Of a stretch of 56,995 bases of DNA, positions 1 to 56,995 are shown piece after piece. A program made the position numbers and the translations under genes. Origin of the DNA: an uncultured Methanosarcinales archaeon. Its GTDB lineage: Archaea > Nanobdellota > Nanobdellia > Woesearchaeales > CG1-02-33-12. Under the pieces are notes generated by a model, which did no database searches, was not told where the DNA came from, and saw nothing but the letters and a program-made list of their open reading frames with translations. Location: NCBI GenBank assembly GCA_964641515.1, contig CAZXME010000001.1, forward strand, positions 1-56,995, in the 5' to 3' direction. Numbering within the stretch: the first letter of the stretch is position 1; each line of letters opens with the position of its first letter.

Positions 1-647
1 TCAAGCCAAAAATCATCATAACTGGAATAATATTTCTTATAGTTTTCTTCTGTTGCACTAATTTTTTTTATTTTTATATTTTCATTTAATTCTTCTCTCA
101 GGTTGGTTGGATATGTTTGGTATGTTAAATTAGTATCTGCAAACCAACTCGGAATAACAAATCCTTTTTTTATTAATGGTGGCCAAGTCATTAACCAATT
201 GTTTGTACCAACAGTTTTATTAAATTTGTTTAGTATTTGCCACAATGTTTGTGTGTTTATCATTAAGCTATTTGATTTTACCATTTTTGTTGAACCTGGA
301 AAACTTGTAAAAAAATCAAACATCTGATGCTTATCTTGTTTCATACCCGTTGCAATTGATGTCCAACCAGGGGGTGAAAGAGGAGGCTCAGAAGAAAGAT
401 TCCCATAAGCACCATTTTGTATCATCTTTTTGAAGTTTGGGAGTTCGCCTCTTTCTACCATGGGTATTACAACATTCCATGTTGCACCATCCAAACAAAT
501 TAAGATTACATTTGGATTATTCCTCCTAATTTTTTCATTTTTTTTGATATTTAAAAGAAGAGGTATACTAATTATTAGCAAAAATAGCAAAATCAAAAAA
601 ATTGATATTTTTCTTTTATTTATTCTTTTCTTCTTAGTTTTTTTCAT
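1..647 (-). CDS. Alkaline-phosphatase-superfamily enzyme (type I phosphodiesterase/nucleotide pyrophosphatase-like) with N-terminal membrane anchor; 3' end runs off the window
   Basis: Codon-by-codon hand translation of the minus strand from ATG at 647 gives MKKTKKKRINKRKISIFLILLFLLIISIPLLLNIKKNEKIRRNNPNVILICLDGATWNVV...NLSSEPPLSPPGWTSIATG. The LICLDG metal-binding Asp block and the TSIATG block are typical of this superfamily. It is absent from the ORF track because no stop lies inside the window. It overlaps the end of the upstream gene by 14 nt. Confidence 0.6.
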   Translation of the reverse strand, partial: MKKTKKKRINKRKISIFLILLFLLIISIPLLLNIKKNEKIRRNNPNVILICLDGATWNVVIPMVERGELPNFKKMIQNGAYGNLSSEPPLSPPGWTSIATGMKQDKHQMFDFFTSFPGSTKMVKSNSLMINTQTLWQILNKFNKTVGTNNWLMTWPPLIKKGFVIPSWFADTNLTYQTYPTNLREELNENIKIKKISATEENYKKYYSSYDDFWL

Positions 648-1374
648 TTTCAATAGTGATATAGCAAATATGTGCTACTTTTTTTTTAATTGATTTGGGA
701 AGCAACCTTTCTATTTTTGCCCATTTTTCCAATAAAAAAGAAAACAAATTATTTATATTCTCCCTTCTTTTCTTCTTTAATCCTGGAGGGAAAGGGGGCA
801 TATCAATATAACCTATATTTAAGATATGACTTTTATTAAAGTACTCTTTTAGTTTATCTAAACTCAAAGTTTTAAGTCTGCTTATAATTGAATGTAACTT
901 ATTATCTCTATTTGGAAGAAATAATGCGGCATAAATAGAAAGTTTTTGGATTGTTTTAGCATACTCGACCTTCTCCTTATTGAACAACCCCTGCATTACT
1001 TCAGAACATAGTATTAAATCAAACCTTTTGTCAAATTTAAGATCATTCAAATTATTTAATCTAATTATTCTTGGTCTTTTAAGCAAAAGGCCTTTTTTGA
1101 TTAGATTATTAATTATTTTTTCAAATGATTTTATTTTTTCTTTTCTATCATCAACAATAGTTATATTAAAATTATTGATCTTCCCAAACAAGACAAAATC
1201 CATACTAAAACCATATTTTTCTGGCAAGCCATATATTAAAATATCTTTTATTTGTTTATTTTTAACAAATTCTTTCAACAATTTTAACTTAATTAGATAC
1301 TCGTAAGCGGTTCCAATACCCTCTCCTTCAACTAAAGCAAGGGAATATAAGGTATTTATATTAAGCTTTTTCAT
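634..1374 (-). CDS. Hypothetical protein, possibly Rossmann-fold (methyltransferase-like)
   Basis: 246-aa ORF with an ATG start. The pattern DILIYGLPEKYGFSMDFVLFG ... ITIVDD ... FDLILCSEV loosely resembles class I SAM-methyltransferase strands, but the Gly-rich loop is degenerate. It overlaps the downstream AP-superfamily gene. Confidence 0.4.
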   Translation of the reverse strand: MKKLNINTLYSLALVEGEGIGTAYEYLIKLKLLKEFVKNKQIKDILIYGLPEKYGFSMDFVLFGKINNFNITIVDDRKEKIKSFEKIINNLIKKGLLLKRPRIIRLNNLNDLKFDKRFDLILCSEVMQGLFNKEKVEYAKTIQKLSIYAALFLPNRDNKLHSIISRLKTLSLDKLKEYFNKSHILNIGYIDMPPFPPGLKKKRRENINNLFSFLLEKWAKIERLLPKSIKKKVAHICYITIENEKN

Positions 1375-1563
1375 TTTAAATAGGTTTTTAATTTAAAATT
1401 AAGGTGTTTATATCTTTCTTAAATTTAATTTATTTATAATGTAATCCTAAAAAATAAAATACATTTTTATATATATCTATTTTATATATTTAAAAATAGA
1501 ATACTTTTTAAATTGTTTATAAATTTATTCATAATATAAGGATTAAAATAAAAATTTAAGAAA

Positions 1564-3096
1564 ATGAGTATAATAAATAAAAAAGAATTTAAGATATTTT
1601 TAACATTCTTTATTATTTACTTATGCTTTGCAAGGTTTGGATCATGGACCGATGTATCTAAGCTTGATTTAACAAGAGCAATAGTTGATGAACACCGTTT
1701 TGAGATAGACTCTTACATAAATGATACAGAAAACATAGCTGGTGATTATGATATAGGCAGTAATACAGGTGACAGAGCTTATTATAATAACCATTACTAT
1801 AGTGACAAGCCTCCGGGTTCATCTTTCTTAACTATCCCTGTTTACGTTGTTTTCAAGCTGTTTTTTGGAATGCCTGATACTGATTTAAAACTACATATCT
1901 TAGAATTTATGATAATAGCTTTCAGCTCTGTTTTGTTCTCAGCACTTTTGGTTGTCTTGATGTATAAAACTTCAGGATTTTTTGTAAAAAAAGAGAGGTA
2001 TAGAATTTTGATTATAATTATTTTTGGATTAGGAACCATGATCTTTGCATTTGCAACAACCACTTACCACCATGCTATCGCTAACTTTTTTGCATTTATG
2101 TGTTTTTATTTAATTTTAAAAATGAAGCAAGAAAATAAATTTAGTAACAAAAATTTTTTCATTGCTGGTCTTTGTGGTGGATTCGCAATAACATGTGAAT
2201 ATTCAACTTCAATAGTAATCTTTGCTTGTATAATTATAATTTTGGTATTAAAAAAATGGAAACAACTTATTCCATTTTTGCTTGGCTTTTTAATAGCTAT
2301 CAGTCTATTATTTATGTATAATTATTCTATCTTTAGCAATATTCTTGATGTAGGTTACAATCACCTAGATGAGAAGATTTTTTTTACTAATAAAAAGATT
2401 CTTCCAGTAATATTTATAAATGATTATGCACAAGGGTTTATACCCATTCATTTTATTAAAACTGAGTTTATGTCCCTTTTTTCATTAGCTAAGTTTAAAG
2501 TAATCTTAAGGTTACTATTTTACCCCTTCAGAGGGCTGTTTTTTTATTCACCTGTTTTATTATTATTTTTGGTTGGTTTGTTATATATGCACAAGAAGTA
2601 TAAATTAGAAACAAATTTAATTATTTTTATATTTACTTTATTCTTAATTTATAATTCACAAATGTATGAGTGGGGAGGAGCCCCTTCTTTTGGACCAAGG
2701 TTTTTATATCCCATTATCCCATTTTTGATGGTATCATTAACTTTTTGTTTTAAAAAAATTAAGCTAAAGTTTATTTTGTTATTGGCCATTATTTCAATAA
2801 TCATAAATTTGATAGGTATGCAGGTTTTAACATGTGAACATCATGCTGATGACTTGCCTATAAGGCAATTACCAGAATATAACTTTAAACTTGCAACATG
2901 GCAGCCAATATCAAACTCATTATTTACCTATTACATGCCTCTTTTTTTAAGATATGGTCCCCGTAGCATACTAATAGAAGAGATACTTGGGTTTAGACTG
3001 TTTCCTTTCCTGAATGTTTTTGTTCTGATTGTCATAACTATGTTTATATGGAGAAATGAAATATTCTTCAAAAAGGAAGAATTTAGGAAATTATAG
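1564..3096 (+). CDS. GT-C fold integral-membrane glycosyltransferase (PMT/ArnT-like)
   Basis: 510 aa with at least 10 hydrophobic helices. The first extracytoplasmic loop YNNHYYSDKPPGSSFLTIPVY resembles the acidic DxPP-type loop of GT39/GT83-like enzymes. This is a family-level call only. Confidence 0.55.
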   Translation: MSIINKKEFKIFLTFFIIYLCFARFGSWTDVSKLDLTRAIVDEHRFEIDSYINDTENIAGDYDIGSNTGDRAYYNNHYYSDKPPGSSFLTIPVYVVFKLFFGMPDTDLKLHILEFMIIAFSSVLFSALLVVLMYKTSGFFVKKERYRILIIIIFGLGTMIFAFATTTYHHAIANFFAFMCFYLILKMKQENKFSNKNFFIAGLCGGFAITCEYSTSIVIFACIIIILVLKKWKQLIPFLLGFLIAISLLFMYNYSIFSNILDVGYNHLDEKIFFTNKKILPVIFINDYAQGFIPIHFIKTEFMSLFSLAKFKVILRLLFYPFRGLFFYSPVLLLFLVGLLYMHKKYKLETNLIIFIFTLFLIYNSQMYEWGGAPSFGPRFLYPIIPFLMVSLTFCFKKIKLKFILLLAIISIIINLIGMQVLTCEHHADDLPIRQLPEYNFKLATWQPISNSLFTYYMPLFLRYGPRSILIEEILGFRLFPFLNVFVLIVITMFIWRNEIFFKKEEFRKL

Positions 3097-3155
3097 GCTA
3101 TGGTGTAAACTTACTAAACAATATTATGTTGTAAGTGATAACACTATAACTTAAG

Positions 3156-4835
3156 CTAAATCTTTATTTGCTTAAGGATATAATCTGGAACAAGGATTAT
3201 ATCTTTTCCTTCTTCCTTGTAGTAGGCTATTGCTTGTTTCATCTCATAATCTAATTTCTCTATATAAGAGAAATTATAGGGATTGAACACTTCCCATGCT
3301 TCACTTATGGGATATTTTATAAAAACAATTTCTTTTTGCTGATTTTCTAAATAAAACCTTTCACTTGTGTAATTTATGTAATCAGACATATAATCCCAGA
3401 TTATTTTATTTTGGTAAAAAAATGATGGAGGATAATCATTATATTGAATATCACCTTCTGTTGTGTAAAAAAATGCATGAACAACTATTATATCAACACC
3501 ATTCTCGTAAAGCCATTCAGAAGTTTTTAAAACTTCATTATAGCTTAAATCCCATCCATAGCCTGCAAAAGTTTCTGTTAGTGAGTAAGGCTTTCCATAA
3601 ATAAACTCTGCAGATGAAACAAGTATGGGTGTTATCTTACCTTCATCAAATTTGTTTATATCATCCGTACCAGGTATATCAAAATATTTAATTGGTGTGA
3701 AAAAATCTCCTTGAAAAAGAACTATCTGAGATAAATCTTCTTCAATAAGAACATGTCCTGAAAAAAGAATATTATGCTCTCTTGTCCAGTTTCTTATGAT
3801 TTCAAAGTAATTCTTAGAATAAATTGTGTTTCTTACCTCAAAATAATCTTTTCTTACTTTTCTTGATATATTGCTGTTGCCTTCTTCCCAAATAAAATAA
3901 ATATAATCAGTTATATTATATCCTTTTATTTCATAAAAATCATTTTCAAAATCATCTGTCCATGGTATCGAGCCAATGTCATATTCTTCGTAAACATTTG
4001 AATAGAATCCTGGCTCATCTGTAAAGAATCCAACTATTGTGTCTTGAAAATAATCGCTAAATCTTTTATAATATTCTTCATGAGTTAATTTTATGAAAGT
4101 TTTTGTTGTTTCGCTGTCAAGCAAATCAACATAATAATTTTGTTTGTACTCTGTTCTAAAGTGGCCAAAATCTTGATAAAAAACATATATTGAATTATTG
4201 AGGTATAAATCTTCAAAAAAACAACTGTTTTCAATGCAATAATCATTTTTCACATTTTTTTTGCTGTCTTTTTCATAAATGATTACTGAAACAATTTTTT
4301 TCACATTGAATTTTTCATTTGTTTTTAAACTAAAGTAGCTTTTATTAACTTTTTCCATTTTGAGGTTCTTTGCAATAAGATGAGGCTTTTTTTCTAAAAC
4401 CTTCCCTCCAGCTGTACCGCTGGGCCAGTCAAACTCATCATATATCCAAACTTTCATATTATTTTTCTTAAGTTCTTCAAGCGCAAAACCAACCAGTTCA
4501 AACCATTCTTCAGAAAGGTATTCTTGTTCAAGCCCTGATCTTGCATGTATCATCAATTCATTTATACCTACATCTTTAATAAGCTTAATTTGATTTTTTA
4601 TTTCTTTTTTTGTCATGTTGCCATTCCAGAACCAGAAGGGTATTATAGAAGAAGGAGTATAATTCAATGAATCAATAAAAGTTTTGCTTTCCATTGATTC
4701 GTCTTTAAAGTTTATTTCTTTGTTTATTAAGTAATCATTATAACTTTTTCTATTGCTCCGGACGTTATATATTGAAACAAAAAGCAAGACGAATAGAATT
4801 ACCAAAATAATATTCCATATCTTTATAACTCTCAT
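3156..4835 (-). CDS. Membrane-anchored putative glycoside hydrolase (TIM-barrel type, family not assignable)
   Basis: 559 aa with signal anchor IWNIILVILFVLLFVSIY. The blocks PFWFWNGNMTKKEI, IHARSGLEQEYLSEEW and VWIYDEFDWPSGTAGG match a motif set I recognise from bacterial proteins annotated generically as glycosyl hydrolase. Confidence 0.45.
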   Translation of the reverse strand: MRVIKIWNIILVILFVLLFVSIYNVRSNRKSYNDYLINKEINFKDESMESKTFIDSLNYTPSSIIPFWFWNGNMTKKEIKNQIKLIKDVGINELMIHARSGLEQEYLSEEWFELVGFALEELKKNNMKVWIYDEFDWPSGTAGGKVLEKKPHLIAKNLKMEKVNKSYFSLKTNEKFNVKKIVSVIIYEKDSKKNVKNDYCIENSCFFEDLYLNNSIYVFYQDFGHFRTEYKQNYYVDLLDSETTKTFIKLTHEEYYKRFSDYFQDTIVGFFTDEPGFYSNVYEEYDIGSIPWTDDFENDFYEIKGYNITDYIYFIWEEGNSNISRKVRKDYFEVRNTIYSKNYFEIIRNWTREHNILFSGHVLIEEDLSQIVLFQGDFFTPIKYFDIPGTDDINKFDEGKITPILVSSAEFIYGKPYSLTETFAGYGWDLSYNEVLKTSEWLYENGVDIIVVHAFFYTTEGDIQYNDYPPSFFYQNKIIWDYMSDYINYTSERFYLENQQKEIVFIKYPISEAWEVFNPYNFSYIEKLDYEMKQAIAYYKEEGKDIILVPDYILKQIKI

Positions 4836-4842
4836 TTTAATA

Positions 4843-4925
4843 TGCCAGGATTAGGATTTGAACCTAAATGCCATTTTAGATGCCCTTTTCTAGATGAGTG
4901 CATTAAACAATATTCCGCCAACTCA
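4843..4925 (-). other. tRNA 3'-half-like element (T-arm plus acceptor 3' strand); not a foldable complete tRNA
   Basis: The minus-strand read of 4843-4867 is TTAGG-TTCAAAT-CCTAA-TCCTGGC-A. That is a canonical GGTTCAAATCC T-arm, a 7-nt acceptor strand and a discriminator. The upstream ~55 nt contain no matching GCCAGGA 5' acceptor strand, no GG D-loop and no clean anticodon arm. Confidence 0.35.
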
Positions 4926-5368
4926 ACAAATAAAAAATTTATTCTGTTATTTAAATAAGTTTTGTAAAGAATAATTTATCTGATTAAGGCAATTTTTTAT
5001 TAGTATAACCTATTCTAAAATATTCTTAATAAAGTTTCAAAATAAAAGAGATATTTATTCACATTATAGTTTAACTTATCATTTTTTGGTCATAATAAAA
5101 CTTAATCTTGTATCCTTCATTAGGGAAGCTTAGTATATATTGAGTTATCTTGTATCTAATCTCTTGATCCGTTCAAAAATGTAGGTTAAATGTTTTTGAA
5201 TTGTGCTTATCTTCCACCTATATGGACTTATTGAGTTATAAACTTTTCAGAGATCTTCAACGATATGGAAATAATCATATTCTTTACACCTTAGTAAGAT
5301 GTACTAAAGAGGGGGTAACCAATTTGTTTGAATTATACAAAATTAATTTTAGTTAAATAAAAAGATAA

Positions 5369-6235
5369 TTATTTTGTACTCTCAGCTATAGCCCAGATAT
5401 AATGTTTTTCCTTTTTTATGTAAAAATCATAAACTCCAAGAAACCTTGAGTATGCCTCGAGGATTATTGCTCCTATAGTCCAAAACATAAACAATGGTCT
5501 CGGCTTTAAAACCTTAAAAAGTTTTTTAATAACCAATGGCCATTTCATTGTAATTGTATTATAATTTTTACAGTTCTTTAGTTCAAGATGGCCTGCATAT
5601 ATCCTCCTCCTCTGCTTTATGAAATCCCTTACATTCGCAGGGCCTTTATTGTAAACAATTGCATTCTCAGCATAACAGCTATCAAAACCTTTGTTTTTTA
5701 TGCTCATTGCAATGTATTCCTCATCAGCTGCTGTACACTGGATTTCACTTATTTTATTCCTAAAGGCAATCATTTCCCCAAACTTAATGTGTTCCAATGA
5801 TATTTCGTGATGAACTTCCCATAAAAGATGAGCAGCAAAACCCATAAAGCTGCTTTTCTTATTTAATGGTACTGGATGGGATGCGCAAATTCCTATTCTT
5901 TCATCCAAAAGAGGCCTGCAAAGCTTTTCTATGCAATCATCTTTTGGAAGAGTATCAGCACTTTCTAAAACAAGTATTTTTGAACTTGCTATTTTAATAA
6001 AGCTGTTTATTGCTAGTGCCTTGCCTCTTCTTTTATTCCTAGTTATGAGTTTGATTATCTTGTTTTTCTTTGCAGACTTTTTTACAATTTCATTTGTCTT
6101 ATCTATAATTCCATCTGAAACAACAATAATTTCTTTAATCCTAACTTTTTTAAGTTTTTGGTTTAAAAGAACTTTCAATAATCTACCAATATTTTTTTCC
6201 TCATTAAAAGTCATTATCCCAATTGAAACATTCAT
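5369..6235 (-). CDS. Family 2 glycosyltransferase (GT-A fold)
   Basis: 288 aa. The N-terminal VSIGIMTFNEEKNIGRLLKVLLNQ and IIVVSDGIIDKT blocks are typical of GT2 nucleotide-sugar binding regions. Confidence 0.8.
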   Translation of the reverse strand: MNVSIGIMTFNEEKNIGRLLKVLLNQKLKKVRIKEIIVVSDGIIDKTNEIVKKSAKKNKIIKLITRNKRRGKALAINSFIKIASSKILVLESADTLPKDDCIEKLCRPLLDERIGICASHPVPLNKKSSFMGFAAHLLWEVHHEISLEHIKFGEMIAFRNKISEIQCTAADEEYIAMSIKNKGFDSCYAENAIVYNKGPANVRDFIKQRRRIYAGHLELKNCKNYNTITMKWPLVIKKLFKVLKPRPLFMFWTIGAIILEAYSRFLGVYDFYIKKEKHYIWAIAESTK

Positions 6236-6328
6236 GGATGATTAAAAATGTTATATATTTAAATAGTTTATTAAATTAAAAATTTGAATTTTTATCAATA
6301 AAGTTTGTTATGATTATTACAGGAATTT

Positions 6329-7393
6329 TCATTTTAATCTTAGTGAACTTAAAATATTTGTATAATAAGGATTGCTATGTGTGCAAAAACAATGTTCTTT
6401 TTTGATTTTTTCTCTTATTTTATTTGCTTTTTTTCCAAAAAATATTTTTTTGAAATCATAATTTTCCTCGCGTAAATCACCCATAATATCAGTTCTTGTA
6501 CAACATTGCCATATCTTCCCATTAGGAGAAATTTGAATTGAGGTAATACCTGCAAAACATGGGATTATTTCTTTATTTCTTAATATGGTTTTTTTAACAA
6601 AAATGTAATATTTTCTTCTAAAAAAATTCTTAAATTTTAGGATTGAGTTTTTTGAATTATTTATATCTTTGATGTACTTATCCAGAATTTTAATAGATAT
6701 ATCCTTGTTTGGTACAAATTTTTCTTTTATATTAAGCAATTCCTTATTCTTTTCTGCAATTTCGATACCATAATGATCTGGTTTAAGCTTATTCATGATA
6801 AACTCTTTTATTTTATCAATATGCTCAGTATTGTATTTTGAAATTATAGTATATGTACCAATAATTAAATTAAGATATTTTTTCTGCAATCTTTTTAATT
6901 CTTTAAATGTTTTAATAGCTCTTTTGAATGCACCTTTAACTCCCCTTATGTTATCATGCACCTTATTTACCCCATCTATTGATATGTTTAGGATTACTTT
7001 AACTTTTTTTCCCTTAGTTTTAGCTAATATCTTTTTGATTTGTTCAACTACTAATTTTGGTAAAGTTCCACTTATAGGAAAATTAATTATTTTTGGCTTA
7101 TTATATTTCAGTATGTACCCAACAATCTCTGAAAGATCTTTTCTTAAAAACTGATTGCCGCCTGTTATAGTAATCCAAAAGGGAGCATTCCCAATATTTC
7201 TTATGATTTTTTTCCATTCTTCTTTTGTCAAATCATCTTTTGATTTTTGTTTCCAAATGTTACATGTTTTACATTTAGAATCACATTTAGAGGTAATTGA
7301 ATAAGTATAACTAATAGGTAGAATAAATGTTTTATTTAATCTTCTTGATATATTAAAAATTAATAATTTGAATGGCAATAAAAGTGTTTTCAT
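6329..7393 (-). CDS. Radical SAM enzyme with C-terminal SPASM/twitch-like Cys-rich domain
   Basis: CDSKCKTCNIW is a CxxxCxxC cluster motif. The C-terminal CFAGITSIQISPNGKIWQCC ... EHCFCTHSN fits an auxiliary Fe-S domain. Confidence 0.8.
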   Translation of the reverse strand: MKTLLLPFKLLIFNISRRLNKTFILPISYTYSITSKCDSKCKTCNIWKQKSKDDLTKEEWKKIIRNIGNAPFWITITGGNQFLRKDLSEIVGYILKYNKPKIINFPISGTLPKLVVEQIKKILAKTKGKKVKVILNISIDGVNKVHDNIRGVKGAFKRAIKTFKELKRLQKKYLNLIIGTYTIISKYNTEHIDKIKEFIMNKLKPDHYGIEIAEKNKELLNIKEKFVPNKDISIKILDKYIKDINNSKNSILKFKNFFRRKYYIFVKKTILRNKEIIPCFAGITSIQISPNGKIWQCCTRTDIMGDLREENYDFKKIFFGKKANKIREKIKKEHCFCTHSNPYYTNILSSLRLK

Positions 7394-7597
7394 ATTTACA
7401 GTCTCCTTAAAATTGTTTAAATAACCTCAACAAGATAGTATATACATTGAAAAAATCATGTTTACTTAAATAGTTTATTAAAGTAGAATCTAAATTTCAA
7501 AAGGGGATAGAGGAAACTCAATTAAAGAAGTAACTAGAAACACAATGACAGAATATCAAGATAAAATTTATTTAATGAAACCCCTAGGAAACCCCCC

Positions 7598-7798
7598 TTC
7601 ACTTATTACATGCCCTTGTTTTTCAGGTATGGCCCACGCAGTATCCTAATAGAAGAAATTCTTGGTTTTAGAATGTTTCCTTTCCTTAATATATTTGTTT
7701 TAATGATTATTGTCTCATTCATTTGGAGAAAAGAACTAAAAGAATCAATAAGAAAAACTAAAAATAATTTTAAGATAAACAATGCTGGCAAAAAATAA
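7598..7798 (+). pseudogene. Orphan 3'-terminal fragment of a GT-C glycosyltransferase gene (paralog/allele of 1564..3096)
   Basis: FTYYMPLFFRYGPRSILIEEILGFRMFPFLNIFVLMIIVSFIWRKE aligns with the last ~57 codons of the intact gene (FTYYMPLFLRYGPRSILIEEILGFRLFPFLNVFVLIVITMFIWRNE). Homology starts abruptly at 7598, and an in-frame stop lies at 7562. Confidence 0.7.
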
Positions 7799-7825
7799 AA
7801 AGTATACTACTCAAGAATAGAAAAA
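7797..7825 (+). repeat. Direct repeat copy A (AAAAAGTAT-N3-ACTCAAGAATAGAAAA)
   Basis: Compared by eye with 8927-8955. There is a 9-nt and a 16-nt identical block separated by 3 versus 2 nt. It lies 31-50 nt upstream of the ATG at 7857. Confidence 0.7.
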
Positions 7826-7856
7826 CATATATAGTAGTATTATTTTAAAATACTTA

Positions 7857-8816
7857 ATGAAATCACTTACAGAAAGGGTTTTAGAATTTAATGAAAAGTG
7901 TTCTCCTAAACTAAAGAATGCTATTTTTGATGCAAAGATTAAGCTTGCTTATCTGCAGGAGTCTATCAAGGAAATTATTCCTAAAGCAAATAAAGAAAAT
8001 ATTGGCAAATTAGCAGGTATATCATTTGCTAGTGTCACAGCAGCTATATTTTACTCTGTTGATGGATTTACCTCAGAGACAACCAATGTTTCAGAGGAAA
8101 TTGATGTAAAAGATTATATTAAAAATAAATTTTCTTCCCCCAGGGTTAATATATATCTTAAATCTCTTGAGAACCTTGATTTATCTGAGATAGAATTTAT
8201 TGATAATTTACAAAATTTGTCATCAAAAAATAAACAAGAATTTTATGCAAAAGAAGTTTATAATAGTGGAGTAACACAAGAACTCCTAGAAAAACTGAAA
8301 GAGGAGTTTATGAACTATCCGCAGAGAAGCTTTGTTCAAAGATTAAAATTAGGAAGAATTGATTTATCAAATAATGATGATTATGTTAATACTGCTTTAG
8401 GTCTGATGGGAAAATATCCTGACTGGTTTTATTCTTATATGGGCACCCATTCAAATGGGAAATATAAAGCTGATGCTTTATTAAATCTTATTCAAATTGC
8501 CCATGAGATAGAACCTGAGACTGGTATGGATGCTAACATACTTTTGAATAAATATTATAAGCTTATAGCTATTGCATCAAAAAAAATGCCTGTATTCTAT
8601 AATAATGCCTGTAGATTTGGATATAATGAATTGGAAAAACAAGGAGAAGGTCCTTTGTTTGATTTTAAGCTTGATAAGAATGAATATAATTTAGTTAAAA
8701 ACCATATTCTTGATTTAGTAAAAAATCATGAAGCTAAGATTCTTAGTTTGAATCTTGCAGAAGAACTTAAAAAATCAAGTTCTCTTGTGTTACCTTATGA
8801 ATTATCTCATAATTAA
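7857..8816 (+). CDS. Hypothetical protein (no recognisable domain)
   Basis: 319-aa ORF with an ATG start. It has one weakly hydrophobic segment (GISFASVTAAIFYSV) and is flanked by the ~29-nt direct repeats. Confidence 0.55.
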   Translation: MKSLTERVLEFNEKCSPKLKNAIFDAKIKLAYLQESIKEIIPKANKENIGKLAGISFASVTAAIFYSVDGFTSETTNVSEEIDVKDYIKNKFSSPRVNIYLKSLENLDLSEIEFIDNLQNLSSKNKQEFYAKEVYNSGVTQELLEKLKEEFMNYPQRSFVQRLKLGRIDLSNNDDYVNTALGLMGKYPDWFYSYMGTHSNGKYKADALLNLIQIAHEIEPETGMDANILLNKYYKLIAIASKKMPVFYNNACRFGYNELEKQGEGPLFDFKLDKNEYNLVKNHILDLVKNHEAKILSLNLAEELKKSSSLVLPYELSHN

Positions 8817-8926
8817 TCAAATATCCACAACTAATAATAAATTTAAAATAAATTTCTTAATATTATCTAAATAACAATTTAACTAAATAACCTAACTAAA
8901 AGTAATCTGACCTTTCTTGATAAACC

Positions 8927-8955
8927 AAAAAAGTATCAACTCAAGAATAGAAAAG
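8927..8955 (+). repeat. Direct repeat copy B (AAAAAGTAT-N2-ACTCAAGAATAGAAAA)
   Basis: See copy A. It lies ~120-140 nt upstream of the first gene of the surface-protein operon (ATG 9076). Confidence 0.7.
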
Positions 8956-9075
8956 TATTAATACATAAAAAAATAAAAAATAAAGATTATATATAACTCT
9001 TATAAAAAAAAACCAAAAGATTTATATATTAATATACATATTTGGGTATTAGGATTAAAGTAAAGAGGTAATTAA

Positions 9076-9294
9076 ATGGCAGAAGATATACCAAAGGCAA
9101 CAATCGCAGTTTTGCTTGTTCTTACAATTCTTGTTTCAGTAATAGGCACATGGACAGTGCTGGAATCTATTAGTATAAAAGAAAATACTACCCCTATTAA
9201 AAAAATAGTTAGAGCATCAGAGGGAAACGTTAAATTTACTATAGAAGAAAAACCAGAACTATTAGAAAATAATACTAAGTTTGAAATAAAATAA
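9076..9294 (+). CDS. Small N-terminally anchored/secreted protein
   Basis: 72 aa. A GAGGT Shine-Dalgarno-like run lies 7 nt upstream. The N-terminus is charged and is followed by the hydrophobic stretch ATIAVLLVLTILVSVIGTWTVL. Confidence 0.55.
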   Translation: MAEDIPKATIAVLLVLTILVSVIGTWTVLESISIKENTTPIKKIVRASEGNVKFTIEEKPELLENNTKFEIK

Positions 9295-9305
9295 AGAGGG
9301 CAAAA

Positions 9306-9962
9306 ATGGATGAAATATCAAACAAAACCTTAGCAATTTTACTTATAGGGGCAATAATTATTTCATTAGGTGGAACATTAATAAGCTTAAATAGGCTTGC
9401 TGGGATAAAAGTACCCCTAATAACAGGATTTTATGGTAGTGATGAAGAAGCGATTGTACAGCTTGATATAGAAGGAACTGTGCAGGTTAATTTTACAACA
9501 GATACTATTGACTGGGGAAGTGGATATGTTAATAGTACTGTGGATTATTGCGTGTTAAACAGTTATGATGCAGCCATAGGTGACAACTGCACAAGTTTTG
9601 ATCCACAAACAGCTGGTCTTATATTGGAAAATATTGGATCATTTAATGTAACACTTAACATAAGCATGAGTAAAGATGCAGCTGCTTTTATTGGAGGAAG
9701 TGGTCCTGTGTGTAAATGGAATGTAAGTAATTCTGAAACTAACTCCATCGCTACTAATGCCTGGATGGTAACACCAGGTGATTGGCAAACCTGCTCAACA
9801 ACACATATAGCAGTATGTAACAACACAGATAATGGTTTTCTTTATGGTAATTCAAATGATGAATTACACTTTGATGTACTTGTTAGTATACCCCACCCAT
9901 CAACAGGAGTGGATCCGGGAGCCAAAACAAATGTGATGACTGCAACAGCCACTATGGTTTAA
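9306..9962 (+). CDS. N-terminally anchored secreted protein, beta-rich, Cys- and N-x-S/T-containing
   Basis: 218 aa. AGAGGG lies upstream. The N-terminus MDEISNKTLAILLIGAIIISLGGTLISL has the same architecture as the preceding gene. Confidence 0.6.
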   Translation: MDEISNKTLAILLIGAIIISLGGTLISLNRLAGIKVPLITGFYGSDEEAIVQLDIEGTVQVNFTTDTIDWGSGYVNSTVDYCVLNSYDAAIGDNCTSFDPQTAGLILENIGSFNVTLNISMSKDAAAFIGGSGPVCKWNVSNSETNSIATNAWMVTPGDWQTCSTTHIAVCNNTDNGFLYGNSNDELHFDVLVSIPHPSTGVDPGAKTNVMTATATMV

Positions 9963-9998
9963 AAATATATTTTTTTCTTTTTTATATAATATTTTATA

Positions 9999-11192
9999 AT
10001 GATTAATATGGTTAAAACAATTAAAATAATAATATTAGTTATTTTTGTATTAGTTTTTACTCTTACTTTTGTTAATCCAATATATGCAGTAGGGATACAT
10101 GTCCCTAACAATAATGAAATAGATTTTGAGCCAGGGCTTGAAAAAACAATTAATTTTGCAATTACCCCATCAAAAATGGATGTCAAGCTTTCTGTTTCAG
10201 GATATTTAGCAGAATACGTAACTTTAAGCAAGACTTTTATCAGTTCTGATAGCAGTGACAAAACATTTAAGGTTATAATCAAACTGCCAGAAATGATTGA
10301 AAAGTCAGGGCACCATAAGGTTTGGATTACAGCAGAAGAAGTGATTAATGAATCAAAAATAGGTGGCACTGTTGGAACATCATGCAATGCTAGAGCTTAT
10401 ATACGGGTACATGTTCTTAATCCAGGAAAATATGTTGAAATGAGCCTTAGTGCTCCAGATGTTAATATCAATGAACCAGTTAATTTTGCTGTTAATGTAA
10501 AAAGTTTTGGAGAGGAAGATATAAACAGCATAAAGGCAGCAATAGAGGTTTATAACCCAAATAATAAAAAACTTACAACTGTTTATACAGAGGAAAAATC
10601 ATTAAAATCTAATACAAAGGAAATCCTGCATGCACAGCTTAATACCAGGGGGTACCAAGCAGGCACATATCAGGCTATTGCAACCTTGAATTATGATGGT
10701 GAAACAAAAGAAGATAAAAAAAGTTTTAGGATAGGAGAGCTTAATATTAAGATAATAAATTATACAAGAGAGTTTGAGAAAGATAAAATAAATAAGTTTG
10801 ATATTGAAATAGAGAGTGAGTGGGGCAACAGTATAAAGAATATTTATGGAGAAATAAAAATAAACAATAGTGTTATCAGAACACCTAACATAAACTTGGA
10901 CCATTGGGAGAAGAAGATAATAACAGCCTATTGGGATACTAACAATGTTGAAACAGGATTTTATTATGCGGAGATGACTATTTATTATGAAGATAAGACA
11001 ACAGTAGAAATAGGTAAGGTTAATGTTGTTGATAAAAAAGAAGTATTAGTTGAAAGACCAGGAATAATAATAACAAGTCTTAGCACAACAACAATATTAA
11101 TATTAATTATTATCTTGCTTGTTATTATAGATATTATCTGGATTACAAAAAAAAGAAGTAATGAAAGAGAACAAAAGAAAAGAAGGAAGTGA
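9999..11192 (+). CDS. Secreted multi-beta-sandwich protein (CARDB/NEW3-like pattern) with C-terminal TM anchor
   Basis: 397 aa. It has a signal peptide ending NPIYA-VG and repeated ~100-aa beta-type modules. The C-terminal TM segment is ILILIIILLVIIDIIWI, followed by a basic tail. Confidence 0.65.
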   Translation: MINMVKTIKIIILVIFVLVFTLTFVNPIYAVGIHVPNNNEIDFEPGLEKTINFAITPSKMDVKLSVSGYLAEYVTLSKTFISSDSSDKTFKVIIKLPEMIEKSGHHKVWITAEEVINESKIGGTVGTSCNARAYIRVHVLNPGKYVEMSLSAPDVNINEPVNFAVNVKSFGEEDINSIKAAIEVYNPNNKKLTTVYTEEKSLKSNTKEILHAQLNTRGYQAGTYQAIATLNYDGETKEDKKSFRIGELNIKIINYTREFEKDKINKFDIEIESEWGNSIKNIYGEIKINNSVIRTPNINLDHWEKKIITAYWDTNNVETGFYYAEMTIYYEDKTTVEIGKVNVVDKKEVLVERPGIIITSLSTTTILILIIILLVIIDIIWITKKRSNEREQKKRRK

Positions 11193-11614
11193 CTACAGTG
11201 AAAAAAAATCATATTTTTATCTTGTTGCTTGTTACTGCACTAATAAGTATAACAGCTACAATTCTTTTTTATTCATTTTATAAAATAGCAGATGTAAAAG
11301 AAATTAATATGACCCTCATAGTTGGAGATCATGCTGGTCTTGATGTAAATACTGAAAAATTAGCCTTTGGCATGGTTATGCCTGCAGGAAACTCATGCAC
11401 AAGATATATTGTTTTATCAAATAAAAAAGATTATCTATTAAATGTTCATATTAATTTTTACGGCAGCCTTGCCGAATGGATTTCTGTATCAGAAAATCAT
11501 TTTGTTCTCAAACCAGACGAAGAAAAAAAACTGTCATTCTCAGCCACTGTCCCAAGAAGTACAGCCTATGGCAATTATACTGGCACAGCAAAGTTTGTTT
11601 TCAAGAGAATATAG
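11189..11614 (+). CDS. N-terminally anchored single beta-sandwich protein
   Basis: 141 aa with a GTG start overlapping the preceding stop. The TM segment is IFILLLVTALISITATILFY. The C-terminal LAEWISVSENHFVLKPDEEKKLSFSATVPRSTAYGNYTGTAKFVF resembles the first module of the 397-aa protein. Confidence 0.6.
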   Translation: MTTVKKNHIFILLLVTALISITATILFYSFYKIADVKEINMTLIVGDHAGLDVNTEKLAFGMVMPAGNSCTRYIVLSNKKDYLLNVHINFYGSLAEWISVSENHFVLKPDEEKKLSFSATVPRSTAYGNYTGTAKFVFKRI

Positions 11615-11679
11615 TAAGGGTTTATTATTAATTTACGCTTTTGTTCATCATTAATGAAAATATTGATTTCTTTTAATTA

Positions 11680-11692
11680 GTTGATAATCAAC
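11680..11692. promoter_or_regulatory. Perfect palindrome GTTGAT-A-ATCAAC with a degenerate second copy at 11717-11730, next to an AT-box (TTTATATAT, 11702-11710)
   Basis: Read directly from the sequence. It sits in the 120-nt gap upstream of the NTase-like gene and the adhesin genes. Confidence 0.3.
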
Positions 11693-11734
11693 AACAAAAG
11701 GTTTATATATGAGTTATGTTGATAATAAACATAG

Positions 11735-12295
11735 ATGTTTTCAGAAATCAGGAAAGAAATAAAGCAATTAAAGGAAATCTGCAAGGAAAAAGAGGTCATT
11801 GATATAGTCCTATTGGAGCGTAGTGGAAAAGAAAAAACAAGCAGGATTGATTTGGCAATAATTTTTAAGGATAATTACACTAAAAATATTCTTCTTAGGG
11901 TAAAGGAAATTTGTAATAAAAAACAAATAAAAGTAAATATAAAACCTTTATTAGCTGATAACATATTTAAAAATTCTTTTTATCTAAAGGTGGTTCAAGA
12001 AGGATTCAGCATAAAGGAAAATAAGCTTATTAGTGAAACACTTAATATAGAAACCCTTATCCTGGTAACATATGACCTAAAAACACTTAATCATTCTAAA
12101 AAAACACTTTTTGGTTATGCATTAAAAGGAAGGAAAAATCAAAAAGGCTTCCTGGATTCATTAAATGGGAATACTGTTGGAAGAAATAATGTTTTGATTC
12201 CAATAAATAGATTAGGTGAATTAAAAGAATTTATGCAAACATGGCAGGTTAAATATTATACTCAAAGATTTATGAGAACAAATGAAAGGAAATAA
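11735..12295 (+). CDS. Cytoplasmic two-domain protein: degenerate minimal nucleotidyltransferase-like N-half and Cas2/PaaX-type ferredoxin-like C-half (tentative)
   Basis: 186 aa with no hydrophobic segment. IDIVLLERSGKEKTSRIDLAIIF resembles the GSxxRG...DxD strand-loop of MNT-type NTases. LILVTYDLKTLNHSKKTLFGYALKG...GFLDSL...VGRNNVLIP resembles the YD-x-P...R...L...GF...VW-x-P pattern of Cas2-like/PaaX-like domains. It overlaps the next gene by 14 nt. Confidence 0.4.
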   Translation: MFSEIRKEIKQLKEICKEKEVIDIVLLERSGKEKTSRIDLAIIFKDNYTKNILLRVKEICNKKQIKVNIKPLLADNIFKNSFYLKVVQEGFSIKENKLISETLNIETLILVTYDLKTLNHSKKTLFGYALKGRKNQKGFLDSLNGNTVGRNNVLIPINRLGELKEFMQTWQVKYYTQRFMRTNERK

Positions 12296-15191
12296 GAGGA
12301 GAGGAAAGGAAAGGGAATACGGCTGGAGAGAAATAAAGAGCAGAAAGCATATATCAAATAATATAGTTGCAATACTTATTATTTTATTCATGCTAATATC
12401 TATATGGTTTAATTGGACTATTTATAAAAATGCAGAAGCCCCTGTTAAATTGCCCAAAATAATTGGCAAGGCTTTGAGTACAGCAATAATCAATTTTTGC
12501 TTAGGAAGAGAACCGCCAATAGTGGCTATTATTTATCCAAATGGTGAAGAAATTATAAATGGAACAATAGATGTGAATGCAAGTGCAAGCAGAAGGAATA
12601 AAGATGAGATTATTAATACATCTTTTTATTATGCCGGTTTTTCAAAATTTATTGGAATTGACACAGATGATACTGATGTATATTACAATCATAGCTGGGA
12701 TACTCTTACTGAAAGTGATGCAAACTGTATTTGTAAAATATTTGCTAAGGCATATAGCAATGAGAGCATATGTGATGAAATATTTGGCAGTGATGGTTCT
12801 AATTCCTATTTCTCAATAAACAATATTGATGTTGAGCCAAGATGGGATAATTTCAAGAACAGCTTAACAACTAATTTCTCAGAATTTGCAGATCCATCAA
12901 CCTTGGGAGATTGGACAGCAATAGAAAATGCAATTATTGGCATTCCAGACAAAGGATTAATAAATTTCTCTAACCAGATAATAAATTTTGATGATGCAGA
13001 CCTTGATTCATACATTAATATATCATACAATTATTTAAGCCTTAATGCGTCTCTTAGTGCACTGCCATGCCTAAGCAGATCAGCAATTTTAACATTATAC
13101 CTAAATTTTATAAATCCAAAAATATTGGCAGATGGAGAGGATTGCTCAAGTCCAAATCGCAGTCTTTCAAATTGCACAATAATAAGCTATTCTAATGGGA
13201 ACCTAATATTTAATGTAACAAATTTTTTATATTCATATTCTGCTGCTGAAAATGCAACCTTAATGTTAGAGATATGGGACCAGACAGATAATCTTACAAA
13301 ATATATAAATGATGATATAACATTTTTTGCTAATTTTAGTGATAATATTTATAGCAATCCTATTAATGGGACATCCATATATTGCAACATCAGATTTAAT
13401 TTAACAGGCAATTATAATGAGCCAGTTTATATGAATTTTAATCATAGCTCTTTGTTATATGAATATACTAAATCATTTAGTTTACCAGGAACTTTTGGTT
13501 ATCTTGTTTTCTGCAATGATTCTTATCATAATTGTTATAATTTTAGAACCATAAACAAAACAGACAATTTCACAATAACTAATAGGGCTCCTGTGTTAAT
13601 TTCACTTATGCCTAATGAGACATGGAATGAAGATACAATAATTACTGGCCGTGACCTGGATGATTATTTTATGGACCCAGATGGAGAAGCATTGACATAT
13701 ACAAGTACAGTAGTTCCAAATATTAATGTTTCAATAGATAATATAACACATGTTATTACTTATATTCCTGATGCAAACTTCTATGGCAACAGGACAATAA
13801 AGTTTTATGCTTATGATCCACATGATGCAGTTGCAGAAAGCAATATAATTTATCTTTTTGTGATAGATGTTCCGGAAGCAGTCTCTATGCCTGATAGTAG
13901 CGGTGGAGGGGGCGGAGGATCAGGTATCATCTGCACGGAATTGTGGGAATGCACTGAATGGGGCAAATGCCTTCCATCTGGGATACAAATAAGAACATGC
14001 AAAGATCTTGCAGATTGCGGAACAGAGTTTAGGAAACCATTTGCAAGCAGGGCATGTAAATATATTGGAACATGTTCTGATTTAATAAAGAACTGCCATC
14101 ATGGCTTATGTGAAGAAGGTGTAGATTGCGGTGGGCCTTGTCCTGCATGCCCAACTTGCTTTGATGGAATACAAAACCAGGGTGAAACAGGAATTGACTG
14201 TGGTGGCCCTTGTAAGCCATGCCCAACATGCTTTGATGGCATACAAAACCAAGGTGAAGAATATATTGATTGTGGAGGACCTTGCCCTGCGTGCCCAAGC
14301 TGTTTTGATGGAATAAAAAATTGTCATGGTGGCTTATGTGAAGAAAAAACTGATTGTGGGGGTCCATGCCCTACCTGCAAGGAAATAGAAATACCTGCTG
14401 TTGTTAAAAGAGCTATATGGCCAACCATACTATTAATAATATTGCTTATTTTAGCAATAACATTTGTTATAATTAAATATCATAGATATTATCAGCCTTT
14501 TATTGCAAAAATATTAATGAAATTTATACCTTTTATTGTTTTGTTTAAGAAAAAGAAAAAAGAGGTACCAGAGGAATTAAAAGAAAAGGAATCAATATTA
14601 TTAAGGTTGGACAAACTTGAAAAGAGCATTGATAAAAAAGCTATAGATGAACTTTCAAAAGAATTTGTCAGAATAGTCAGGGATTTCCTAAGTAATTTGC
14701 TAAAGATAGAATATGAATTTACCTATGAAGAGTTTTGCAAAGAGATAGAAAAACATAAAATTTCAACCCCATTAAGAATAATGCTGATAACTTTCTTCAA
14801 AAAAATATCTGAAATAAGCTACAAGGGTTATAAGATAGAAAAGCCAGAATTAAGAGAGATGATTAAAGAAGCAAGGATTATAATCAAGCTTGGTTCAGAG
14901 GAATATTTAGAAGGCAAAACAGAAAAAGAAGGGCTAAATAAAACTAAACTAAAGAAAAAACAGAATATTAAGAAAAAATCTAAGTTAATGCTGGAAATAT
15001 ACAAGGATTTAATTAAAGCAAAAAAATCAATAAGAAAATCAGATATTGATTCTGCAAAGCTTGCTTACATAAGGATAAAAGAACTTTATGAAGAGCTGCC
15101 TGTTAAGGATAAAAAATATATATATAAAAAAATTGTCTGGTTATACAATAAGATAAAAGAAAGGGCATTGGATAAAGTTAAAGTAAATTAA
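12282..15191 (+). CDS. 969-aa type-I-like surface protein: N-glycan-sequon-rich ectodomain, Cys-rich modules, TM, ~210-aa cytoplasmic tail
   Basis: Signal anchor IVAILIILFMLISIWF. It carries dozens of N-x-S/T sequons and an Ig/cadherin-like module (NETWNEDTIITGRDLDDYFMDPDGEALTY...PDANFYGNRTIKF). After the linker SSGGGGGSG come C-x-DG-x-x-N-x-x-E-x-x-x-DCGGPC-x-x-C modules, then the TM segment WPTILLIILLILAITFVII and a Lys/Glu-rich tail. Confidence 0.85.
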   Translation: MKGNKRRGKEREYGWREIKSRKHISNNIVAILIILFMLISIWFNWTIYKNAEAPVKLPKIIGKALSTAIINFCLGREPPIVAIIYPNGEEIINGTIDVNASASRRNKDEIINTSFYYAGFSKFIGIDTDDTDVYYNHSWDTLTESDANCICKIFAKAYSNESICDEIFGSDGSNSYFSINNIDVEPRWDNFKNSLTTNFSEFADPSTLGDWTAIENAIIGIPDKGLINFSNQIINFDDADLDSYINISYNYLSLNASLSALPCLSRSAILTLYLNFINPKILADGEDCSSPNRSLSNCTIISYSNGNLIFNVTNFLYSYSAAENATLMLEIWDQTDNLTKYINDDITFFANFSDNIYSNPINGTSIYCNIRFNLTGNYNEPVYMNFNHSSLLYEYTKSFSLPGTFGYLVFCNDSYHNCYNFRTINKTDNFTITNRAPVLISLMPNETWNEDTIITGRDLDDYFMDPDGEALTYTSTVVPNINVSIDNITHVITYIPDANFYGNRTIKFYAYDPHDAVAESNIIYLFVIDVPEAVSMPDSSGGGGGGSGIICTELWECTEWGKCLPSGIQIRTCKDLADCGTEFRKPFASRACKYIGTCSDLIKNCHHGLCEEGVDCGGPCPACPTCFDGIQNQGETGIDCGGPCKPCPTCFDGIQNQGEEYIDCGGPCPACPSCFDGIKNCHGGLCEEKTDCGGPCPTCKEIEIPAVVKRAIWPTILLIILLILAITFVIIKYHRYYQPFIAKILMKFIPFIVLFKKKKKEVPEELKEKESILLRLDKLEKSIDKKAIDELSKEFVRIVRDFLSNLLKIEYEFTYEEFCKEIEKHKISTPLRIMLITFFKKISEISYKGYKIEKPELREMIKEARIIIKLGSEEYLEGKTEKEGLNKTKLKKKQNIKKKSKLMLEIYKDLIKAKKSIRKSDIDSAKLAYIRIKELYEELPVKDKKYIYKKIVWLYNKIKERALDKVKVN
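14148..14363 (+). repeat. Three tandem 72-bp (24-codon) units encoding CP-x-CFDGI-x-N-x-GE-x-x-IDCGGPC-x-P
   Basis: Unit starts (TGCCCAAC/G) are read at 14148, 14220 and 14292. The first two units are near-identical and the third diverges after ~25 nt. Confidence 0.8.
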
Positions 15192-15199
15192 ATAAAAAA

Positions 15200-18100
15200 A
15201 TGATAAAACCAAAAAAAAAAATAAATAAGAAACAGTTGAAGTCAATAGTTATCATGTTTTTAGTACTTAGTGTTATATACTCTATTAACCTAATAAATCA
15301 AGAAGGAGTTGAAATTTTTATGCAAGATTTCAGCAAAGACATAATGCCCATTTTTAATTTTATCAAAAATCCCAGAATAACAGGTTTTGCTACAGTTTAT
15401 GGGAGTAGCCCACCATCTTTTAATCCGAGCCCCCCTGATTATAATTTAACAGAAGACCAGCTTTTTGAGATTCAGTTAAATGCAAGCGACCTAGACAATG
15501 ATACTATTACATTTACAGATAATTCTGATGCACCTGAAGTTAATTGGATTGTGTTTGACATGAATGGCACTGGCTTTATTTCTTTTACACCAACAAATGA
15601 TGATGTTGGTAATCATACAATAGGCATTAGTATTGAAGATGGAACTAATGACCCTGTAACAGAAAATGTTATTTTCAGTGTTGAAAATGTTAATGATCCC
15701 CCACAAATATTGAATTACACCCCAACAAATCTGGCTCCAGAAACAACAGAAAATAATACCCTTGGCTTTTCATTTGAATATAATGCAACTGACCCTGATA
15801 TTCCTTATGGAGATTATCTGACAATAAGATGGATTATTGATGGAGTTGTTGATTCAACAATAGTTAATGAAAGTGGCGGCTCCTGGAGCTTTACAACAGG
15901 ATTTTGCGAGCCCAGTTATAGAAATATAACTCTTGAAGTAAGTGACACAGAAAATGAAACAGACAGTATAACATGGAATCTAAGTATAATTAATGTCAAC
16001 AGAGAGCCAATCTGGAATGGAACAATAAGCAATATCTCCTGGGAAGAAGACACTAACCTAATAAATAACATCAGCCTGGATGATTATTCTTATGATCCTG
16101 ACTATAGTGAGTGTGGTGACAATCCTGACTTTTCATCAACAGGCAACACAAATATAACAATAAACATAGGCTCAGTAACACCCCATTATGTAAGCTTTTA
16201 TCCGGACTCAAACTGGTTTGGTACAGAAGAAATATTTTTCATAATAGATGATGATTATGCAACAGCAAACAGCAATAATTTGACATTGAATGTAACTAAT
16301 GTTCAGGACCCGCCAGAAATAGAACCAATACCAGACCAGCAGGCATATTGTTATGCTGTTTTTAGCTATCAGGTGGCTGCATCTGATCCGGATAATGATA
16401 CTCTGACCTATTATGATAATACAACTTTGTTTGATCTTAATCCCTCAACAGGGCTTATTAACTTTACTCCAATAAGCGATAATATTGGCAACTATTCAAT
16501 AAATATAATAGTGGGTGATGGAACATATAATTCATCTACTTTAATGAACCTTTCAATTTTTAATAATACTGCTCCAGTTATTGATTCAATAGCTAACCAG
16601 ACAGGTGGGGAAAATGCCTTATTTGAATTAACAGTGACTGGTTCTGATACTGATGGTGATAGCCTTACATTCTCAAGCAATTACAGTAAGATGTCTACCT
16701 CTGCTCAAATTAATGAAACAGCTGCAAAATTCAGCTTTACTCCAAGAGATGTAGACACAGGTAATCACACAATTCTTGTTACAGTAACTGATGTAAAAGG
16801 AGCCATGGACTCAACAACCTTTGTGCTTGAGGTGTTAGATATCAATAATGCTCCTGTGCTTGATCCAATAGGGAACAGGACAGCAAAAATAAACAAAACC
16901 TTTAGTTTAGATGTCAATGCAACAGACATAGACTCTAAGGATATATTAATTTTTAGTGACAATACAACTTTGTTTGATATTAATTCCTCAACAGGGCTTA
17001 TTAACTTTACTCCAAACATAAGCCAAGAGGGAAATTACTCTGTTAATATTTCTGTATCAGATAATGCTGTTTTTTCAAAATCAGATTATGAGATTGTGAT
17101 ATTTACAATTACTCAAAACAGGGATCCAATAATTGATACAATAGGAAACCAGACTGCAATGGAAGATATTAATTTTAACCTAACAATAAATGCATCTGAT
17201 CCTGACGGAGATACCTTAACATTCAGTGATAACACAACTTTGTTTGATATTAATCTCTCAACAGGGCTTATTAAATTTACTCCAAACATAAGCCAAGTAG
17301 GGCTTTATAGCATAAAAATTAATGTTGATGACGGGGATAATGGAACATCGTCAGCAACATTCTGGTTAAATATTAATGCAGTAAATGATCCCCCTTATTT
17401 TGATCCTTCTCTTAAGAATCAAACAGCAACAGAAGGTACATTATTTTATTATGATATTAATGCAAGTGATGAGGAAAATGATATATTAACATTCAGTGAT
17501 AACAGCAGTTTATTTGATATTGATAATACAACAGGAATTATCTCCTTTATTCCCACAAATGATGATGTTGGAAACCACTCAATAAATATTTCAGTAAGTG
17601 ATAATAGCGGTGTAACAAGCTCTGTTATAATCCTTACAGTACTAAACCTCAATAGTCCACCTAATATAACATCTTATTCTCCAGTTAACTTAACACCAAA
17701 TACAGCAGAGAATTTATCATTGCAGTTTAGTGTTACAGCAACAGATGATGACTTTGTTTACGGAGATGTTTTAACATATACATGGTATATAAATTCTGTT
17801 AACCAGTCATCAAACCAATCATGGCTTTATGAGCCGAATTTTACAGCAGCCGGGCAGCACAATATAACAATAATAGTTTCTGATAACTCCAATGAAACAG
17901 ACAGTATAACCTGGAATGTAAGTGTTAACAACACAAACAGGCTGCCGAGCTTTGGAATAGTAACACAAACAACTGAAACTGATTTCAGCTCTGGGACAAA
18001 TAGTAATACAAATATAACATCCCAATCTGGAGATATAATCCTTAATAAGCAGAATTCAACTGATTATTATTCACAAGGCATATTTATATCATCAGCAATA

Positions 18101-19381
18101 AATCTTCGGGCAAGTGGTAACATGAACATAACCTACATTAATTTTAGCACAACAATGCCTGCAGGAGCTAACATAACACTGCAGACAAGAACCTCAGCAA
18201 CAGAATCTGGCTTAACTAATGCAAGCTGGAGTTCTGCTTATGTTAATAATTCATTAATTGAATCAGAGGATTATCAATATATACAATATATGGCAAATCT
18301 TTCCACAACAAATACTATTGTAACACCAACATTGCATGATGTAAGTGTAAATTATATTATATCTGATTTCACAGGAAATGAAAATATAATGTATATTAAC
18401 TTGATAGACCTTGATGATTACTTTTATGATGATGATACAGATGATACAATAACCTATAATGTAAGCGGGAATTCAAATATTGATATTTCAATAGGAAGTG
18501 ATACACACAAAGTTACACTCATACCTAAAAGTGATTGGCATGGCTCAGAAACAGTTTATTTCACAATGAATGATAATTATAACACCACAAGAAGCAATGA
18601 TATAATTTTAACATTTGTAGAATATGAAGGCATAACACCAGGCCCAACAATTATTGTCAGTGGAGGAGGATCATCAACAATATTCAAAACAAAAAAAGTG
18701 GAAGTAGAAAAGCCATATTCATTTAATCTTATAACCCCTTTAACAATGACTATGTATGAAAATGACACTGTTATTGCCCCAATAACACTAAACAATTATG
18801 GAGATACAACATTGAACGAAATAAGTTTAACATCTTCTGTCAACAGCAGCCTTATTAAATTAAAATTTACCAATGATTATTTTGAAACAATAGAAAAAAA
18901 GACATCTGTTAAAACAAACCTTATTATAGAATCTTATACTGCATTGGGCTCATATGAGGTTGTTGTGTTTGCAGATGTAAAAGACCCCGAGTTTAATGAT
19001 TCTGCTAAATTTTTTATGAGCTCAATAGAGCTTGGCCAATGGAGCCAGAAAGAATTTGAAACCAAAATAGCATTTACAAGAGATTTGCTTGAGGAAAACC
19101 CTGAATGCCTTGAACTGAATGAGCAGCTTGTAGATGCACAAAAATTAATAGCAAAATCAGATTATAAAAGAGCACAATTATTAATTCAATCGGTTGTGGA
19201 TACTTGTAGATATTTAATAACTGCCAAAGAACCAATAATAGAAGGACCAACTCATGAGGAAATTCAGAAAAAACAAACAATACTTATTGCAGCAGGCATA
19301 GGAATATTATTTATCATATTGTTAATTCTTTATTTAGTTTCACACAACAAGCCGCAGAAAAAACATAAAAAAAAGTATTAA
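15200..19381 (+). CDS. 1393-aa giant adhesin-like surface protein with tandem cadherin-like/Ig-like modules and C-terminal TM anchor
   Basis: Signal anchor IVIMFLVLSVIYSI. At least six ~90-aa modules follow the pattern D-x-D-x-D..LTFSDNTTLFDIN.STGLI.FTPN....G.Y.....V.D, joined by NDPP/N-x-AP linkers. Sequons are very dense. The C-terminal TM segment is ILIAAGIGILFIILLILYLV, followed by a basic tail. Confidence 0.85.
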   Translation: MIKPKKKINKKQLKSIVIMFLVLSVIYSINLINQEGVEIFMQDFSKDIMPIFNFIKNPRITGFATVYGSSPPSFNPSPPDYNLTEDQLFEIQLNASDLDNDTITFTDNSDAPEVNWIVFDMNGTGFISFTPTNDDVGNHTIGISIEDGTNDPVTENVIFSVENVNDPPQILNYTPTNLAPETTENNTLGFSFEYNATDPDIPYGDYLTIRWIIDGVVDSTIVNESGGSWSFTTGFCEPSYRNITLEVSDTENETDSITWNLSIINVNREPIWNGTISNISWEEDTNLINNISLDDYSYDPDYSECGDNPDFSSTGNTNITINIGSVTPHYVSFYPDSNWFGTEEIFFIIDDDYATANSNNLTLNVTNVQDPPEIEPIPDQQAYCYAVFSYQVAASDPDNDTLTYYDNTTLFDLNPSTGLINFTPISDNIGNYSINIIVGDGTYNSSTLMNLSIFNNTAPVIDSIANQTGGENALFELTVTGSDTDGDSLTFSSNYSKMSTSAQINETAAKFSFTPRDVDTGNHTILVTVTDVKGAMDSTTFVLEVLDINNAPVLDPIGNRTAKINKTFSLDVNATDIDSKDILIFSDNTTLFDINSSTGLINFTPNISQEGNYSVNISVSDNAVFSKSDYEIVIFTITQNRDPIIDTIGNQTAMEDINFNLTINASDPDGDTLTFSDNTTLFDINLSTGLIKFTPNISQVGLYSIKINVDDGDNGTSSATFWLNINAVNDPPYFDPSLKNQTATEGTLFYYDINASDEENDILTFSDNSSLFDIDNTTGIISFIPTNDDVGNHSINISVSDNSGVTSSVIILTVLNLNSPPNITSYSPVNLTPNTAENLSLQFSVTATDDDFVYGDVLTYTWYINSVNQSSNQSWLYEPNFTAAGQHNITIIVSDNSNETDSITWNVSVNNTNRLPSFGIVTQTTETDFSSGTNSNTNITSQSGDIILNKQNSTDYYSQGIFISSAINLRASGNMNITYINFSTTMPAGANITLQTRTSATESGLTNASWSSAYVNNSLIESEDYQYIQYMANLSTTNTIVTPTLHDVSVNYIISDFTGNENIMYINLIDLDDYFYDDDTDDTITYNVSGNSNIDISIGSDTHKVTLIPKSDWHGSETVYFTMNDNYNTTRSNDIILTFVEYEGITPGPTIIVSGGGSSTIFKTKKVEVEKPYSFNLITPLTMTMYENDTVIAPITLNNYGDTTLNEISLTSSVNSSLIKLKFTNDYFETIEKKTSVKTNLIIESYTALGSYEVVVFADVKDPEFNDSAKFFMSSIELGQWSQKEFETKIAFTRDLLEENPECLELNEQLVDAQKLIAKSDYKRAQLLIQSVVDTCRYLITAKEPIIEGPTHEEIQKKQTILIAAGIGILFIILLILYLVSHNKPQKKHKKKY

Positions 19382-20103
19382 TTTTTGTTATCGGGAACAA
19401 TTTCCTTGTATAAGAAAAGAACATCATCATAAATTTCTTTTTTATTTTCAATATTTAGGTGATTATACTTTTCTTTAATCTTTACGTACAACTTCCTGCT
19501 ACTTTGAATGTTATTATTATCAAGTAGGTCAAATGCTTTAATAAGCATATTATGTATTTGCTCTAGCCTGTTTTTTTCAATATTTATTTTAAATTTAGGG
19601 GATATATATTGTATCAGGGCTAACAAAACATTTTGTTTTTTTCTCCTCGTTTCTTTGGGTGTTAATATTTTTTTGGATTTAAAAAACCTTAATATTTTAC
19701 AAAGTTTTGTTTTTTTAACTTCTTCTTCATTAAATGTCAGTTTCTCAAATAATTTTAAAAAATCACCCAATAGTTTCTTAAGTTCCTGCTCAGACAGGGT
19801 TTCATCACTATATTCAACAACAGATAACTTTTTTAAGAAAAAAAGAATTTTTTCTTTCAAATTTTTGTCTATTCTTTTTTTCTCCAATTCTTTGCTTAAT
19901 TCTTCAAATGTAAATTCATACTTAATTTTGAATAATTCAGCAAAAAAAAGCCTCACAAGATGAAAGAATTGTATAAAATTGTCATCCTTATTTTTTTTAG
20001 AAAAATGTTTTTTGAATGATTGTATTCTTTTAAAAGTGTTATTTTTCACTACGTCAATTCTATCAGGCTTTTTCCTTTTCCTTTTAAAAGGCGTTAAATT
20101 CAT
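19378..20103 (-). CDS. Soluble paralog of the cytoplasmic tail of the 969-aa surface protein
   Basis: 241 aa with no TM segment. LFKIKYEFTFEELSKELEKKRID aligns with LLKIEYEFTYEEFCKEIEKHKIS. SRKLYVKIKEKYNHLNIENKKEIYDDVLFLYKEI aligns with AKLAYIRIKELYEELPVKDKKYIYKKIVWLYNKI. Confidence 0.7.
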   Translation of the reverse strand: MNLTPFKRKRKKPDRIDVVKNNTFKRIQSFKKHFSKKNKDDNFIQFFHLVRLFFAELFKIKYEFTFEELSKELEKKRIDKNLKEKILFFLKKLSVVEYSDETLSEQELKKLLGDFLKLFEKLTFNEEEVKKTKLCKILRFFKSKKILTPKETRRKKQNVLLALIQYISPKFKINIEKNRLEQIHNMLIKAFDLLDNNNIQSSRKLYVKIKEKYNHLNIENKKEIYDDVLFLYKEIVPDNKN

Positions 20104-20150
20104 CTTAATTTTAAATTATTAAATATTCCTATATAAATCTATCGTGTGAT

Positions 20151-20172
20151 GTTTCACTCTTCTTGAGTAGGA
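20151..20172 (-). promoter_or_regulatory. Third, inverted copy of the CTACTCAAGAA-K-AG-NN-AAAC motif
   Basis: The reverse complement reads CCTACTCAAGAAGAGTGAAAC, versus copy A ACTACTCAAGAATAGAAAAAC (17 of 20 over the core). It lies 48-69 nt upstream of the minus-strand ATG at 20103. Confidence 0.45.
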
Positions 20173-20210
20173 TAAGAAAATATAAATATTAGGAATTACT
20201 TAATCAATAT

Positions 20211-21197
20211 ATGGATGAAAAAAAAAATTCTGAAAAGATAATTAAAGATCAAAAGATTATTAATGAGATAAAAAAAGAAGTATCAAATATAATTGTTGGT
20301 CAGGAAAAAGTAGTTAATGGTTTCTTAAGAGCACTATTAGCAAATGGCAATGTGCTTGTAGAAGGTGTTCCCGGGCTTGCTAAAACACTTATTGTAAGGG
20401 CATTATCTGCTGTTATGGGGTGTGGTTTCAGCAGAATCCAGTTTACGCCAGATCTTTTGCCAACTGACATAATTGGAATAACTGCTTATGAGCGTGAAAG
20501 GGGGTTTTATGTCCTTAAAGGACCAATATTCAGCAATTTCATTCTTGCTGATGAAATAAACAGAGCACCTCCAAAAGTGCAATCTGCTTTATTAGAATGC
20601 ATGCAAGAAAAACAGGCAACAATTGGAAAAGAAACATTTAGTATGCCAATGCCTTTTTTTGTTCTTGCAACTCAAAATCCATTAGAACAAGTAGGTGTTT
20701 ATCCCCTTCCAGAAGCACAAATTGACAGATTTTTGTTCAAGATTGAAATAGGATACCCTTCTATTAATGAAGAGCAGATTATCCTTAATAAAAATATAAC
20801 AACAAAAAAGTTTGAAAATTTTACCTTAAAACCTATTATGTCCACTGAAAAAATATTAGAATTGCAGGACGATGTAAAAAAGGTTTATCTTGATAAAAAG
20901 ATTGAGAAATATATTATTCAGATAATTGATGCAACACGAAATCCAAATAATTATAAGGTTAAACTTGGAAATTATATAAATTATGGCGCCTCTCCAAGGG
21001 CATCTATTGGATTGTTTATTGCATCAAAAGCAGAGGCATTAATGAATGGCAAGACTTTTGTAACACCCCAGGATGTAAAAGAGGTTGCATATGATATTCT
21101 GAGGCATAGGCTTATCTTAAACTATGAGGCACAATCAGAAAATATTAAGGTTGAAGATGTGATTTCAGAAATTCTGGCAAGAGTTCCTGTTCCATAA
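20211..21197 (+). CDS. MoxR-family AAA+ ATPase
   Basis: Walker A GVPGLAKT. The block ILADEINRAPPKVQSALLECMQE is a MoxR/AAA_3 signature. 328 aa. Confidence 0.9.
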   Translation: MDEKKNSEKIIKDQKIINEIKKEVSNIIVGQEKVVNGFLRALLANGNVLVEGVPGLAKTLIVRALSAVMGCGFSRIQFTPDLLPTDIIGITAYERERGFYVLKGPIFSNFILADEINRAPPKVQSALLECMQEKQATIGKETFSMPMPFFVLATQNPLEQVGVYPLPEAQIDRFLFKIEIGYPSINEEQIILNKNITTKKFENFTLKPIMSTEKILELQDDVKKVYLDKKIEKYIIQIIDATRNPNNYKVKLGNYINYGASPRASIGLFIASKAEALMNGKTFVTPQDVKEVAYDILRHRLILNYEAQSENIKVEDVISEILARVPVP

Positions 21198-21210
21198 ATC
21201 CTGCTTAAAA

Positions 21211-22098
21211 ATGGAAGAATTAAAGCTTAATTTAAAGCCCCTTATTAAAAAATTAGAAATATCAACTAAAAGAGGATTTATAGATATCTTAACTGGCTCT
21301 TATAAAAGCACATTTAGAGGTAAAGGCCTGGATTTTGAGGGTTATCGAAGTTATATTTCTGGTGATGATGCTAACACGATTGACTGGAAAGCAACCTTAA
21401 GGTCACAGGATTTGCTGGTTAAAGTGCTTACTGAGGAAAGAAATGTTAATATTATTTTTTTAGTTGATGTCAGCTCAAGCATGTCTTTTGCATCTATTGA
21501 TAAGCTGAAAAATGAGTATGCAGCAGAGCTTGTTGCTTCACTAAGCTTTGCAGCTATACAGGCTGGTGATGCTGTGGGTTTGGTTATGTTTAATAATAAA
21601 ATAGTCAAATTTCTGCCTCCTGCCATGGGCAATAAGCAGTATTTTATGATAATAAAAGCATTGTCTAACCCAAAACTCTATGATGGAAAATTTGATTTTG
21701 CAAAAGTAATAATTGACTTAATGAATTCTTTCAAAAGGGGAGCAATAGTTGTGGTAGTATCTGATTTTATAGGCCTTGGTGAGGATTGGGAAAAATACTT
21801 AAATGCTGCATCTGAAAGATTTGAGATGATTGGAATAATGGTCAGGGATCCAAGAGATTATGAAATGTCTGAAGATATTGGCCAGATAGTTATTTCAGAC
21901 CCTTATTCTGATAAAGAGGTATTAATAGACACAGCAACAGTAAAGGAAGATTATGAGGCTGCTGTTAAAGAACAAATAAAATATGTAAAACATACATTTA
22001 TAAAATCAAGAGCAAATTTTTTAGAATTAAGAACAGATAAGCCATTCCTGAATTATATAATAAATTTCTTTTTGATGAGGAATAAAATAATAAGATGA
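21211..22098 (+). CDS. DUF58-family protein (vWA-like, MoxR partner)
   Basis: GDDANTIDWKATLRSQDLLVKVLTEERNVNIIFLVDVSSSM matches the DUF58 IDWK...EER...D-x-S-x-S pattern. Confidence 0.85.
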   Translation: MEELKLNLKPLIKKLEISTKRGFIDILTGSYKSTFRGKGLDFEGYRSYISGDDANTIDWKATLRSQDLLVKVLTEERNVNIIFLVDVSSSMSFASIDKLKNEYAAELVASLSFAAIQAGDAVGLVMFNNKIVKFLPPAMGNKQYFMIIKALSNPKLYDGKFDFAKVIIDLMNSFKRGAIVVVVSDFIGLGEDWEKYLNAASERFEMIGIMVRDPRDYEMSEDIGQIVISDPYSDKEVLIDTATVKEDYEAAVKEQIKYVKHTFIKSRANFLELRTDKPFLNYIINFFLMRNKIIR

Positions 22099-23051
22099 TA
22101 ATAATAAATTTTACTAATCCTTATTACTTATTGCTTTTAGTAAGCATACCCCTACTTATAATAACCCACTTCTTTGTTTTAGGCTACCTCAAGAGAAGGG
22201 CAGTAAAGTTTGCTAATTTTGAGGCAATCAAAAGAGTGACAGGAACAAAGTTTGAGCTTAAAAATGCAAGAGGAATATCAAAAAATTTGTTTTTGTTAAT
22301 TGTAAGAATGTTTGTATTATTATTTCTTATATTTTCCATATCCGGGCCTGTCCTTTGGTACAGCGGCCAGGGCAGCGAGTTTGATTTTGTTATTACAATA
22401 GATGCCTCAAGTTCTATGCTGGCAGATGATTTCGAGCCATACAGGCTTGATGCTGCAAGAAAGGCATCTTCATTGTTTGTTGAAAGCTTAAAGGCGAGAA
22501 CAAATATTGGTGTTGTTTCTTTTGCAGGAACAAGTTTTGTTGAACAGGATTTAACAAATAACATGGAAGAGACAGAAGATGTTATTACTGGCATAAGAAT
22601 TAAAAGGGTTGGAGGAACTGATATAGGGGGAGCAATAATAACCTCTACAAATATTTTGTTAAACCAGAAAAATTCAAGGGTTATTATCCTTCTGACAGAC
22701 GGGCAGAGCACTGTTGGAACACCTGTTGATACAGCTATTGAATATGCAAACAAAAATTATGTAACAATTAACACTATAGGCCTTGGCACAGAAGAAGGAG
22801 GGACATTCATAAAAGGTGATTTACTCTCAAAACTTGATGAGCCCACTCTTATTGACATAGCCCAAAAAACAGATGGTAAGTATTATAGGGCTGAGAATGA
22901 GAAAAGTTTAGCTAATGCATTTGAAGAAATATCTTCAAGTTCACAGAAAAAAATACCTGTAAATCTTTCAATGGGCTTCATGATGACCGCACTGGCATTA
23001 TTGTTTATTGAGTGGGGTATGATAAACACAAAGTATAGAACATTACCCTAA
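22095..23051 (+). CDS. Membrane-anchored von Willebrand factor A protein (BatA-like)
   Basis: It has N-terminal TM helices. The MIDAS motif is DASSSMLADDFEPYRLDAARKA, followed by LLTDGQST and a C-terminal TM segment. An ATGA start overlaps the DUF58 stop. Confidence 0.85.
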   Translation: MIIINFTNPYYLLLLVSIPLLIITHFFVLGYLKRRAVKFANFEAIKRVTGTKFELKNARGISKNLFLLIVRMFVLLFLIFSISGPVLWYSGQGSEFDFVITIDASSSMLADDFEPYRLDAARKASSLFVESLKARTNIGVVSFAGTSFVEQDLTNNMEETEDVITGIRIKRVGGTDIGGAIITSTNILLNQKNSRVIILLTDGQSTVGTPVDTAIEYANKNYVTINTIGLGTEEGGTFIKGDLLSKLDEPTLIDIAQKTDGKYYRAENEKSLANAFEEISSSSQKKIPVNLSMGFMMTALALLFIEWGMINTKYRTLP

Positions 23052-23181
23052 TTTTCGTGATTTCTTTAATTATCCTGAAAATATGCTTATTTTTTTTGAA
23101 AAAGCCATATAAAGAATTATCTCTGACTTTATTGCATAATCTTTTTGACAAAGAAGGTTAAAAAAAATAGGGGGTTAAAAA

Positions 23182-23361
23182 ATGGAATTTAGCGAGAAAA
23201 GACTAGAACAGATAAAGAACATGCCCATAGTAGAGAGTAAGGTTTTGAAGAGCAAGGATGGAAAGTTTGTTATGCACAAGACAGTCATAACAGACATAAA
23301 GCCTGTAAAATATTATGATGCTGTTCTTGAAAAAACTCCGGAAGAAGGAGCAGAAGAGTAG
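23182..23361 (+). CDS. Candidate small protein (59 aa), unannotated in the ORF track
   Basis: Hand translation gives MEFSEKRLEQIKNMPIVESKVLKSKDGKFVMHKTVITDIKPVKYYDAVLEKTPEEGAEE. AGGGGG lies 7-12 nt upstream of the ATG. It sits in an otherwise empty 318-nt gap. Confidence 0.3.
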   Translation: MEFSEKRLEQIKNMPIVESKVLKSKDGKFVMHKTVITDIKPVKYYDAVLEKTPEEGAEE

Positions 23362-23369
23362 GTTTTTTA

Positions 23370-24026
23370 CTAAAAATCTGATAAGCTCTTTTGTTTCTTT
23401 TTTTTATTAATATTTTTCCATGAAACCCACTCTTTCCTGAAAATTCTTTGGTAGTTATTATAGTTTTTTTCCAGAAAACCTATTGTAATAGGGTCAGAAG
23501 GGTAACCAGAACCAATTGGCTCTTTTATTTTCTTTTGTATTTTTTTTATTTCATTATCCCTTGTTACTTTTGCGATTATTGAGGCTGCTGATACAACAGC
23601 ATATTTAAAGTCTGCTTTATGTTCTACAACAAGCTCTGTTTTTATATTTTTTAAATGTTCTTTTAAAAAATTTTTATATGCTGGAATGTTGTTGCTTGGG
23701 CAGTCAACTATTGCTTTTTCTGGTTTTAAGAAGTTTATAATTTCTGCAGACTTAATAGCCTCTAACCAGTTAAGGTTAAGACTTTCTGATTTAAGGGCAG
23801 CATCTATCTCTTTTGGAGGAATTATTATTATCTTATAATTTTTTGTTGTATTGATTATTTTATTAAACATACCTTCCCTTTGAGTTGGGCTTAACAGCTT
23901 GGAATCCTTTACCCCTAGCTCCTTTAATTTACTAATGTCTTTTTCACTTATAGAAACTCCTGCCATTACCATTGGGCCAATAACCGGGCCCCTGCCTGCT
24001 TCATCAATTCCAAGTATGATTGCCAT
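23370..24026 (-). CDS. rnhB: Ribonuclease HII
   Basis: The catalytic block is ILGIDEAGRGPVIGPMVMAGV. The track start at 24041 is TTG; the ATG at 24026 gives MAIILGIDEAGRG. Confidence 0.9.
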   Translation of the reverse strand: MAIILGIDEAGRGPVIGPMVMAGVSISEKDISKLKELGVKDSKLLSPTQREGMFNKIINTTKNYKIIIIPPKEIDAALKSESLNLNWLEAIKSAEIINFLKPEKAIVDCPSNNIPAYKNFLKEHLKNIKTELVVEHKADFKYAVVSAASIIAKVTRDNEIKKIQKKIKEPIGSGYPSDPITIGFLEKNYNNYQRIFRKEWVSWKNINKKKKQKSLSDF

Positions 24027-24092
24027 TAAGAAAAAGAACAATAGTCTTTATTTAAATGTTTTGTGAATAATAAAAAATAAGAAATAAAAAAT

Positions 24093-24914
24093 TTAAGCTT
24101 TAATCATTTTAAGTGCAGGCTTCATATCTTTCCATGCAAGCTCAAATAATTGTTCTAGAGCTAAAGAAAAGAGCGGTGTATTTACCCAGATTCCAACATC
24201 ATAGGTTGGGTGCACATCCTTGTCATCCAGAACCATAAAAATTAATTCTTTGGAATCAATAACTATAAACCTTGCATTCAATTTATCAAGATGCCTAACT
24301 TCTGCAATTCCCTTTAAGTCAGCAATAGTTGATTTGCATTCATTCGTTATTGGTGCTGCAATCCTTATTGTAACCCCCTTCTTTTTGGCTTTTTCAAGGG
24401 TTCCCTTAAGAGACTCTATCTTTCTTATCAAACCAGCAGTTGTTGTCACAATGGTAATTGTATTTTCAGCACTCTTCAATGTAAAGTCAATGTGGTTATA
24501 GAGATTGTGCCTTCCCCTTAATGAGCCAGATAAATCACTTGGCTCAACTAGTTCAACACCTTGTGTGAAAAGTGTTTTTAATTCACCCAATACTTCTGTT
24601 TTCTTAAGATCTTCTAATCTCTTAACTTTTGTTTCTGCATCTAACCTCATATTTTTCTTTACTCTTTCAACAACCTCTTCAGGTGGAACTGCCATGTATT
24701 TTATTGGCTTCCCAAATTTCATAACAACAAAGCCTTTTTTCTCTAATGATTCAAGAACATCATAACTTCTTGATCTTGGAACATTTGCTATATCACTTAA
24801 CTCACCAGCTGTTGAAACCCCTCTTGATAAGAGAGCCGTCCATATTTTTACCTCATAAAGGTTTAGAGAAAAATACAGTTTTAGTCTGCTTAAAAATTCT
24901 TCTTTTACTATCAT
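24093..24914 (-). CDS. TrmB-family transcriptional regulator (paralog 1)
   Basis: It has the TrmB-type winged helix LYEVKIWTALLSRGVSTAGELSDIANVPRSRSYDVLESLEKKGFV plus a ~170-aa C-terminal effector-like domain. It is divergent from pta-ackA. Confidence 0.85.
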   Translation of the reverse strand: MIVKEEFLSRLKLYFSLNLYEVKIWTALLSRGVSTAGELSDIANVPRSRSYDVLESLEKKGFVVMKFGKPIKYMAVPPEEVVERVKKNMRLDAETKVKRLEDLKKTEVLGELKTLFTQGVELVEPSDLSGSLRGRHNLYNHIDFTLKSAENTITIVTTTAGLIRKIESLKGTLEKAKKKGVTIRIAAPITNECKSTIADLKGIAEVRHLDKLNARFIVIDSKELIFMVLDDKDVHPTYDVGIWVNTPLFSLALEQLFELAWKDMKPALKMIKA

Positions 24915-24978
24915 TATCTTTCACCCTCCCTCTTTTTTTATTTTTAATATAAATGAATTAAGGTTACTACTATTAATA

Positions 24979-24996
24979 TGTTATGTTTTTTTAACA
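24979..24996. promoter_or_regulatory. Palindrome TGTTA-N8-TAACA (candidate TrmB operator, copy 1)
   Basis: Read directly from the sequence. It lies 65-82 nt upstream of the TrmB paralog 1 ATG and ~146 nt upstream of pta. The same half-sites and spacing occur upstream of paralog 2. Confidence 0.4.
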
Positions 24997-25141
24997 TTTA
25001 ACAGTCACTAACTTTTATATGTAACCACACAGTTAAAAAACCTAAGAAATAATATATATTGCTATTATTTAAATGTTATCTTTTTCTGTACTTTTTTCCA
25101 AATGAAAAGCTTTAAATAAATAAAAGAAAGTTTATCTGATT

Positions 25142-26119
25142 ATGAACGTTTTAGACAATATAATAAAAAAAGCCAGAAAAAACCCTAAGAATATTGTTTT
25201 TCCAGAAGCATTAGATGAGAGGATTTTAAAGGCTTCTGAAATTATCTTAAAAAAAGGAATTGCAAGGGTTATTCTTTTAGGCAATCCAAAAGAAGTGATT
25301 GAGAAGGCAGATAAACTAAAGCTTAATCTTAATGGCATTAAAATAATTAATCACTTAAAATCAGAAAAATTTGAAAGTTATGCAAAAAAGCTTTTTGAGT
25401 TAAGGAAGAATAAAGGAATTAGTTTGAATGATGCTGAAAAAATGCTGAAAAATGAGCTCTACTTTGGTGCTATGATGCTGAACTGCAATGATGCTGATGG
25501 CTTAATAGGGGGGGCATCTCATTCAACATCAGAAGCAGTAAGGGTAGCTTTTCAGATAATAAAAACAAAAAAGAATGTTAAAAAAGTGTCTGGTGCTATG
25601 ATTATGATAAAAAATGACAAATTGCTGCTATTTGCTGATTGCGCAATTATTCCAAACCCAAGCTCAGAAGATCTTGCTGAAATCTCAAGGCTTTCAATCA
25701 AAACATTTGAAAATCTTTTTAATAAAAAAGCAAGAGTAGGAATGCTTTCATATTCAACAATTGGCTCTGGAAAGGGAGAAGATGTGGATAGGGTAAGAAA
25801 AGCAGTAAATATTGCCAAAAAATCCGGATTAAATGTTGTTGGTGAAATTCAGCCAGATGCTGCCCTCATAGAAGATGTTTGTGAAATAAAATGTCCTAGT
25901 ATTAACTGCCGGAAAAAAATTAATGTGCTTGTGTTTCCGAGCCTTAATTCTGGCAATATTTCATACAAGCTTGTTGAAAGATTAGGGAATGTAAGGGCAA
26001 TTGGCCCAATACTTCAGGGCCTTAAAAAACCAATGAATGACCTATCAAGAGGATGCTCTGTTCAGGATATTGTTGACCTTGCTGCAATAACTGTCGTACA
26101 GGCCCAAAAAAGGGATTAA
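25142..26119 (+). CDS. pta: Phosphate acetyltransferase (short form)
   Basis: Motifs present: IVFPEALDERILKAS, ADGLIGGASHSTSEAVR, FADCAIIPNP, GEIQPDAAL, NDLSRG. Confidence 0.9.
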   Translation: MNVLDNIIKKARKNPKNIVFPEALDERILKASEIILKKGIARVILLGNPKEVIEKADKLKLNLNGIKIINHLKSEKFESYAKKLFELRKNKGISLNDAEKMLKNELYFGAMMLNCNDADGLIGGASHSTSEAVRVAFQIIKTKKNVKKVSGAMIMIKNDKLLLFADCAIIPNPSSEDLAEISRLSIKTFENLFNKKARVGMLSYSTIGSGKGEDVDRVRKAVNIAKKSGLNVVGEIQPDAALIEDVCEIKCPSINCRKKINVLVFPSLNSGNISYKLVERLGNVRAIGPILQGLKKPMNDLSRGCSVQDIVDLAAITVVQAQKRD

Positions 26120-26120
26120 C

Positions 26121-27302
26121 ATGAAAATTTTGGTATTAAATTCTGGCTCAAGCTCTCTGAAGTTTCAGCTTTTTGAGGTTAAAGAAAAAGAACATGTCTT
26201 GATTAAAGGAATTGTTGATGGCATTAGATTAGATAATTCATTTATCAAATATGAAATAGAATGTAACAGTAAGAAAATAAAGAAAAAAATTAAAAACCAT
26301 AGGATAGCATTAAAGAATGTTCTTGACATAATTCTGGCTAATAATATCATAAGTTCTCTTGGTGAAATAACGGCCATTGGCCACAGGGCAGTTCATGGCG
26401 GTGAGGAGTTTAAAAAAACTGTTTTGATTAATGATAAAGTTATGAAAAAGATTGAAGAATTAAGTGAGCTTGCCCCTTTGCATAATCCTGCAAACCTTAC
26501 TGGAATGAAAGTTTGCAAAGAACTCCTGCCAAATGTAAAACAGGTTGCTGTTTTTGATACTTGTTTTCATAGTAATATGCCTGAAAAAGCATTTGTTTAT
26601 GGGGTTCCTTATAAGTATTATAAAGAACATGGTATAAGGCGCTATGGATTCCATGGAACTTCACATCATTATGTTTCAGAAAAAGCAGCTGAAATCTTAA
26701 AAAAAGATTACAAGAAATTAAAAATAATAACCTGCCACTTGGGAAACGGCTCAAGCATTGCTGCAGTTATGAATGGAAAAAGTGTTGATACATCAATGGG
26801 TTTTACTCCTCTTGAAGGTATTGTTATGGGAACTCGCTGTGGTGATATTGACCCTGCTATAATCCTGTTTTTAATGAAAAAAGAAAAACTTTCTGTTAAA
26901 GAAATGGATAGTATATTAAACAAAAAATCAGGGTTATTGGGAATATCTGGAATAAGCCCTGATGTCAGGGTTTTATGGGATAATGAGAAAAAAGGAAACA
27001 AAAGAGCACATCTTACTCTTGATGTTCTTGCTTACAGAATTACAAAATATATTGGATCTTATATTTCTGTTTTAAATGGTGTTGATGCAATTGTTTTTAC
27101 AGCAGGCATTGGAGAGAATGCATATTATTTAAGGGAAAAAATACTTAAGAATTTTGAATACATTGGCCTTAAGATTGACAAAAAAAGAAACAAAAACAAT
27201 GAGTTAATAATCTCAGCAGATAATTCTAAGATAAAGGCCTTAGTAATCCCAACAAACGAAGAACTCCAAATAGCCAGAGAAACCTTTGAGTTAGTTAAAT
27301 AA
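26121..27302 (+). CDS. ackA: Acetate kinase
   Basis: Motifs present: MKILVLNSGSSSLKFQLF, HRAVHGG, HNPANL, RRYGFHGTSH, CHLGNGSSIAA, FTAGIGEN. Confidence 0.95.
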   Translation: MKILVLNSGSSSLKFQLFEVKEKEHVLIKGIVDGIRLDNSFIKYEIECNSKKIKKKIKNHRIALKNVLDIILANNIISSLGEITAIGHRAVHGGEEFKKTVLINDKVMKKIEELSELAPLHNPANLTGMKVCKELLPNVKQVAVFDTCFHSNMPEKAFVYGVPYKYYKEHGIRRYGFHGTSHHYVSEKAAEILKKDYKKLKIITCHLGNGSSIAAVMNGKSVDTSMGFTPLEGIVMGTRCGDIDPAIILFLMKKEKLSVKEMDSILNKKSGLLGISGISPDVRVLWDNEKKGNKRAHLTLDVLAYRITKYIGSYISVLNGVDAIVFTAGIGENAYYLREKILKNFEYIGLKIDKKRNKNNELIISADNSKIKALVIPTNEELQIARETFELVK

Positions 27303-27303
27303 A

Positions 27304-28365
27304 TTAATAATTTAACTTGTATCTTAGAATTGCTGCTATTCCGCCAAGGCCGTCGAGCTTCTTGCCGCCGTCGTGGTCTGAGCCAATTATATTCACATTG
27401 CCTTTCATGCTCTCTGTGTTTTTCATCATCTGGTCTATTTTTTCATAAGTTTTATTTAATCTTGTCTTTTGTATGAGGCCGTCTGTAACCAATAGTTTTT
27501 CAACAGCTCCTGCATTAACAGCTTTTTCTGTTTCTTTCAGGCCATAAACAGCTAAATTGTTTTTTGAGATTTCCTCTAATAAAGATTCAACTAGCTTTAG
27601 CTCTTTTGCAATCCTCTGCTGGCTCAGGACATTTTTTACCTCGGGCCTTTTCAAGACCTCATTAATTGCCTCTTTTCCAGAGCAGGAGCATGTTGCTAAA
27701 GTAATTTTGTTCTTAACTTCTTTATCTTTTATGTTTTTCATTAAATCTTCTTTCCAGAATGAAGGACTTGCCAGTATTATGTTTTCAATCTTGTATCTTT
27801 TAACATAATCATAAAGCTTGTTTACAACCTCTGCATAAAAGTTTCCTGTTTTTGTTTTTACATCGGCTTTTTTCTCAACATCCCCTTTAATCTCAGATAA
27901 CAGACTAAAGCCCTGTCTTTTTAAAAGCCCAAAGCATACATCATCCCTGTCAAGAACACAGATTAGTATTTTTTTGGTTTCAACTGAGGCCTGTTTTATT
28001 TTCTCAATCTGGAAGCTTAGCCATTGCTTTTTTATTAGTGTAATTATAGAACCCTGCTCAAGGTTAAATGTGTGGTATGAGCCTTTTTGTATATCTTCTG
28101 GACCTTGGGTTATAGTTCCTGAAACCCTCAAGACAGAAGAATATTCATGAAATTCTATACTTTCAACTTTTATTTCAATGAAAATAGTTTTCTTGATAAT
28201 AGTGGATTTTCTTTGGTCATTATCCCCTATTTTTATTTTTCTTATAGTCTTGCCTTTAACAAAATCATCTGGCTCTATTATATGGCTTAAACACCAGAGG
28301 TCATCCATATTCTCTATTTTGAGTTTTGCTTCCCCTTTCTTCAAATTAAAGTGTATTTGTTTCAT
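27304..28365 (-). CDS. pelA: Pelota (Dom34 homolog, mRNA surveillance/ribosome rescue)
   Basis: 353 aa with a three-domain eRF1-like layout. The C-terminal block is AVYGLKETEKAVNAGAVEKLLVTD. Confidence 0.85.
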   Translation of the reverse strand: MKQIHFNLKKGEAKLKIENMDDLWCLSHIIEPDDFVKGKTIRKIKIGDNDQRKSTIIKKTIFIEIKVESIEFHEYSSVLRVSGTITQGPEDIQKGSYHTFNLEQGSIITLIKKQWLSFQIEKIKQASVETKKILICVLDRDDVCFGLLKRQGFSLLSEIKGDVEKKADVKTKTGNFYAEVVNKLYDYVKRYKIENIILASPSFWKEDLMKNIKDKEVKNKITLATCSCSGKEAINEVLKRPEVKNVLSQQRIAKELKLVESLLEEISKNNLAVYGLKETEKAVNAGAVEKLLVTDGLIQKTRLNKTYEKIDQMMKNTESMKGNVNIIGSDHDGGKKLDGLGGIAAILRYKLNY

Positions 28366-28425
28366 ACCTTTAAAATAGGAAAACTTATATATATTAAGTT
28401 ATCTATTTGATGTAGGTGATCATAC

Positions 28426-29637
28426 ATGAATTTAACTATAAAAAGTAAAAAAGCTGATAATACCATTACTAGCGCTGGAGGTGCAATGGGACTTGTTTCC
28501 CTTATGGTTGGATTTATCATATTATATATTATATTTCTTCCGCCAGATGAAAGGGCAAAATTATTAGGAGAAAATGAAACTGTTGTAGAAGCTGAAGAAA
28601 ATGCTAGTGTAGAAGATGAAGAAAACATTTTAATGCTTGAGTACCCTGGAAGAATTGATTATCTAAAAGAAAAAGAATATGAGCACGATATTTCCTGGTT
28701 TCATTTATATAAAACAATAGATGCACAGGAATTAGATACTATCAATCCGTTTGTTATAAGGCATGGGTTATTTGATGAGGTAAAAAAAGAAATTCCTTTA
28801 AAGATATCAGATTTGAAAAATACAGAAAGTATTTTATTATCATTTACAGCAAAAAAGTATGATGGATTACTAACTATAAAATTAAATGATGTTAATATAT
28901 TTGAGAGTGAAATAACAACATCAAATCCAAAACCAATCAAACTTAAAAAAGATTATCTTGAAGAAAATAATATATTGGAGTTTAGTGTTTCTGGAACAGG
29001 GATTAAGTTTTGGTCAACAAATATTTACAGCTTGGATGATATCAAAATAGTTGGCGATGTTGCCGATATAAGCAGGCAGGAAAGCAAGAATATATTCTTT
29101 ATAAGCGAGAATGAAAAACTAAATTTAGAGAGAGCAAAACTCAGGTTTTTGCCTGAGTGCGAACAAGGGGATGTTGGAAAACTTGATATATTAATTAATT
29201 ATCAAGAAGTCTTTTCTGGAGTGCCTGACTGCAAAACAATCAATATGTATACTTTCTCACCATCAGTTTTACATAAAGGTGATAATAATATTGTTTTTAA
29301 GACAGACAAGGGCTCTTACCTTATTGAACAAATAAAGATAACAACTGACCTTAAAGAGCTAAGTTATTCAACATATTATTTTCCGATTAATGAAACAACA
29401 ATTGAAAAGATTGAAGGGGATGAATATGATGCTGTGTTTTCTATTGAATTTATAGATGACAAAAAAGACAAGGAAATGAACATCAACATAAACAACAGGA
29501 TGATTTATGTTGATACAGATGAAGTAGATTATTACAAAAATATAGATGACTATGTAAAAGAAGGCAACAATTTCATAAAGATAGAGCCATTATCAATGCT
29601 TGATATTGTTGAGTTAAAAGTAGAGCTTGAAGAATGA
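28426..29637 (+). CDS. N-terminally anchored beta-rich extracytoplasmic protein (three similar ~100-aa modules), unknown family
   Basis: 403 aa. AGGTGA lies 8 nt upstream. The TM segment is GLVSLMVGFIILYIIFL. Recurrent modules end in ...NNILEFSV, ...NNIVFKTDKGSYLIEQIKI and ...GNNFIKIEPLSMLDIVELKVEL. Confidence 0.65.
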   Translation: MNLTIKSKKADNTITSAGGAMGLVSLMVGFIILYIIFLPPDERAKLLGENETVVEAEENASVEDEENILMLEYPGRIDYLKEKEYEHDISWFHLYKTIDAQELDTINPFVIRHGLFDEVKKEIPLKISDLKNTESILLSFTAKKYDGLLTIKLNDVNIFESEITTSNPKPIKLKKDYLEENNILEFSVSGTGIKFWSTNIYSLDDIKIVGDVADISRQESKNIFFISENEKLNLERAKLRFLPECEQGDVGKLDILINYQEVFSGVPDCKTINMYTFSPSVLHKGDNNIVFKTDKGSYLIEQIKITTDLKELSYSTYYFPINETTIEKIEGDEYDAVFSIEFIDDKKDKEMNININNRMIYVDTDEVDYYKNIDDYVKEGNNFIKIEPLSMLDIVELKVELEE

Positions 29638-29666
29638 TTTTTTTGTTTTTCTAAAAAAGAGGAGTT

Positions 29667-31934
29667 ATGCCAGGAGAAAGAGATGCAATATCGGATATTG
29701 TAAAGGGATGGTCAGGTGCGGCTGGAGCAAAGCTTGGTTCTATAAATTGCTTTTTTATTTTATGCCTACTTTTTCATATGTGGGATGTTTTAACAGACTT
29801 TAGAGAACTTAGCGCAAGGATAGTTGTTTATATATTACTCTTAATCATTGGATGGCTTACAATATTCAAAAAAGAGCAGGGTGTTATGGATATTGCTGAC
29901 CTCAAGATGCCAATAATACTTTCAACACTTGCTTTTTTTATACCATATTTAGGAAATGTAATACCTTTTTTTGCAAGGTCCCAGACATTTCATACAATGA
30001 TTATTTTTCTGCCTGTCTGGGTAATATATGTTGGTTTTGCAATGCAGGAAACAAAGTTTATTGTCTTCTTTAGATGGGTGCTTATTTTCTTTTGGCTGAT
30101 ATTATTTCTTCCCTCAATATTTATTGGTATTTCAACTGACTTTCATATAAGGGATATTGAATCAACAGTCAATGTACAACAGACAATAGTTGATGCAACA
30201 AGGGATTGGGGAAGTAATTTCAAAAGATTCTGGAAAAATGTTCTAGATATCCCAGCAAGAATTGGAAAAGAATTCCAACATATGATAATGTATGCAACAG
30301 GAGACTATTACACAGGTAAGGTTGATGAATATGAAAAAGAGCCAATAGGGGTTTATCTTGAAGACTTAGAATCAACAGACCCAGTGTTTTTCCAAGGCGA
30401 GAATATAACTGTTTGGGGAACTCTTAAAGCAAAAACTCTTGATGATAAAATAAATATAAAGGTTTCATGTTATGCAAAAGAAGGAAGCAAAGAAGTTATG
30501 GGAAATGTTATGCCTACTGAATTCAATATATATGATGAGGAAATTGAGGATATTAGCTGTGTATTCAGTGACCTTAAGCCAGGAAAGAAGGATGTTGTAT
30601 TTAATGCTGAATTCAATTTTGAGACAATGGCTTACTTAAAGCTTTATTTCATAAACAGAGAGACCTTAAGGGGTTTCAAAAGAGATAATATTGATGTTTT
30701 TGATTTTTATGATATAGATCATATAAATCCAGTTGCAATATATACTAATGGACCTATAAGAATGGGAATGGGAATAAAAAAAGAGCTTCCAATTGGAGTA
30801 GATACTGATGAAGAAAATATTCCATTTTCTTTAGGAATAACCCTCCAGAATGATTGGGGTGGAATAATAAAGGATGTAACTGAGTTAAATGTTTATTTGC
30901 ATGATAGCATGGGATTAATAAGGTGTGACCATGAATTCGAAAATATGGGGCATGTAGATGAGGAACAGGCAAGTTATAATGTTTATAGTTTAGTTGTTCC
31001 TAACAGAAGAACACAAAATATATCTGATTATGAAACTATTACATGTAGTGTAAATGTCCTTGATCCTGAAAGTTTGCTTGGTGGCGAGGGTATAATAACA
31101 AGATATTTCAGAGTCTCAACAAAATACATTTATGAGCTTGAAAAATCAACTTCTGTTGAGGTAGAGGAAACAGAAGGGTATGAAGCAGCTCCGGATGTTG
31201 ATGAGTTAAAAGAAGTAAAAGAGAGTGAAGAAATAAAGAAAGAATGTGACAGTATAGAAAATTGTGATGATTACAACAATGAAAAGAAATACTATGATTT
31301 ATATGATTTTAGCACCAGGACATGGTGTGAGGCAGACCCATGCGGCCTAAAAAACTGCTATTGGGATGAAACCAAGATGAAATGTATGGAAAAAGAAGAA
31401 GAGGAACTAGAAGAAGGGGAAGGAATGGAAAAACCTGTTACTAAAATTACTGCGACAAAAGAACAAATAGATAACTACCTCAAAGAAAAAGCTGGTCCAA
31501 AGCTTAAGGACGCTGGTGACATTTTTTATGAATATGGAAATTATTATGGGATTGACCCTGCTTTTGCTATTGCGGTATCTAAACAAGAAACATCTTTATC
31601 AAAAGATACTTGTGCAAGTATCTCGCAAGATTGTAATAACTTTTTTTGTATGACTCATGATGCAGCTAAAATTACTGATTTATCTACTGGAACTTGTGGA
31701 ACGTGGGCTAGTTTTAGCAGTGTTGATGATGGAATCAGAGCTTTTTATATATATATTAAAGAAGGATATCTTGAAAGAGAGAAAATAGGAGAAAAGCCTC
31801 AAACAACTCCTGCAGAAATAACTTGTGCGTCTGGTTCGGGATTTACAACGCATTGTTATTGTGGTACTACTCTTGAAGAACATGATGATTGGGCAACAAA
31901 GATTGCAAATTTCAGAGAAGAAGTATCATCATAA
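29667..31934 (+). CDS. Polytopic membrane protein with a large beta-rich domain, a Cys-rich linker and a C-terminal lysozyme-like (GH23 SLT / GH73-like) domain
   Basis: 755 aa. GAGGAG lies upstream. There are about 5-6 TM helices in residues 20-160. Residues ~225-500 resemble the downstream lipoprotein family. Residues ~526-575 are a Cys-rich acidic linker. Residues ~597-750 carry GIDPAFAIAVSKQETSLSKD...NNFFCMT...WASFSSVDDGIRAF. Confidence 0.65.
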   Translation: MPGERDAISDIVKGWSGAAGAKLGSINCFFILCLLFHMWDVLTDFRELSARIVVYILLLIIGWLTIFKKEQGVMDIADLKMPIILSTLAFFIPYLGNVIPFFARSQTFHTMIIFLPVWVIYVGFAMQETKFIVFFRWVLIFFWLILFLPSIFIGISTDFHIRDIESTVNVQQTIVDATRDWGSNFKRFWKNVLDIPARIGKEFQHMIMYATGDYYTGKVDEYEKEPIGVYLEDLESTDPVFFQGENITVWGTLKAKTLDDKINIKVSCYAKEGSKEVMGNVMPTEFNIYDEEIEDISCVFSDLKPGKKDVVFNAEFNFETMAYLKLYFINRETLRGFKRDNIDVFDFYDIDHINPVAIYTNGPIRMGMGIKKELPIGVDTDEENIPFSLGITLQNDWGGIIKDVTELNVYLHDSMGLIRCDHEFENMGHVDEEQASYNVYSLVVPNRRTQNISDYETITCSVNVLDPESLLGGEGIITRYFRVSTKYIYELEKSTSVEVEETEGYEAAPDVDELKEVKESEEIKKECDSIENCDDYNNEKKYYDLYDFSTRTWCEADPCGLKNCYWDETKMKCMEKEEEELEEGEGMEKPVTKITATKEQIDNYLKEKAGPKLKDAGDIFYEYGNYYGIDPAFAIAVSKQETSLSKDTCASISQDCNNFFCMTHDAAKITDLSTGTCGTWASFSSVDDGIRAFYIYIKEGYLEREKIGEKPQTTPAEITCASGSGFTTHCYCGTTLEEHDDWATKIANFREEVSS

Positions 31935-31998
31935 TATCAATAATTATTTAAATAAATATTTTGAATATGATAAAATATTTGCCAATTAAAAAATAAAG

Positions 31999-32931
31999 AT
32001 GAAACAAAACAAAAATACTGGAATTATTTTATTAGTTATAATAACATTAGTTTTCTTTTTATCTGGGTGCATAGGGCCATTTAATCTTCAAAATCCAGCT
32101 AACCAAGATGAGTTTCGTAAGGGGAATGATGGCATATTAATAAATTTTTTAGATAATGCCCCTCCAAGCGAAACATATGAAGATTATCCATTCAGTATAG
32201 GCCTTATGTTAAAGAATGCTGGAGCATATGATACAAACGGTGGAATTATTTCTTTTACAGTTGAAGAGGATTACATAGACCTGTTAGACAATAATGATAT
32301 TAGGTTTAATCTAAAGGGAAAATCCCTTGCTCTTCCAATAGGGGATCAGAAAACTGAGGTAATAAGAGCAAAAGCAAAAAAAATAAGCGGGCAAAGTGAA
32401 ATGCATACATCTAAAATATTAACAAGTATATGCTACCCCTATCAGACAAAAAAAAGTGTTGATGTATGCATAGACACAGACATATATAATATAAAGAATA
32501 TTCAAAAAGTATGTAATGTAAAGGACATAACATTAACCACTCAGGGAGCACCAGTTGCAATAACAAAGATAGAAAGTGAAATGCTTTCATCAGAAGACGA
32601 GAATATTGTAAAACCCTCCTTTGAAATATATGTAAAAAATGTCGGGGATGGAATAGCTTTTGCTAAAGAGAAAGTCAATGATGCATGCTCTTCTGCACCA
32701 TTAAAATATGAGGAATTAAATGCAGTTGAAATAAAAGTTATGATGTCTGGTGAAGAACTTCAGTGCAGGGAAAAAATATTAAAGTTAAAGGAAAATAAAG
32801 ACAGTGTGAGATGTGTTTTTGAAAAAGGTATATCTACAGAAAAGTTTGTTTATACAACCCCTCTTACAATTGAATTAAACTATGGTTATTCTACCTCAAT
32901 ATCAAAAGACATATTAATAAAAAAAGAGTAG
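31999..32931 (+). CDS. Lipoprotein-like secreted protein, paralog 1 of 3
   Basis: 310 aa with lipobox-like LSGC. Shared family blocks: FRKGNDGILINFLDNAPPSETYEDYPF...LKNAGAY, ICYPYQT...VCID, QGAPVAITKIE, YTTPLTIELNYGYSTSISKDILI. Confidence 0.75.
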   Translation: MKQNKNTGIILLVIITLVFFLSGCIGPFNLQNPANQDEFRKGNDGILINFLDNAPPSETYEDYPFSIGLMLKNAGAYDTNGGIISFTVEEDYIDLLDNNDIRFNLKGKSLALPIGDQKTEVIRAKAKKISGQSEMHTSKILTSICYPYQTKKSVDVCIDTDIYNIKNIQKVCNVKDITLTTQGAPVAITKIESEMLSSEDENIVKPSFEIYVKNVGDGIAFAKEKVNDACSSAPLKYEELNAVEIKVMMSGEELQCREKILKLKENKDSVRCVFEKGISTEKFVYTTPLTIELNYGYSTSISKDILIKKE

Positions 32932-32975
32932 TCAATAGAAAGTTTTAAATACAAATCAGAGGATTATATAACAAA

Positions 32976-33926
32976 ATGAGAAAGATTATATTAATAACCT
33001 TCATATTTCTTTTATTTCTTAGTTTTGGATGTACTCCAAAAACAGAGGACAGTGTTGATTACAGAAAAGGAACTCAGGGAATTGTTATGAATTTTATGGA
33101 AGATATGCCTCCAGCAAAGATGTATGATAACATGCCAATTGATCTTGTTGTGGAAATAAGAAACAAAGGGGCTTATCCCCAGCCAAATCCTATTACAGGT
33201 TGGGCAATTAATGTAATTAACCCAAATGCAAAAGGAATAGGCACACTCTATCTTAGTGGTTTTGATGACAAAATTGTAACAGGCATGCCAAAACAAATGA
33301 AAATTCCAGAACTTGAAGGAAAAACTTCCTATAACCTAGAAGGGGGTTTTGATACAGTTTTATTTCATGGGAATATAGTAGATCTTAGTAGCAGGAAGAT
33401 CGATACTAATTATAATGCAGAATTCCTTGTAATATCATGTTATAATTATGAAACAATAGCATATCAAACAGTTTGCATTGATCCGGATCCTTATTCAATA
33501 AAGCAAAAGACAAAGGTTTGTACTGTTCCCCCAAGTTATTCATTATCTGGCGGTCAGGGAGCTCCTGTTGCTGTTACAAAAATAGAGGAGACTACTCTTG
33601 CAAACAAAATACAATTTATAATATATATAAAAAACGTTGGCAGTGGTAAGGTTATTGATAAGAACAGGCTTAATATTGACTGCCCATATTCATTAAGCAG
33701 TGAAAATCTTGATAAGGTTTATGTAAGTGGACGTGTATCTGGATACAGCCTTAGCTGTAAGCCAAGAAATCCAATCACTTTAACAAAAGGGGAGAGAATT
33801 GTTGTATGCACTATCCCAAAACCAACAATGAGCAGATCAGCATACACTACTCCGCTTCAGATTAAATTAGAGTATGGTTATTCATCATCGATACAAAGGA
33901 GTGTTGAAATATTAAACACACCCTGA
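32976..33926 (+). CDS. Lipoprotein-like secreted protein, paralog 2 of 3
   Basis: 316 aa. The signal ends in SFGC. Blocks: YRKGTQGIVMNFMEDMPPAKMYDNMPI...IRNKGAY, SCYNYET...VCID, QGAPVAVTKIEE, YTTPLQIKLEYGYSSSIQRSVEIL. Confidence 0.75.
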   Translation: MRKIILITFIFLLFLSFGCTPKTEDSVDYRKGTQGIVMNFMEDMPPAKMYDNMPIDLVVEIRNKGAYPQPNPITGWAINVINPNAKGIGTLYLSGFDDKIVTGMPKQMKIPELEGKTSYNLEGGFDTVLFHGNIVDLSSRKIDTNYNAEFLVISCYNYETIAYQTVCIDPDPYSIKQKTKVCTVPPSYSLSGGQGAPVAVTKIEETTLANKIQFIIYIKNVGSGKVIDKNRLNIDCPYSLSSENLDKVYVSGRVSGYSLSCKPRNPITLTKGERIVVCTIPKPTMSRSAYTTPLQIKLEYGYSSSIQRSVEILNTP

Positions 33927-33981
33927 TTAACAGAAAAATTTATATAATCAAATAATGTATTAAAAACTGGAGGCTTAAAAA

Positions 33982-34902
33982 ATGAAAAATTATGTTAATG
34001 TAATATTAATATGTGCACTATTGGTTTTTGCATTTGGATGCAATCAGGAAACTCCAATTTCTAAGGAAAGCCCATTTATTGGCGGAACAACAGGGCTTTT
34101 AATAAGCTATAACCAAGATGAACCTCCTGCAGAGGTTTATGATGGGGGAGATTTCCCTTTTGATGTTGTTGTTAAGCTAAAGAATGAGGGTGAATATTCA
34201 GTAAATAAGGATAAGGTTGAGATAAGACTAAGTGGAATTGATCCAAGGGAATTTGGATTATCTGATTCTGATTTTGTTAAGCATCCTGATGAAGATTTAC
34301 AAGGGACTTACCAAGATTCTGAAGGAAATAAGATAGAAGGAACACCAAATTATGTTATATTCTCTGAATTAAATCACAATGAAAAATTAATTGGAAATAC
34401 CCCCTATACAATAAGAGCAGATGTCTGTTATAATTATGCAACAAATGCTAGGTCAATGCTTTGCATAAAAAATAACCAGGTTGATAAAGAGGGAGATATT
34501 TGCAAGATTAATGAGAACAAAATTGTTTTTAACTCAGGCGGCCCAGTACAGGTTATAAGCTTTAATGAAATCCCAGGGGGCAAAAACAAGTTTAAATTCC
34601 AGTTTAAGATAGAACCAAAGGGAAATGGAGGAGTTTATAAGAAAGACTCAAACTGTGAACAGGCTAGGGTAAATGAAAATAAGGTTTTTGTTAGTATTGA
34701 TACTGGAATGGATGGCTTAAGCTGCACAGGACTTGATGGGACTACAAGTGGCTATGTTACATTATATGGCGGAGAACGCATGATAATCTGCACTCAAGAT
34801 ACAGAAACAAACACTGATTTTGAGAGACCTGTTAACATAAAGTTAGAGTATGATTATAAAGAAGGCATATCGACACAGGTTCTAGTAAAGCATTCAATTT
34901 AA
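33982..34902 (+). CDS. Lipoprotein-like secreted protein, paralog 3 of 3 (most divergent)
   Basis: 306 aa. GGAGG lies 9 nt upstream. The signal ends in AFGC. Blocks: FIGGTTGLLISYNQDEPPAEVYDGGDFPF...LKNEGEY, VCYNYAT...LCIK, SGGPVQVISFNE, FERPVNIKLEYDYKEGISTQVLVK. Confidence 0.75.
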   Translation: MKNYVNVILICALLVFAFGCNQETPISKESPFIGGTTGLLISYNQDEPPAEVYDGGDFPFDVVVKLKNEGEYSVNKDKVEIRLSGIDPREFGLSDSDFVKHPDEDLQGTYQDSEGNKIEGTPNYVIFSELNHNEKLIGNTPYTIRADVCYNYATNARSMLCIKNNQVDKEGDICKINENKIVFNSGGPVQVISFNEIPGGKNKFKFQFKIEPKGNGGVYKKDSNCEQARVNENKVFVSIDTGMDGLSCTGLDGTTSGYVTLYGGERMIICTQDTETNTDFERPVNIKLEYDYKEGISTQVLVKHSI

Positions 34903-35873
34903 TTTTCTTTTTTTATTCCTGCTAATGTAATCTGGCTTAACAATGCCTCAAGCTGTAAGAATTCATCAGAGCCCTCTACCATCCTGAACTCTATCTCACC
35001 GCATTTATCTATTAAGAACATCTTTTTTCTTGGTTCAATATTGATGTTTAATATCTCTTTTTGAATTTGTTTTATTATGTCTATTCCAGATAATCCATAC
35101 TCAAGCATAATATCCAATAATTTGTTCCTTGCATCCTTAAATTTATTTTTTAAGGCAAGATTTAATACTTCGCCTACTTCTTTTGGCCTTGCAACAGATG
35201 CTATTGAATAAATTAATTCTTCTGTTATATTGCTGGATAATGATGCACAACTTTGCAATAGGTTTTCCAGCCTCCTGCAATCACCATTGCTGACATCATA
35301 CAATGCTTCTTTTGTCTTATCATCTATGTTTAATGATTCTGCTCTTGCAATTTTTTCAATTGTTTCTATTATCTCTTTCTTGCTCAAAAACTTAAACCTG
35401 AATATTGCACATCTTGATTGTATAGGATCAATGATTTTGCTGCTGTAGTTACAGCTGAGAATAAAGCGGCATGTTCTTGTATAATTCTCCATTGTCCTTC
35501 TTAAGGCCTGCTGTGCCTCTTTTGTCAATGCATCTGATTCGTCAAGGTAAATTATCTTAAACGGAACATTGCCAATTGCTCTTGTCCTTGCAAAGTCCTT
35601 TACCTTGTTTCTTACAACATCAATCCCCCTTTCGTCAGAAGCATTTAATTCAAGAATATTCTCGTGCCAGCTGTCACCAAACAATTTTTTTGATATTACC
35701 AAAGCCAGGCTTGTCTTGCCTGTTCCTGCTGGCCCTGAAAATAATAGATGAGGCATATTTTTTTGCTTAACAAATGCCTTTGCCCTCTTAACAATTTCTT
35801 TCTGGCCTTTGATATCAGAAAATTCTTTAGGCCTATATTTTTCAGTCCAGATTGTACTTTCCATAAAGAGCAT
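34899..35873 (-). CDS. rfcS: Replication factor C small subunit
   Basis: Motifs present: WTEKYRP, Walker A SGPAGTGKTS, Walker B YLDESDALT, and the SRC motif IQSRCAIFRF. There is no intein. Confidence 0.92.
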   Translation of the reverse strand: MLFMESTIWTEKYRPKEFSDIKGQKEIVKRAKAFVKQKNMPHLLFSGPAGTGKTSLALVISKKLFGDSWHENILELNASDERGIDVVRNKVKDFARTRAIGNVPFKIIYLDESDALTKEAQQALRRTMENYTRTCRFILSCNYSSKIIDPIQSRCAIFRFKFLSKKEIIETIEKIARAESLNIDDKTKEALYDVSNGDCRRLENLLQSCASLSSNITEELIYSIASVARPKEVGEVLNLALKNKFKDARNKLLDIMLEYGLSGIDIIKQIQKEILNINIEPRKKMFLIDKCGEIEFRMVEGSDEFLQLEALLSQITLAGIKKEN

Positions 35874-35910
35874 TAAATAGGTATTATTTAAATATTTATC
35901 CCTAAAAGAA

Positions 35911-36174
35911 TTATATTATATCCTCTTCTGCTATGACAACAAAATCTCCAATCGCTATCACTGCACTAAAGGGTATTAGTATTTCGTTTTCTTTGTTCTT
36001 CTCAAGTTCCATCTTTTCTGTGTATGTTGTTGGATTGCCTAAAACAATATTTATAAGCTCCCCAGATCTTGTTTCAAATATAATATCACCAACTTCACCA
36101 AAGCGCTTACCTGTTTTGCTGACAACGGTTTTGCCTATTAATTGTTTTGAGAATTTTTTATCTTCTTCAGCCAT
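35911..36174 (-). CDS. PRC-barrel domain protein
   Basis: 87 aa. LIGKTVVSKTGKRFGEVGDIIFETRSGELINIVL fits the PRC-barrel pattern. Confidence 0.65.
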   Translation of the reverse strand: MAEEDKKFSKQLIGKTVVSKTGKRFGEVGDIIFETRSGELINIVLGNPTTYTEKMELEKNKENEILIPFSAVIAIGDFVVIAEEDII

Positions 36175-36345
36175 TACATCCCACCTTTATATGATTTTTA
36201 ATGATAACCTTTAATGATATCTAAAATGGTTAAGTTATATTTAAATCTTTTGGAAATGACGAGGGATTAATTATAATACCAAATCCAAAAGTATTTATAT
36301 AAACAAGCAATTATAATATTGAATATTTTTAAAAGAGGTGGTAAA

Positions 36346-36573
36346 ATGGCATTAGAAACAACTATTCTATGGGTTATATTGGGAACTTTAGCTGCAATTG
36401 TATATTCTCTCAGAATTCTTGTTCTGTTGGAAAGAAGGATTGCAAGAATGGATGAAAATATAGTGAGAATCACCAATAAAATCATAAATGAAGAAAGGAA
36501 GATAGAATCTATATTTAAAGTAAAAAAAGTTAATAGAAAAAGCTCTAAAAGCAAGAAAAGGAAAAGAAAGTAA
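36346..36573 (+). CDS. Small single-TM protein with a Lys/Arg-rich tail
   Basis: The track ORF starts at 36319. The ATG at 36346 is preceded by AGAGGTGGT 6 nt upstream. The TM segment is TILWVILGTLAAIVYSLRILVLL. Confidence 0.45.
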   Translation: MALETTILWVILGTLAAIVYSLRILVLLERRIARMDENIVRITNKIINEERKIESIFKVKKVNRKSSKSKKRKRK

Positions 36574-36585
36574 TTTCTTTAAAAA

Positions 36586-37503
36586 ATGAGTTTTAAGAAA
36601 ATAGTAGAGAGAATAAAGAACCTAAAGGTTCAGGGTGCAGAGAATGTTGCTATTGAAGCTGTCAAATCCCTAAAATATGTTGCTAGGGAATCTAAATCAA
36701 AGAATATTGCAGGAGTCCTAGCTGAGATTCACCATGCAAAAAATCTTCTTTTTTTGACTAGACCAACTGAACCATGTATGAGAAATGCTCTTAATTATGT
36801 TTTATATGACCTTAATTATGATAATCCTGCTGAATTAACAAAAGCTATTTGCCTAAAGGTTGATGAAGTCTTAGAGCGTTTTAACAAAAATCAGAGAATA
36901 ATAGCCCAGATAGGCTCTAGGAAAATAGGAAATGGAACTGTTGTCTTTACCCATTGCCATTCATCAACAATACTTGAGATTCTAAAACAGGCAAAAAAAC
37001 AAGGCAAAAAATTTGAAGTGCATAATACAGAAACAAGGCCATTATATCAAGGGAGGATAACTGCAAGAGAAATTGCAAAGTTGGGTATTCCAGTAACTCA
37101 TTTTGTTGACGCTGCAGCAAGGTTTGCTTTAAAAAAAGCAGACTTAATGCTAATTGGTGCTGATGCAATAACAACAGAAGGCAAAGTAATTAATAAAATC
37201 GGCTCTGAGCTTTACGCAGAGATAGCAAATAAGTATGACATTCCGGTTTATGCATGCACTGATTCCTGGAAGTTTGATGCAGAAACTGTCTTTGGTTATG
37301 AAGAAGAGATTGAAAAAAGAAAAGGAAATGAAATATGGAAAGACCCACCAAAAGGGGTTGCAATAAATAATTTTGCATTTGAAAAGGTTAGTCCAAATTT
37401 AATAATGGGTATTATTTCAGAACTGGGAATATATAAGCCGCATGTTTTTATACAAGAAGTCAAAGCTAATAACAAATGGATGTTCAAAAAGCATTTATTT
37501 TAA
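36586..37503 (+). CDS. eIF-2B alpha/beta/delta-family protein (ribose-1,5-bisphosphate isomerase-like)
   Basis: 305 aa. Blocks VFTHCHSSTILEILKQAKKQGKKFEVHNTETRPLYQG and LIGADAITTEGKVINKIGS are typical of the family. Confidence 0.8.
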   Translation: MSFKKIVERIKNLKVQGAENVAIEAVKSLKYVARESKSKNIAGVLAEIHHAKNLLFLTRPTEPCMRNALNYVLYDLNYDNPAELTKAICLKVDEVLERFNKNQRIIAQIGSRKIGNGTVVFTHCHSSTILEILKQAKKQGKKFEVHNTETRPLYQGRITAREIAKLGIPVTHFVDAAARFALKKADLMLIGADAITTEGKVINKIGSELYAEIANKYDIPVYACTDSWKFDAETVFGYEEEIEKRKGNEIWKDPPKGVAINNFAFEKVSPNLIMGIISELGIYKPHVFIQEVKANNKWMFKKHLF

Positions 37504-37995
37504 CTCATTCTTAATGTTTTTTATTTCTTCTTCAATTACTCTTATGTTTTCCAGGTTATCCTCCTGATTCATTATCTCTCCACATTCAGGGCATTTAAAT
37601 TCAAAGTTCATTGCCTGATCAAAATCAAGCCTTATGCACTTGTTCTGGCATATGAAAAAATGGCTGCTCCTTTCCCTTTTTAACCTGTCCTTTAGTTTTG
37701 CCAGTTTCTCCTTTTTCAGGCTAATAACAATATGTTTTATCATCTTTGGCTTAAATGTCCAGTAATAAATATACCACCCTTTTTTCTTGTCTTTTTTTCT
37801 GATAAAAGAAACAAGATTTGCTTCCTGCAGCCTGTATAGCATGTTTCTTGTTGCATTTATCTCTTTTTTTATTACTTCTGCTATCTTAAATTCAGAAATA
37901 TTTTTTTTGTTTTTTAGAAAATGAACTATTGGGAGCACATCCTCACCAGCTACATCAGCGATAGTGGCTTCTATAATTTTATTAGACAATCGCAT
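37495..37995 (-). CDS. tfe: Transcription factor E (TFE alpha)
   Basis: It has an N-terminal winged helix (ATRNMLYRLQEANLVSF...KGWYIYYW) and a zinc ribbon (CQNKC...CPECG). Confidence 0.8.
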   Translation of the reverse strand: MRLSNKIIEATIADVAGEDVLPIVHFLKNKKNISEFKIAEVIKKEINATRNMLYRLQEANLVSFIRKKDKKKGWYIYYWTFKPKMIKHIVISLKKEKLAKLKDRLKRERSSHFFICQNKCIRLDFDQAMNFEFKCPECGEIMNQEDNLENIRVIEEEIKNIKNELK

Positions 37996-38076
37996 ATTTC
38001 CTTTCAGAATGGGATTAACATAGCTTATATGGGAGAAAGGGGTTTATAAAACTTTCGTTTTTGTTTTAAAAAAAAC

Positions 38077-38466
38077 CTATTTCTCGACTAATTCATTAAA
38101 AAGCAAACCTTTATTCTTTGCAAGTTCTTTAGAGACCGCATAACCTTTTTCTGTCTTTTTAAGGTTGTCTATGCTCAGAAAAAACCAATCAGACTTAAAT
38201 TTAACCCCTATCCATGGCTCTGCACCAAAAACAGCTGAAAATTCATTTAGTTGGTTTATATCCTCCTTTGTTAAGTATTTGCTTTTGGCATTAACTGTCT
38301 TACACTCAATAGCAAGTTTCCTTATTCTATTGCCAGCCAGAACATCTGGGCATGGAAAACTGCTGCTTCCAGAGCCTGCTACCCTTATAGCAGACCATTC
38401 ATTTGTATTCCAGAACATATGAACTAATTCACGCTCAGCATTTATTCCCTTTGATTTTCTGCTCAT
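38077..38466 (-). CDS. hjc: Holliday junction resolvase Hjc
   Basis: 129 aa. KGINAERELVHMF...IRVAGSGSS...PDVLAGN...LAIECK is a PD-(D/E)xK nuclease pattern typical of Hjc. Confidence 0.85.
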   Translation of the reverse strand: MSRKSKGINAERELVHMFWNTNEWSAIRVAGSGSSSFPCPDVLAGNRIRKLAIECKTVNAKSKYLTKEDINQLNEFSAVFGAEPWIGVKFKSDWFFLSIDNLKKTEKGYAVSKELAKNKGLLFNELVEK

Positions 38467-38613
38467 ACTGGCCTTTAGTTAATGCTTACATAAATATCTT
38501 TTGAAAGAGGATTTATGCCTTTTTATGACTATAAAGGTTTAATCTGCCTTTTTTATTGTTTTGTTTATTAAATAAATCATATTTTTCTCTAATCTGGCTT
38601 AAAAAACAAAAAA

Positions 38614-38623
38614 TTTAAATATA
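38614..38623 (+). promoter_or_regulatory. TATA-box-like TTTAAATATA preceded by an A-rich BRE-like run, upstream of the histone gene
   Basis: Read directly from the sequence, ~52 nt upstream of ATG 38675. GGGGTGA lies 7 nt upstream of the ATG. Confidence 0.4.
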
Positions 38624-38674
38624 AAGCTCATTTTTACCTTATTAAAACAAAATAATGGTTTTGGGGTGAAAAAA

Positions 38675-38881
38675 ATGGGAAAAAGACTTATTCCATTGGC
38701 TGCAATGGAAAAAATAATGAAAAAATGCGGTGCTGAACGTGTTTCTGACAAGGCAAAAGCAGCATTAAAAAACGCTTTAGAGGAGATTGCAGAGGAAATA
38801 GCCACAGATGCTGTAAAGCTTGCAGTACATGCTGGAAGAAAAACAGTCAAGGCAAGTGATATTAAACTGGCCTCAAAATAA
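38675..38881 (+). CDS. Archaeal histone (HMf-type histone fold)
   Basis: The protein is 68 aa from the ATG at 38675; the track start at 38666 is GTG. The sequence is [61 protein letters not shown]. Confidence 0.9.
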
Positions 38882-38896
38882 ATATTTTTTATTTTA

Positions 38897-39787
38897 CTAT
38901 ATTTTTATTTTCATGAAGTCATAGGCACAGATTGTATTTGAGAAAACATCTTTTGCATCATCTTCTATTTCTTCCATTGTCTTGTATCGCTGGCTGAAGT
39001 GTGTTAAAATTAGCTTTTTTGCTTTTGCTTGATTAGCCAATAAACCTGCCTGCTTTGATGTCATATGCATGTATTCAGCTGCCTTTTCCTCAAGTTTATG
39101 TGCATAAGTTGCCTCACAAACTAAAATATCAGAATCCATTGCAAGCTTTAATGCATTATTACAGGGCACTGTATCTGCTATAAAACTCAGTTTTTTACCC
39201 TTAACAGTATAAGTTGCCTGCTCTGGCGTTATTTTCTTTCCCTTAAAGGTTATGCTCTTGCCTGACTGCAACTTGCCCAGTAAGGGGCCATCCGGAATGC
39301 CAAGCTTTCTTACTGCATCAATTCTTATTCTTCTTTTATCTTTTTCAATAAAACTAAAACCAAGTGTTAAAATACTATGCTCAAGAGGAAGTGCTTCCAG
39401 AAAAAAATCCTTTCCTTCAAAAAATCTTTTCTTTGTAATTTCATGAATTTTTGTTTCTATTTTATCTTCAAAGGAAAATGCCTTGAACATATTTTTCATT
39501 CTTTCCTTTGTTCCTTCTGGTCCGTAAATCTCAAGAACCTTATCATATTCATTTTTTGCTAAAGTTTGTATTAAACCAGGAATACCAAGAACATGATCAC
39601 CATGCCAATGGCTTATCAATATTTTTGTTACTTTTGATGGCTTTACCCCTGCAATTTTCATCTGTCTTTGCGTGCCTTCACCACAATCAATTAAAATACC
39701 TTCAGAGCCATAGCTAATTAAAGCAGCTGAATGGTTTCTCTCTTTTGTCGGGACCATTGCACTTGTCCCTAAAAATGTTAATTGCAT
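38897..39787 (-). CDS. rnz: Ribonuclease Z (tRNA 3' endonuclease)
   Basis: It has the HxHxDH motif ISHWHGDH and the N-terminus MQLTFLGTSAMVPT. The track start at 39796 is TTG; the ATG at 39787 is preferred. Confidence 0.9.
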   Translation of the reverse strand: MQLTFLGTSAMVPTKERNHSAALISYGSEGILIDCGEGTQRQMKIAGVKPSKVTKILISHWHGDHVLGIPGLIQTLAKNEYDKVLEIYGPEGTKERMKNMFKAFSFEDKIETKIHEITKKRFFEGKDFFLEALPLEHSILTLGFSFIEKDKRRIRIDAVRKLGIPDGPLLGKLQSGKSITFKGKKITPEQATYTVKGKKLSFIADTVPCNNALKLAMDSDILVCEATYAHKLEEKAAEYMHMTSKQAGLLANQAKAKKLILTHFSQRYKTMEEIEDDAKDVFSNTICAYDFMKIKI

Positions 39788-39840
39788 CTTAAACAAAAGG
39801 GTTATCTTTATATATTTAATATTTTGTATTGTTTATTTAC

Positions 39841-39854
39841 TTTCAATATTGAAA
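39841..39854. promoter_or_regulatory. Perfect 14-bp palindrome TTTCAATATTGAAA in the divergent rnz/endA promoter region
   Basis: Read directly from the sequence. It lies roughly midway between the two start codons. Confidence 0.25.
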
Positions 39855-39904
39855 ATAATTATCAAAACTAAAGTTTTTTAAACAAAAACAAGTTCCCATA
39901 AATT

Positions 39905-40492
39905 ATGCCCAAGAAAATTAAAATAAAAAAAGTTGTTAAGAAAAAAGTGCAGATCAAGAAAAAGAAAAAAAAGGTTAAAGCAGTCTTAACAAGGGAAAGA
40001 GTACTAACAGAGAACACTGACGCTGCACATGAGTTATATAATCAAAGCAGGTTTGGAAGTATTTTAGAGGATGGCAAGGTCCAGTTGTCATTATTGGAAG
40101 CATTGTATTTGATGGACAAGGGTAAGATTTTAATAAAAGATTATAGGGAAAAAAAGGTTACTTTTGATGATTTTATAAAAAAAGCAAGAAGAGTTGAGCC
40201 TAATTTTTGGATAAGGTATTGTGTGTTTAAAGATATGAGAAATAGAGGTTATATAATAAAGACTGCACTTAAATTTGGCGCTGACTTCAGGGTTTATGAT
40301 CGGGGTGTAAAGCCAGGAGAAGACCATGCAAGATGGATTATTTATCCTGTTCATGAGGGCTCTGCTTTAACCTGGTATGAGTTTGCTGCTAAAAATAGGG
40401 TTGCCCATTCCACAAAAAAGCGTTTAATGATAGGCATAGTTGATAATGAAGGAGACGTAACCTATTATGAAATTAAGTGGATCAGGCCATAA
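39905..40492 (+). CDS. endA: tRNA-splicing endonuclease
   Basis: 195 aa. The C-terminal catalytic domain is RNRGYIIKTALKFGADFRVYDRG...HARWIIYPV...AHSTKKRLMIGIV. Confidence 0.85.
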   Translation: MPKKIKIKKVVKKKVQIKKKKKKVKAVLTRERVLTENTDAAHELYNQSRFGSILEDGKVQLSLLEALYLMDKGKILIKDYREKKVTFDDFIKKARRVEPNFWIRYCVFKDMRNRGYIIKTALKFGADFRVYDRGVKPGEDHARWIIYPVHEGSALTWYEFAAKNRVAHSTKKRLMIGIVDNEGDVTYYEIKWIRP

Positions 40493-40534
40493 TTAACAAC
40501 AAAATATATAAACTTATTCTGAGATGTTTTTTTT

Positions 40535-41455
40535 ATGGACAGCAAAGAGAGAGTCATACAAACAATAAGGATAAGGGGACCAGTTATACCTGCACAAATA
40601 GCAAAAGTAATTGGAACAGATATATTAATGGCTTCTGCAATGCTCTCAGAGCTTGTATCAAAAAATATTCTTAAAATTTCTCATGTCAAATTCGGAAGCA
40701 CTCCCCTTTATTACCTGCCAGGCCAGGAATCAAGATTACAGGATTTTGCAAAAAACCTTCATGAAAAGGAAAAAAGGGCTTATGATTTGTTAATGCAAAA
40801 AAAGATTCTAAGGGATAAAACATCAGAACCTGTTGTAAGAGTTGCTCTTAGAAATATAAAGGATTTTGCTGTTCCATTACAGGTAAAGATTAATGGTAAT
40901 GTAGAGGTATTCTGGAAATGGTATCTCATAAGCAATGAAGAAGCAGCAAAAATAATAAAAGAAACAATTAAATTTGATGAACCAAAAAAAGAGATTAAAC
41001 CTGTTCAGGAAGCAATTACCAGAAAAGAACAGGAAAAGCCAAAAGAAGAACAAAAGCAAATTAAGAAAGAAGAATTAAAAAGGGTAATACCAAGAGAAGA
41101 GATTAAGAATGAAGAAAAGAAAATATTTGTTGACAAAACAGCTGAAGATAAATTTTTAAGTGAAGTTAAAAGATTTTTTGAAAAAAGTAGTATTAACCTT
41201 ATAGAACAAAAAATAGTAAAAAAGAATTCAGATTTAGATCTTGTTATTGAAGTGCCAAGTGCTGTTGGTAGTTTAATATATTACTGCAAGGCAAGGAGTA
41301 AAAAAAGAATAAGTGATTCTGACTTGAGTTCTGCATTTGTTCAGGGTCAGCTAAAAAAACTTCCTGTTTTATTTTTAACAAAAGGTGAACTAACAAAAAA
41401 AGCAAATGATATGCTTTCAAAAGAATTCAAGAGCATAAAAATAAAAAAGATATAA
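40535..41455 (+). CDS. Hypothetical DNA-binding protein: two winged-helix-like domains, a Lys/Glu linker and a C-terminal Mrr-like PD-(D/E)xK domain (tentative)
   Basis: wHTH-like segment: RGPVIPAQIAKVIGTDILMASAMLSELVSKNILKIS. The C-terminal DLDLVIEVPSAVGSLIYYCKARSKKRISDSDL...VLFLTKGELTKKA fits a D...(D/E)-x-K nuclease-fold layout. Confidence 0.45.
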   Translation: MDSKERVIQTIRIRGPVIPAQIAKVIGTDILMASAMLSELVSKNILKISHVKFGSTPLYYLPGQESRLQDFAKNLHEKEKRAYDLLMQKKILRDKTSEPVVRVALRNIKDFAVPLQVKINGNVEVFWKWYLISNEEAAKIIKETIKFDEPKKEIKPVQEAITRKEQEKPKEEQKQIKKEELKRVIPREEIKNEEKKIFVDKTAEDKFLSEVKRFFEKSSINLIEQKIVKKNSDLDLVIEVPSAVGSLIYYCKARSKKRISDSDLSSAFVQGQLKKLPVLFLTKGELTKKANDMLSKEFKSIKIKKI

Positions 41456-41456
41456 A

Positions 41457-42488
41457 ATGGGAACACAGATAAAATGCTTGTTAAAAAGCAACGAAATATC
41501 TTTGAATGACCTAACAAACAAAACAATTGCTATTGATTCATATAACCTTCTTTACCAGTTTTTAACAACAATTCGCTCAAGGGATGGCTCTTTATTAATG
41601 GATTCAAAAGGTAATGTAACATCCCATCTTATTGGATTGTTCTCAAGAACAACAAGGCTCATGCAAAACAATATAAAATTGATTTTTGTTTTTGATGGTA
41701 AACCGCCAAAACTAAAAGAGATAGAAAGGCAGAGAAGAAAAGATATTAAGATACATGCAAAAAAAAAGTATGAAAAAGCTGTTGAAGAAGAAAATATAGA
41801 AGAAATGAAAAAATATGCCTCAAGGACAACAAGGCTTACAGAAGGTATAATTGATGAGTCAAAAAAACTTATTTCTGCTTTAGGGTTACCTATTGTGCAG
41901 GCACCTTCAGAAGGGGAGGCACAGGCAGCATACTTAGCTAAAAAAAGGGAGGCAGATTACTGTGTTTCACAGGATTTTGATTCATTGCTGTTTGGCTCGC
42001 CAATGCTTGTAAGAAACTTATCTTTGATTGGAAAAAGAAAAAAATCTGGGTTATCATACACAAATATAAAGCCAGAATTAATTAATTTATCAGAAAACCT
42101 TAATAATCTTGGCATTGACCAAAATCAGTTGATTGCCTTAGCAATGCTTGTTGGAACAGATTATAATATAGGGGGCATTAAAGGGATAGGTCCAAAAAAT
42201 GCCATAAAGCTTGTTAAAAAATATGGCTCTGACTTTGATGGCTTATTTAAAGACGTTAAATGGAATGAATTTTTTGATTATCCGTGGAAAAATGTTTATG
42301 ATTTGTTTAAGAATATACCTATTGAAAAAGAATACTTAATTGAATGGAAAGAACCCAATAAGGAAGAAGTTATTAATTTATTAGTTAATGAGCATGATTT
42401 TGCAATGGAAAGAGTTAAAACAGTTTTAGACAAGCTATTAAAGAACAAAGAAAACAAACAACAGAAAGGTTTAGGAGAATTTTTTTAA
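41457..42488 (+). CDS. fen: Flap endonuclease 1
   Basis: Motifs present: IAIDSYNLLYQFLTTIRSRDGSLLMDSKGNVTSHLIGLFSRT, FVFDGKPP, SEGEAQAAYL, DFDSLLFG, GTDYN. The C-terminal QQKGLGEFF is a PIP box. Confidence 0.93.
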   Translation: MGTQIKCLLKSNEISLNDLTNKTIAIDSYNLLYQFLTTIRSRDGSLLMDSKGNVTSHLIGLFSRTTRLMQNNIKLIFVFDGKPPKLKEIERQRRKDIKIHAKKKYEKAVEEENIEEMKKYASRTTRLTEGIIDESKKLISALGLPIVQAPSEGEAQAAYLAKKREADYCVSQDFDSLLFGSPMLVRNLSLIGKRKKSGLSYTNIKPELINLSENLNNLGIDQNQLIALAMLVGTDYNIGGIKGIGPKNAIKLVKKYGSDFDGLFKDVKWNEFFDYPWKNVYDLFKNIPIEKEYLIEWKEPNKEEVINLLVNEHDFAMERVKTVLDKLLKNKENKQQKGLGEFF

Positions 42489-42489
42489 G

Positions 42490-43353
42490 ATGGAATGGTA
42501 TTTCTTTGCAACATTAGCCGCATTATTAACAGCTGCATTTACAATTATTGAAAAGAAAACCCTGCTGAAAGAGCATGCAATGGAATTCTCAACTGTCCTG
42601 GCAATATTTAATTTTCTTATAGCTTTAGTTTTATTGCCATATATTAACTTTGATTTTCCTATAAAAACACTTGGCTTAATGTATTTAGCATCTGTTTTTG
42701 GATCAATTGCTTTTTTGTTTGTTGCAAAATCAGTAAGACATATGGATGTTTCAATAGTCAGCCCTCTAATGACTTTTAGCCCAGCAATTGTTGTTGTTCT
42801 TGCATTTTTTATTCTCGGAGAAAAAGTAACTTCATTGCAATTATCTGGAATATTATTATTAATAATTGGCTCTTATGTTTTGGAAGCAGAAAATCATGGA
42901 ACAAAAAAAATATTCACAAAAACATTTAAGTCAAATTACTTTTATTATATATTCCTTGCACTAATCTTATATGGATTTTGCTCTATATTTGATAAATTGA
43001 TTCTGAGAGCAGTTTCACCATTAACTTATATCCCAATAATCCAGTTTTTTATTGCAATAAATTTTATAATCTTAATTTGTATATTCCACAATGGTTTTGA
43101 TGGAATAAAACATGGAGTAAGAAGTGCAGGAAAATGGATATTTCTTGTTGCAATTTTAGTAACCAGCTCTAGGCTATTTTATGCACAGGCAGTCTCAATG
43201 ACTTATGTAAGCCTTGTAATCCCAATAAAGAGGATGTCAGCCTTCTTTGCAACAGTTGTTGGGGGGAAGGTATTTCATGAGAAAAATCTCACTCAAAGAG
43301 TTCTAGCTTGTGTGATTATGCTTGCGGGAGTATTTCTTGTTATTTTAGGATAA
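42490..43353 (+). CDS. EamA/DMT-family transporter
   Basis: 287 aa with about 10 TM helices in two EamA-like halves. Confidence 0.8.
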   Translation: MEWYFFATLAALLTAAFTIIEKKTLLKEHAMEFSTVLAIFNFLIALVLLPYINFDFPIKTLGLMYLASVFGSIAFLFVAKSVRHMDVSIVSPLMTFSPAIVVVLAFFILGEKVTSLQLSGILLLIIGSYVLEAENHGTKKIFTKTFKSNYFYYIFLALILYGFCSIFDKLILRAVSPLTYIPIIQFFIAINFIILICIFHNGFDGIKHGVRSAGKWIFLVAILVTSSRLFYAQAVSMTYVSLVIPIKRMSAFFATVVGGKVFHEKNLTQRVLACVIMLAGVFLVILG

Positions 43354-43384
43354 GTTTAAATATGGTTTAAGAATATTTCTTGTT

Positions 43385-45175
43385 ATGTTAACTATAAAAG
43401 TTCCCCTAAATAAAGCTGAGATATTGAAGAAATATTTATTGGATAATGGCCTTTTTAATAAAGAGTGTGAAATAATTAAAGATAAAATTTTCATTTATTT
43501 TCCAATCAATGAAAAAAAGGATTTAAAGAAAAAATTTCCTTTTACAGAATTTACTGAAAAGAAACTAAAGAAAACACACAAAATCACAATAGCAGATTTA
43601 TTGGAAGGTAAGCTAACAAAAAAAGAGTTAAGCCTTGTTCCATCTGCTTTTGATACTATTGGTAATATAATAATTCTTGAGATTAAGCAAGGTCTTGTAA
43701 AAAAAGAGAAGATAGTTGCAGAGGCATTGTTAAAACTAAACAAAAATATAAAGACTGTTTCTAAAAAGATAGGCATTCATGGTGGTGTTTTCAGGACGCA
43801 AAAACTAAAGATTTTAGCAGGGGAAAGAAAAAAACAAACAACCTACATTGAAAATGGTGTAAAAATAAGGCTTGATGTTGAAAAGGTTTATTTCTCTCCA
43901 AGGTTAAGCAATGAAAGAAAGAGGATAATGAAACTTGTAAAGCCAGGTGAATCAATACTTGTTATGTTTTCTGGCTGCGGGCCTTACCCTTTAGTATTAG
44001 CAAAGAACACAAAAGCAAAAGAAATTTATGGAGTTGAAATTAATCCTGTAGCCCATAAATATTCTCTTGAAAATATTAAACTAAATAAGATAAGTAATAT
44101 TTATTTTTATTGTGGGGATGTTAAAGATATTCTTCCAAAATTAGGCTTGGATAAGTTTGCCTTAAAATCGAGATGGGACAATAAACATCTTAAAGCTAAA
44201 TTAAAGCAAAATCCCTTCATGATTGAATTTTATACTCCTAAAGGAGATATTGAATCAGACAAAACAATTAAACAGATTGACAAAAGCATAAAAAAACTTG
44301 CAAAGAAACAAATAAAAGTAATGATACACATGCCCCTTAGATATAAAAATAAGGATGTTAGTCTTGCACAAAACCCTAACAATATTTCTGATGTAATTGA
44401 GTGCATGAGAAGAATAAATAAATTAAAAAAAGATAATAAAAATGTTATTGGGTATATTTTTCATCCTACTGAGGGTTATAACAATTCAGATAAATATAAA
44501 GAAAAATGGTTGCTGCAGAACTTAAAAAGGATTGAAAAAGAGGATTTATTAAATTCATTATATTTAGAAAACTGCGTAAATAAAGTTTTCAGCGAGAAAA
44601 AAAATATCTTATCTGTTATTAAAAAATCAAACTTAAAGCATATGTGTTTTGATTTTGCTCATTTTATGATTAAAAATAAGAAATTAATAATAAAAGATTA
44701 TAAGGATATAACCTCAAAAATAGATGTTTATAATCATATTAACAATCAGAGGGCTAATAGTGATGAGCATTCATGCGGGTTAAAGGAAGGAAATTTAGAT
44801 TTTAAGGAATTCGCTGAGTATATTAATAAAGGAACTATAGAAGTCTTTAGCAAAAGCGAAATAACAGCAAAAGAACAGATACAGGATTGGAAATACTTTA
44901 TTTCAATAAAGCCAAGAAAAAAATTTAACAGGATTATAATGCCCCTGCCAAAATCAGCAGGAGACTTTCTTGATTTGGCCTTAGGTTCAATAAAACCAAA
45001 TGGAACAATTCACTTTTATGATTTTCTGAAAGAAGACGAATTTGATAAGGCCAAGGAAAAGATAAAAAAGGCCTGCAAAAGAGCAAAAAAGAAATATAAG
45101 ATATTGAGAATTGTTAAATGCGGCCAGCACGCCCCTCATATCTTTAGGATATGTGTTGATTTTAAGGTAATTTAA
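43385..45175 (+). CDS. Trm5/Taw2-type tRNA methyltransferase interrupted by a ~255-aa EndoIV/xylose-isomerase-like TIM-barrel insertion
   Basis: Trm5 blocks lie on both sides: SAFDTIGNIIILEI, RLDVEKVYFSPRLSNER, ILVMFSGCGPYPLVLA, YGVEINP and YCGDVKD before the insertion; NRIIMPLPKSA and KCGQHAPHIFRICVDF after it. Between them are MIHMP, GYIFHP, LYLEN, CFDFAHF and NHINNQRANSDEHSCGLKEGNLDFKEF. Confidence 0.75.
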   Translation: MLTIKVPLNKAEILKKYLLDNGLFNKECEIIKDKIFIYFPINEKKDLKKKFPFTEFTEKKLKKTHKITIADLLEGKLTKKELSLVPSAFDTIGNIIILEIKQGLVKKEKIVAEALLKLNKNIKTVSKKIGIHGGVFRTQKLKILAGERKKQTTYIENGVKIRLDVEKVYFSPRLSNERKRIMKLVKPGESILVMFSGCGPYPLVLAKNTKAKEIYGVEINPVAHKYSLENIKLNKISNIYFYCGDVKDILPKLGLDKFALKSRWDNKHLKAKLKQNPFMIEFYTPKGDIESDKTIKQIDKSIKKLAKKQIKVMIHMPLRYKNKDVSLAQNPNNISDVIECMRRINKLKKDNKNVIGYIFHPTEGYNNSDKYKEKWLLQNLKRIEKEDLLNSLYLENCVNKVFSEKKNILSVIKKSNLKHMCFDFAHFMIKNKKLIIKDYKDITSKIDVYNHINNQRANSDEHSCGLKEGNLDFKEFAEYINKGTIEVFSKSEITAKEQIQDWKYFISIKPRKKFNRIIMPLPKSAGDFLDLALGSIKPNGTIHFYDFLKEDEFDKAKEKIKKACKRAKKKYKILRIVKCGQHAPHIFRICVDFKVI

Positions 45176-45181
45176 TTCTAA

Positions 45182-45547
45182 TTAGAAAATTCCACTAAGG
45201 GCTATTCCAAATAATGCAGCTATAAACCCAAAAATATACTTAAAGATAACTATGAATGCAAGCTGAAGTATCCAGACAAGAAAAGCCTTATGCCATTTAA
45301 GCCTGAAAACATCATGATATATCCATATAAGCAGAACAAATGCAATTAAAGCCCCCCATGTTTTAAAGAGATAGTTTACTACAGAAACAATTATTCCTGA
45401 TATAAATGTTATAATTGCTGTTTTAAATAGTGTTGTCCTCCCATTGAGCAGCCTTACAGCAAAATACAGGGGAAGTGCTGAAATTAAGAATATAATTATT
45501 AAAATAAGAAATGTAATCAATACAGCAGTTGTTAATATTCCTATCAT
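45182..45547 (-). CDS. Small integral membrane protein (4 TM)
   Basis: 121 aa and almost entirely hydrophobic. Its start overlaps the upstream gene stop (ATGA-type overlap). Confidence 0.5.
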   Translation of the reverse strand: MIGILTTAVLITFLILIIIFLISALPLYFAVRLLNGRTTLFKTAIITFISGIIVSVVNYLFKTWGALIAFVLLIWIYHDVFRLKWHKAFLVWILQLAFIVIFKYIFGFIAALFGIALSGIF

Positions 45548-45780
45548 TTTTCAGTTTGACTATTATCTTGCTTTTTCTCCTTTGTTTCACTGACACCTAA
45601 AGTAAATAGAATAAATGATGATAATATAAGAATTACTCCAGCAAAATATCCTTGTGCAGAAGGTGATGTTGAAACCCCAATAACTGCCCCAGTTATATTT
45701 GCCTGGGAATTAATTAAAAATGATAACCCTACAACTAAAAAAACTATACTCAACATTATATAAGGCCTTTTCTTTTTCAT
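45544..45780 (-). CDS. Small membrane protein (2 TM)
   Basis: 78 aa with two hydrophobic helices. It is translationally coupled to the next gene. Confidence 0.5.
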   Translation of the reverse strand: MKKKRPYIMLSIVFLVVGLSFLINSQANITGAVIGVSTSPSAQGYFAGVILILSSFILFTLGVSETKEKKQDNSQTEK

Positions 45781-45875
45781 AAGTTAACATATTCATATAT
45801 ATTTTAATTATATATAAAAGTTTCGAGAAAAAACAAAAGCAAATAATTATATATTAGAAAAGTATCTATCAGCAT

Positions 45876-45948
45876 GGTATGTGCTGTGACTTAGTGAACA
45901 CCAACTGACGAAAGGATGATGAACGGAAGTAACTTAGGAGCACATGCC
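45876..45948 (+). ncRNA. Candidate structured small RNA: 10-bp closing stem around a D'-box/C'-box-like K-loop (CUGA-N6-GAUGAUGA)
   Basis: GGTATGTGCT (45876-45885) pairs with AGCACATGCC (45939-45948), with one G-U pair. CTGA is at 45905-45908 and ATGATGA at 45916-45922. Outer C and D boxes are only degenerate (GCTGTGA / CTTA). It sits in a 195-nt intergenic gap. Confidence 0.3.
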
Positions 45949-45975
45949 TTTTCTATTTTAGAAGAATTAAAGTAT

Positions 45976-47310
45976 TTAATCAATAGGCCTTGTAATATTA
46001 ACATCCTTAACCAGAACTGCAGGGGTTATAACAGGGGTTTCAACCTCCCAGCCAATCACTCTTTCTGGCATTTTTCCTACTGCAGCAACATTCTTTAAGA
46101 GGTTTAATATATTCTCGCTTATTCTTATTCCCTTTATTGACTGGCCTATTTTGCCATTCTTTATCATAAATATTCCATCTCTTGGAATAGTTGAAAAATC
46201 ACCTGTATTGTAGTTCTGGAACCTTGTATACCATACATTTGTTATATAAAGCCCGTTTTTAACCTGTTCAAATAATTCCTGCTTTGAGAAACTTCCTTTA
46301 TTAACAATAAGATTTGTTGGCTCTGGTGAAAGCAGGCCAGCATTTGCTGTTGTCTTTGTATTAAACCTTTTTGCAGTTGATGTATTATGCAAATAAGTCC
46401 TTAATATTCCGTTATCAACCATGATATTTTTTTGTGTTGGGGCTCCTTCAGCATCAAATTTTGATGAATTAAAACCGTTTTTTAGTGTGCCATCATCAAT
46501 AACTGTTATTTTCTTGTTAGCAACCTGTTTTCCAATCATATTTTTTAAGCAGGAAAGCCCTGTCTCAACTGAAAACGCAGACATTGCTCCCCCAAAATTA
46601 TCAATAATATTTGCAAATGGTAATGTTTCAAAAACAACATCAAATTTTCCGAATTTTCCATGCTCTGGGTTTAATGACTGTTTTGATATTAATGCAGCCT
46701 CTTCTGCGAGCTTTTCAACATCAAGCAAATTTATTATTCTTGAAAATCCAGTTTTTTGTCCAGAAGCAAATTTATTATTAAATGCCCTTATTGAAAAATA
46801 ACTGTGAGTACCTTTATCACTTGCTTTAACATCATTTGATGTCAATAAAGAAACATTGGCTACAGAATTTTCAAACACGCCTGCTGTTCTCTTTGCCCCA
46901 CTTTCCAATGCCTTGTTTATTGCCTTTCCAACATAATCAATAGCATTATCGCCTAATGAAACTATTTTTTTGTCATAACCATTTTCAACTTCTTTATAAG
47001 AAAATGGGCCTTTTGCAATCCCTGCATACTCCTTGTTTGGGCTAGCTGACTTAACAAACTTTAATAATTTATTAACAACATCATCTGCAGCACTTAATGA
47101 AAAATCCTTTAAATTTGTTAGAACAATCTTTTTCTTTAATGCCATAAAAATACCAAGATCAATGTTCTCCCATGTTTTTGTTGCATTTATGAGGTTATTG
47201 GAAAACTTAATCTGCGAGCTCTCCTGCTTTGATACAGAAACAATTACATCATCTGCACCTGCTTTCAAAAGCTTATTCAAAACATGACTGCTTATTTCTT
47301 CTGGCTCCAT
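45976..47310 (-). CDS. pmbA: PmbA/TldE-family protein (TldD partner)
   Basis: 444 aa with a PmbA_TldD-type layout. It ends 1 nt after the tldD stop region, giving an adjacent co-directional pair. Confidence 0.85.
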   Translation of the reverse strand: MEPEEISSHVLNKLLKAGADDVIVSVSKQESSQIKFSNNLINATKTWENIDLGIFMALKKKIVLTNLKDFSLSAADDVVNKLLKFVKSASPNKEYAGIAKGPFSYKEVENGYDKKIVSLGDNAIDYVGKAINKALESGAKRTAGVFENSVANVSLLTSNDVKASDKGTHSYFSIRAFNNKFASGQKTGFSRIINLLDVEKLAEEAALISKQSLNPEHGKFGKFDVVFETLPFANIIDNFGGAMSAFSVETGLSCLKNMIGKQVANKKITVIDDGTLKNGFNSSKFDAEGAPTQKNIMVDNGILRTYLHNTSTAKRFNTKTTANAGLLSPEPTNLIVNKGSFSKQELFEQVKNGLYITNVWYTRFQNYNTGDFSTIPRDGIFMIKNGKIGQSIKGIRISENILNLLKNVAAVGKMPERVIGWEVETPVITPAVLVKDVNITRPID

Positions 47311-47311
47311 T

Positions 47312-48727
47312 TTAGTTTCCTAATCTTATTTTCTTTAATCTTATTGACGGGCCGCCAAACCAGACAGGAATTGCCTGCATTGGCTCACCTTTTCCGCAGC
47401 TGCCTGCATGATATTCCATATTAGTTGCAACTGCATCAATAGCTTCATATAACTGTGGTGTTGTTATTTCAATTACAGGCCTTATAACAGGCTCTTTTAT
47501 CTCTCCATTTTTTATTAGGTATGATTCGGCACCAACATACTTTTGGTTAATCCTTTTATCATCAATATTCCATTCCATAAAATTTTTCATATAAATTCCA
47601 AGTTTTACATCCTTTATTAATTCCTCTTCAGTATAATTTCCAGGAAGCATAAATGTATTTGACATTCTTACAATACTCTCCCTGTCGTAGTTCACAGACC
47701 TTGAAGAACCATTGCTCTTTATCCCCATATAATATGCTGTTTTCCTATTCTGTAAAAACTCATTTATTATTCCTTCTTTAATGAGATATTTTCTCCTTGC
47801 TTTAACACCCTCATTATCATATTTGTAAAATCCATAACTGTTTTCTAATAAAGGGTCATCAACAACATTCACAACTTTGTTTCCAATTCTTGTTCCAAGC
47901 ATTTCTTTTGTTATAAATGATTCTCCTGCCTGGGCTCCCTCTCTTCCAATAATTCTGTCTGCTTCATATGGATGCCCACCGCTTTCATGAACCATTATTC
48001 CAACTACTTGAGGGGCTGCAACAATATCAAGGGCCTGTTTTGGTGGCTTAACACCAAACTTAAGATTATTCTGCAATGCTTTAACCTCATTGACAACAAT
48101 TGAGGGAATATCCCATTTCTTGACAAACTCAAAACCACCTGATTGGCCATACTGCCATATCCTCTGAGAGGTTTTGCCATCATGCTCAACTGTTAACAAA
48201 TAAAAAAAGCTGGCTTTTGGAACAGTTGCAAGTATATTTGTTCCATCGGAATTAGTTAAATATTCAGTTGTTATGCTGTCTGATAAAGAAAGGTATCTTG
48301 ATGGAATATTAATTTTAGTATTTATTAATTCTTTTTCTGCATCAAATAAAATTTTTATTTTTTCATCTGGCCCAATATCATTTAAATTAATTTTTTGTTT
48401 AACTTCATATTTGTCTTTATTTGCTTTTTCCTCAGAAAGGTTTATTTCTTCTCTTAGTTTTGAGGCCTTTTCTGTTGTGTTTATGGTATTTTGAATTAAT
48501 TTTTTTATCTTTTCTTTATTCATATCGTTTGTTGATGCAAATCCAAGGGTTTTGTTTTTTATAATCCTCATTCCCAGGCCATTAATCTTGTCAAATCCAG
48601 ATGCCTCTGCTATTCCATTTTTTAAGATAAAGGTGTTTGAGGTTGTTGACTCTAGCCTTGCCTCAGAATAATCTGCTCCTTTTTTTAATGCATATTTAAC
48701 TGCAAAATCTGCTAAATCCTTAAACAT
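47312..48727 (-). CDS. tldD: TldD-family metalloprotease
   Basis: 471 aa. The HExxxH-type motif is VHESGGHPYEADR. The C-terminal segment is GSCGKGEPMQAIPV...GGPSIRL. Confidence 0.9.
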   Translation of the reverse strand: MFKDLADFAVKYALKKGADYSEARLESTTSNTFILKNGIAEASGFDKINGLGMRIIKNKTLGFASTNDMNKEKIKKLIQNTINTTEKASKLREEINLSEEKANKDKYEVKQKINLNDIGPDEKIKILFDAEKELINTKINIPSRYLSLSDSITTEYLTNSDGTNILATVPKASFFYLLTVEHDGKTSQRIWQYGQSGGFEFVKKWDIPSIVVNEVKALQNNLKFGVKPPKQALDIVAAPQVVGIMVHESGGHPYEADRIIGREGAQAGESFITKEMLGTRIGNKVVNVVDDPLLENSYGFYKYDNEGVKARRKYLIKEGIINEFLQNRKTAYYMGIKSNGSSRSVNYDRESIVRMSNTFMLPGNYTEEELIKDVKLGIYMKNFMEWNIDDKRINQKYVGAESYLIKNGEIKEPVIRPVIEITTPQLYEAIDAVATNMEYHAGSCGKGEPMQAIPVWFGGPSIRLKKIRLGN

Positions 48728-48846
48728 CTTAAAATTTAGAATTTAAAGAATATATTTAAATCTTTGTTTTGGAGTTTTAATAAACCCTTAAATATTTTAA
48801 GATAATTAATAACAATAGAAAATGAAAATAATTATCCTTTTTGGGG

Positions 48847-49191
48847 CTATAATTTTAGGGTTTTTGATATTGTTTCTTCTAACAAACTTAAATTATCAAA
48901 TATTTTTGTGCTTACCTCATTAGGGAAGTACATTAAGTATGTTTTTTTCTCAAAAACACAACAATGAATTTCTTCTTTAGTGTCTTGATTTACAAAAACC
49001 CCATAGTCATCGGAATCTTTTTCATCATCATAAACTATAGAGTTAACTCCCCACCCAATATCTTTTAAAACTTCTTTAACTTTATTTTTAGGTAAACGAT
49101 GCTCTTCACTACATATAATTACTTTCCATTTTTTATACTCTTTACCAAGGGGAGTAACCAATGAGTGATATTTGTAATTTTCAACAGTCAT
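48847..49191 (-). CDS. Hypothetical protein
   Basis: 114-aa ORF with an ATG start and no recognisable motif. Confidence 0.45.
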   Translation of the reverse strand: MTVENYKYHSLVTPLGKEYKKWKVIICSEEHRLPKNKVKEVLKDIGWGVNSIVYDDEKDSDDYGVFVNQDTKEEIHCCVFEKKTYLMYFPNEVSTKIFDNLSLLEETISKTLKL

Positions 49192-49346
49192 TTTCTATTT
49201 AACTTCATATGTATTAATATAAATGAAACATCTTGTGGTACGGGTTATATGATGTTTCTGTTATAATTATTGTAACTACTTTAGAATTTATAAAACTTTT
49301 GTTTTATTAACACTTCAAGTTAATATTGATTTTTATTTTAATGTTT

Positions 49347-50420
49347 TTATCTTGTAACTTTGAAGCTTTTGACTTTTTCAAGAAGTTCTTTAGCTTTTTT
49401 GTTCTTTTCAAAGTGTTCCCTTACAGGCTTTATAAGCTCATTTACATAGTAAGTTATTGCAGGTTTTAAGTCCATAGGATGTAAATCACCTTTTTCAAAA
49501 ACCTTAACAAGCTCTTCATAGCTATTAAACTCTAAATCTCCGCCAAATTTCTCGGGTCTCTCAATCTTCATTAAATCAAATTTTTCAAATATAATATATT
49601 TTGCATATTCCATCAATGGATTTTCATCAACAATTTTTTCAGGACAGTATGCCTTGTTTATCTTTCTCTTTATGTCTTCTTCTGTATCTGTCATAAATAT
49701 CGCAGAATCAGGCTTTGATTTTGACATTTTTAAATCAATTCCACGCTCAACTCCTGTGCTTGCACTTGAAGGCTTTCCAAGGCCCATGAGCATATGATGG
49801 CTCACAACGATGGGTTTCCACCAACCCAATTTTGGACCGACCTCACGGGCAAGCATATTAACTTTCCTTTGGTCCATGCCAAGCTGGGTTATATCAGCTT
49901 CTAATGCGAATATATCTGCACACTGCATACAGGGATATAATATTTGTGATGCCTGCTGAACTTCAGCATCTTTTCTTCCCATTATCTGGCCACACCTTGT
50001 TATTCTTTTCACGGTTGTAGTTCTTGCAATCTGCATTACTTTTTTCCAATATTCCATACTATTAACTATATCTGATGCCCTTACAAATTTGACCTTATCA
50101 ATATTCATCCCACATACTTTCCATACCTCAATAAGATAATCCCCGCAAGTTTGTATCTTGCTTAAATCGCCTCCGAGCTTGTTATTTGCCCATCCATGCC
50201 AGTCAGCTGAATACATCTTAAATTCAATTCCTGCCTCAATCATCTTGTTTACATTTATTGCTCTCATAATCCCCTGGGCTATGTGTATTTGGCCAGATGG
50301 CTCAAAACCGTCATAAGCAATTGGATGTTCTTTTTTCTCAAAAAGTTCTTTAAGTTCTTCTTCTGTTACTATTTCTTCTCCAACCTGCCTTACAAGCTCT
50401 ATTCTTTTATCAATATCCAT
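49347..50420 (-). CDS. tyrS: Tyrosine--tRNA ligase (archaeal type)
   Basis: GFEPSGQIHIAQG is a variant of the class I HIGH region, and KMSKS is present. RPEKFGGDLEFNSYEELVKVFEKGDLHPMDLK closely parallels archaeal TyrRS C-termini. The track start is TTG; the ATG at 50420 gives MDIDKR. Confidence 0.85.
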   Translation of the reverse strand: MDIDKRIELVRQVGEEIVTEEELKELFEKKEHPIAYDGFEPSGQIHIAQGIMRAINVNKMIEAGIEFKMYSADWHGWANNKLGGDLSKIQTCGDYLIEVWKVCGMNIDKVKFVRASDIVNSMEYWKKVMQIARTTTVKRITRCGQIMGRKDAEVQQASQILYPCMQCADIFALEADITQLGMDQRKVNMLAREVGPKLGWWKPIVVSHHMLMGLGKPSSASTGVERGIDLKMSKSKPDSAIFMTDTEEDIKRKINKAYCPEKIVDENPLMEYAKYIIFEKFDLMKIERPEKFGGDLEFNSYEELVKVFEKGDLHPMDLKPAITYYVNELIKPVREHFEKNKKAKELLEKVKSFKVTR

Positions 50421-50524
50421 TTTAATCAATAATAAGAATTAAAAGCAAATATTAAAAGGTTTTTGTTTTAGAACTTAAAATTTATCATTGAATAACATTA
50501 AATTTACTAAAATGTCTATTTCCT

Positions 50525-51511
50525 TCAAAATTTGATAATGTTTTCTGCATTCCAAACTTTAATTTCTTTATAATTTTTATTTTTATTTTTATAATCATTT
50601 ATCAATATTTTAGTTTGAACATTTTTTGGACCACATTCTACAAAATTCTTAAATCCCCTTCCAATTGCTGCCCTTTCTAAAGATTCTTCCCATCTTACTG
50701 TTCCGCATATTTGGTTAATCAATGATTCTTTGATTTTATTCGGTTTAAAAATTAAATTACTAGTATAATTTGCTATATATGGTATTTTTGGTGTTTTAAT
50801 TTTAATATCTTTATTTTTTAAAAACTCTTCCAAAGTTTTTTCCATACCTTCAGCAGCAGGTCTCATAAGTTCTGAATGAAAAGGCCCCTCAACATTAAGG
50901 TAAAATATCCTAATACTTTTACTTTTAAGATTTTCAGATACTTCTGTTATAGCATTATGATTTCCAGATATTATGATTTGGTATGGAGAATTTATATTTG
51001 CAATCTGAACAATACCCTTATCACCATCTTTAGATAATAAATAGTTATTACAAATTTCCTTAACCAAATCAATTAAGTTTGCATTATGGGTTAAAATAGC
51101 TGCCATATAATGTTTTTTTTGTTCAGAGGGTATACATTCTGTCATTAATTCTGCTCTTCTCTTAACTAATTTTATTCCATCTTCTAATGATAACACCCCT
51201 GACACAACTAAAGCGGAATATTCACCAATAGAATGACCAAGTGTTAATGAACAGGGAATTTTTTTAATTTTAGTTAATACCTTAAAATAAGCTAAATTAG
51301 TTAAGAACATTGCTGGCTGACAATAAATTGTTTTTTTTAAATCTTCTTTTGAACCATCAAACATTAAGTCTGTTATGTTATACCCTAAGATTTTATTACC
51401 AGTATGAAAAAGTTCCTTAACAAAATCATATTTATATATATCTTTTCCCATGCCAATATATTGAGATGCCTGTCCAGGAAATATATAACAAACCTTACCT
51501 TCAATGTCCAT
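50525..51511 (-). CDS. fabD: Malonyl-CoA:ACP transacylase-like acyltransferase
   Basis: Motifs present: FPGQASQYIGMG, GHSIGEYSALVVSG (nucleophile elbow), NSPYQIIISG, GPFHSELM. Confidence 0.88.
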   Translation of the reverse strand: MDIEGKVCYIFPGQASQYIGMGKDIYKYDFVKELFHTGNKILGYNITDLMFDGSKEDLKKTIYCQPAMFLTNLAYFKVLTKIKKIPCSLTLGHSIGEYSALVVSGVLSLEDGIKLVKRRAELMTECIPSEQKKHYMAAILTHNANLIDLVKEICNNYLLSKDGDKGIVQIANINSPYQIIISGNHNAITEVSENLKSKSIRIFYLNVEGPFHSELMRPAAEGMEKTLEEFLKNKDIKIKTPKIPYIANYTSNLIFKPNKIKESLINQICGTVRWEESLERAAIGRGFKNFVECGPKNVQTKILINDYKNKNKNYKEIKVWNAENIIKF

Positions 51512-51603
51512 GTATTAAAAAAAATTCTTAATTATATATAAAGACTTTTATAATGTTTATTAATTTAATTTAGAAATAATTAATATATTAATTAAAAAAA
51601 TAA

Positions 51604-52410
51604 TTAATTTTTAACAGGTTCAAGGTCTTTCCAGACAGAATCAAACATCTTAGTCATAGCTGATGCAAAGAAAGGTGTTTTTATCCATATTCCTAAATCA
51701 TAGGTTGGGTGCACATCTTTATCATCTAAGGCCATAAACCAAAAATCCTTATTATCAATAACACAAAACCTTGCCTGTATATGGTTTATGTTTCTTAGTT
51801 CTGCAATTTTTGATAATTCTTCAGCTATTTTCTGTGAATTAGGGTTTATTGGAGCAGCTATTTTTATTTTAACACCTTTATCATTAAGTTTCTTAAATAC
51901 CTTTTTAAATGATTTATGTTTTCTCTCAAGACCTTCTATTGTAGTCATAAGAACTATGTTATTTTTAGCTTCTTTCATTAATAATCCAAGGTGATTATAA
52001 GAGTTTTGCCTACCTTTCAAAGAGCCGGATAATTCATTTGGCTCAACCATTTTAATACCATTCTTAAATAAAAGGTTTAATTCATTTAATACTCCTGCTG
52101 ATTTCATACTGTCAATAAGTTTTCTTTTGTAAACTGTGTCTTCTTCTATCTTCTTTTTTATCCTTTCAACAACTTCTTCTGGCTGGACAGCAATGTATTT
52201 TATTGGTTTACCAATCTTCATTATAATAAATCCTTTCTTTTCAAGTGATTCAAGAACATCATAACTTCTTGATCTTGGAACATTTGCTATATCACTTAAC
52301 TCACCAGCTGTTGAAATCCCCCTTGATAAAAGGGCTGTCCAAAGCTTTGATTCATAACTATTTAAGCCAAAATCCTTTAATTTCATTAAAAAATCTTTTT
52401 TCACAATCAT
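51604..52410 (-). CDS. TrmB-family transcriptional regulator (paralog 2)
   Basis: It has the same architecture as 24093..24914. The track start at 52422 is TTG. The ATG at 52410 gives MIVKKDFLMKL, matching MIVKEEFLSRL of paralog 1. Confidence 0.85.
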   Translation of the reverse strand: MIVKKDFLMKLKDFGLNSYESKLWTALLSRGISTAGELSDIANVPRSRSYDVLESLEKKGFIIMKIGKPIKYIAVQPEEVVERIKKKIEEDTVYKRKLIDSMKSAGVLNELNLLFKNGIKMVEPNELSGSLKGRQNSYNHLGLLMKEAKNNIVLMTTIEGLERKHKSFKKVFKKLNDKGVKIKIAAPINPNSQKIAEELSKIAELRNINHIQARFCVIDNKDFWFMALDDKDVHPTYDLGIWIKTPFFASAMTKMFDSVWKDLEPVKN

Positions 52411-52489
52411 TTTAAACCCCAATCATTATTTGATTTAATATAGTATTGAATAGTAATAAATAGGTTTAGTATATAAATCTTTCGTTTTT

Positions 52490-52507
52490 TGTTATTTAAA
52501 AGTAACA
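52490..52507. promoter_or_regulatory. Palindrome TGTTA-N8-TAACA (candidate TrmB operator, copy 2)
   Basis: Read directly from the sequence, 80-97 nt upstream of ATG 52410. The half-sites and spacing are the same as at 24979-24996. Confidence 0.4.
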
Positions 52508-52554
52508 AAAAATCAAAAAACATTAAAATATCTCCTAAGGAAACTATACTCACT

Positions 52555-52576
52555 CACCCCTATGTTTCATATGGAC
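52555..52576 (-). promoter_or_regulatory. ORB-like origin recognition box (left, inverted)
   Basis: The reverse complement GTCCATATGAAACATAGGGGTG matches the right box in 17 of 22 positions. It has a dyad-GAAAC-spacer-GGGG layout like archaeal ORB elements. Confidence 0.5.
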
Positions 52577-52962
52577 GTTTTTTATTAAAAAACATTAAAA
52601 AATATGTTTATAATTATATTTTATTTATTACTAATCAAATTAAATTAAAAAATTATAATAATCAAAATTTGATAATTTTAAGATTAATTTACGATTACTC
52701 CTTGTTTATTATTTTAAATTAAAAATATTATTTTTATTTATTTATTAAATTAATTTTTATTTATTAATGTTTATAGTCAATAACCATATTTGTTTTCAAT
52801 ATAGAAAATATATATTTATTATATATGTTTATTGTATATACATATTGTTATATATATATTATAATAATTATTAAAGATAATATAATAACCCAATAAACAT
52901 TTTAATTTACAATAGTATATAAAAATAAGCCCATACTTTTTTATAATATTTTTTGAAATATC
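52577..52962. other. Candidate DNA unwinding element (near-pure A/T)
   Basis: As an example, 52621-52680 contains only 4 G/C in 60 nt. The stretch is bounded by the inverted ORB-like boxes. Confidence 0.5.
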
Positions 52963-52984
52963 TTTCATTTGAAACAAGGGGGTG
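52963..52984 (+). promoter_or_regulatory. ORB-like origin recognition box (right)
   Basis: The sequence is TTTCATTTGAAACAAGGGGGTG. See the left box. Confidence 0.5.
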
Positions 52985-53030
52985 ACAGGCAAAATAATAG
53001 GTTTTTTATAATTTAAACAAGGACCTTATT

Positions 53031-53043
53031 TTCTAGTGGAAAA
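53031..53043 (+). promoter_or_regulatory. Mini-ORB-like TTCTAGTGGAAAA abutting the orc1/cdc6 start codon
   Basis: It resembles the TTCCAGTGGAAA-type dyad core of archaeal mini-ORBs. A further CTCCTAAGGAAAC lies at 52532-52544. Confidence 0.35.
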
Positions 53044-54254
53044 TGGTACAAAAAGGATTAACTGGATTTTTTGAAAAATTCTTAACTAAAGAATCTTTAT
53101 TTAATAATAAAGGAATATTACAATCAACATATTTTCCTGATTTAATACCCCATAGAAATGAACAAATAAATCAAATGGCAAGTATACTTGGTCCTTCATT
53201 AAGGCTTGAAAAACCGTCTAATTTATTTATTTATGGAAAAACAGGTGTTGGAAAAACCCTTTCTGTAAAATATACAGCAGCTAATATGTCTAAAGTAGCA
53301 AAAAAAGAAAATATACCTTTAAAAATTTTTTATATTAATTGCAAATTAAGAAAAGTTGCAGATACAGAATATAGGTTAATAGCAAAGTTAGTAAGGGAAC
53401 TTGGAAAAGATATACCCCCTACAGGCCTTCCAACAGAAGAAGTTTATAACATATTTTTTAGTATAATAGACAAAGAAAAACAACTTTTTATTTTAATTCT
53501 TGATGAAATTGATCAATTAGTTAAAAAAGCAGGGGATGAATTATTATATAATCTTACAAGAATAAACACAGAATTAAAAAATTCTCAAATATCTATTATA
53601 GGTATATCTAATGATCTTATTTTTGTAGATACTCTTGACCCAAGGATAAAATCATCTTTATCCGAAGAAGAAATACTATTTCCACCATATAACGCCCTTC
53701 AAATACAGGATATATTAAATCAAAGGGCAAAAGAAGCATTTAAAAAAGATGTTATTGAACAGGGGGTTATAGAAAAATGTTCAGCTTATGCAGCAAGAGA
53801 ACATGGAGATGCAAGGCGTGCTTTAGAACTTTTGAGAGTTGCGGGGGAATTAGCTGAAAGAAATGGTTATTTAAAAGTTAAAATAAAACATATTGATGAG
53901 GCGGAAGACAAAATAGAAAGGGATAGGGTTCTTGATATTGTAACGACACAACCAAAACAATTTCAGGCAGTAATTTATGCAATACTTTCACTTTATACAA
54001 AAAAAAATAACATAATATTTACAGGAAAAGCATATGAGGTTTATAAGGGAACTTGCTTTAGGTCTGGATTAAGGCCATTAACACAAAGGAGGGTCTCAGA
54101 TATAGTTGCAGAATTAGATATGCTTGGTATAATAAATGCAAAAGTTATCTCAAAAGGCCGTTATGGAAGAACAAGGGAAATATCACCAGCAATATCACCA
54201 TCTTCAGAACCAAAAATCAAAAAAATATTAGAAGAAGGATTAGGATTAACTTGA
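53043..54254 (+). CDS. cdc6: Orc1/Cdc6 replication initiator
   Basis: Walker A GKTGVGKT and Walker B ILDEIDQL are present, with an AAA+ lid and a C-terminal winged helix (RRVSDIVAELDMLGII). Confidence 0.93.
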   Translation: MVQKGLTGFFEKFLTKESLFNNKGILQSTYFPDLIPHRNEQINQMASILGPSLRLEKPSNLFIYGKTGVGKTLSVKYTAANMSKVAKKENIPLKIFYINCKLRKVADTEYRLIAKLVRELGKDIPPTGLPTEEVYNIFFSIIDKEKQLFILILDEIDQLVKKAGDELLYNLTRINTELKNSQISIIGISNDLIFVDTLDPRIKSSLSEEEILFPPYNALQIQDILNQRAKEAFKKDVIEQGVIEKCSAYAAREHGDARRALELLRVAGELAERNGYLKVKIKHIDEAEDKIERDRVLDIVTTQPKQFQAVIYAILSLYTKKNNIIFTGKAYEVYKGTCFRSGLRPLTQRRVSDIVAELDMLGIINAKVISKGRYGRTREISPAISPSSEPKIKKILEEGLGLT

Positions 54255-54286
54255 TTTAATCAAGAATAATTCTTCTTACCTGAAAA

Positions 54287-55876
54287 ATGAAAGGACTTGT
54301 TTTTAAACAAAAAGAGGTAGTAAGCTTTTTTTTAGAAAATAATATTTTCATAAGCCCTGACATTATTAATGAAATAAATATTGAAGATGATATAGAAAAG
54401 TTAAACAGTTTAATATTAAGTAAAATAACCTCTGATGAGTTCTTATTATTAAATAAAGATATATATAATTTATTATTAAATAAAAATATTCTTAATATAA
54501 ATTGGCTTGAATTTGAAAGATTAAAGGTTATTTCTGAAAAGGAAAGGGGTGATAAATTATACAAAAAGTTTATTGATTATATTGTTGGAGAAGAAAAAGA
54601 AACTAAATTAGATATATCTGATGTAAAAATTCTTTTTTCATATAAGGAAGAATCAAAGAAAAGAGAAATTCAAGACTTTGTTTCATTCTTTAATTCAAGG
54701 TATAAAATTTTGGAAAATATACTCAAAAACCGGCAGGAATTGCAAAATATCATGTCCATTAATAGAATTCTTAATAAAAAAGAAAAAGAAAAAATTTCTT
54801 TGATAGGAATTGTTGATGACAAAAAAATAACTAAAAATAATAATATATTATTAAAATTAGAGGATCAGACAGGGTCTATAAGTGTTCTTATTAATAAAAA
54901 CAAAACAGATTTACTTAATATAGCAAAAGATATAGTTTTGGATGAAGTAATAGGTGTAGTTGGTGTAAGTGGGGGAAATATTGTATTTGCAAATAATATA
55001 ATACATCCCGATGTGCCTATAAACAAAGAGTTGAAAAAATCGCCTGATGAAGATTATGCAATCTGCCTTTCAGACCTTCATTTTGGTTCAAGCTATTTTT
55101 TATCAGAGGATTTTAATAAATTTCTTAAATGGATAAATGGGAAAACAGGAAATGAAAATCAAAGAGAAATTGCAAAAAAGGTTAAATATATATTTATTAT
55201 TGGTGATTTAGTCGATGGTGTAGGAATTTATCCAAACCAGGATAAGGAGCTTATTGTAAAAGATATATATGAACAATATAATGGGTGCGCAGAACTTTTA
55301 AAACAGATTCCCCAACATATAAAATTAATAATATGCCCTGGAAACCATGATGCAATGCGTATTGCAGAACCGCAGCCAGTACTTTGCAAAGACTTTGCAG
55401 CTCCAATATGGGACTTACCAAATACAATACTTGTATCAAATCCTGCCTTGGTTAATATTGGTGCAAAAAAAGGGTTTCCTGGATTTGATGTATTAATGTA
55501 TCATGGTTATTCTTTTGATTATTATATGGCAAATGTTGAATCTATAAGAAATAATGGGGGGTATGAACGTGCGGATTTAATGATGAAATTTTTGCTCCAA
55601 AGGAGGCATTTGGCTCCAACACATAAATCAACACTTTACATTCCTGATGTAAAGACAGACCCACTCGTTATAACAAAAATCCCTGACTTTTTTATGACGG
55701 GCCACATCCATTATTCATCTGTCTCAAACTATCGCAATATAACAATGATATGCGGCTCATGCTGGCAGAGTAAGACAGCATTTCAGGAGAAAGTTGGCCA
55801 CCACCCACAGCCTTCAAGGGTTCCAATAATAAATTTGCAGACAAGAGATGTTAAAATATTAAAATTCGGAAAATAA
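54287..55876 (+). CDS. DNA polymerase D (Pol II) small subunit DP1
   Basis: 529 aa. Calcineurin-like phosphoesterase motifs are CLSDLHFGS, IIGDLVDG, PGNHD and GHIH, preceded by an OB-fold-like region. Confidence 0.9.
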   Translation: MKGLVFKQKEVVSFFLENNIFISPDIINEINIEDDIEKLNSLILSKITSDEFLLLNKDIYNLLLNKNILNINWLEFERLKVISEKERGDKLYKKFIDYIVGEEKETKLDISDVKILFSYKEESKKREIQDFVSFFNSRYKILENILKNRQELQNIMSINRILNKKEKEKISLIGIVDDKKITKNNNILLKLEDQTGSISVLINKNKTDLLNIAKDIVLDEVIGVVGVSGGNIVFANNIIHPDVPINKELKKSPDEDYAICLSDLHFGSSYFLSEDFNKFLKWINGKTGNENQREIAKKVKYIFIIGDLVDGVGIYPNQDKELIVKDIYEQYNGCAELLKQIPQHIKLIICPGNHDAMRIAEPQPVLCKDFAAPIWDLPNTILVSNPALVNIGAKKGFPGFDVLMYHGYSFDYYMANVESIRNNGGYERADLMMKFLLQRRHLAPTHKSTLYIPDVKTDPLVITKIPDFFMTGHIHYSSVSNYRNITMICGSCWQSKTAFQEKVGHHPQPSRVPIINLQTRDVKILKFGK

Positions 55877-55877
55877 A

Positions 55878-56995
55878 ATGGAAAAACAAGCAAGTCCTGA
55901 AATTGAGAAGTACTTTAATTCAATAGATAATGAAATAAAACGTTCTTATAAGACTGCAGGGGAGGCAAGAAAAAAGGGTTATGATCCAGAAGAAACTGTT
56001 AGTATTCCTTTAGCAAAAAATATGGCTGAGCGTGTAGAAGGTCTTGTGTCAACTGTTGCGCCGCAGATTATTGGATCTGGAATCTCAAAAAGAATTCTTG
56101 AGCTTGAAAAAAAATATGGTTCACAGGCATGGAGAATTGCTCTTATAATTGCTGAAGAAATTGCTAAGGAAAAATTCTGCAAGTTTAAAGACAAAAAAGA
56201 AGCAATGGAAGTTGGAATTAGGGTTGGATTTGCTTATATTACTATGGGAACTGTTGCTTCCCCCCTTGAAGGATTTGTGAGCCTAGATATAAGGAAAAGA
56301 AAAGACGGAAAGGAGTATTTTGCACTTAAGTATTCCGGGCCTATAAGAAGTGCTGGGGGAACAGGAGGTTCTGTCTCTGTTATTATTGCTGATTATGTAA
56401 GAAAAAAAATGGGTTATGCTCCATATGACCCCACTGAAATAGAAATAAAAAGGATGGTAAGAGAAGCCTATGATTATCATGAGCGTGTAACAAACCTGCA
56501 ATATGTTCCAAGCGAGGAAGAACTTGAATTTTTAATAAAAAACCTTCCTGTTCAGATAGATGGTGACCCAACTGAAAAGATAGAAGTCTCAAACTACAAA
56601 GGTCTTGACAGAATTGAAACAAACAGGATAAGGGGTGGTTATTGTCTTGTTATTGCAGAATGCCTTGCCCAGAAAGCCCCAAAATTGTGGGACAGGCTTT
56701 CAAAATGGGGACATGATTTTAATTTGGAAGATTGGGATTTTTTAGAAGAATTCTTAAAAATACAAAAAAAGATGAAAGCCAGGGGAAAAGTAAATGATAG
56801 AAATCAAAAAATTGCCCCAAATTACACTTTCATACATGATTTAGTTGCAGGAAGACCTGTTTTGGCATTTCCACTGAGGACAGGGGGTTTTCGTTTAAGA
56901 TACGGCCGCTCAAGAAATTCTGGTTACTCATCAGCAAGCCTTAATCCTGCAACAATGATTATATTAAAGAATTATATTGCAACAGGTACACAGCT
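55878..56995 (+). CDS. DNA polymerase D large subunit DP2, N-terminal part (runs off the window)
   Basis: Hand translation from ATG 55878 gives MEKQASPEIEKYFNSIDNEIKRSYKTAGEARKKGYDPEE.... Blocks LKYSGPIRSAGGT, YHERVTNLQYVPS, PVQIDGDPTE, IRGGYCLVIAECLAQKAPK and FRLRYGRSRNSG are DP2 N-terminal signatures. It starts 1 nt after the DP1 stop. Confidence 0.9.
   Translation, partial: MEKQASPEIEKYFNSIDNEIKRSYKTAGEARKKGYDPEETVSIPLAKNMAERVEGLVSTVAPQIIGSGISKRILELEKKYGSQAWRIALIIAEEIAKEKFCKFKDKKEAMEVGIRVGFAYITMGTVASPLEGFVSLDIRKRKDGKEYFALKYSGPIRSAGGTGGSVSVIIADYVRKKMGYAPYDPTEIEIKRMVREAYDYHERVTNLQYVPSEEELEFLIKNLPVQIDGDPTEKIEVSNYKGLDRIETNRIRGGYCLVIAECLAQKAPKLWDRLSKWGHDFNLEDWDFLEEFLKIQKKMKARGKVNDRNQKIAPNYTFIHDLVAGRPVLAFPLRTGGFRLRYGRSRNSGYSSASLNPATMIILKNYIATGTQ

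What the first reader, a model, noticed from the sequence alone, without database searches (positions are those of the whole stretch)
28426..34902. Five-gene envelope module of unknown families: anchored beta-protein, polytopic lysozyme-like protein and three tandem lipoprotein paralogs
The five co-directional plus-strand genes have 29-, 64-, 44- and 55-nt spacers. Three of them have clear GGAG/AGGTGA ribosome-binding runs. The module is wedged between two minus-strand housekeeping genes (pelota and RFC small subunit). Every product is predicted to be membrane-anchored or exported. The central 755-aa protein has three parts: a multi-TM base, a ~275-aa domain related to the three downstream lipoprotein-like proteins, and a terminal lysozyme-like domain behind a Cys-rich acidic linker. 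I recognise no described archaeal system with this composition. My working hypothesis is a membrane-embedded surface machine that contacts and locally hydrolyses a partner cell's wall (bacterial murein or a related glycan), with the paralogous lipoproteins acting as the periplasm-like or surface scaffold.
Basis: partly seen in the sequence, partly recalled or inferred. Interest (0 to 1): 0.7.

Follow-up and report, generated by a model that had tools for sequence, protein, structure and literature searches.

The report
Archaeal operon with swappable wall-cutting enzyme
A five-gene operon kept at the same chromosomal spot in nearly all sampled Woesearchaeota (tiny DPANN archaea) encodes a membrane-anchored surface assembly whose central protein carries an exchangeable enzyme for cutting bacterial cell walls, which gives a concrete molecular handle on whether these archaea live on or prey on bacteria.

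Summary
Five co-directional genes sit at exactly the stated coordinates between pelota and RFC-small. In 77 GTDB species loci, all Woesearchaeota/Nanoarchaeia, the same order recurs. g2 or a g2-like gene follows g1 in 60/60 loci, pelota lies upstream in 61/62, and the exact layout (g2, three lipoproteins, RFC) occurs in 31/44.

The three lipoproteins are ancient position-specific orthologs. The 755-aa protein has about 5 TM helices, a long helix, a confidently modelled double beta-sandwich, a Cys-rich linker and a weak GH73-like tail.

Across the family (1,540 clusters at 50% identity) that tail position holds SLT (about half), GH73, Amidase_2/3, M23, NlpC/P60 or lysozyme-like domains. Relatives with 83-90% identical cores switch abruptly to SLT after the linker. 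A relative with a 47% identical core shares the window's tail at 69%. So the catalytic cassette is exchanged.

No S-layer, viral, defence or solved-structure match exists for the non-catalytic parts.

Best reading: an outward-facing, membrane-tethered murein-hydrolase complex used against bacterial walls at close range. The enzyme family was already noted in DPANN papers. The operon, the lipoprotein trio and the cassette swapping apparently were not. The complex and the target are inferred, not shown.

The parts
27304..28365 (-). pelota gene. Conserved upstream boundary of the operon, not a functional part of it.
   Evidence: Pfam eRF1_1/2/3. Present upstream of g1 in 61 of 62 species loci with enough sequence.
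28366..28425 (.). 60-nt divergent intergenic region with a TATA-like TTATATATATT (28384-28395) and the AGGTGA Shine-Dalgarno sequence of g1. Putative operon promoter.
   Evidence: Sequence read. The promoter role is inferred only; the sigma-70 scan is at chance level and irrelevant for an archaeon.
28426..29637 (+). g1: 403-aa bitopic protein with an N-terminal hydrophobic anchor (aa 13-42) and a roughly 360-aa ectodomain with two invariant Cys. It is the most conserved gene of the module.
   Evidence: about 45% identity across the family, 281 homologs, no Pfam domain. The family N-terminus carries a conserved [KR][KR][AG]-Q-G-G-L-N-A-A motif. Not related to g2 or the lipoproteins by hhalign.
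29667..30146 (+). g2 aa 1-160: short cytoplasmic N-terminus and about 5 transmembrane helices (membrane base).
   Evidence: AF2 helices 26-42, 48-67, 76-98, 106-125 and 130-158, pLDDT about 80. Hydropathy. N-terminal segments of the family are net positive in 79% of members.
30147..30338 (+). g2 aa 161-224: long amphipathic helix ending in the most conserved motif of the family (YATGDYYTGxV[DE]ENxxEP[LI]GVYLE).
   Evidence: AF2 helices 170-211 and 213-223. Invariant or near-invariant A210, Y215, G217, V219, G228.
30339..31181 (+). g2 aa 225-505: double beta-sandwich (Ig-like) ectodomain with four invariant Cys (268, 298, 420, 460). Probably a distant paralog of the lipoprotein fold.
   Evidence: pLDDT >90. 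Only generic tandem Ig-like fold matches. hhalign to the lipoprotein family P=0.0017-0.0034, collinear over 164-168 columns.
31182..31436 (+). g2 aa 506-590: acidic, Cys-rich linker (6 Cys). Its end (…CYWDETKMKCM, aa about 574-579) is the junction at which catalytic cassettes are exchanged.
   Evidence: Identity to P0003 (83%) and P0004 (90%) stops at aa 579/574.
31437..31934 (+). g2 aa 591-755 plus stop: divergent GH73-like (N-acetylglucosaminidase/lysozyme-like) catalytic cassette.
   Evidence: Pfam Glucosaminidase E 5e-4, 21.1 bits, below cut-off. PDB 8yxk phage cell-wall hydrolase E 1.5e-4 and LytB GH73 about 1e-3, with the E-[ST] and NNFF motifs aligned. Shared only with P0006/L010 (69% identity).
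31999..32931 (+). g3: predicted lipoprotein, positional ortholog group 1 (signal peptide …LSGC).
   Evidence: Position-1 orthology in 1116 of 1122 cross-species best hits.
32976..33926 (+). g4: predicted lipoprotein, positional ortholog group 2. Double beta-sandwich with six conserved Cys besides the lipobox Cys.
   Evidence: AF2 pLDDT 89.4, pTM 0.82. 337 homologs, none annotated. Position-2 orthology 1105/1122. No specific fold match in PDB or BFVD.
33982..34902 (+). g5: predicted lipoprotein, positional ortholog group 3. Its stop overlaps the convergent RFC gene by 4 nt.
   Evidence: Position-3 orthology 1097/1122.
34899..35873 (-). RFC small subunit gene. Conserved downstream boundary, not a functional part.
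   Evidence: Pfam Rep_fac_C and AAA. Present after the lipoproteins in 33 of the 44 loci with at least 6.5 kb downstream of g1.

Best explanation
The five genes form one operon that builds an extracytoplasmic, membrane-attached assembly on the surface of a Woesearchaeote. g2 is the core. About five TM helices hold it in the membrane, a long helix and a double Ig-like sandwich project outward, and a disulfide-rich linker carries a peptidoglycan-hydrolase 'warhead' at the tip. In this genome the warhead is a divergent GH73-type glycosidase. The three lipid-anchored paralogs (g3-g5) share g2's sandwich architecture, and the bitopic g1 protein accompanies them. Most likely all of these associate with g2 as a fixed hetero-oligomeric platform. 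Because the archaeon has no murein, the enzyme cannot harm its producer and needs no immunity protein. Its substrate is the wall of a bacterium that comes within tens of nanometres, such as a host, prey or neighbour. Local cleavage of the sacculus would allow attachment, penetration or release of cell contents. The warhead is exchanged by recombination at a fixed junction after the linker, presumably tracking the wall chemistry or inhibitors of different bacterial partners. Shown here: gene order, conservation, domain architecture, the identity of the tail domains in relatives, and cassette discordance. Inferred: outside topology, complex formation, contact dependence and the ecological purpose.
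For: Operon and vertical inheritance:
- Identical placement between pelota and RFC-small in relatives whose g2 is only 33-34% identical.
- In 77 GTDB species loci, g2 follows g1 in 57/60, and the other 3 have a divergent g2-like gene in the same slot.
- Genes are tightly spaced or overlapping in relatives.
- GC content is native.

Murein as target:
- 136 family members scanned gave SLT 64, M23 5, Amidase_2 4, NlpC/P60 2, Amidase_3 1 and lysozyme-like/SLT_2 2, plus the window's weak GH73.
- At species level (56 species) the counts are SLT 27, GH73 5 (best E 2e-18), Amidase_2 1, M23 1 and lysozyme-like 1-2.
- These families cut different bonds of the same polymer, so murein is the only common denominator.
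- The SLT consensus keeps the catalytic E-S…GLMQ motifs.
- The window's tail hits GH73 structures with the catalytic Glu motif aligned.

Cassette exchange:
- 90% and 83% identity up to aa 574/579, then none; those relatives carry SLT.
- L010 shares the tail at 78% DNA and 69% protein identity but the core at only 65% DNA identity.
- Tails fall into 22 clusters and lose homology far faster than cores.

Surface location:
- Lipobox Cys is invariant.
- Conserved Cys pairs occur in all ectodomains.
- g2 N-termini are net positive in 79% of members, and AF2 models 5 TM helices.

Fixed hetero-oligomer:
- The three lipoprotein positions are ancient one-to-one orthologs in 98-99% of cross-species best hits.

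Literature:
- DPANN murein transglycosylases are proposed to attack bacterial walls (PMC8204110, PMC9723730).
- Archaeal PGHs experimentally kill bacteria (PMC12352652).
Against: - No physical evidence that the five proteins interact; no multimer prediction could be run.
- The window's own catalytic domain is sub-threshold in Pfam. Its AF2 model is poor (pLDDT <50), and it did not connect to the family's clear GH73 tails by iterative search.
- Topology is not proven. A crude hydropathy count gives 4 segments nearly as often as 5 across the family.
- About a third of complete g2 proteins have tails with no recognisable hydrolase. Three of 56 have no tail, and three species have a short g2-like protein without one. 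The conserved core must therefore have a role that does not strictly need the enzyme.
- No Woesearchaeote has been cultivated with a bacterial partner in the literature I could search.
- The tether is short, so reaching the murein of a Gram-negative cell would need something else to breach the outer membrane.
Confidence: 0.5

Rival explanations
1. Same surface-tethered hydrolase, but used for feeding rather than for attacking a living partner. It would digest free sacculi, wall fragments or dead cells near the archaeal surface, releasing amino sugars and amino acids for an auxotrophic cell (necrotrophy or scavenging).
For: The catalytic evidence is the same as for the best explanation. Tethering keeps products near the cell. 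Papers raise peptidoglycan as a nutrient source for DPANN (PMC11537232, PMC12352652 discussion). The operon neighbours pta-ackA fermentation genes, but that may be coincidental.
Against: No muropeptide transporter, NagZ/AmpD-type recycling enzyme or amino-sugar catabolic gene lies in or next to the operon in any locus examined. Frequent exchange of the catalytic cassette between close relatives resembles conflict or host-range systems more than a digestive enzyme. A scavenging enzyme would be expected to be secreted rather than held on a polytopic protein with four conserved partners.
Confidence: 0.2
2. The conserved core (g1, the g2 membrane and beta domains, the lipoproteins) is primarily a structural element of the Woesearchaeal envelope, for example a surface-layer anchor, spacer or adhesion platform. 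The hydrolase would be an optional add-on, possibly acting mainly as a murein-binding adhesin.
For: The core is retained where the tail is absent or unrecognised. g1 and the lipoproteins are more uniformly conserved than the tails. The folds are generic Ig-like sandwiches typical of surface proteins. The operon sits in the housekeeping core genome in nearly all sampled species. Some tails add fn3, PKD or beta/gamma-crystallin modules.
Against: At least 63% of species carry a recognisable murein hydrolase at this exact position, and 144 of 180 members have tails of 100 aa or more. Catalytic motifs are conserved rather than degraded. No similarity to any solved S-layer protein. At about 300 aa each, the products are small for lattice-forming S-layer proteins.
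Confidence: 0.2
3. An autolysin system that remodels the archaeon's own murein-like or pseudomurein wall during growth and division.
For: Membrane-tethered hydrolases with lipoprotein partners control wall growth in bacteria (general knowledge). The operon is universal and chromosomal in the lineage.
Against: No mur-type synthesis genes appear in the window or in any neighbouring region examined. Pseudomurein is known only in Methanobacteria and Methanopyri (as stated in PMC12352652), and PMC10117817 reports no wall-synthesis genes in DPANN. Free interchange of glycosidase, amidase and endopeptidase cassettes would be hard to tolerate in an enzyme acting on the cell's own wall.
Confidence: 0.03
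4. A mobile, viral or defence-island module inserted between two housekeeping genes.
For: Wedged between convergent/divergent housekeeping genes. All products are unannotated. Phage tail lysins also carry variable wall hydrolases.
Against: Same insertion point in 61/62 and 33/44 species loci. GC equals that of the flanks. No PHROG hits, no BFVD fold match, no relatives in IMG/VR, no PADLOC hits. No integrase, tRNA or repeats nearby.
Confidence: 0.01

Closest known systems
[quoted passage not shown] 2021, PMC8204110; also Vigneron et al. 2022, PMC9723730; PMC10936187)
   Same: Same lineage, the same SLT/GH23 domain as in about half of the g2 family, the same proposed role (binding or degrading bacterial walls), and the same link to a symbiotic or predatory lifestyle. 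Very probably overlaps with the g2 family.
   Different: Those papers report the presence of a domain in MAGs. They do not describe the conserved TM plus double-sandwich core, the five-gene operon, the g1 and lipoprotein partners, or the replacement of SLT by GH73, amidase, M23 or NlpC/P60 at a fixed junction. The window's own protein has no SLT domain and would be missed by a GH23 search.
Secreted archaeal peptidoglycan hydrolases Woldo and Danwoldo of Halogranum salarium (PMC12352652)
   Same: An archaeal producer with no murein of its own. Catalytic domains acquired from bacteria (Danwoldo is a PF01832 glucosaminidase). [quoted passage not shown] Experimentally bactericidal.
   Different: They are soluble, Tat-secreted enzymes with PG_binding_1 domains fused to a catalytic domain, and are often plasmid-borne. 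Here the enzyme is the tip of a polytopic membrane protein, lacks known wall-binding domains, is fixed in the chromosome and is co-inherited with four envelope proteins.
GH73 N-acetylglucosaminidases (Pfam PF01832; e.g. pneumococcal LytB, PDB 4q2w/7pj3; phage cell-wall hydrolase 8yxk)
   Same: Best sequence matches of the window's tail. The E-[ST] catalytic motif and the NNFF(G) motif align.
   Different: Scores are below Pfam's cut-off. The domain is Cys-rich, not confidently modelled, and not linked by iteration to the family's clear GH73 tails.
Polymorphic toxin systems (Rhs, CDI, LXG and T6SS effectors) - own knowledge
   Same: A conserved N-terminal delivery or anchoring part with a hypervariable C-terminal effector, exchanged at a sharp junction between close relatives.
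   Different: No immunity gene, and none is needed because the producer lacks the target. No dedicated secretion ATPase. Effectors are restricted to wall hydrolases. Archaeal, and fixed in a core-genome operon.
Membrane-anchored wall hydrolases of Gram-positive conjugative type IV secretion systems (PrgK, CwlT, TcpG) and phage virion-associated lysins - own knowledge
   Same: Structural or membrane proteins that carry variable combinations of SLT, NlpC/P60/CHAP, M23, amidase or GH73 domains to open a local hole in murein for a larger apparatus.
   Different: No VirB4/VirD4-type ATPases, relaxase or phage structural genes are anywhere near. The non-catalytic parts are unrelated.

Membership tests
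GH73 / Pfam Glucosaminidase (PF01832), for the window's g2 tail | Score at or above Pfam's gathering cut-off (30.2 bits) | tested here: not met
   21.1 bits, E 5e-4, aa 618-709. The homologous tail of P0006 scores 19.1 bits.
GH73 / Pfam Glucosaminidase (PF01832), for the window's g2 tail | Catalytic Glu in the E-[ST] motif and the downstream NNxFG motif | tested here: met
   'AVSKQETS' aligns with 'AHSALESN' of LytB and 'AISIHETG' of 8yxk. 'CNNFFCM' aligns with 'KNNFFGI/M'. Both are invariant between the window and L010.
GH73 / Pfam Glucosaminidase (PF01832), for the window's g2 tail | Lysozyme-like alpha/beta fold | tested here: inconclusive
   The AF2 model of aa 580-755 has pLDDT <50, because only one family member shares the tail.
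Lytic transglycosylase SLT/GH23 (PF01464) | SLT domain present in the protein | tested here: not met
   Absent from the window's g2. Present in 16/33, 21/52, 27/51 and 27/53 relatives, including P0003 and P0004, whose cores are 83-90% identical.
Prokaryotic lipoproteins (g3, g4, g5) | N-terminal signal peptide with a lipobox ending in an invariant Cys | tested here: met
   …LSGC, …SFGC and …AFGC in the window. Cys19 is invariant in 46 sequences. Lipobox-like in 23-33 of 34 per position by a strict regular expression.
Prokaryotic lipoproteins (g3, g4, g5) | Actual lipid modification of the Cys | not testable with these tools
   Needs biochemistry. Lipoprotein maturation in DPANN archaea has not been shown.
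Archaeal class III signal peptide / type IV pilin-like proteins (g1) | Short basic leader, [KR]-[GA] cleavage site, then a hydrophobic helix; recognised by pilin/class III models | tested here: inconclusive
   The family N-termini show [KR][KR][AG]-Q-G-G-L-N-A-A followed by about 20 hydrophobic residues. No Pfam pilin or Class_IIIsignal hit in 36 members. The window's own copy has KKA-DNTITSAGG, a less typical variant.
Archaeal S-layer proteins | Sequence or fold similarity to a described S-layer protein | tested here: not met
   No PDB sequence hits for the g1 or lipoprotein profiles at E<=10. Foldseek against PDB returns only generic Ig-like hits with TM <=0.3.
Viral structural or lysis module | Match to phage protein families, viral folds, or presence on viral contigs | tested here: not met
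   PHROGs gives nothing below E 0.04. BFVD best TM is 0.22. No relatives in IMG/VR.
Polymorphic toxin systems | Conserved N-terminal part with non-homologous C-terminal effectors in close relatives | tested here: met
   sharp junction; 22 tail clusters; discordant identity.
Polymorphic toxin systems | Cognate immunity gene immediately downstream; dedicated secretion system | tested here: not met
   Downstream genes are the conserved lipoprotein orthologs, which do not vary with the tail. No secretion ATPase in any locus.
Type IV secretion/conjugation-associated wall hydrolases | Linkage to VirB4/VirD4-type ATPases and other T4SS genes | tested here: not met
   Neighbours are housekeeping genes in all annotated loci.
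Known anti-phage defence systems (PADLOC) | Any component matching a PADLOC model | tested here: not met
   No hits at E<=0.1 for any of the five proteins.
fam00969 of Castelle et al. 2021 (DPANN murein-like lytic transglycosylase family) | Membership of that protein cluster | not testable with these tools
The overlap is inferred from lineage and domain.

The most novel reading that the evidence does not exclude
The operon encodes a lineage-defining host-interaction organelle of Woesearchaeota. It would be a hetero-oligomeric envelope complex in which g2 and its three lipoprotein paralogs form a pseudo-symmetric ring or stalk, with g1 as a pilin-like or glycan-binding subunit. The complex would dock onto bacterial cells and open their wall with an exchangeable hydrolase tip. 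Tip type would be matched to the wall chemotype of the bacterial partner. That would make this the first molecular apparatus for an archaeon-on-bacterium episymbiosis or predation, and a marker from which host range could be read in metagenomes.
Probability: 0.3. Interest if true: 0.85.

Novelty: new variant of a known kind. Interest (0 to 1): 0.64.

Why it matters
Woesearchaeota are among the most abundant and widespread DPANN archaea. None has been grown with an identified partner, and whether their hosts are bacteria is an open question. It currently rests almost entirely on scattered 'murein transglycosylase' annotations. This analysis changes that picture in four ways.

1. The enzyme is not a stray horizontally acquired gene. 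It is the variable tip of a conserved, vertically inherited five-gene envelope module present at one chromosomal location in nearly every species sampled.
2. Searches for GH23 alone under-count it, because GH73, amidase, M23, NlpC/P60 and unrecognised tails occupy the same slot.
3. The tip is exchanged between lineages at a fixed junction, which is the signature of an interface under conflict or host-range selection.
4. There are now defined targets for experiments: five small proteins, one junction and a set of natural cassette variants.

If the complex is confirmed, it would be a new type of contact-range wall-breaching device. It needs no immunity protein, because producer and target belong to different domains of life.

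Tried and rejected
- **NCBIfam and PHROGs** scans of the five proteins gave nothing meaningful, and Pfam gave only the sub-threshold Glucosaminidase hit.
- **PDB sequence searches** with family profiles returned no hits for g1 or the lipoproteins. The g2 core returned only TM-composition noise.
- **Foldseek** of the g2 and g4 models against PDB, and of g4 against BFVD, returned only generic tandem Ig-like matches (integrin legs, archaeal AglB/STT3 C-terminal domain, transglutaminase barrels, SdrG, WxLIP) with TM <=0.3. I do not read any of them as homology.
- **BLAST** between the g2 central domain and the lipoproteins was not significant. Only profile-profile comparison gives a weak signal.
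- **g1 against the other families** by hhalign showed no relationship.
- **Iterative profile search** from the window's tail against 205 family tails recruited only P0006/L010. It did not link to the clear GH73 tails.
- **Genome scan with the g2 core alignment** failed because no stretch was conserved enough, so g1 was used instead. The synteny survey is therefore conditioned on g1 being present. The g1-less arrangement seen in L003/L004 (Amidase_2 tail plus one lipoprotein) is under-sampled.
- **CBM-like hint in g1** (7/36 members) proved to be roughly 16-bit partial hits, so I dropped it as evidence.
- **Sigma-70 promoter scan** was at chance level and is irrelevant for an archaeon. Terminator-like hits fall inside genes.
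- **Rinke et al. 2013** (first report of archaeal murein transglycosylases) is not held in the library. My recollection that activity was tested there is unverified and is not used.
- **Mobile island, defence system and viral module** readings were considered and rejected.


Full report
**1. Observation**

The window is AT-rich (about 31% GC) and archaeal. It encodes pelota, RFC small subunit, Orc1/Cdc6, the PolD small subunit, a histone, Hjc, TFIIE-alpha and tRNA-intron endonuclease. Shine-Dalgarno runs precede g1, g2 and g5. g1 has one N-terminal hydrophobic segment. g3-g5 have signal peptides ending in G-C. g2 has a multi-helix hydrophobic N-terminal region. The g3/g4/g5 paralogy is clear (E 1e-11 to 8e-39). 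None of the five has a Pfam, NCBIfam, PHROG or PADLOC family above threshold.

**2. Conservation and synteny**

Each gene has many unannotated homologs, all from Woesearchaeota/Nanoarchaeota MAGs or metagenomes: 51 for g2, 337 for g4 and 281 for g1 in the word-indexed search. An exhaustive profile search with the g2 core found 1,540 clusters at 50% identity, 881 of them at E<=1e-30.

Two contigs whose g2 is only 33-34% identical show the same layout: ackA, pelota(-), g1, g2, three lipoproteins, RFC-small(-).

A scan of one genome per GTDB species with the g1 alignment returned 77 loci. All are labelled Woesearchaeota, Nanoarchaeota/Nanoarchaeia or Nanobdellota, apart from a batch of third-party assemblies labelled 'uncultured Methanosarcinales' that carry the same operon. 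HMM annotation of those loci gave the following:
- pelota lies upstream in 61/62 loci.
- g2 sits directly after g1 in 57/60.
- The exact arrangement 'g2 + 3 lipoproteins + RFC' occurs in 31/44 loci with enough downstream sequence. The rest have 2 or 4 lipoproteins or a different downstream gene.

The three loci that seemed to lack g2 contain a shorter, divergent g2-like protein in the same slot, with no hydrolase tail. A different, reduced arrangement also exists: g2 with an Amidase_2 tail plus one lipoprotein and no g1.

The module's GC matches its flanks, and there are no tRNAs, integrases or viral relatives nearby. This is an old, vertically inherited operon of the lineage's core genome, not an island.

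**3. Anatomy of g2**

AlphaFold2 with a 33-sequence alignment gives five membrane helices (aa 26-158, pLDDT about 80) and a long helix (170-223). It also gives a very confident double beta-sandwich (225-500, pLDDT >90), a partly ordered Cys-rich linker and a poorly modelled tail.

The most conserved sequence of the family is YATGDYYTGxV[DE]ENxxEP[LI]GVYLE at the helix/sandwich boundary. Four Cys in the sandwich are invariant.

N-terminal cytoplasmic extensions in relatives are long and net positive in 79% of members. Together with five helices, this places the sandwich and tail outside. A crude hydropathy count is not uniform across the family, so topology remains an inference.

Foldseek finds only generic tandem Ig-like matches.

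**4. The lipoproteins and g1**

The g4 model is confident (pLDDT 89, pTM 0.82). It is a double beta-sandwich in which each half ends in a strand of about 24 residues (146-168 and 290-313). g2 shows the same feature (306-330 and 476-500). It too has only generic Ig-like matches in PDB and BFVD.

Profile-profile comparison aligns lipoprotein residues about 149-316 with g2 about 309-505 collinearly (P=0.0017 and 0.0034, probability 10-16%). The invariant Cys pair of the second sandwich is in register (g4 C236/C278 with g2 C420/C460). I regard common ancestry as probable but not proven.

The three lipoprotein positions are one-to-one orthologs across 34 operons (33 species loci plus the window). 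The best cross-species hit falls at the same position in 1116, 1105 and 1097 of 1122 comparisons. Within a genome the paralogs are only 24-29% identical. An ancient triplication kept in fixed order argues for three non-redundant subunits.

g1 is the most conserved gene (about 45% identity across the family) and is unrelated to the others by hhalign. Its family N-terminus carries a conserved [KR][KR][AG]-Q-G-G-L-N-A-A motif before the hydrophobic helix, which resembles an archaeal prepilin-type signal. No pilin model matches, so this remains a lead.

**5. The tail**

The window's C-terminal 165 residues hit Pfam Glucosaminidase below threshold. As a two-sequence profile they hit GH73 structures: phage cell-wall hydrolase 8yxk at E 1.5e-4 and pneumococcal LytB at about 1e-3. 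The catalytic E-[ST] and NNFF motifs align.

The decisive evidence is comparative:
- Of 136 family proteins scanned, 64 carry SLT, 5 Peptidase_M23, 4 Amidase_2, 2 NlpC/P60, 1 Amidase_3 and 2 lysozyme-like/SLT_2.
- Of 56 species with a complete g2, 27 carry SLT, 5 unambiguous GH73 (best E 2e-18), 1 Amidase_2, 1 M23 and 1-2 lysozyme-like. Seven add fn3 modules, three have no tail and the rest have unrecognised tails.

These enzymes cleave different bonds (glycan, amide, peptide stem or bridge). All of those bonds belong to bacterial murein, so murein is the one substrate that explains the set. The SLT consensus retains its catalytic motifs.

**6. Cassette exchange**

P0004 is 90% identical to the window's g2 from aa 126 to 574, and P0003 is 83% identical from aa 1 to 579. 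Identity ends abruptly after '…CYWDETKMKCM', and both continue with an SLT domain.

Conversely, L010/P0006 is only 47% identical overall, with the core at 65% DNA identity. Yet it shares the window's GH73-like tail at 69% protein and 78% DNA identity. The tail therefore has a different history from the core.

Family-wide, only 19% of pairs with 40-50% identical cores still have BLAST-detectable homologous tails, and 139 tails fall into 22 single-linkage clusters. The cassette's GC is native. This suggests exchange within the lineage's own gene pool rather than fresh import from bacteria.

**7. Mechanism proposed**

Shown here:
- A conserved operon of five predicted envelope proteins.
- A polytopic protein whose distal end is a murein hydrolase in most members.
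- Lateral replacement of that end at a fixed junction.
- Three anciently fixed lipoprotein subunits that share an architecture with the g2 ectodomain.

Inferred:
- The products assemble on the outer face of the membrane.
- The hydrolase is held tens of nanometres from the membrane on the sandwich-plus-linker stalk.
- It acts on the wall of a bacterium in contact or close proximity.
- No immunity protein is required, because the producer has no murein.
- Cassette turnover reflects adaptation to different bacterial walls or inhibitors.

I give this 0.5. The main rivals are scavenging of wall debris (0.2) and a primarily structural or adhesive core with an optional enzyme (0.2). The second is kept alive by the tail-less and unrecognised-tail members. 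Self-wall remodelling (0.03) and a mobile, viral or defence origin (0.01) are unlikely.

**8. Relation to what is known**

DPANN papers have repeatedly noted 'large murein-like lytic transglycosylase' proteins in Woesearchaeota and Pacearchaeota and proposed attack on, or attachment to, bacteria (PMC8204110, PMC9723730, PMC10936187, PMC11537232). Secreted archaeal peptidoglycan hydrolases have been shown to kill bacteria (PMC12352652). So the enzyme and the general idea are not new.

In the searchable literature I found no description of:
- the conserved non-catalytic core;
- the five-gene operon and its fixed chromosomal position;
- the positional lipoprotein orthologs;
- the range of catalytic families at one slot;
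- the junction-specific cassette exchange.

Functionally it works like a polymorphic effector, or like the wall hydrolases attached to conjugation machines and phage tails. It fails the membership tests for those systems: there is no immunity gene, no secretion ATPase and no phage genes. I therefore class it as a new variant of a known kind, namely surface-deployed murein hydrolases used between cells.

**9. Limits**

- No multimer prediction, g1 model or adequate tail model could be made.
- The synteny survey was seeded with g1.
- Taxon labels come from record titles.
- All functional statements are computational.

Noticed in passing
window 52423-53042 (upstream of Orc1/Cdc6 at 53043-54254; PolD small subunit at 54287-55876): A very AT-rich intergenic stretch (GC about 0.24-0.25) where cumulative GC skew reaches a local minimum. 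It contains repeated AAACATTAAAA(A/T)AT elements in direct (52512, 52584) and inverted (52758) orientation plus AT palindromes. This looks like a replication origin with ORB-like repeats next to cdc6.
   Followed up: partly
window 12282-15191 and 15200-19381 (+): Two adjacent giant surface-type proteins (969 and 1393 aa) with Big_9, He_PIG, Cadherin_5 and PKD Ig-like repeats. They are candidate adhesins that could act together with the hydrolase module in cell-cell contact. A similar 2190-aa LTD/Big_9/He_PIG protein lies near the g2 homolog in L003.
   Followed up: no
window 20211-23051 (+): A MoxR AAA+ ATPase, a DUF58 protein and a VWA/BatA protein in a row, forming a Bat-like MoxR-VWA operon.
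   Followed up: no
window 28426-28550 (g1 N-terminus) and family alignment A4: The g1 family N-termini share [KR][KR][AG]-Q-G-G-L-N-A-A followed by about 20 hydrophobic residues and P-P-x-E-R. This resembles an archaeal class III (prepilin) signal, which would make g1 a pilin-like surface subunit. No Pfam pilin model matches, and the window's copy is an atypical variant.
   Followed up: partly
window 29740-29820 (g2 TM1-TM2): Polar or charged residues conserved inside or beside the first membrane helices of g2 (H37, D40, F45, R50 in the 33-sequence alignment; D and F also in larger alignments), plus a conserved N-x4-P-x-W motif in TM4. This is unexplained for a mere anchor.
   Followed up: no
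L015 9210-10784, L021 6125-7819, L071 9167-11134: In three species the g2 slot holds a shortened, highly divergent g2-like protein with fewer TM helices, the beta domain still recognisable at E 1e-6 to 5e-9, an acidic tail and no hydrolase. L015 and L021 keep only one lipoprotein.
   Followed up: partly
L003 8001-11992 / L004: A reduced, relocated version of the module: a 1000-aa g2 with an Amidase_2 tail plus a single lipoprotein, followed by H+-pyrophosphatase, with no g1, pelota or RFC nearby. It may be a second copy or belong to a different sublineage.
   Followed up: no
loci L007, L010, L013, L020, L021, L024 and about 20 others: Many GTDB representative assemblies titled 'uncultured Methanosarcinales archaeon' (third-party binning projects) carry this Woesearchaeal operon in the canonical pelota/RFC context. 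The record titles are evidently placeholder or wrong taxon labels.
   Followed up: no
L083 4911-7629 versus window 26119-27304: A strain-level variant whose five module proteins have the same lengths as the window's (g2 is identical in sequence) has two extra genes (a 4HBT thioesterase and an FAD-dependent oxidoreductase) inserted around ackA just upstream of pelota. This shows local indel turnover right next to the invariant operon.
   Followed up: no
family tails (alignments A5, A6, A7): Some g2 tails carry beta/gamma-crystallin/Inhibitor_I36, PKD or fn3 modules in addition to, or instead of, a recognisable hydrolase. About a third of tails (45-350 aa) match no Pfam family and may hide further wall-active or binding domains.
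   Followed up: no
window 34899-34902: The stop codons of g5 (+) and RFC-small (-) overlap by 4 nt. The two convergent genes share no intergenic terminator region.
   Followed up: no
window 38897-39796 (-): A metallo-beta-lactamase-fold protein that hits the Anti-Pycsar Apyc1 Pfam family as well as Lactamase_B. It may simply be an RNase Z-type housekeeping enzyme.
   Followed up: no

What the first reader, a model, noticed from the sequence alone, without database searches (positions are those of the whole stretch)
44150..44920. Trm5/Taw2-type tRNA methyltransferase carries an in-frame EndoIV/xylose-isomerase-like TIM-barrel inside its catalytic domain
In canonical Trm5 about 10 residues separate the strand ending in the acidic D (here YCGDVKD) from the N/D-R-I-[IL]-M-x-x-P motif (here NRIIMPLPKSA). 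Here about 255 residues intervene (aa ~256-512). They contain, in order, MIHMP, GYIFHP, LYLEN, CFDFAHF and NHINNQRANSDEHSCGLKEGNLDFKEF. This is the characteristic metal-ligand block order of AP-endonuclease-2 / sugar-phosphate isomerase TIM barrels. Both Trm5 halves look intact, and there are no intein junction residues. A methyltransferase with a nested hydrolase/isomerase-type barrel is not an architecture I know of. It could couple m1G37/wyosine-type modification with a second chemistry on tRNA or on a sugar-nucleotide substrate.
Basis: partly seen in the sequence, partly recalled or inferred. Interest (0 to 1): 0.7.

Follow-up and report, generated by a model that had tools for sequence, protein, structure and literature searches.

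The report
Nuclease-like barrel nested inside tRNA methyltransferase
A DPANN archaeon's essential tRNA methyltransferase (Trm5b) carries a complete, selectively maintained endonuclease-IV-like metal-enzyme barrel spliced into a loop of its catalytic domain, an apparently undescribed but widespread two-in-one protein whose second activity is unknown.

Summary
ORF 43385..45175 (+, 596 aa) is a complete archaeal Trm5b-type tRNA m1G37 methyltransferase. A 258-aa (beta/alpha)8 barrel (aa 254-511, nt 44144-44917) sits between residues that are adjacent in solved Trm5 structures. AlphaFold2 models both folds confidently (pLDDT 93.5).

It is not a mis-assembly. More than 100 protein clusters and 33 of 80 GTDB Woesearchaeota/Nanoarchaeota loci carry it at the same site.

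The barrel belongs to the AP-endonuclease-2 superfamily. Its profile matches endonuclease IV best, and it keeps the Endo IV-type His/Glu/Asp metal ligands invariant. It fails the nfo and CbiR family thresholds, so it belongs to an uncharacterised clade that also has free-living members in bacteria, phages and archaea.

The insert co-diverges with its host and is under purifying selection as strong as that on the methyltransferase. It has been lost cleanly in some close relatives, including a syntenic ortholog. No methyltransferase residue distinguishes insert-bearing from insert-less forms.

Best reading: a functional Trm5b hosting an autonomous metal-dependent phosphoesterase, probably nucleic-acid-directed. 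Coupling to tRNA is neither shown nor excluded. It is a new architecture built from known parts.

The parts
43385..45175 (+). Whole gene: Trm5b with nested barrel, 596 aa plus stop codon
   Evidence: ORF list. An identical protein and a 98%-identical protein are in public collections.
43391..43516 (+). Trm5 D1 domain (Trm5_N, aa 3-44)
   Evidence: Pfam PF18093, E=8e-7, 29.2 bits against a cutoff of 22.7.
43589..43828 (+). Trm5 D2 domain (TYW2_N_2, aa 69-148). It includes R137, which aligns with M. jannaschii Trm5 R145.
   Evidence: Pfam PF25133, E=1.1e-18. Residue mapping. R137 is invariant.
43838..44143 (+). N-terminal part of the class-I methyltransferase domain (aa 152-253). It holds YFSPRLSNERKRI, the SAM motif LVMFSGCGPY, E218 (aligns with Mj D223) and D245 (aligns with Mj D251).
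   Evidence: Pfam PF02475, 159.8 bits in two stretches. PDB alignments. Conservation.
44144..44917 (+). Nested Endo IV-like (beta/alpha)8 barrel, aa 254-511 (258 aa)
   Evidence: Boundaries come from the insert-less syntenic ortholog L005. Profile against PDB gives Endo IV as best match. AF2 gives pLDDT 95.1. Foldseek places it among AP_endonuc_2 superfamily barrels.
44162..44233 (+). Clade-specific invariant residues K261 (beta1, motif GLKS) and E281 (beta2, motif IEF). Neither corresponds to an Endo IV metal ligand.
   Evidence: Both are invariant in 110 nested homologs and in every aligned stand-alone relative.
44321..44335 (+). MIHMP motif. H315 aligns with Endo IV H69; P317 is invariant.
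44450..44467 (+). GYIFHP motif. H360 aligns with Endo IV H109.
   Evidence: His in 108 of 110 homologs. Alignments.
44558..44572 (+). LYLEN motif. E395 aligns with Endo IV E145, the ligand that bridges two metals.
   Evidence: Invariant. Alignments.
44645..44665 (+). CFDFAHF motif. D423 and H426 align with Endo IV D179 and H182.
   Evidence: Invariant. Alignments.
44732..44803 (+). NHINN...SDEHSCGLKEGNLDF. H451 aligns with Endo IV H216. E461/H462 fall in the D229/H231 region with a one-residue register shift. G469 is conserved.
   Evidence: H451 is invariant. H462 is His in 87 of 110 and Asp/Glu in 16 more. Register shift seen.
44831..44851 (+). GTIEVFS motif. E486 is the presumed equivalent of Endo IV E261.
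   Evidence: Invariant in nested forms and in all aligned stand-alone forms. The equivalence is inferred from position in the last strand and was not covered by the hhalign alignment.
44918..45172 (+). C-terminal part of the methyltransferase domain (aa 512-596), with the catalytic loop NRIIMPLPK. P522 aligns with Mj Trm5 P267.
   Evidence: PDB alignments. M519, P520 and P522 are invariant.

Best explanation
The gene encodes one polypeptide with two complete enzymes, one folded inside the other. The host is an archaeal Trm5b-type SAM-dependent tRNA (guanine37-N1) methyltransferase with D1, D2 and D3 domains. The guest is a roughly 258-aa (beta/alpha)8 barrel from an uncharacterised clade of the AP-endonuclease-2 superfamily. 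It is inserted in the short surface connection between the strand ending in the adenine-binding Asp (D245) and the strand leading into the catalytic MPLPK loop.

Shown here: both folds are complete, and all characterised Trm5 catalytic positions are conserved. The barrel keeps an Endo IV-type His-rich metal site (H315, H360, E395, D423, H426, H451, E486, and usually H462). The insert was inherited vertically with its host across a Woesearchaeota/Nanoarchaeota clade, is under purifying selection as strong as the host's, and was lost cleanly in some lineages.

Inferred: a free-living barrel gene was captured once into a permissive loop. A barrel's N and C termini lie close together, so it can be spliced into a loop without breaking the host. 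The methyltransferase still makes m1G37. The barrel is an autonomous two- or three-metal phosphoesterase that hydrolyses a sugar-phosphate ester bond, most probably in nucleic acid (AP-site incision or 3'-end cleaning, as in Endo IV). The two active sites work independently. The nested arrangement persists because it cannot be separated without destroying an essential gene, so the only outcomes are retention or exact deletion.
For: Architecture: the Trm5 match is split across adjacent residues of solved structures, and the insert-deleted sequence aligns as a single stretch. The full-length AF2 model has pLDDT 93.5 and pTM 0.81. Foldseek gives target-normalised TM 0.79-0.81 to Trm5a/Trm5b, including tRNA complexes.

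Methyltransferase intact: R137, Y169, E177, E218, D245 and P522 align with Mj Trm5 R145, Y177, E185, D223, D251 and P267. They are invariant or nearly so in both insert-bearing and insert-less proteins. None of about 78 GTDB genomes has both forms, so the nested gene appears to be the only close Trm5b in its genome.

Barrel identity: the best profile matches to PDB are Endo IV (5zhz 4.5e-8; 2x7v and 4hno about 4e-3) and Apn1. Ligands are invariant in 110 homologs and in 86 stand-alone relatives. There are weak NCBIfam hits to CbiR and nfo only. CbiR shows that this superfamily includes non-DNA phosphodiesterases (PMC7733943).

Maintained function: dN/dS of the insert is 0.13-0.17 against 0.12-0.16 for the methyltransferase in pairs with dS<1.

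Vertical history: Mantel r=0.71, p<=0.001. Thirty insert types need 34 changes on the methyltransferase tree (minimum 29, null about 99).

Modularity: free-living relatives cover the insert end to end. Insert-less L005/P0029 is 85.5% identical to insert-bearing P0014 and sits in the identical gene order. L049 is 83% identical to insert-bearing P0037. No methyltransferase position discriminates the two forms.

Nucleic-acid leaning: phage-borne relatives sit among DNA methyltransferases and thymidine kinase or between DHFR and ThyA.
Against: No activity has been measured for either domain. The barrel fails the curated thresholds for nfo and CbiR, and fold search does not separate Endo IV from sugar epimerases and isomerases, so the phosphoesterase chemistry rests on the ligand signature alone. 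The third-metal ligands (Endo IV D229/H231) are shifted by one residue and variable. The Endo IV DNA-intercalating residues (R37, Y72, L73; recalled from the literature) have no obvious sequence counterpart. Some relatives occur in sugar contexts: a NeuB-SAF-barrel fusion and an aminosugar cluster. Retention of a nested domain over such divergence could also reflect a coupled function.
Confidence: 0.55

Rival explanations
1. Coupled tRNA enzyme. The barrel is an RNA phosphoesterase or nuclease that Trm5's tRNA-binding domains deliver to the anticodon loop. One possibility is processing the 2',3'-cyclic or 3'-phosphate left on nucleotide 37 when the canonical 37/38 intron is cut out. Others are healing or cutting anticodon-loop breaks, or incising damaged or abasic tRNA.
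For: The domain has stayed physically locked into a G37-specific tRNA enzyme across deep divergence with its catalytic residues invariant. Linkers are short and confidently modelled, and the overall pTM is 0.81. A tRNA-intron endonuclease gene lies three genes upstream in the window and in relatives. That the canonical archaeal tRNA intron lies between positions 37 and 38 is established knowledge. Endo IV-type enzymes have 3'-phosphatase/diesterase activity (established knowledge).
Against: No methyltransferase residue differs systematically between insert-bearing and insert-less forms. Close relatives lost the insert cleanly and keep the same gene neighbourhood, EndA included. Free-living relatives are not linked to tRNA genes. 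By class-I methyltransferase and TIM-barrel topology, the insertion point lies on the side of the sheet away from the SAM/G37 pocket and the barrel's active face points away from its termini; this is an inference and was not measured. No Endo IV-family enzyme acting on tRNA is known to me.
Confidence: 0.15
2. Small-molecule sugar enzyme. The barrel acts on a sugar, sugar-phosphate or nucleotide-sugar, either as a phosphodiesterase or phosphatase or as an isomerase or epimerase. It has nothing to do with nucleic acid and is only a passenger in trm5.
For: Most of the AP_endonuc_2 superfamily consists of sugar isomerases, epimerases and dehydratases, and these are among the top fold matches (Art22, UlaE, psicose/tagatose epimerases, AsbF). 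A relative with the same motifs is fused to NeuB+SAF nonulosonic-acid synthase. Stand-alone P0156 lies between a DegT aminotransferase and a class-III aminotransferase, next to an NDP-sugar epimerase/dehydratase. P0126 lies beside a GFO/IDH/MocA oxidoreductase. CbiR cleaves a ribose-phosphate linkage in a cofactor.
Against: The best sequence-profile matches are Endo IV and Apn1, not isomerases. The two extra His residues of the Endo IV first metal site (H315, H360) are invariant or nearly so; that sugar epimerases use only an E-D-H-E site is from my own knowledge. Phage relatives sit in DNA-methylase and nucleotide-metabolism modules. No sugar-pathway genes flank the window gene.
Confidence: 0.2
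3. Selfish or removable element. The insert is an intein, a homing-type nuclease cassette, or an EndA-spliced bulge-helix-bulge intron, and is removed from the mRNA or protein or spreads between trm5 alleles.
For: It shows presence/absence polymorphism at one exact site of a conserved essential gene among close relatives, which resembles intein and homing-element distributions. An EndA gene is nearby.
Against: There is no Cys/Ser/Thr at the insert start and no His-Asn plus nucleophile at its end. The junctions do not pair better than shuffled sequence (z=-0.36). The insert phylogeny tracks the host almost perfectly. Catalytic residues are invariant in all 110 copies and dN/dS is about 0.15, with no degenerate copies. 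AF2 folds it as an integral nested domain.
Confidence: 0.03
4. Artefact or non-catalytic filler. Either a mis-assembly joined two genes, or the barrel is a degenerate structural domain.
For: The window's own insert does not reach the Pfam PF01261 threshold.
Against: The same architecture appears in more than 100 clusters from NCBI, JGI, ENA and Logan assemblies, including a complete 1.84-Mb chromosome and a 1-Mb contig. Homologs pass the PF01261 threshold. Metal ligands are invariant and under purifying selection.
Confidence: 0.04

Closest known systems
Archaeal Trm5b / Trm5 (P. abyssi Trm5b, PDB 5yac; M. jannaschii Trm5, PDB 2zzn/2yx1)
   Same: It has the same three-domain layout (D1, D2 and the class-I methyltransferase D3). 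The SAM-binding and catalytic positions are conserved. The insert-deleted sequence aligns end to end (E=2e-55 to 5yac). Target-normalised TM is 0.79-0.81.
   Different: It carries a 258-aa barrel between the equivalents of Mj V255 and D256. The catalytic loop reads MPLPK rather than MNLPK, a change also seen in the insert-less Woesearchaeota relatives. It scores far below the NCBIfam Trm5b equivalog cutoff (233 vs 600 bits).
Endonuclease IV (Nfo/End/Apn1; PDB 5zhz, 2x7v, 1xp3)
   Same: It has the TIM-barrel fold and the same order of metal-ligand motifs (H, H, E, DxxH, H, [D/E]H, E), seven of which are conserved unambiguously. Endo IV is the best profile-to-PDB match.
   Different: The window insert gives no hit to the nfo models, and its stand-alone relatives score only 21-35 bits against a cutoff of 129.65. 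The third-site ligands are shifted and variable. The loop following beta2 is shorter, and R37/Y72/L73 have no evident counterparts. It has extra clade-specific invariant Lys (beta1) and Glu (beta2). Here it is nested in another enzyme.
CbiR cobamide-remodelling phosphodiesterase (NF041277; Mok et al. 2020, PMC7733943)
   Same: It belongs to the same superfamily and has similar His/Asp/Glu conservation. CbiR is the top NCBIfam hit for the insert (E=3e-7), and it is a precedent for non-DNA phosphodiester hydrolysis.
   Different: The score is 30 bits against a cutoff of 105. There are no cobamide genes nearby. CbiR is a free-standing bacterial protein.
Free-living members of the same uncharacterised barrel clade (e.g. 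P0126, P0141, P0148, P0156, P0172) and the NeuB-SAF-barrel fusion (P0242)
   Same: They share the same K-E-H-P-H-EN-DxxH-HxxD-G-E signature and match the insert profile end to end, with E values from 1e-68 to 1e-20 for the stand-alone proteins; the NeuB fusion is a more distant partial match (E=6e-13).
   Different: They are stand-alone 245-290-aa proteins, or C-terminal fusions, found in bacteria, phages and archaea in varied contexts. None has been characterised.

Membership tests
Trm5 family (Pfam PF02475 TRM5/TYW2 methyltransferase; archaeal Trm5b type) | Pfam domain set Trm5_N + TYW2_N_2 + TRM5-TYW2_MTfase, each above its gathering threshold | tested here: met
   Scores are 29.2 vs 22.7, 67.5 vs 27.7 and 159.8 vs 28 bits.
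Trm5 family (Pfam PF02475 TRM5/TYW2 methyltransferase; archaeal Trm5b type) | Conserved functional residues equivalent to Mj Trm5 R145, E185, D223, D251 and P267 (their roles are recalled from the Trm5 structural and mechanistic literature) | tested here: met
   The equivalents are R137, E177, E218 (Asp to Glu), D245 and P522, read from the 2yx1_A alignment. They are invariant or at least 90% conserved.
Trm5 family (Pfam PF02475 TRM5/TYW2 methyltransferase; archaeal Trm5b type) | NLPK catalytic loop | tested here: inconclusive
   The loop reads MPLPK, with Pro in place of Asn. The same variant occurs in the insert-less relatives, and P. abyssi Trm5a has SPTPK.
Trm5 family (Pfam PF02475 TRM5/TYW2 methyltransferase; archaeal Trm5b type) | NCBIfam Trm5b equivalog cutoff (NF047730, 600 bits) | tested here: not met
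   The score is 233 bits. Trm5b is the best model, ahead of Taw22 at 203 bits. The equivalog call is therefore not supported; the family call is.
Trm5 family (Pfam PF02475 TRM5/TYW2 methyltransferase; archaeal Trm5b type) | m1G37 methyltransferase activity on tRNA | not testable with these tools
   This needs a biochemical assay.
AP_endonuc_2 / xylose-isomerase-like TIM barrel superfamily (Pfam PF01261) | Pfam gathering threshold (31.1 bits) | tested here: inconclusive
   The window's own insert gives no PF01261 hit at E<=1. Nested homologs do pass (P0036 at 36.7 bits; many precomputed hits), and so do most stand-alone relatives tested.
AP_endonuc_2 / xylose-isomerase-like TIM barrel superfamily (Pfam PF01261) | (beta/alpha)8 barrel fold similar to solved members | tested here: met
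   The AF2 insert model has pLDDT 95.1. The top 30 or so Foldseek hits are nearly all superfamily members, with TM 0.6-0.7.
Endonuclease IV (nfo, TIGR00587 / PRK01060) | Curated family score cutoff | tested here: not met
   The insert has no nfo-model hit at E<=1. Stand-alone relatives score 21-35 bits against 129.65.
Endonuclease IV (nfo, TIGR00587 / PRK01060) | Nine metal ligands H69, H109, E145, D179, H182, H216, D229, H231 and E261 (E. coli numbering, recalled from Hosfield et al. 1999) | tested here: inconclusive
   Seven are matched and invariant or nearly so: H315, H360, E395, D423, H426, H451 and E486. The D229/H231 pair corresponds to E461/H462 with a one-residue shift, and His is present in only 87 of 110. 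The E. coli sequence used was recalled from memory.
Endonuclease IV (nfo, TIGR00587 / PRK01060) | AP-site incision or 3'-diesterase activity on DNA | not testable with these tools
   This needs an enzyme assay.
CbiR (NF041277) | Curated cutoff of 105 bits and adjacency to cobamide biosynthesis genes | tested here: not met
   The score is 30.2 bits. No cobamide genes are among the ten neighbouring genes annotated.
Intein | N-terminal Cys/Ser/Thr, and C-terminal His-Asn followed by Cys/Ser/Thr | tested here: not met
   The insert begins with Gly-Leu-Asp, ends with Lys-Pro-Arg, and is followed by Lys.
Archaeal bulge-helix-bulge intron | Junction sequences that pair into a helix-bulge-helix recognised by EndA | tested here: not met
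   The cofold energy of the two junction segments is -19.6 kcal/mol against a shuffle mean of -18.5 (z=-0.36). In addition, the insert is in frame and under purifying selection.

The most novel reading that the evidence does not exclude
The barrel is a Trm5-tethered RNA phosphoesterase that acts on the anticodon loop of the same tRNAs that Trm5 methylates. For example, it could open or remove the 2',3'-cyclic or 3'-phosphate on nucleotide 37 at the canonical 37/38 splice junction, or repair or incise broken or abasic anticodon loops. That would be the first Endo IV-family enzyme working on tRNA, and a new physical link between tRNA splicing or repair and G37 modification in DPANN archaea.
Probability: 0.13. 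Interest if true: 0.85.

Novelty: new variant of a known kind. Interest (0 to 1): 0.55.

Why it matters
If the reading is right, an essential, near-universal tRNA modification enzyme tolerates a whole second enzyme folded into its catalytic domain, and has done so across a large group of DPANN archaea. That makes it a natural example of domain insertion (a TIM barrel inside a Rossmann fold) with built-in controls: orthologs that lost the insert exactly. It also flags an uncharacterised clade of the Endo IV/CbiR superfamily that is present in archaea, bacteria and large phages, has a complete His-rich metal site plus clade-specific invariant Lys and Glu, and has no known substrate. For genome annotation, these genes are currently labelled hypothetical, 'TIM barrel protein' or plain Trm5, so the second activity is missed. 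If the barrel turns out to act on tRNA, the finding would link anticodon-loop processing or repair to m1G37 formation.

Tried and rejected
1. Mis-assembly was rejected. The architecture recurs in more than 100 clusters and in 33 GTDB loci from independent projects.

2. An intein was rejected, because the junction residues are absent.

3. An EndA-spliced BHB intron was rejected, because the junctions pair no better than shuffled sequence.

4. A cassette moving between alleles was rejected, because insert types track the methyltransferase tree.

5. My first large methyltransferase tree used `hmmalign --trim`, which truncated the nested sequences and gave wrong distances (detected). I discarded it and redid the analysis with MAFFT and removal of the insert columns.

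6. Fold search could not assign a subfamily. Endo IV, UVDE, epimerases and isomerases all score TM 0.6-0.7.

7. phmmer of the single insert sequence against PDB found nothing; a profile was needed.

8. The GTDB scan with the insert-only alignment failed for lack of a conserved 7-10-residue block, so I used the full-length alignment instead.

9. The metagenome scan for stand-alone relatives returned only one bacterial ortholog group, and the viral scan returned one locus. A neighbourhood-enrichment analysis was therefore not possible.

10. A search for methyltransferase residues specific to insert-bearing forms found none.

11. There is no second trm5, no stand-alone barrel and no tRNA gene in the 57-kb window.

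12. Seven literature searches found no description of the architecture.

13. I could not obtain model coordinates, so the distance and orientation between the two active sites were not measured.
Full report
**1. The observation**

ORF 43385..45175 on the + strand encodes a 596-aa protein.

Pfam finds Trm5_N (aa 3-44), TYW2_N_2 (aa 69-148) and a TRM5/TYW2 methyltransferase domain split into two stretches. phmmer against PDB aligns residues 2-250 to P. abyssi Trm5b residues 19-259, and residues 513-595 to residues 261-344. About 260 residues are therefore interposed between adjacent residues of a canonical Trm5. With the insert deleted in silico, the protein aligns as one uninterrupted stretch to Trm5b (E=2e-55), Trm5a and M. 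jannaschii Trm5.

**2. Not an artefact**

A search of 5.8 billion proteins returned more than 100 clusters of 514-611 aa with the same layout, at 39-100% identity. They come from NCBI, JGI, ENA and Logan assemblies of Woesearchaeota/Nanoarchaeota MAGs, and many carry a precomputed PF01261 hit. A scan of GTDB species representatives kept 80 loci, all from this archaeal group. Of these, 33 carry the long gene, including a complete 1.84-Mb chromosome, and about 47 carry a short gene of roughly 1.0 kb without the insert. No genome in that set has both forms.

**3. The host enzyme**

Reading the alignment to M. jannaschii Trm5 (2yx1_A) gives these equivalences: R137=R145, Y169=Y177, E177=E185, E218=D223, D245=D251 and P522=P267. 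The insertion falls between Mj V255 and D256. The functional roles of those Mj residues are from my own knowledge of the Trm5 literature. All are invariant or at least 90% conserved in both insert-bearing and insert-less proteins.

AlphaFold2 models the full protein with mean pLDDT 93.5 and pTM 0.81, with no disordered segment. Foldseek returns Trm5a, Trm5b and aTrm5 as top hits, including tRNA complexes, with target-normalised TM up to 0.81. The Rossmann fold therefore closes around the insert.

The best family models are Trm5b, followed by Taw22, but both score far below the equivalog cutoffs. I call it a Trm5-family, Trm5b-like enzyme.

**4. The guest domain**

The window's own insert is too divergent for Pfam PF01261 and gives only a weak CbiR hit (E=3e-7). 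A 34-sequence profile of the insert (A3) matches solved endonuclease IV structures best: M. tuberculosis End 5zhz at E=4.5e-8, Thermotoga Endo IV at about 4e-3, then Apn1. The correspondence is motif for motif: HxP with HAPY, ylEN with YLEN, CiDlaH with CLDTCH, FHiaDs with VHCNDS, and ehslelgkGkid with DRHANLGSGQID.

hhalign to E. coli Nfo (sequence recalled from memory; probability 56.6%, E=1e-4) maps H315=H69, H360=H109, E395=E145, D423=D179, H426=H182 and H451=H216. E461-H462 lands on the D229-R230-H231 region, one residue out of register.

Across 110 nested homologs, K261, E281, H315, P317, E395, D423, H426, H451 and E486 are invariant. H360 is His in 108 of 110. H462 is His in 87 and Asp/Glu in 16 more.

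The insert alone folds as an eight-stranded barrel (pLDDT 95.1, pTM 0.92). Foldseek places it in the xylose-isomerase-like/AP-endonuclease-2 superfamily with TM 0.6-0.7. It does not distinguish Endo IV and UVDE from the epimerases and isomerases.

So superfamily membership is firm. The Endo IV-like metal site is supported by sequence. Membership of the nfo family or the CbiR family proper fails the curated thresholds.

**5. Free-living relatives**

An exhaustive profile search of 1.84 billion representatives found 1057 hits, 76 of them below 1e-30. They include many 245-290-aa stand-alone proteins that cover the insert profile end to end, starting at the IGLKS strand. Eighty-six of these keep the same signature, including the clade-specific Lys and Glu.

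Their contexts are heterogeneous:
- a bacterial aminosugar-type cluster;
- a position between DHFR and ThyA on a phage-like contig;
- a block of DNA methyltransferases plus thymidine kinase on a 140-kb viral contig;
- positions beside HisRS and a PilT-like ATPase, a GFO-family oxidoreductase, or CTP synthase and an SRAP protein.

A NeuB-SAF-barrel fusion carries the same motifs. None of these proteins is characterised. CbiR shows that the superfamily includes phosphodiesterases acting on non-DNA ribose-phosphate linkages (PMC7733943).

**6. History**

Pairwise identities of insert and host co-vary (Mantel r=0.71, p<=0.001). Thirty insert types need 34 changes on the methyltransferase tree, against a minimum of 29 and a label-shuffle mean of about 99. 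The insert has therefore been inherited vertically from one old insertion.

It diverges faster than the host: mean pairwise identity is 35% against 61%. Even so, its dN/dS of 0.13-0.17 equals that of the methyltransferase, 0.12-0.16, in pairs with dS<1.

Insert-less proteins nest inside insert-bearing clades. L005/P0029 is 85.5% identical to insert-bearing P0014 and lies in the same gene order as the window: EndA, an unknown gene, FEN1, EamA, trm5, then two small minus-strand ORFs. L049 is 83% identical to insert-bearing P0037. On the NJ tree, presence/absence needs about 21 changes (null 47). Deep nodes are poorly resolved, so I rely only on the two shallow cases as robust clean losses.

At the junction, the window reads LPKL-[258 aa]-KKFNRIIMPLP, and the ortholog reads IPKI-N-KKFDRVLMPLP. 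An earlier tree was flawed by alignment trimming and was discarded.

**7. Coupled or independent?**

No methyltransferase position distinguishes insert-bearing from insert-less proteins at a 70%/30% criterion. Free-living relatives exist, and the insert can be lost without changes elsewhere in the locus.

By the topology of class-I methyltransferases, the connection from the strand after motif III to the motif IV strand lies on the side of the sheet away from the SAM/G37 pocket. A TIM barrel's termini lie opposite its catalytic face. This is an inference; I had no access to the model coordinates.

These points favour two autonomous activities locked together because they cannot be separated without breaking an essential gene. 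The alternative is that Trm5 delivers the barrel to the anticodon loop. This is attractive because the canonical intron junction is 37/38 and EndA is encoded three genes upstream. It has no direct support.

**8. Rivals rejected**

- Intein: no junction residues.
- BHB intron: z=-0.36.
- Mis-assembly: see section 2.
- Non-catalytic filler: ligands are invariant and under purifying selection.

**9. Novelty and verdict**

Seven full-text searches found no paper describing a Trm5 with a nested TIM barrel, or an Endo IV-like domain in Woesearchaeota. Public annotations call these proteins hypothetical, 'TIM barrel protein' or Trm5.

Both parts belong to known superfamilies, so I rate this as a new variant of a known kind: a new nested architecture, with the guest drawn from an uncharacterised clade. 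Interest is moderate to high for tRNA-modification and DPANN specialists. It is limited by the unknown second activity and by evidence that leans towards independence.

Noticed in passing
window 39905-45780; L001 6595-11602; L005 996-6110: The gene order tRNA-intron endonuclease (EndA), unknown ~300-aa protein with no Pfam hit, FEN1, EamA transporter, trm5 is conserved between the window and relatives whose Trm5 is 60-74% identical to the window protein. The two small overlapping minus-strand membrane-like ORFs downstream of trm5 (121 and 78 aa in the window) recur in L005 only. The unknown protein (window 40535-41455) is conserved and uncharacterised.
   Followed up: partly
L096 466-7781 (IMGVR_UViG_3300027653_000769, 140 kb): On a large viral contig, a stand-alone member of the barrel clade sits inside a run of genes: N6/N4 DNA methyltransferase, thymidine kinase, a 585-aa C5-cytosine DNA methyltransferase, the barrel, then two more N6/N4 methyltransferases. 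This is a second, independent association of the barrel with nucleic-acid methyltransferases.
   Followed up: partly
L003 7386-11410: On a phage-like contig, another stand-alone barrel lies between dihydrofolate reductase and thymidylate synthase. ThiF-like and JAB-like genes lie upstream.
   Followed up: no
proteins P0242 (610 aa) and P0250: NeuB (nonulosonic-acid synthase) + SAF + C-terminal barrel fusion carrying the same motif signature as the Trm5 insert. It hints that some clade members act in sugar or nucleotide-sugar pathways.
   Followed up: partly
L002 4626-11387: Stand-alone barrel P0156 lies in a bacterial contig, in the gene order SAM methyltransferase, NDP-sugar epimerase/dehydratase, DegT aminotransferase, barrel, class-III aminotransferase, M24 peptidase.
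   Followed up: no
L053 6280-7038: An insert-less trm5 locus has a different His-rich AP_endonuc_2 barrel ORF (CbiR/Endo IV-like) 1.2 kb downstream on the same strand. It matches the insert profile only weakly (E=1.8e-8).
   Followed up: no
proteins P0024-P0027, P0030, P0039, P0047 and others (about 88% coverage): Many insert-bearing homologs (~515-555 aa) lack the N-terminal D1 (Trm5_N) domain. D1 presence therefore varies independently of the barrel.
   Followed up: no
window 1-56995: ARAGORN found no tRNA gene anywhere in the 57-kb window. GC content is 22-35%, with a minimum of about 22% at 52-53 kb.
   Followed up: no
record titles; P0105: Many MAGs that carry this Woesearchaeota-type gene are titled 'uncultured Methanosarcinales archaeon' (binchicken assemblies), and one protein is labelled Alphaproteobacteria. 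These look like mislabelled or mis-binned records.
   Followed up: no
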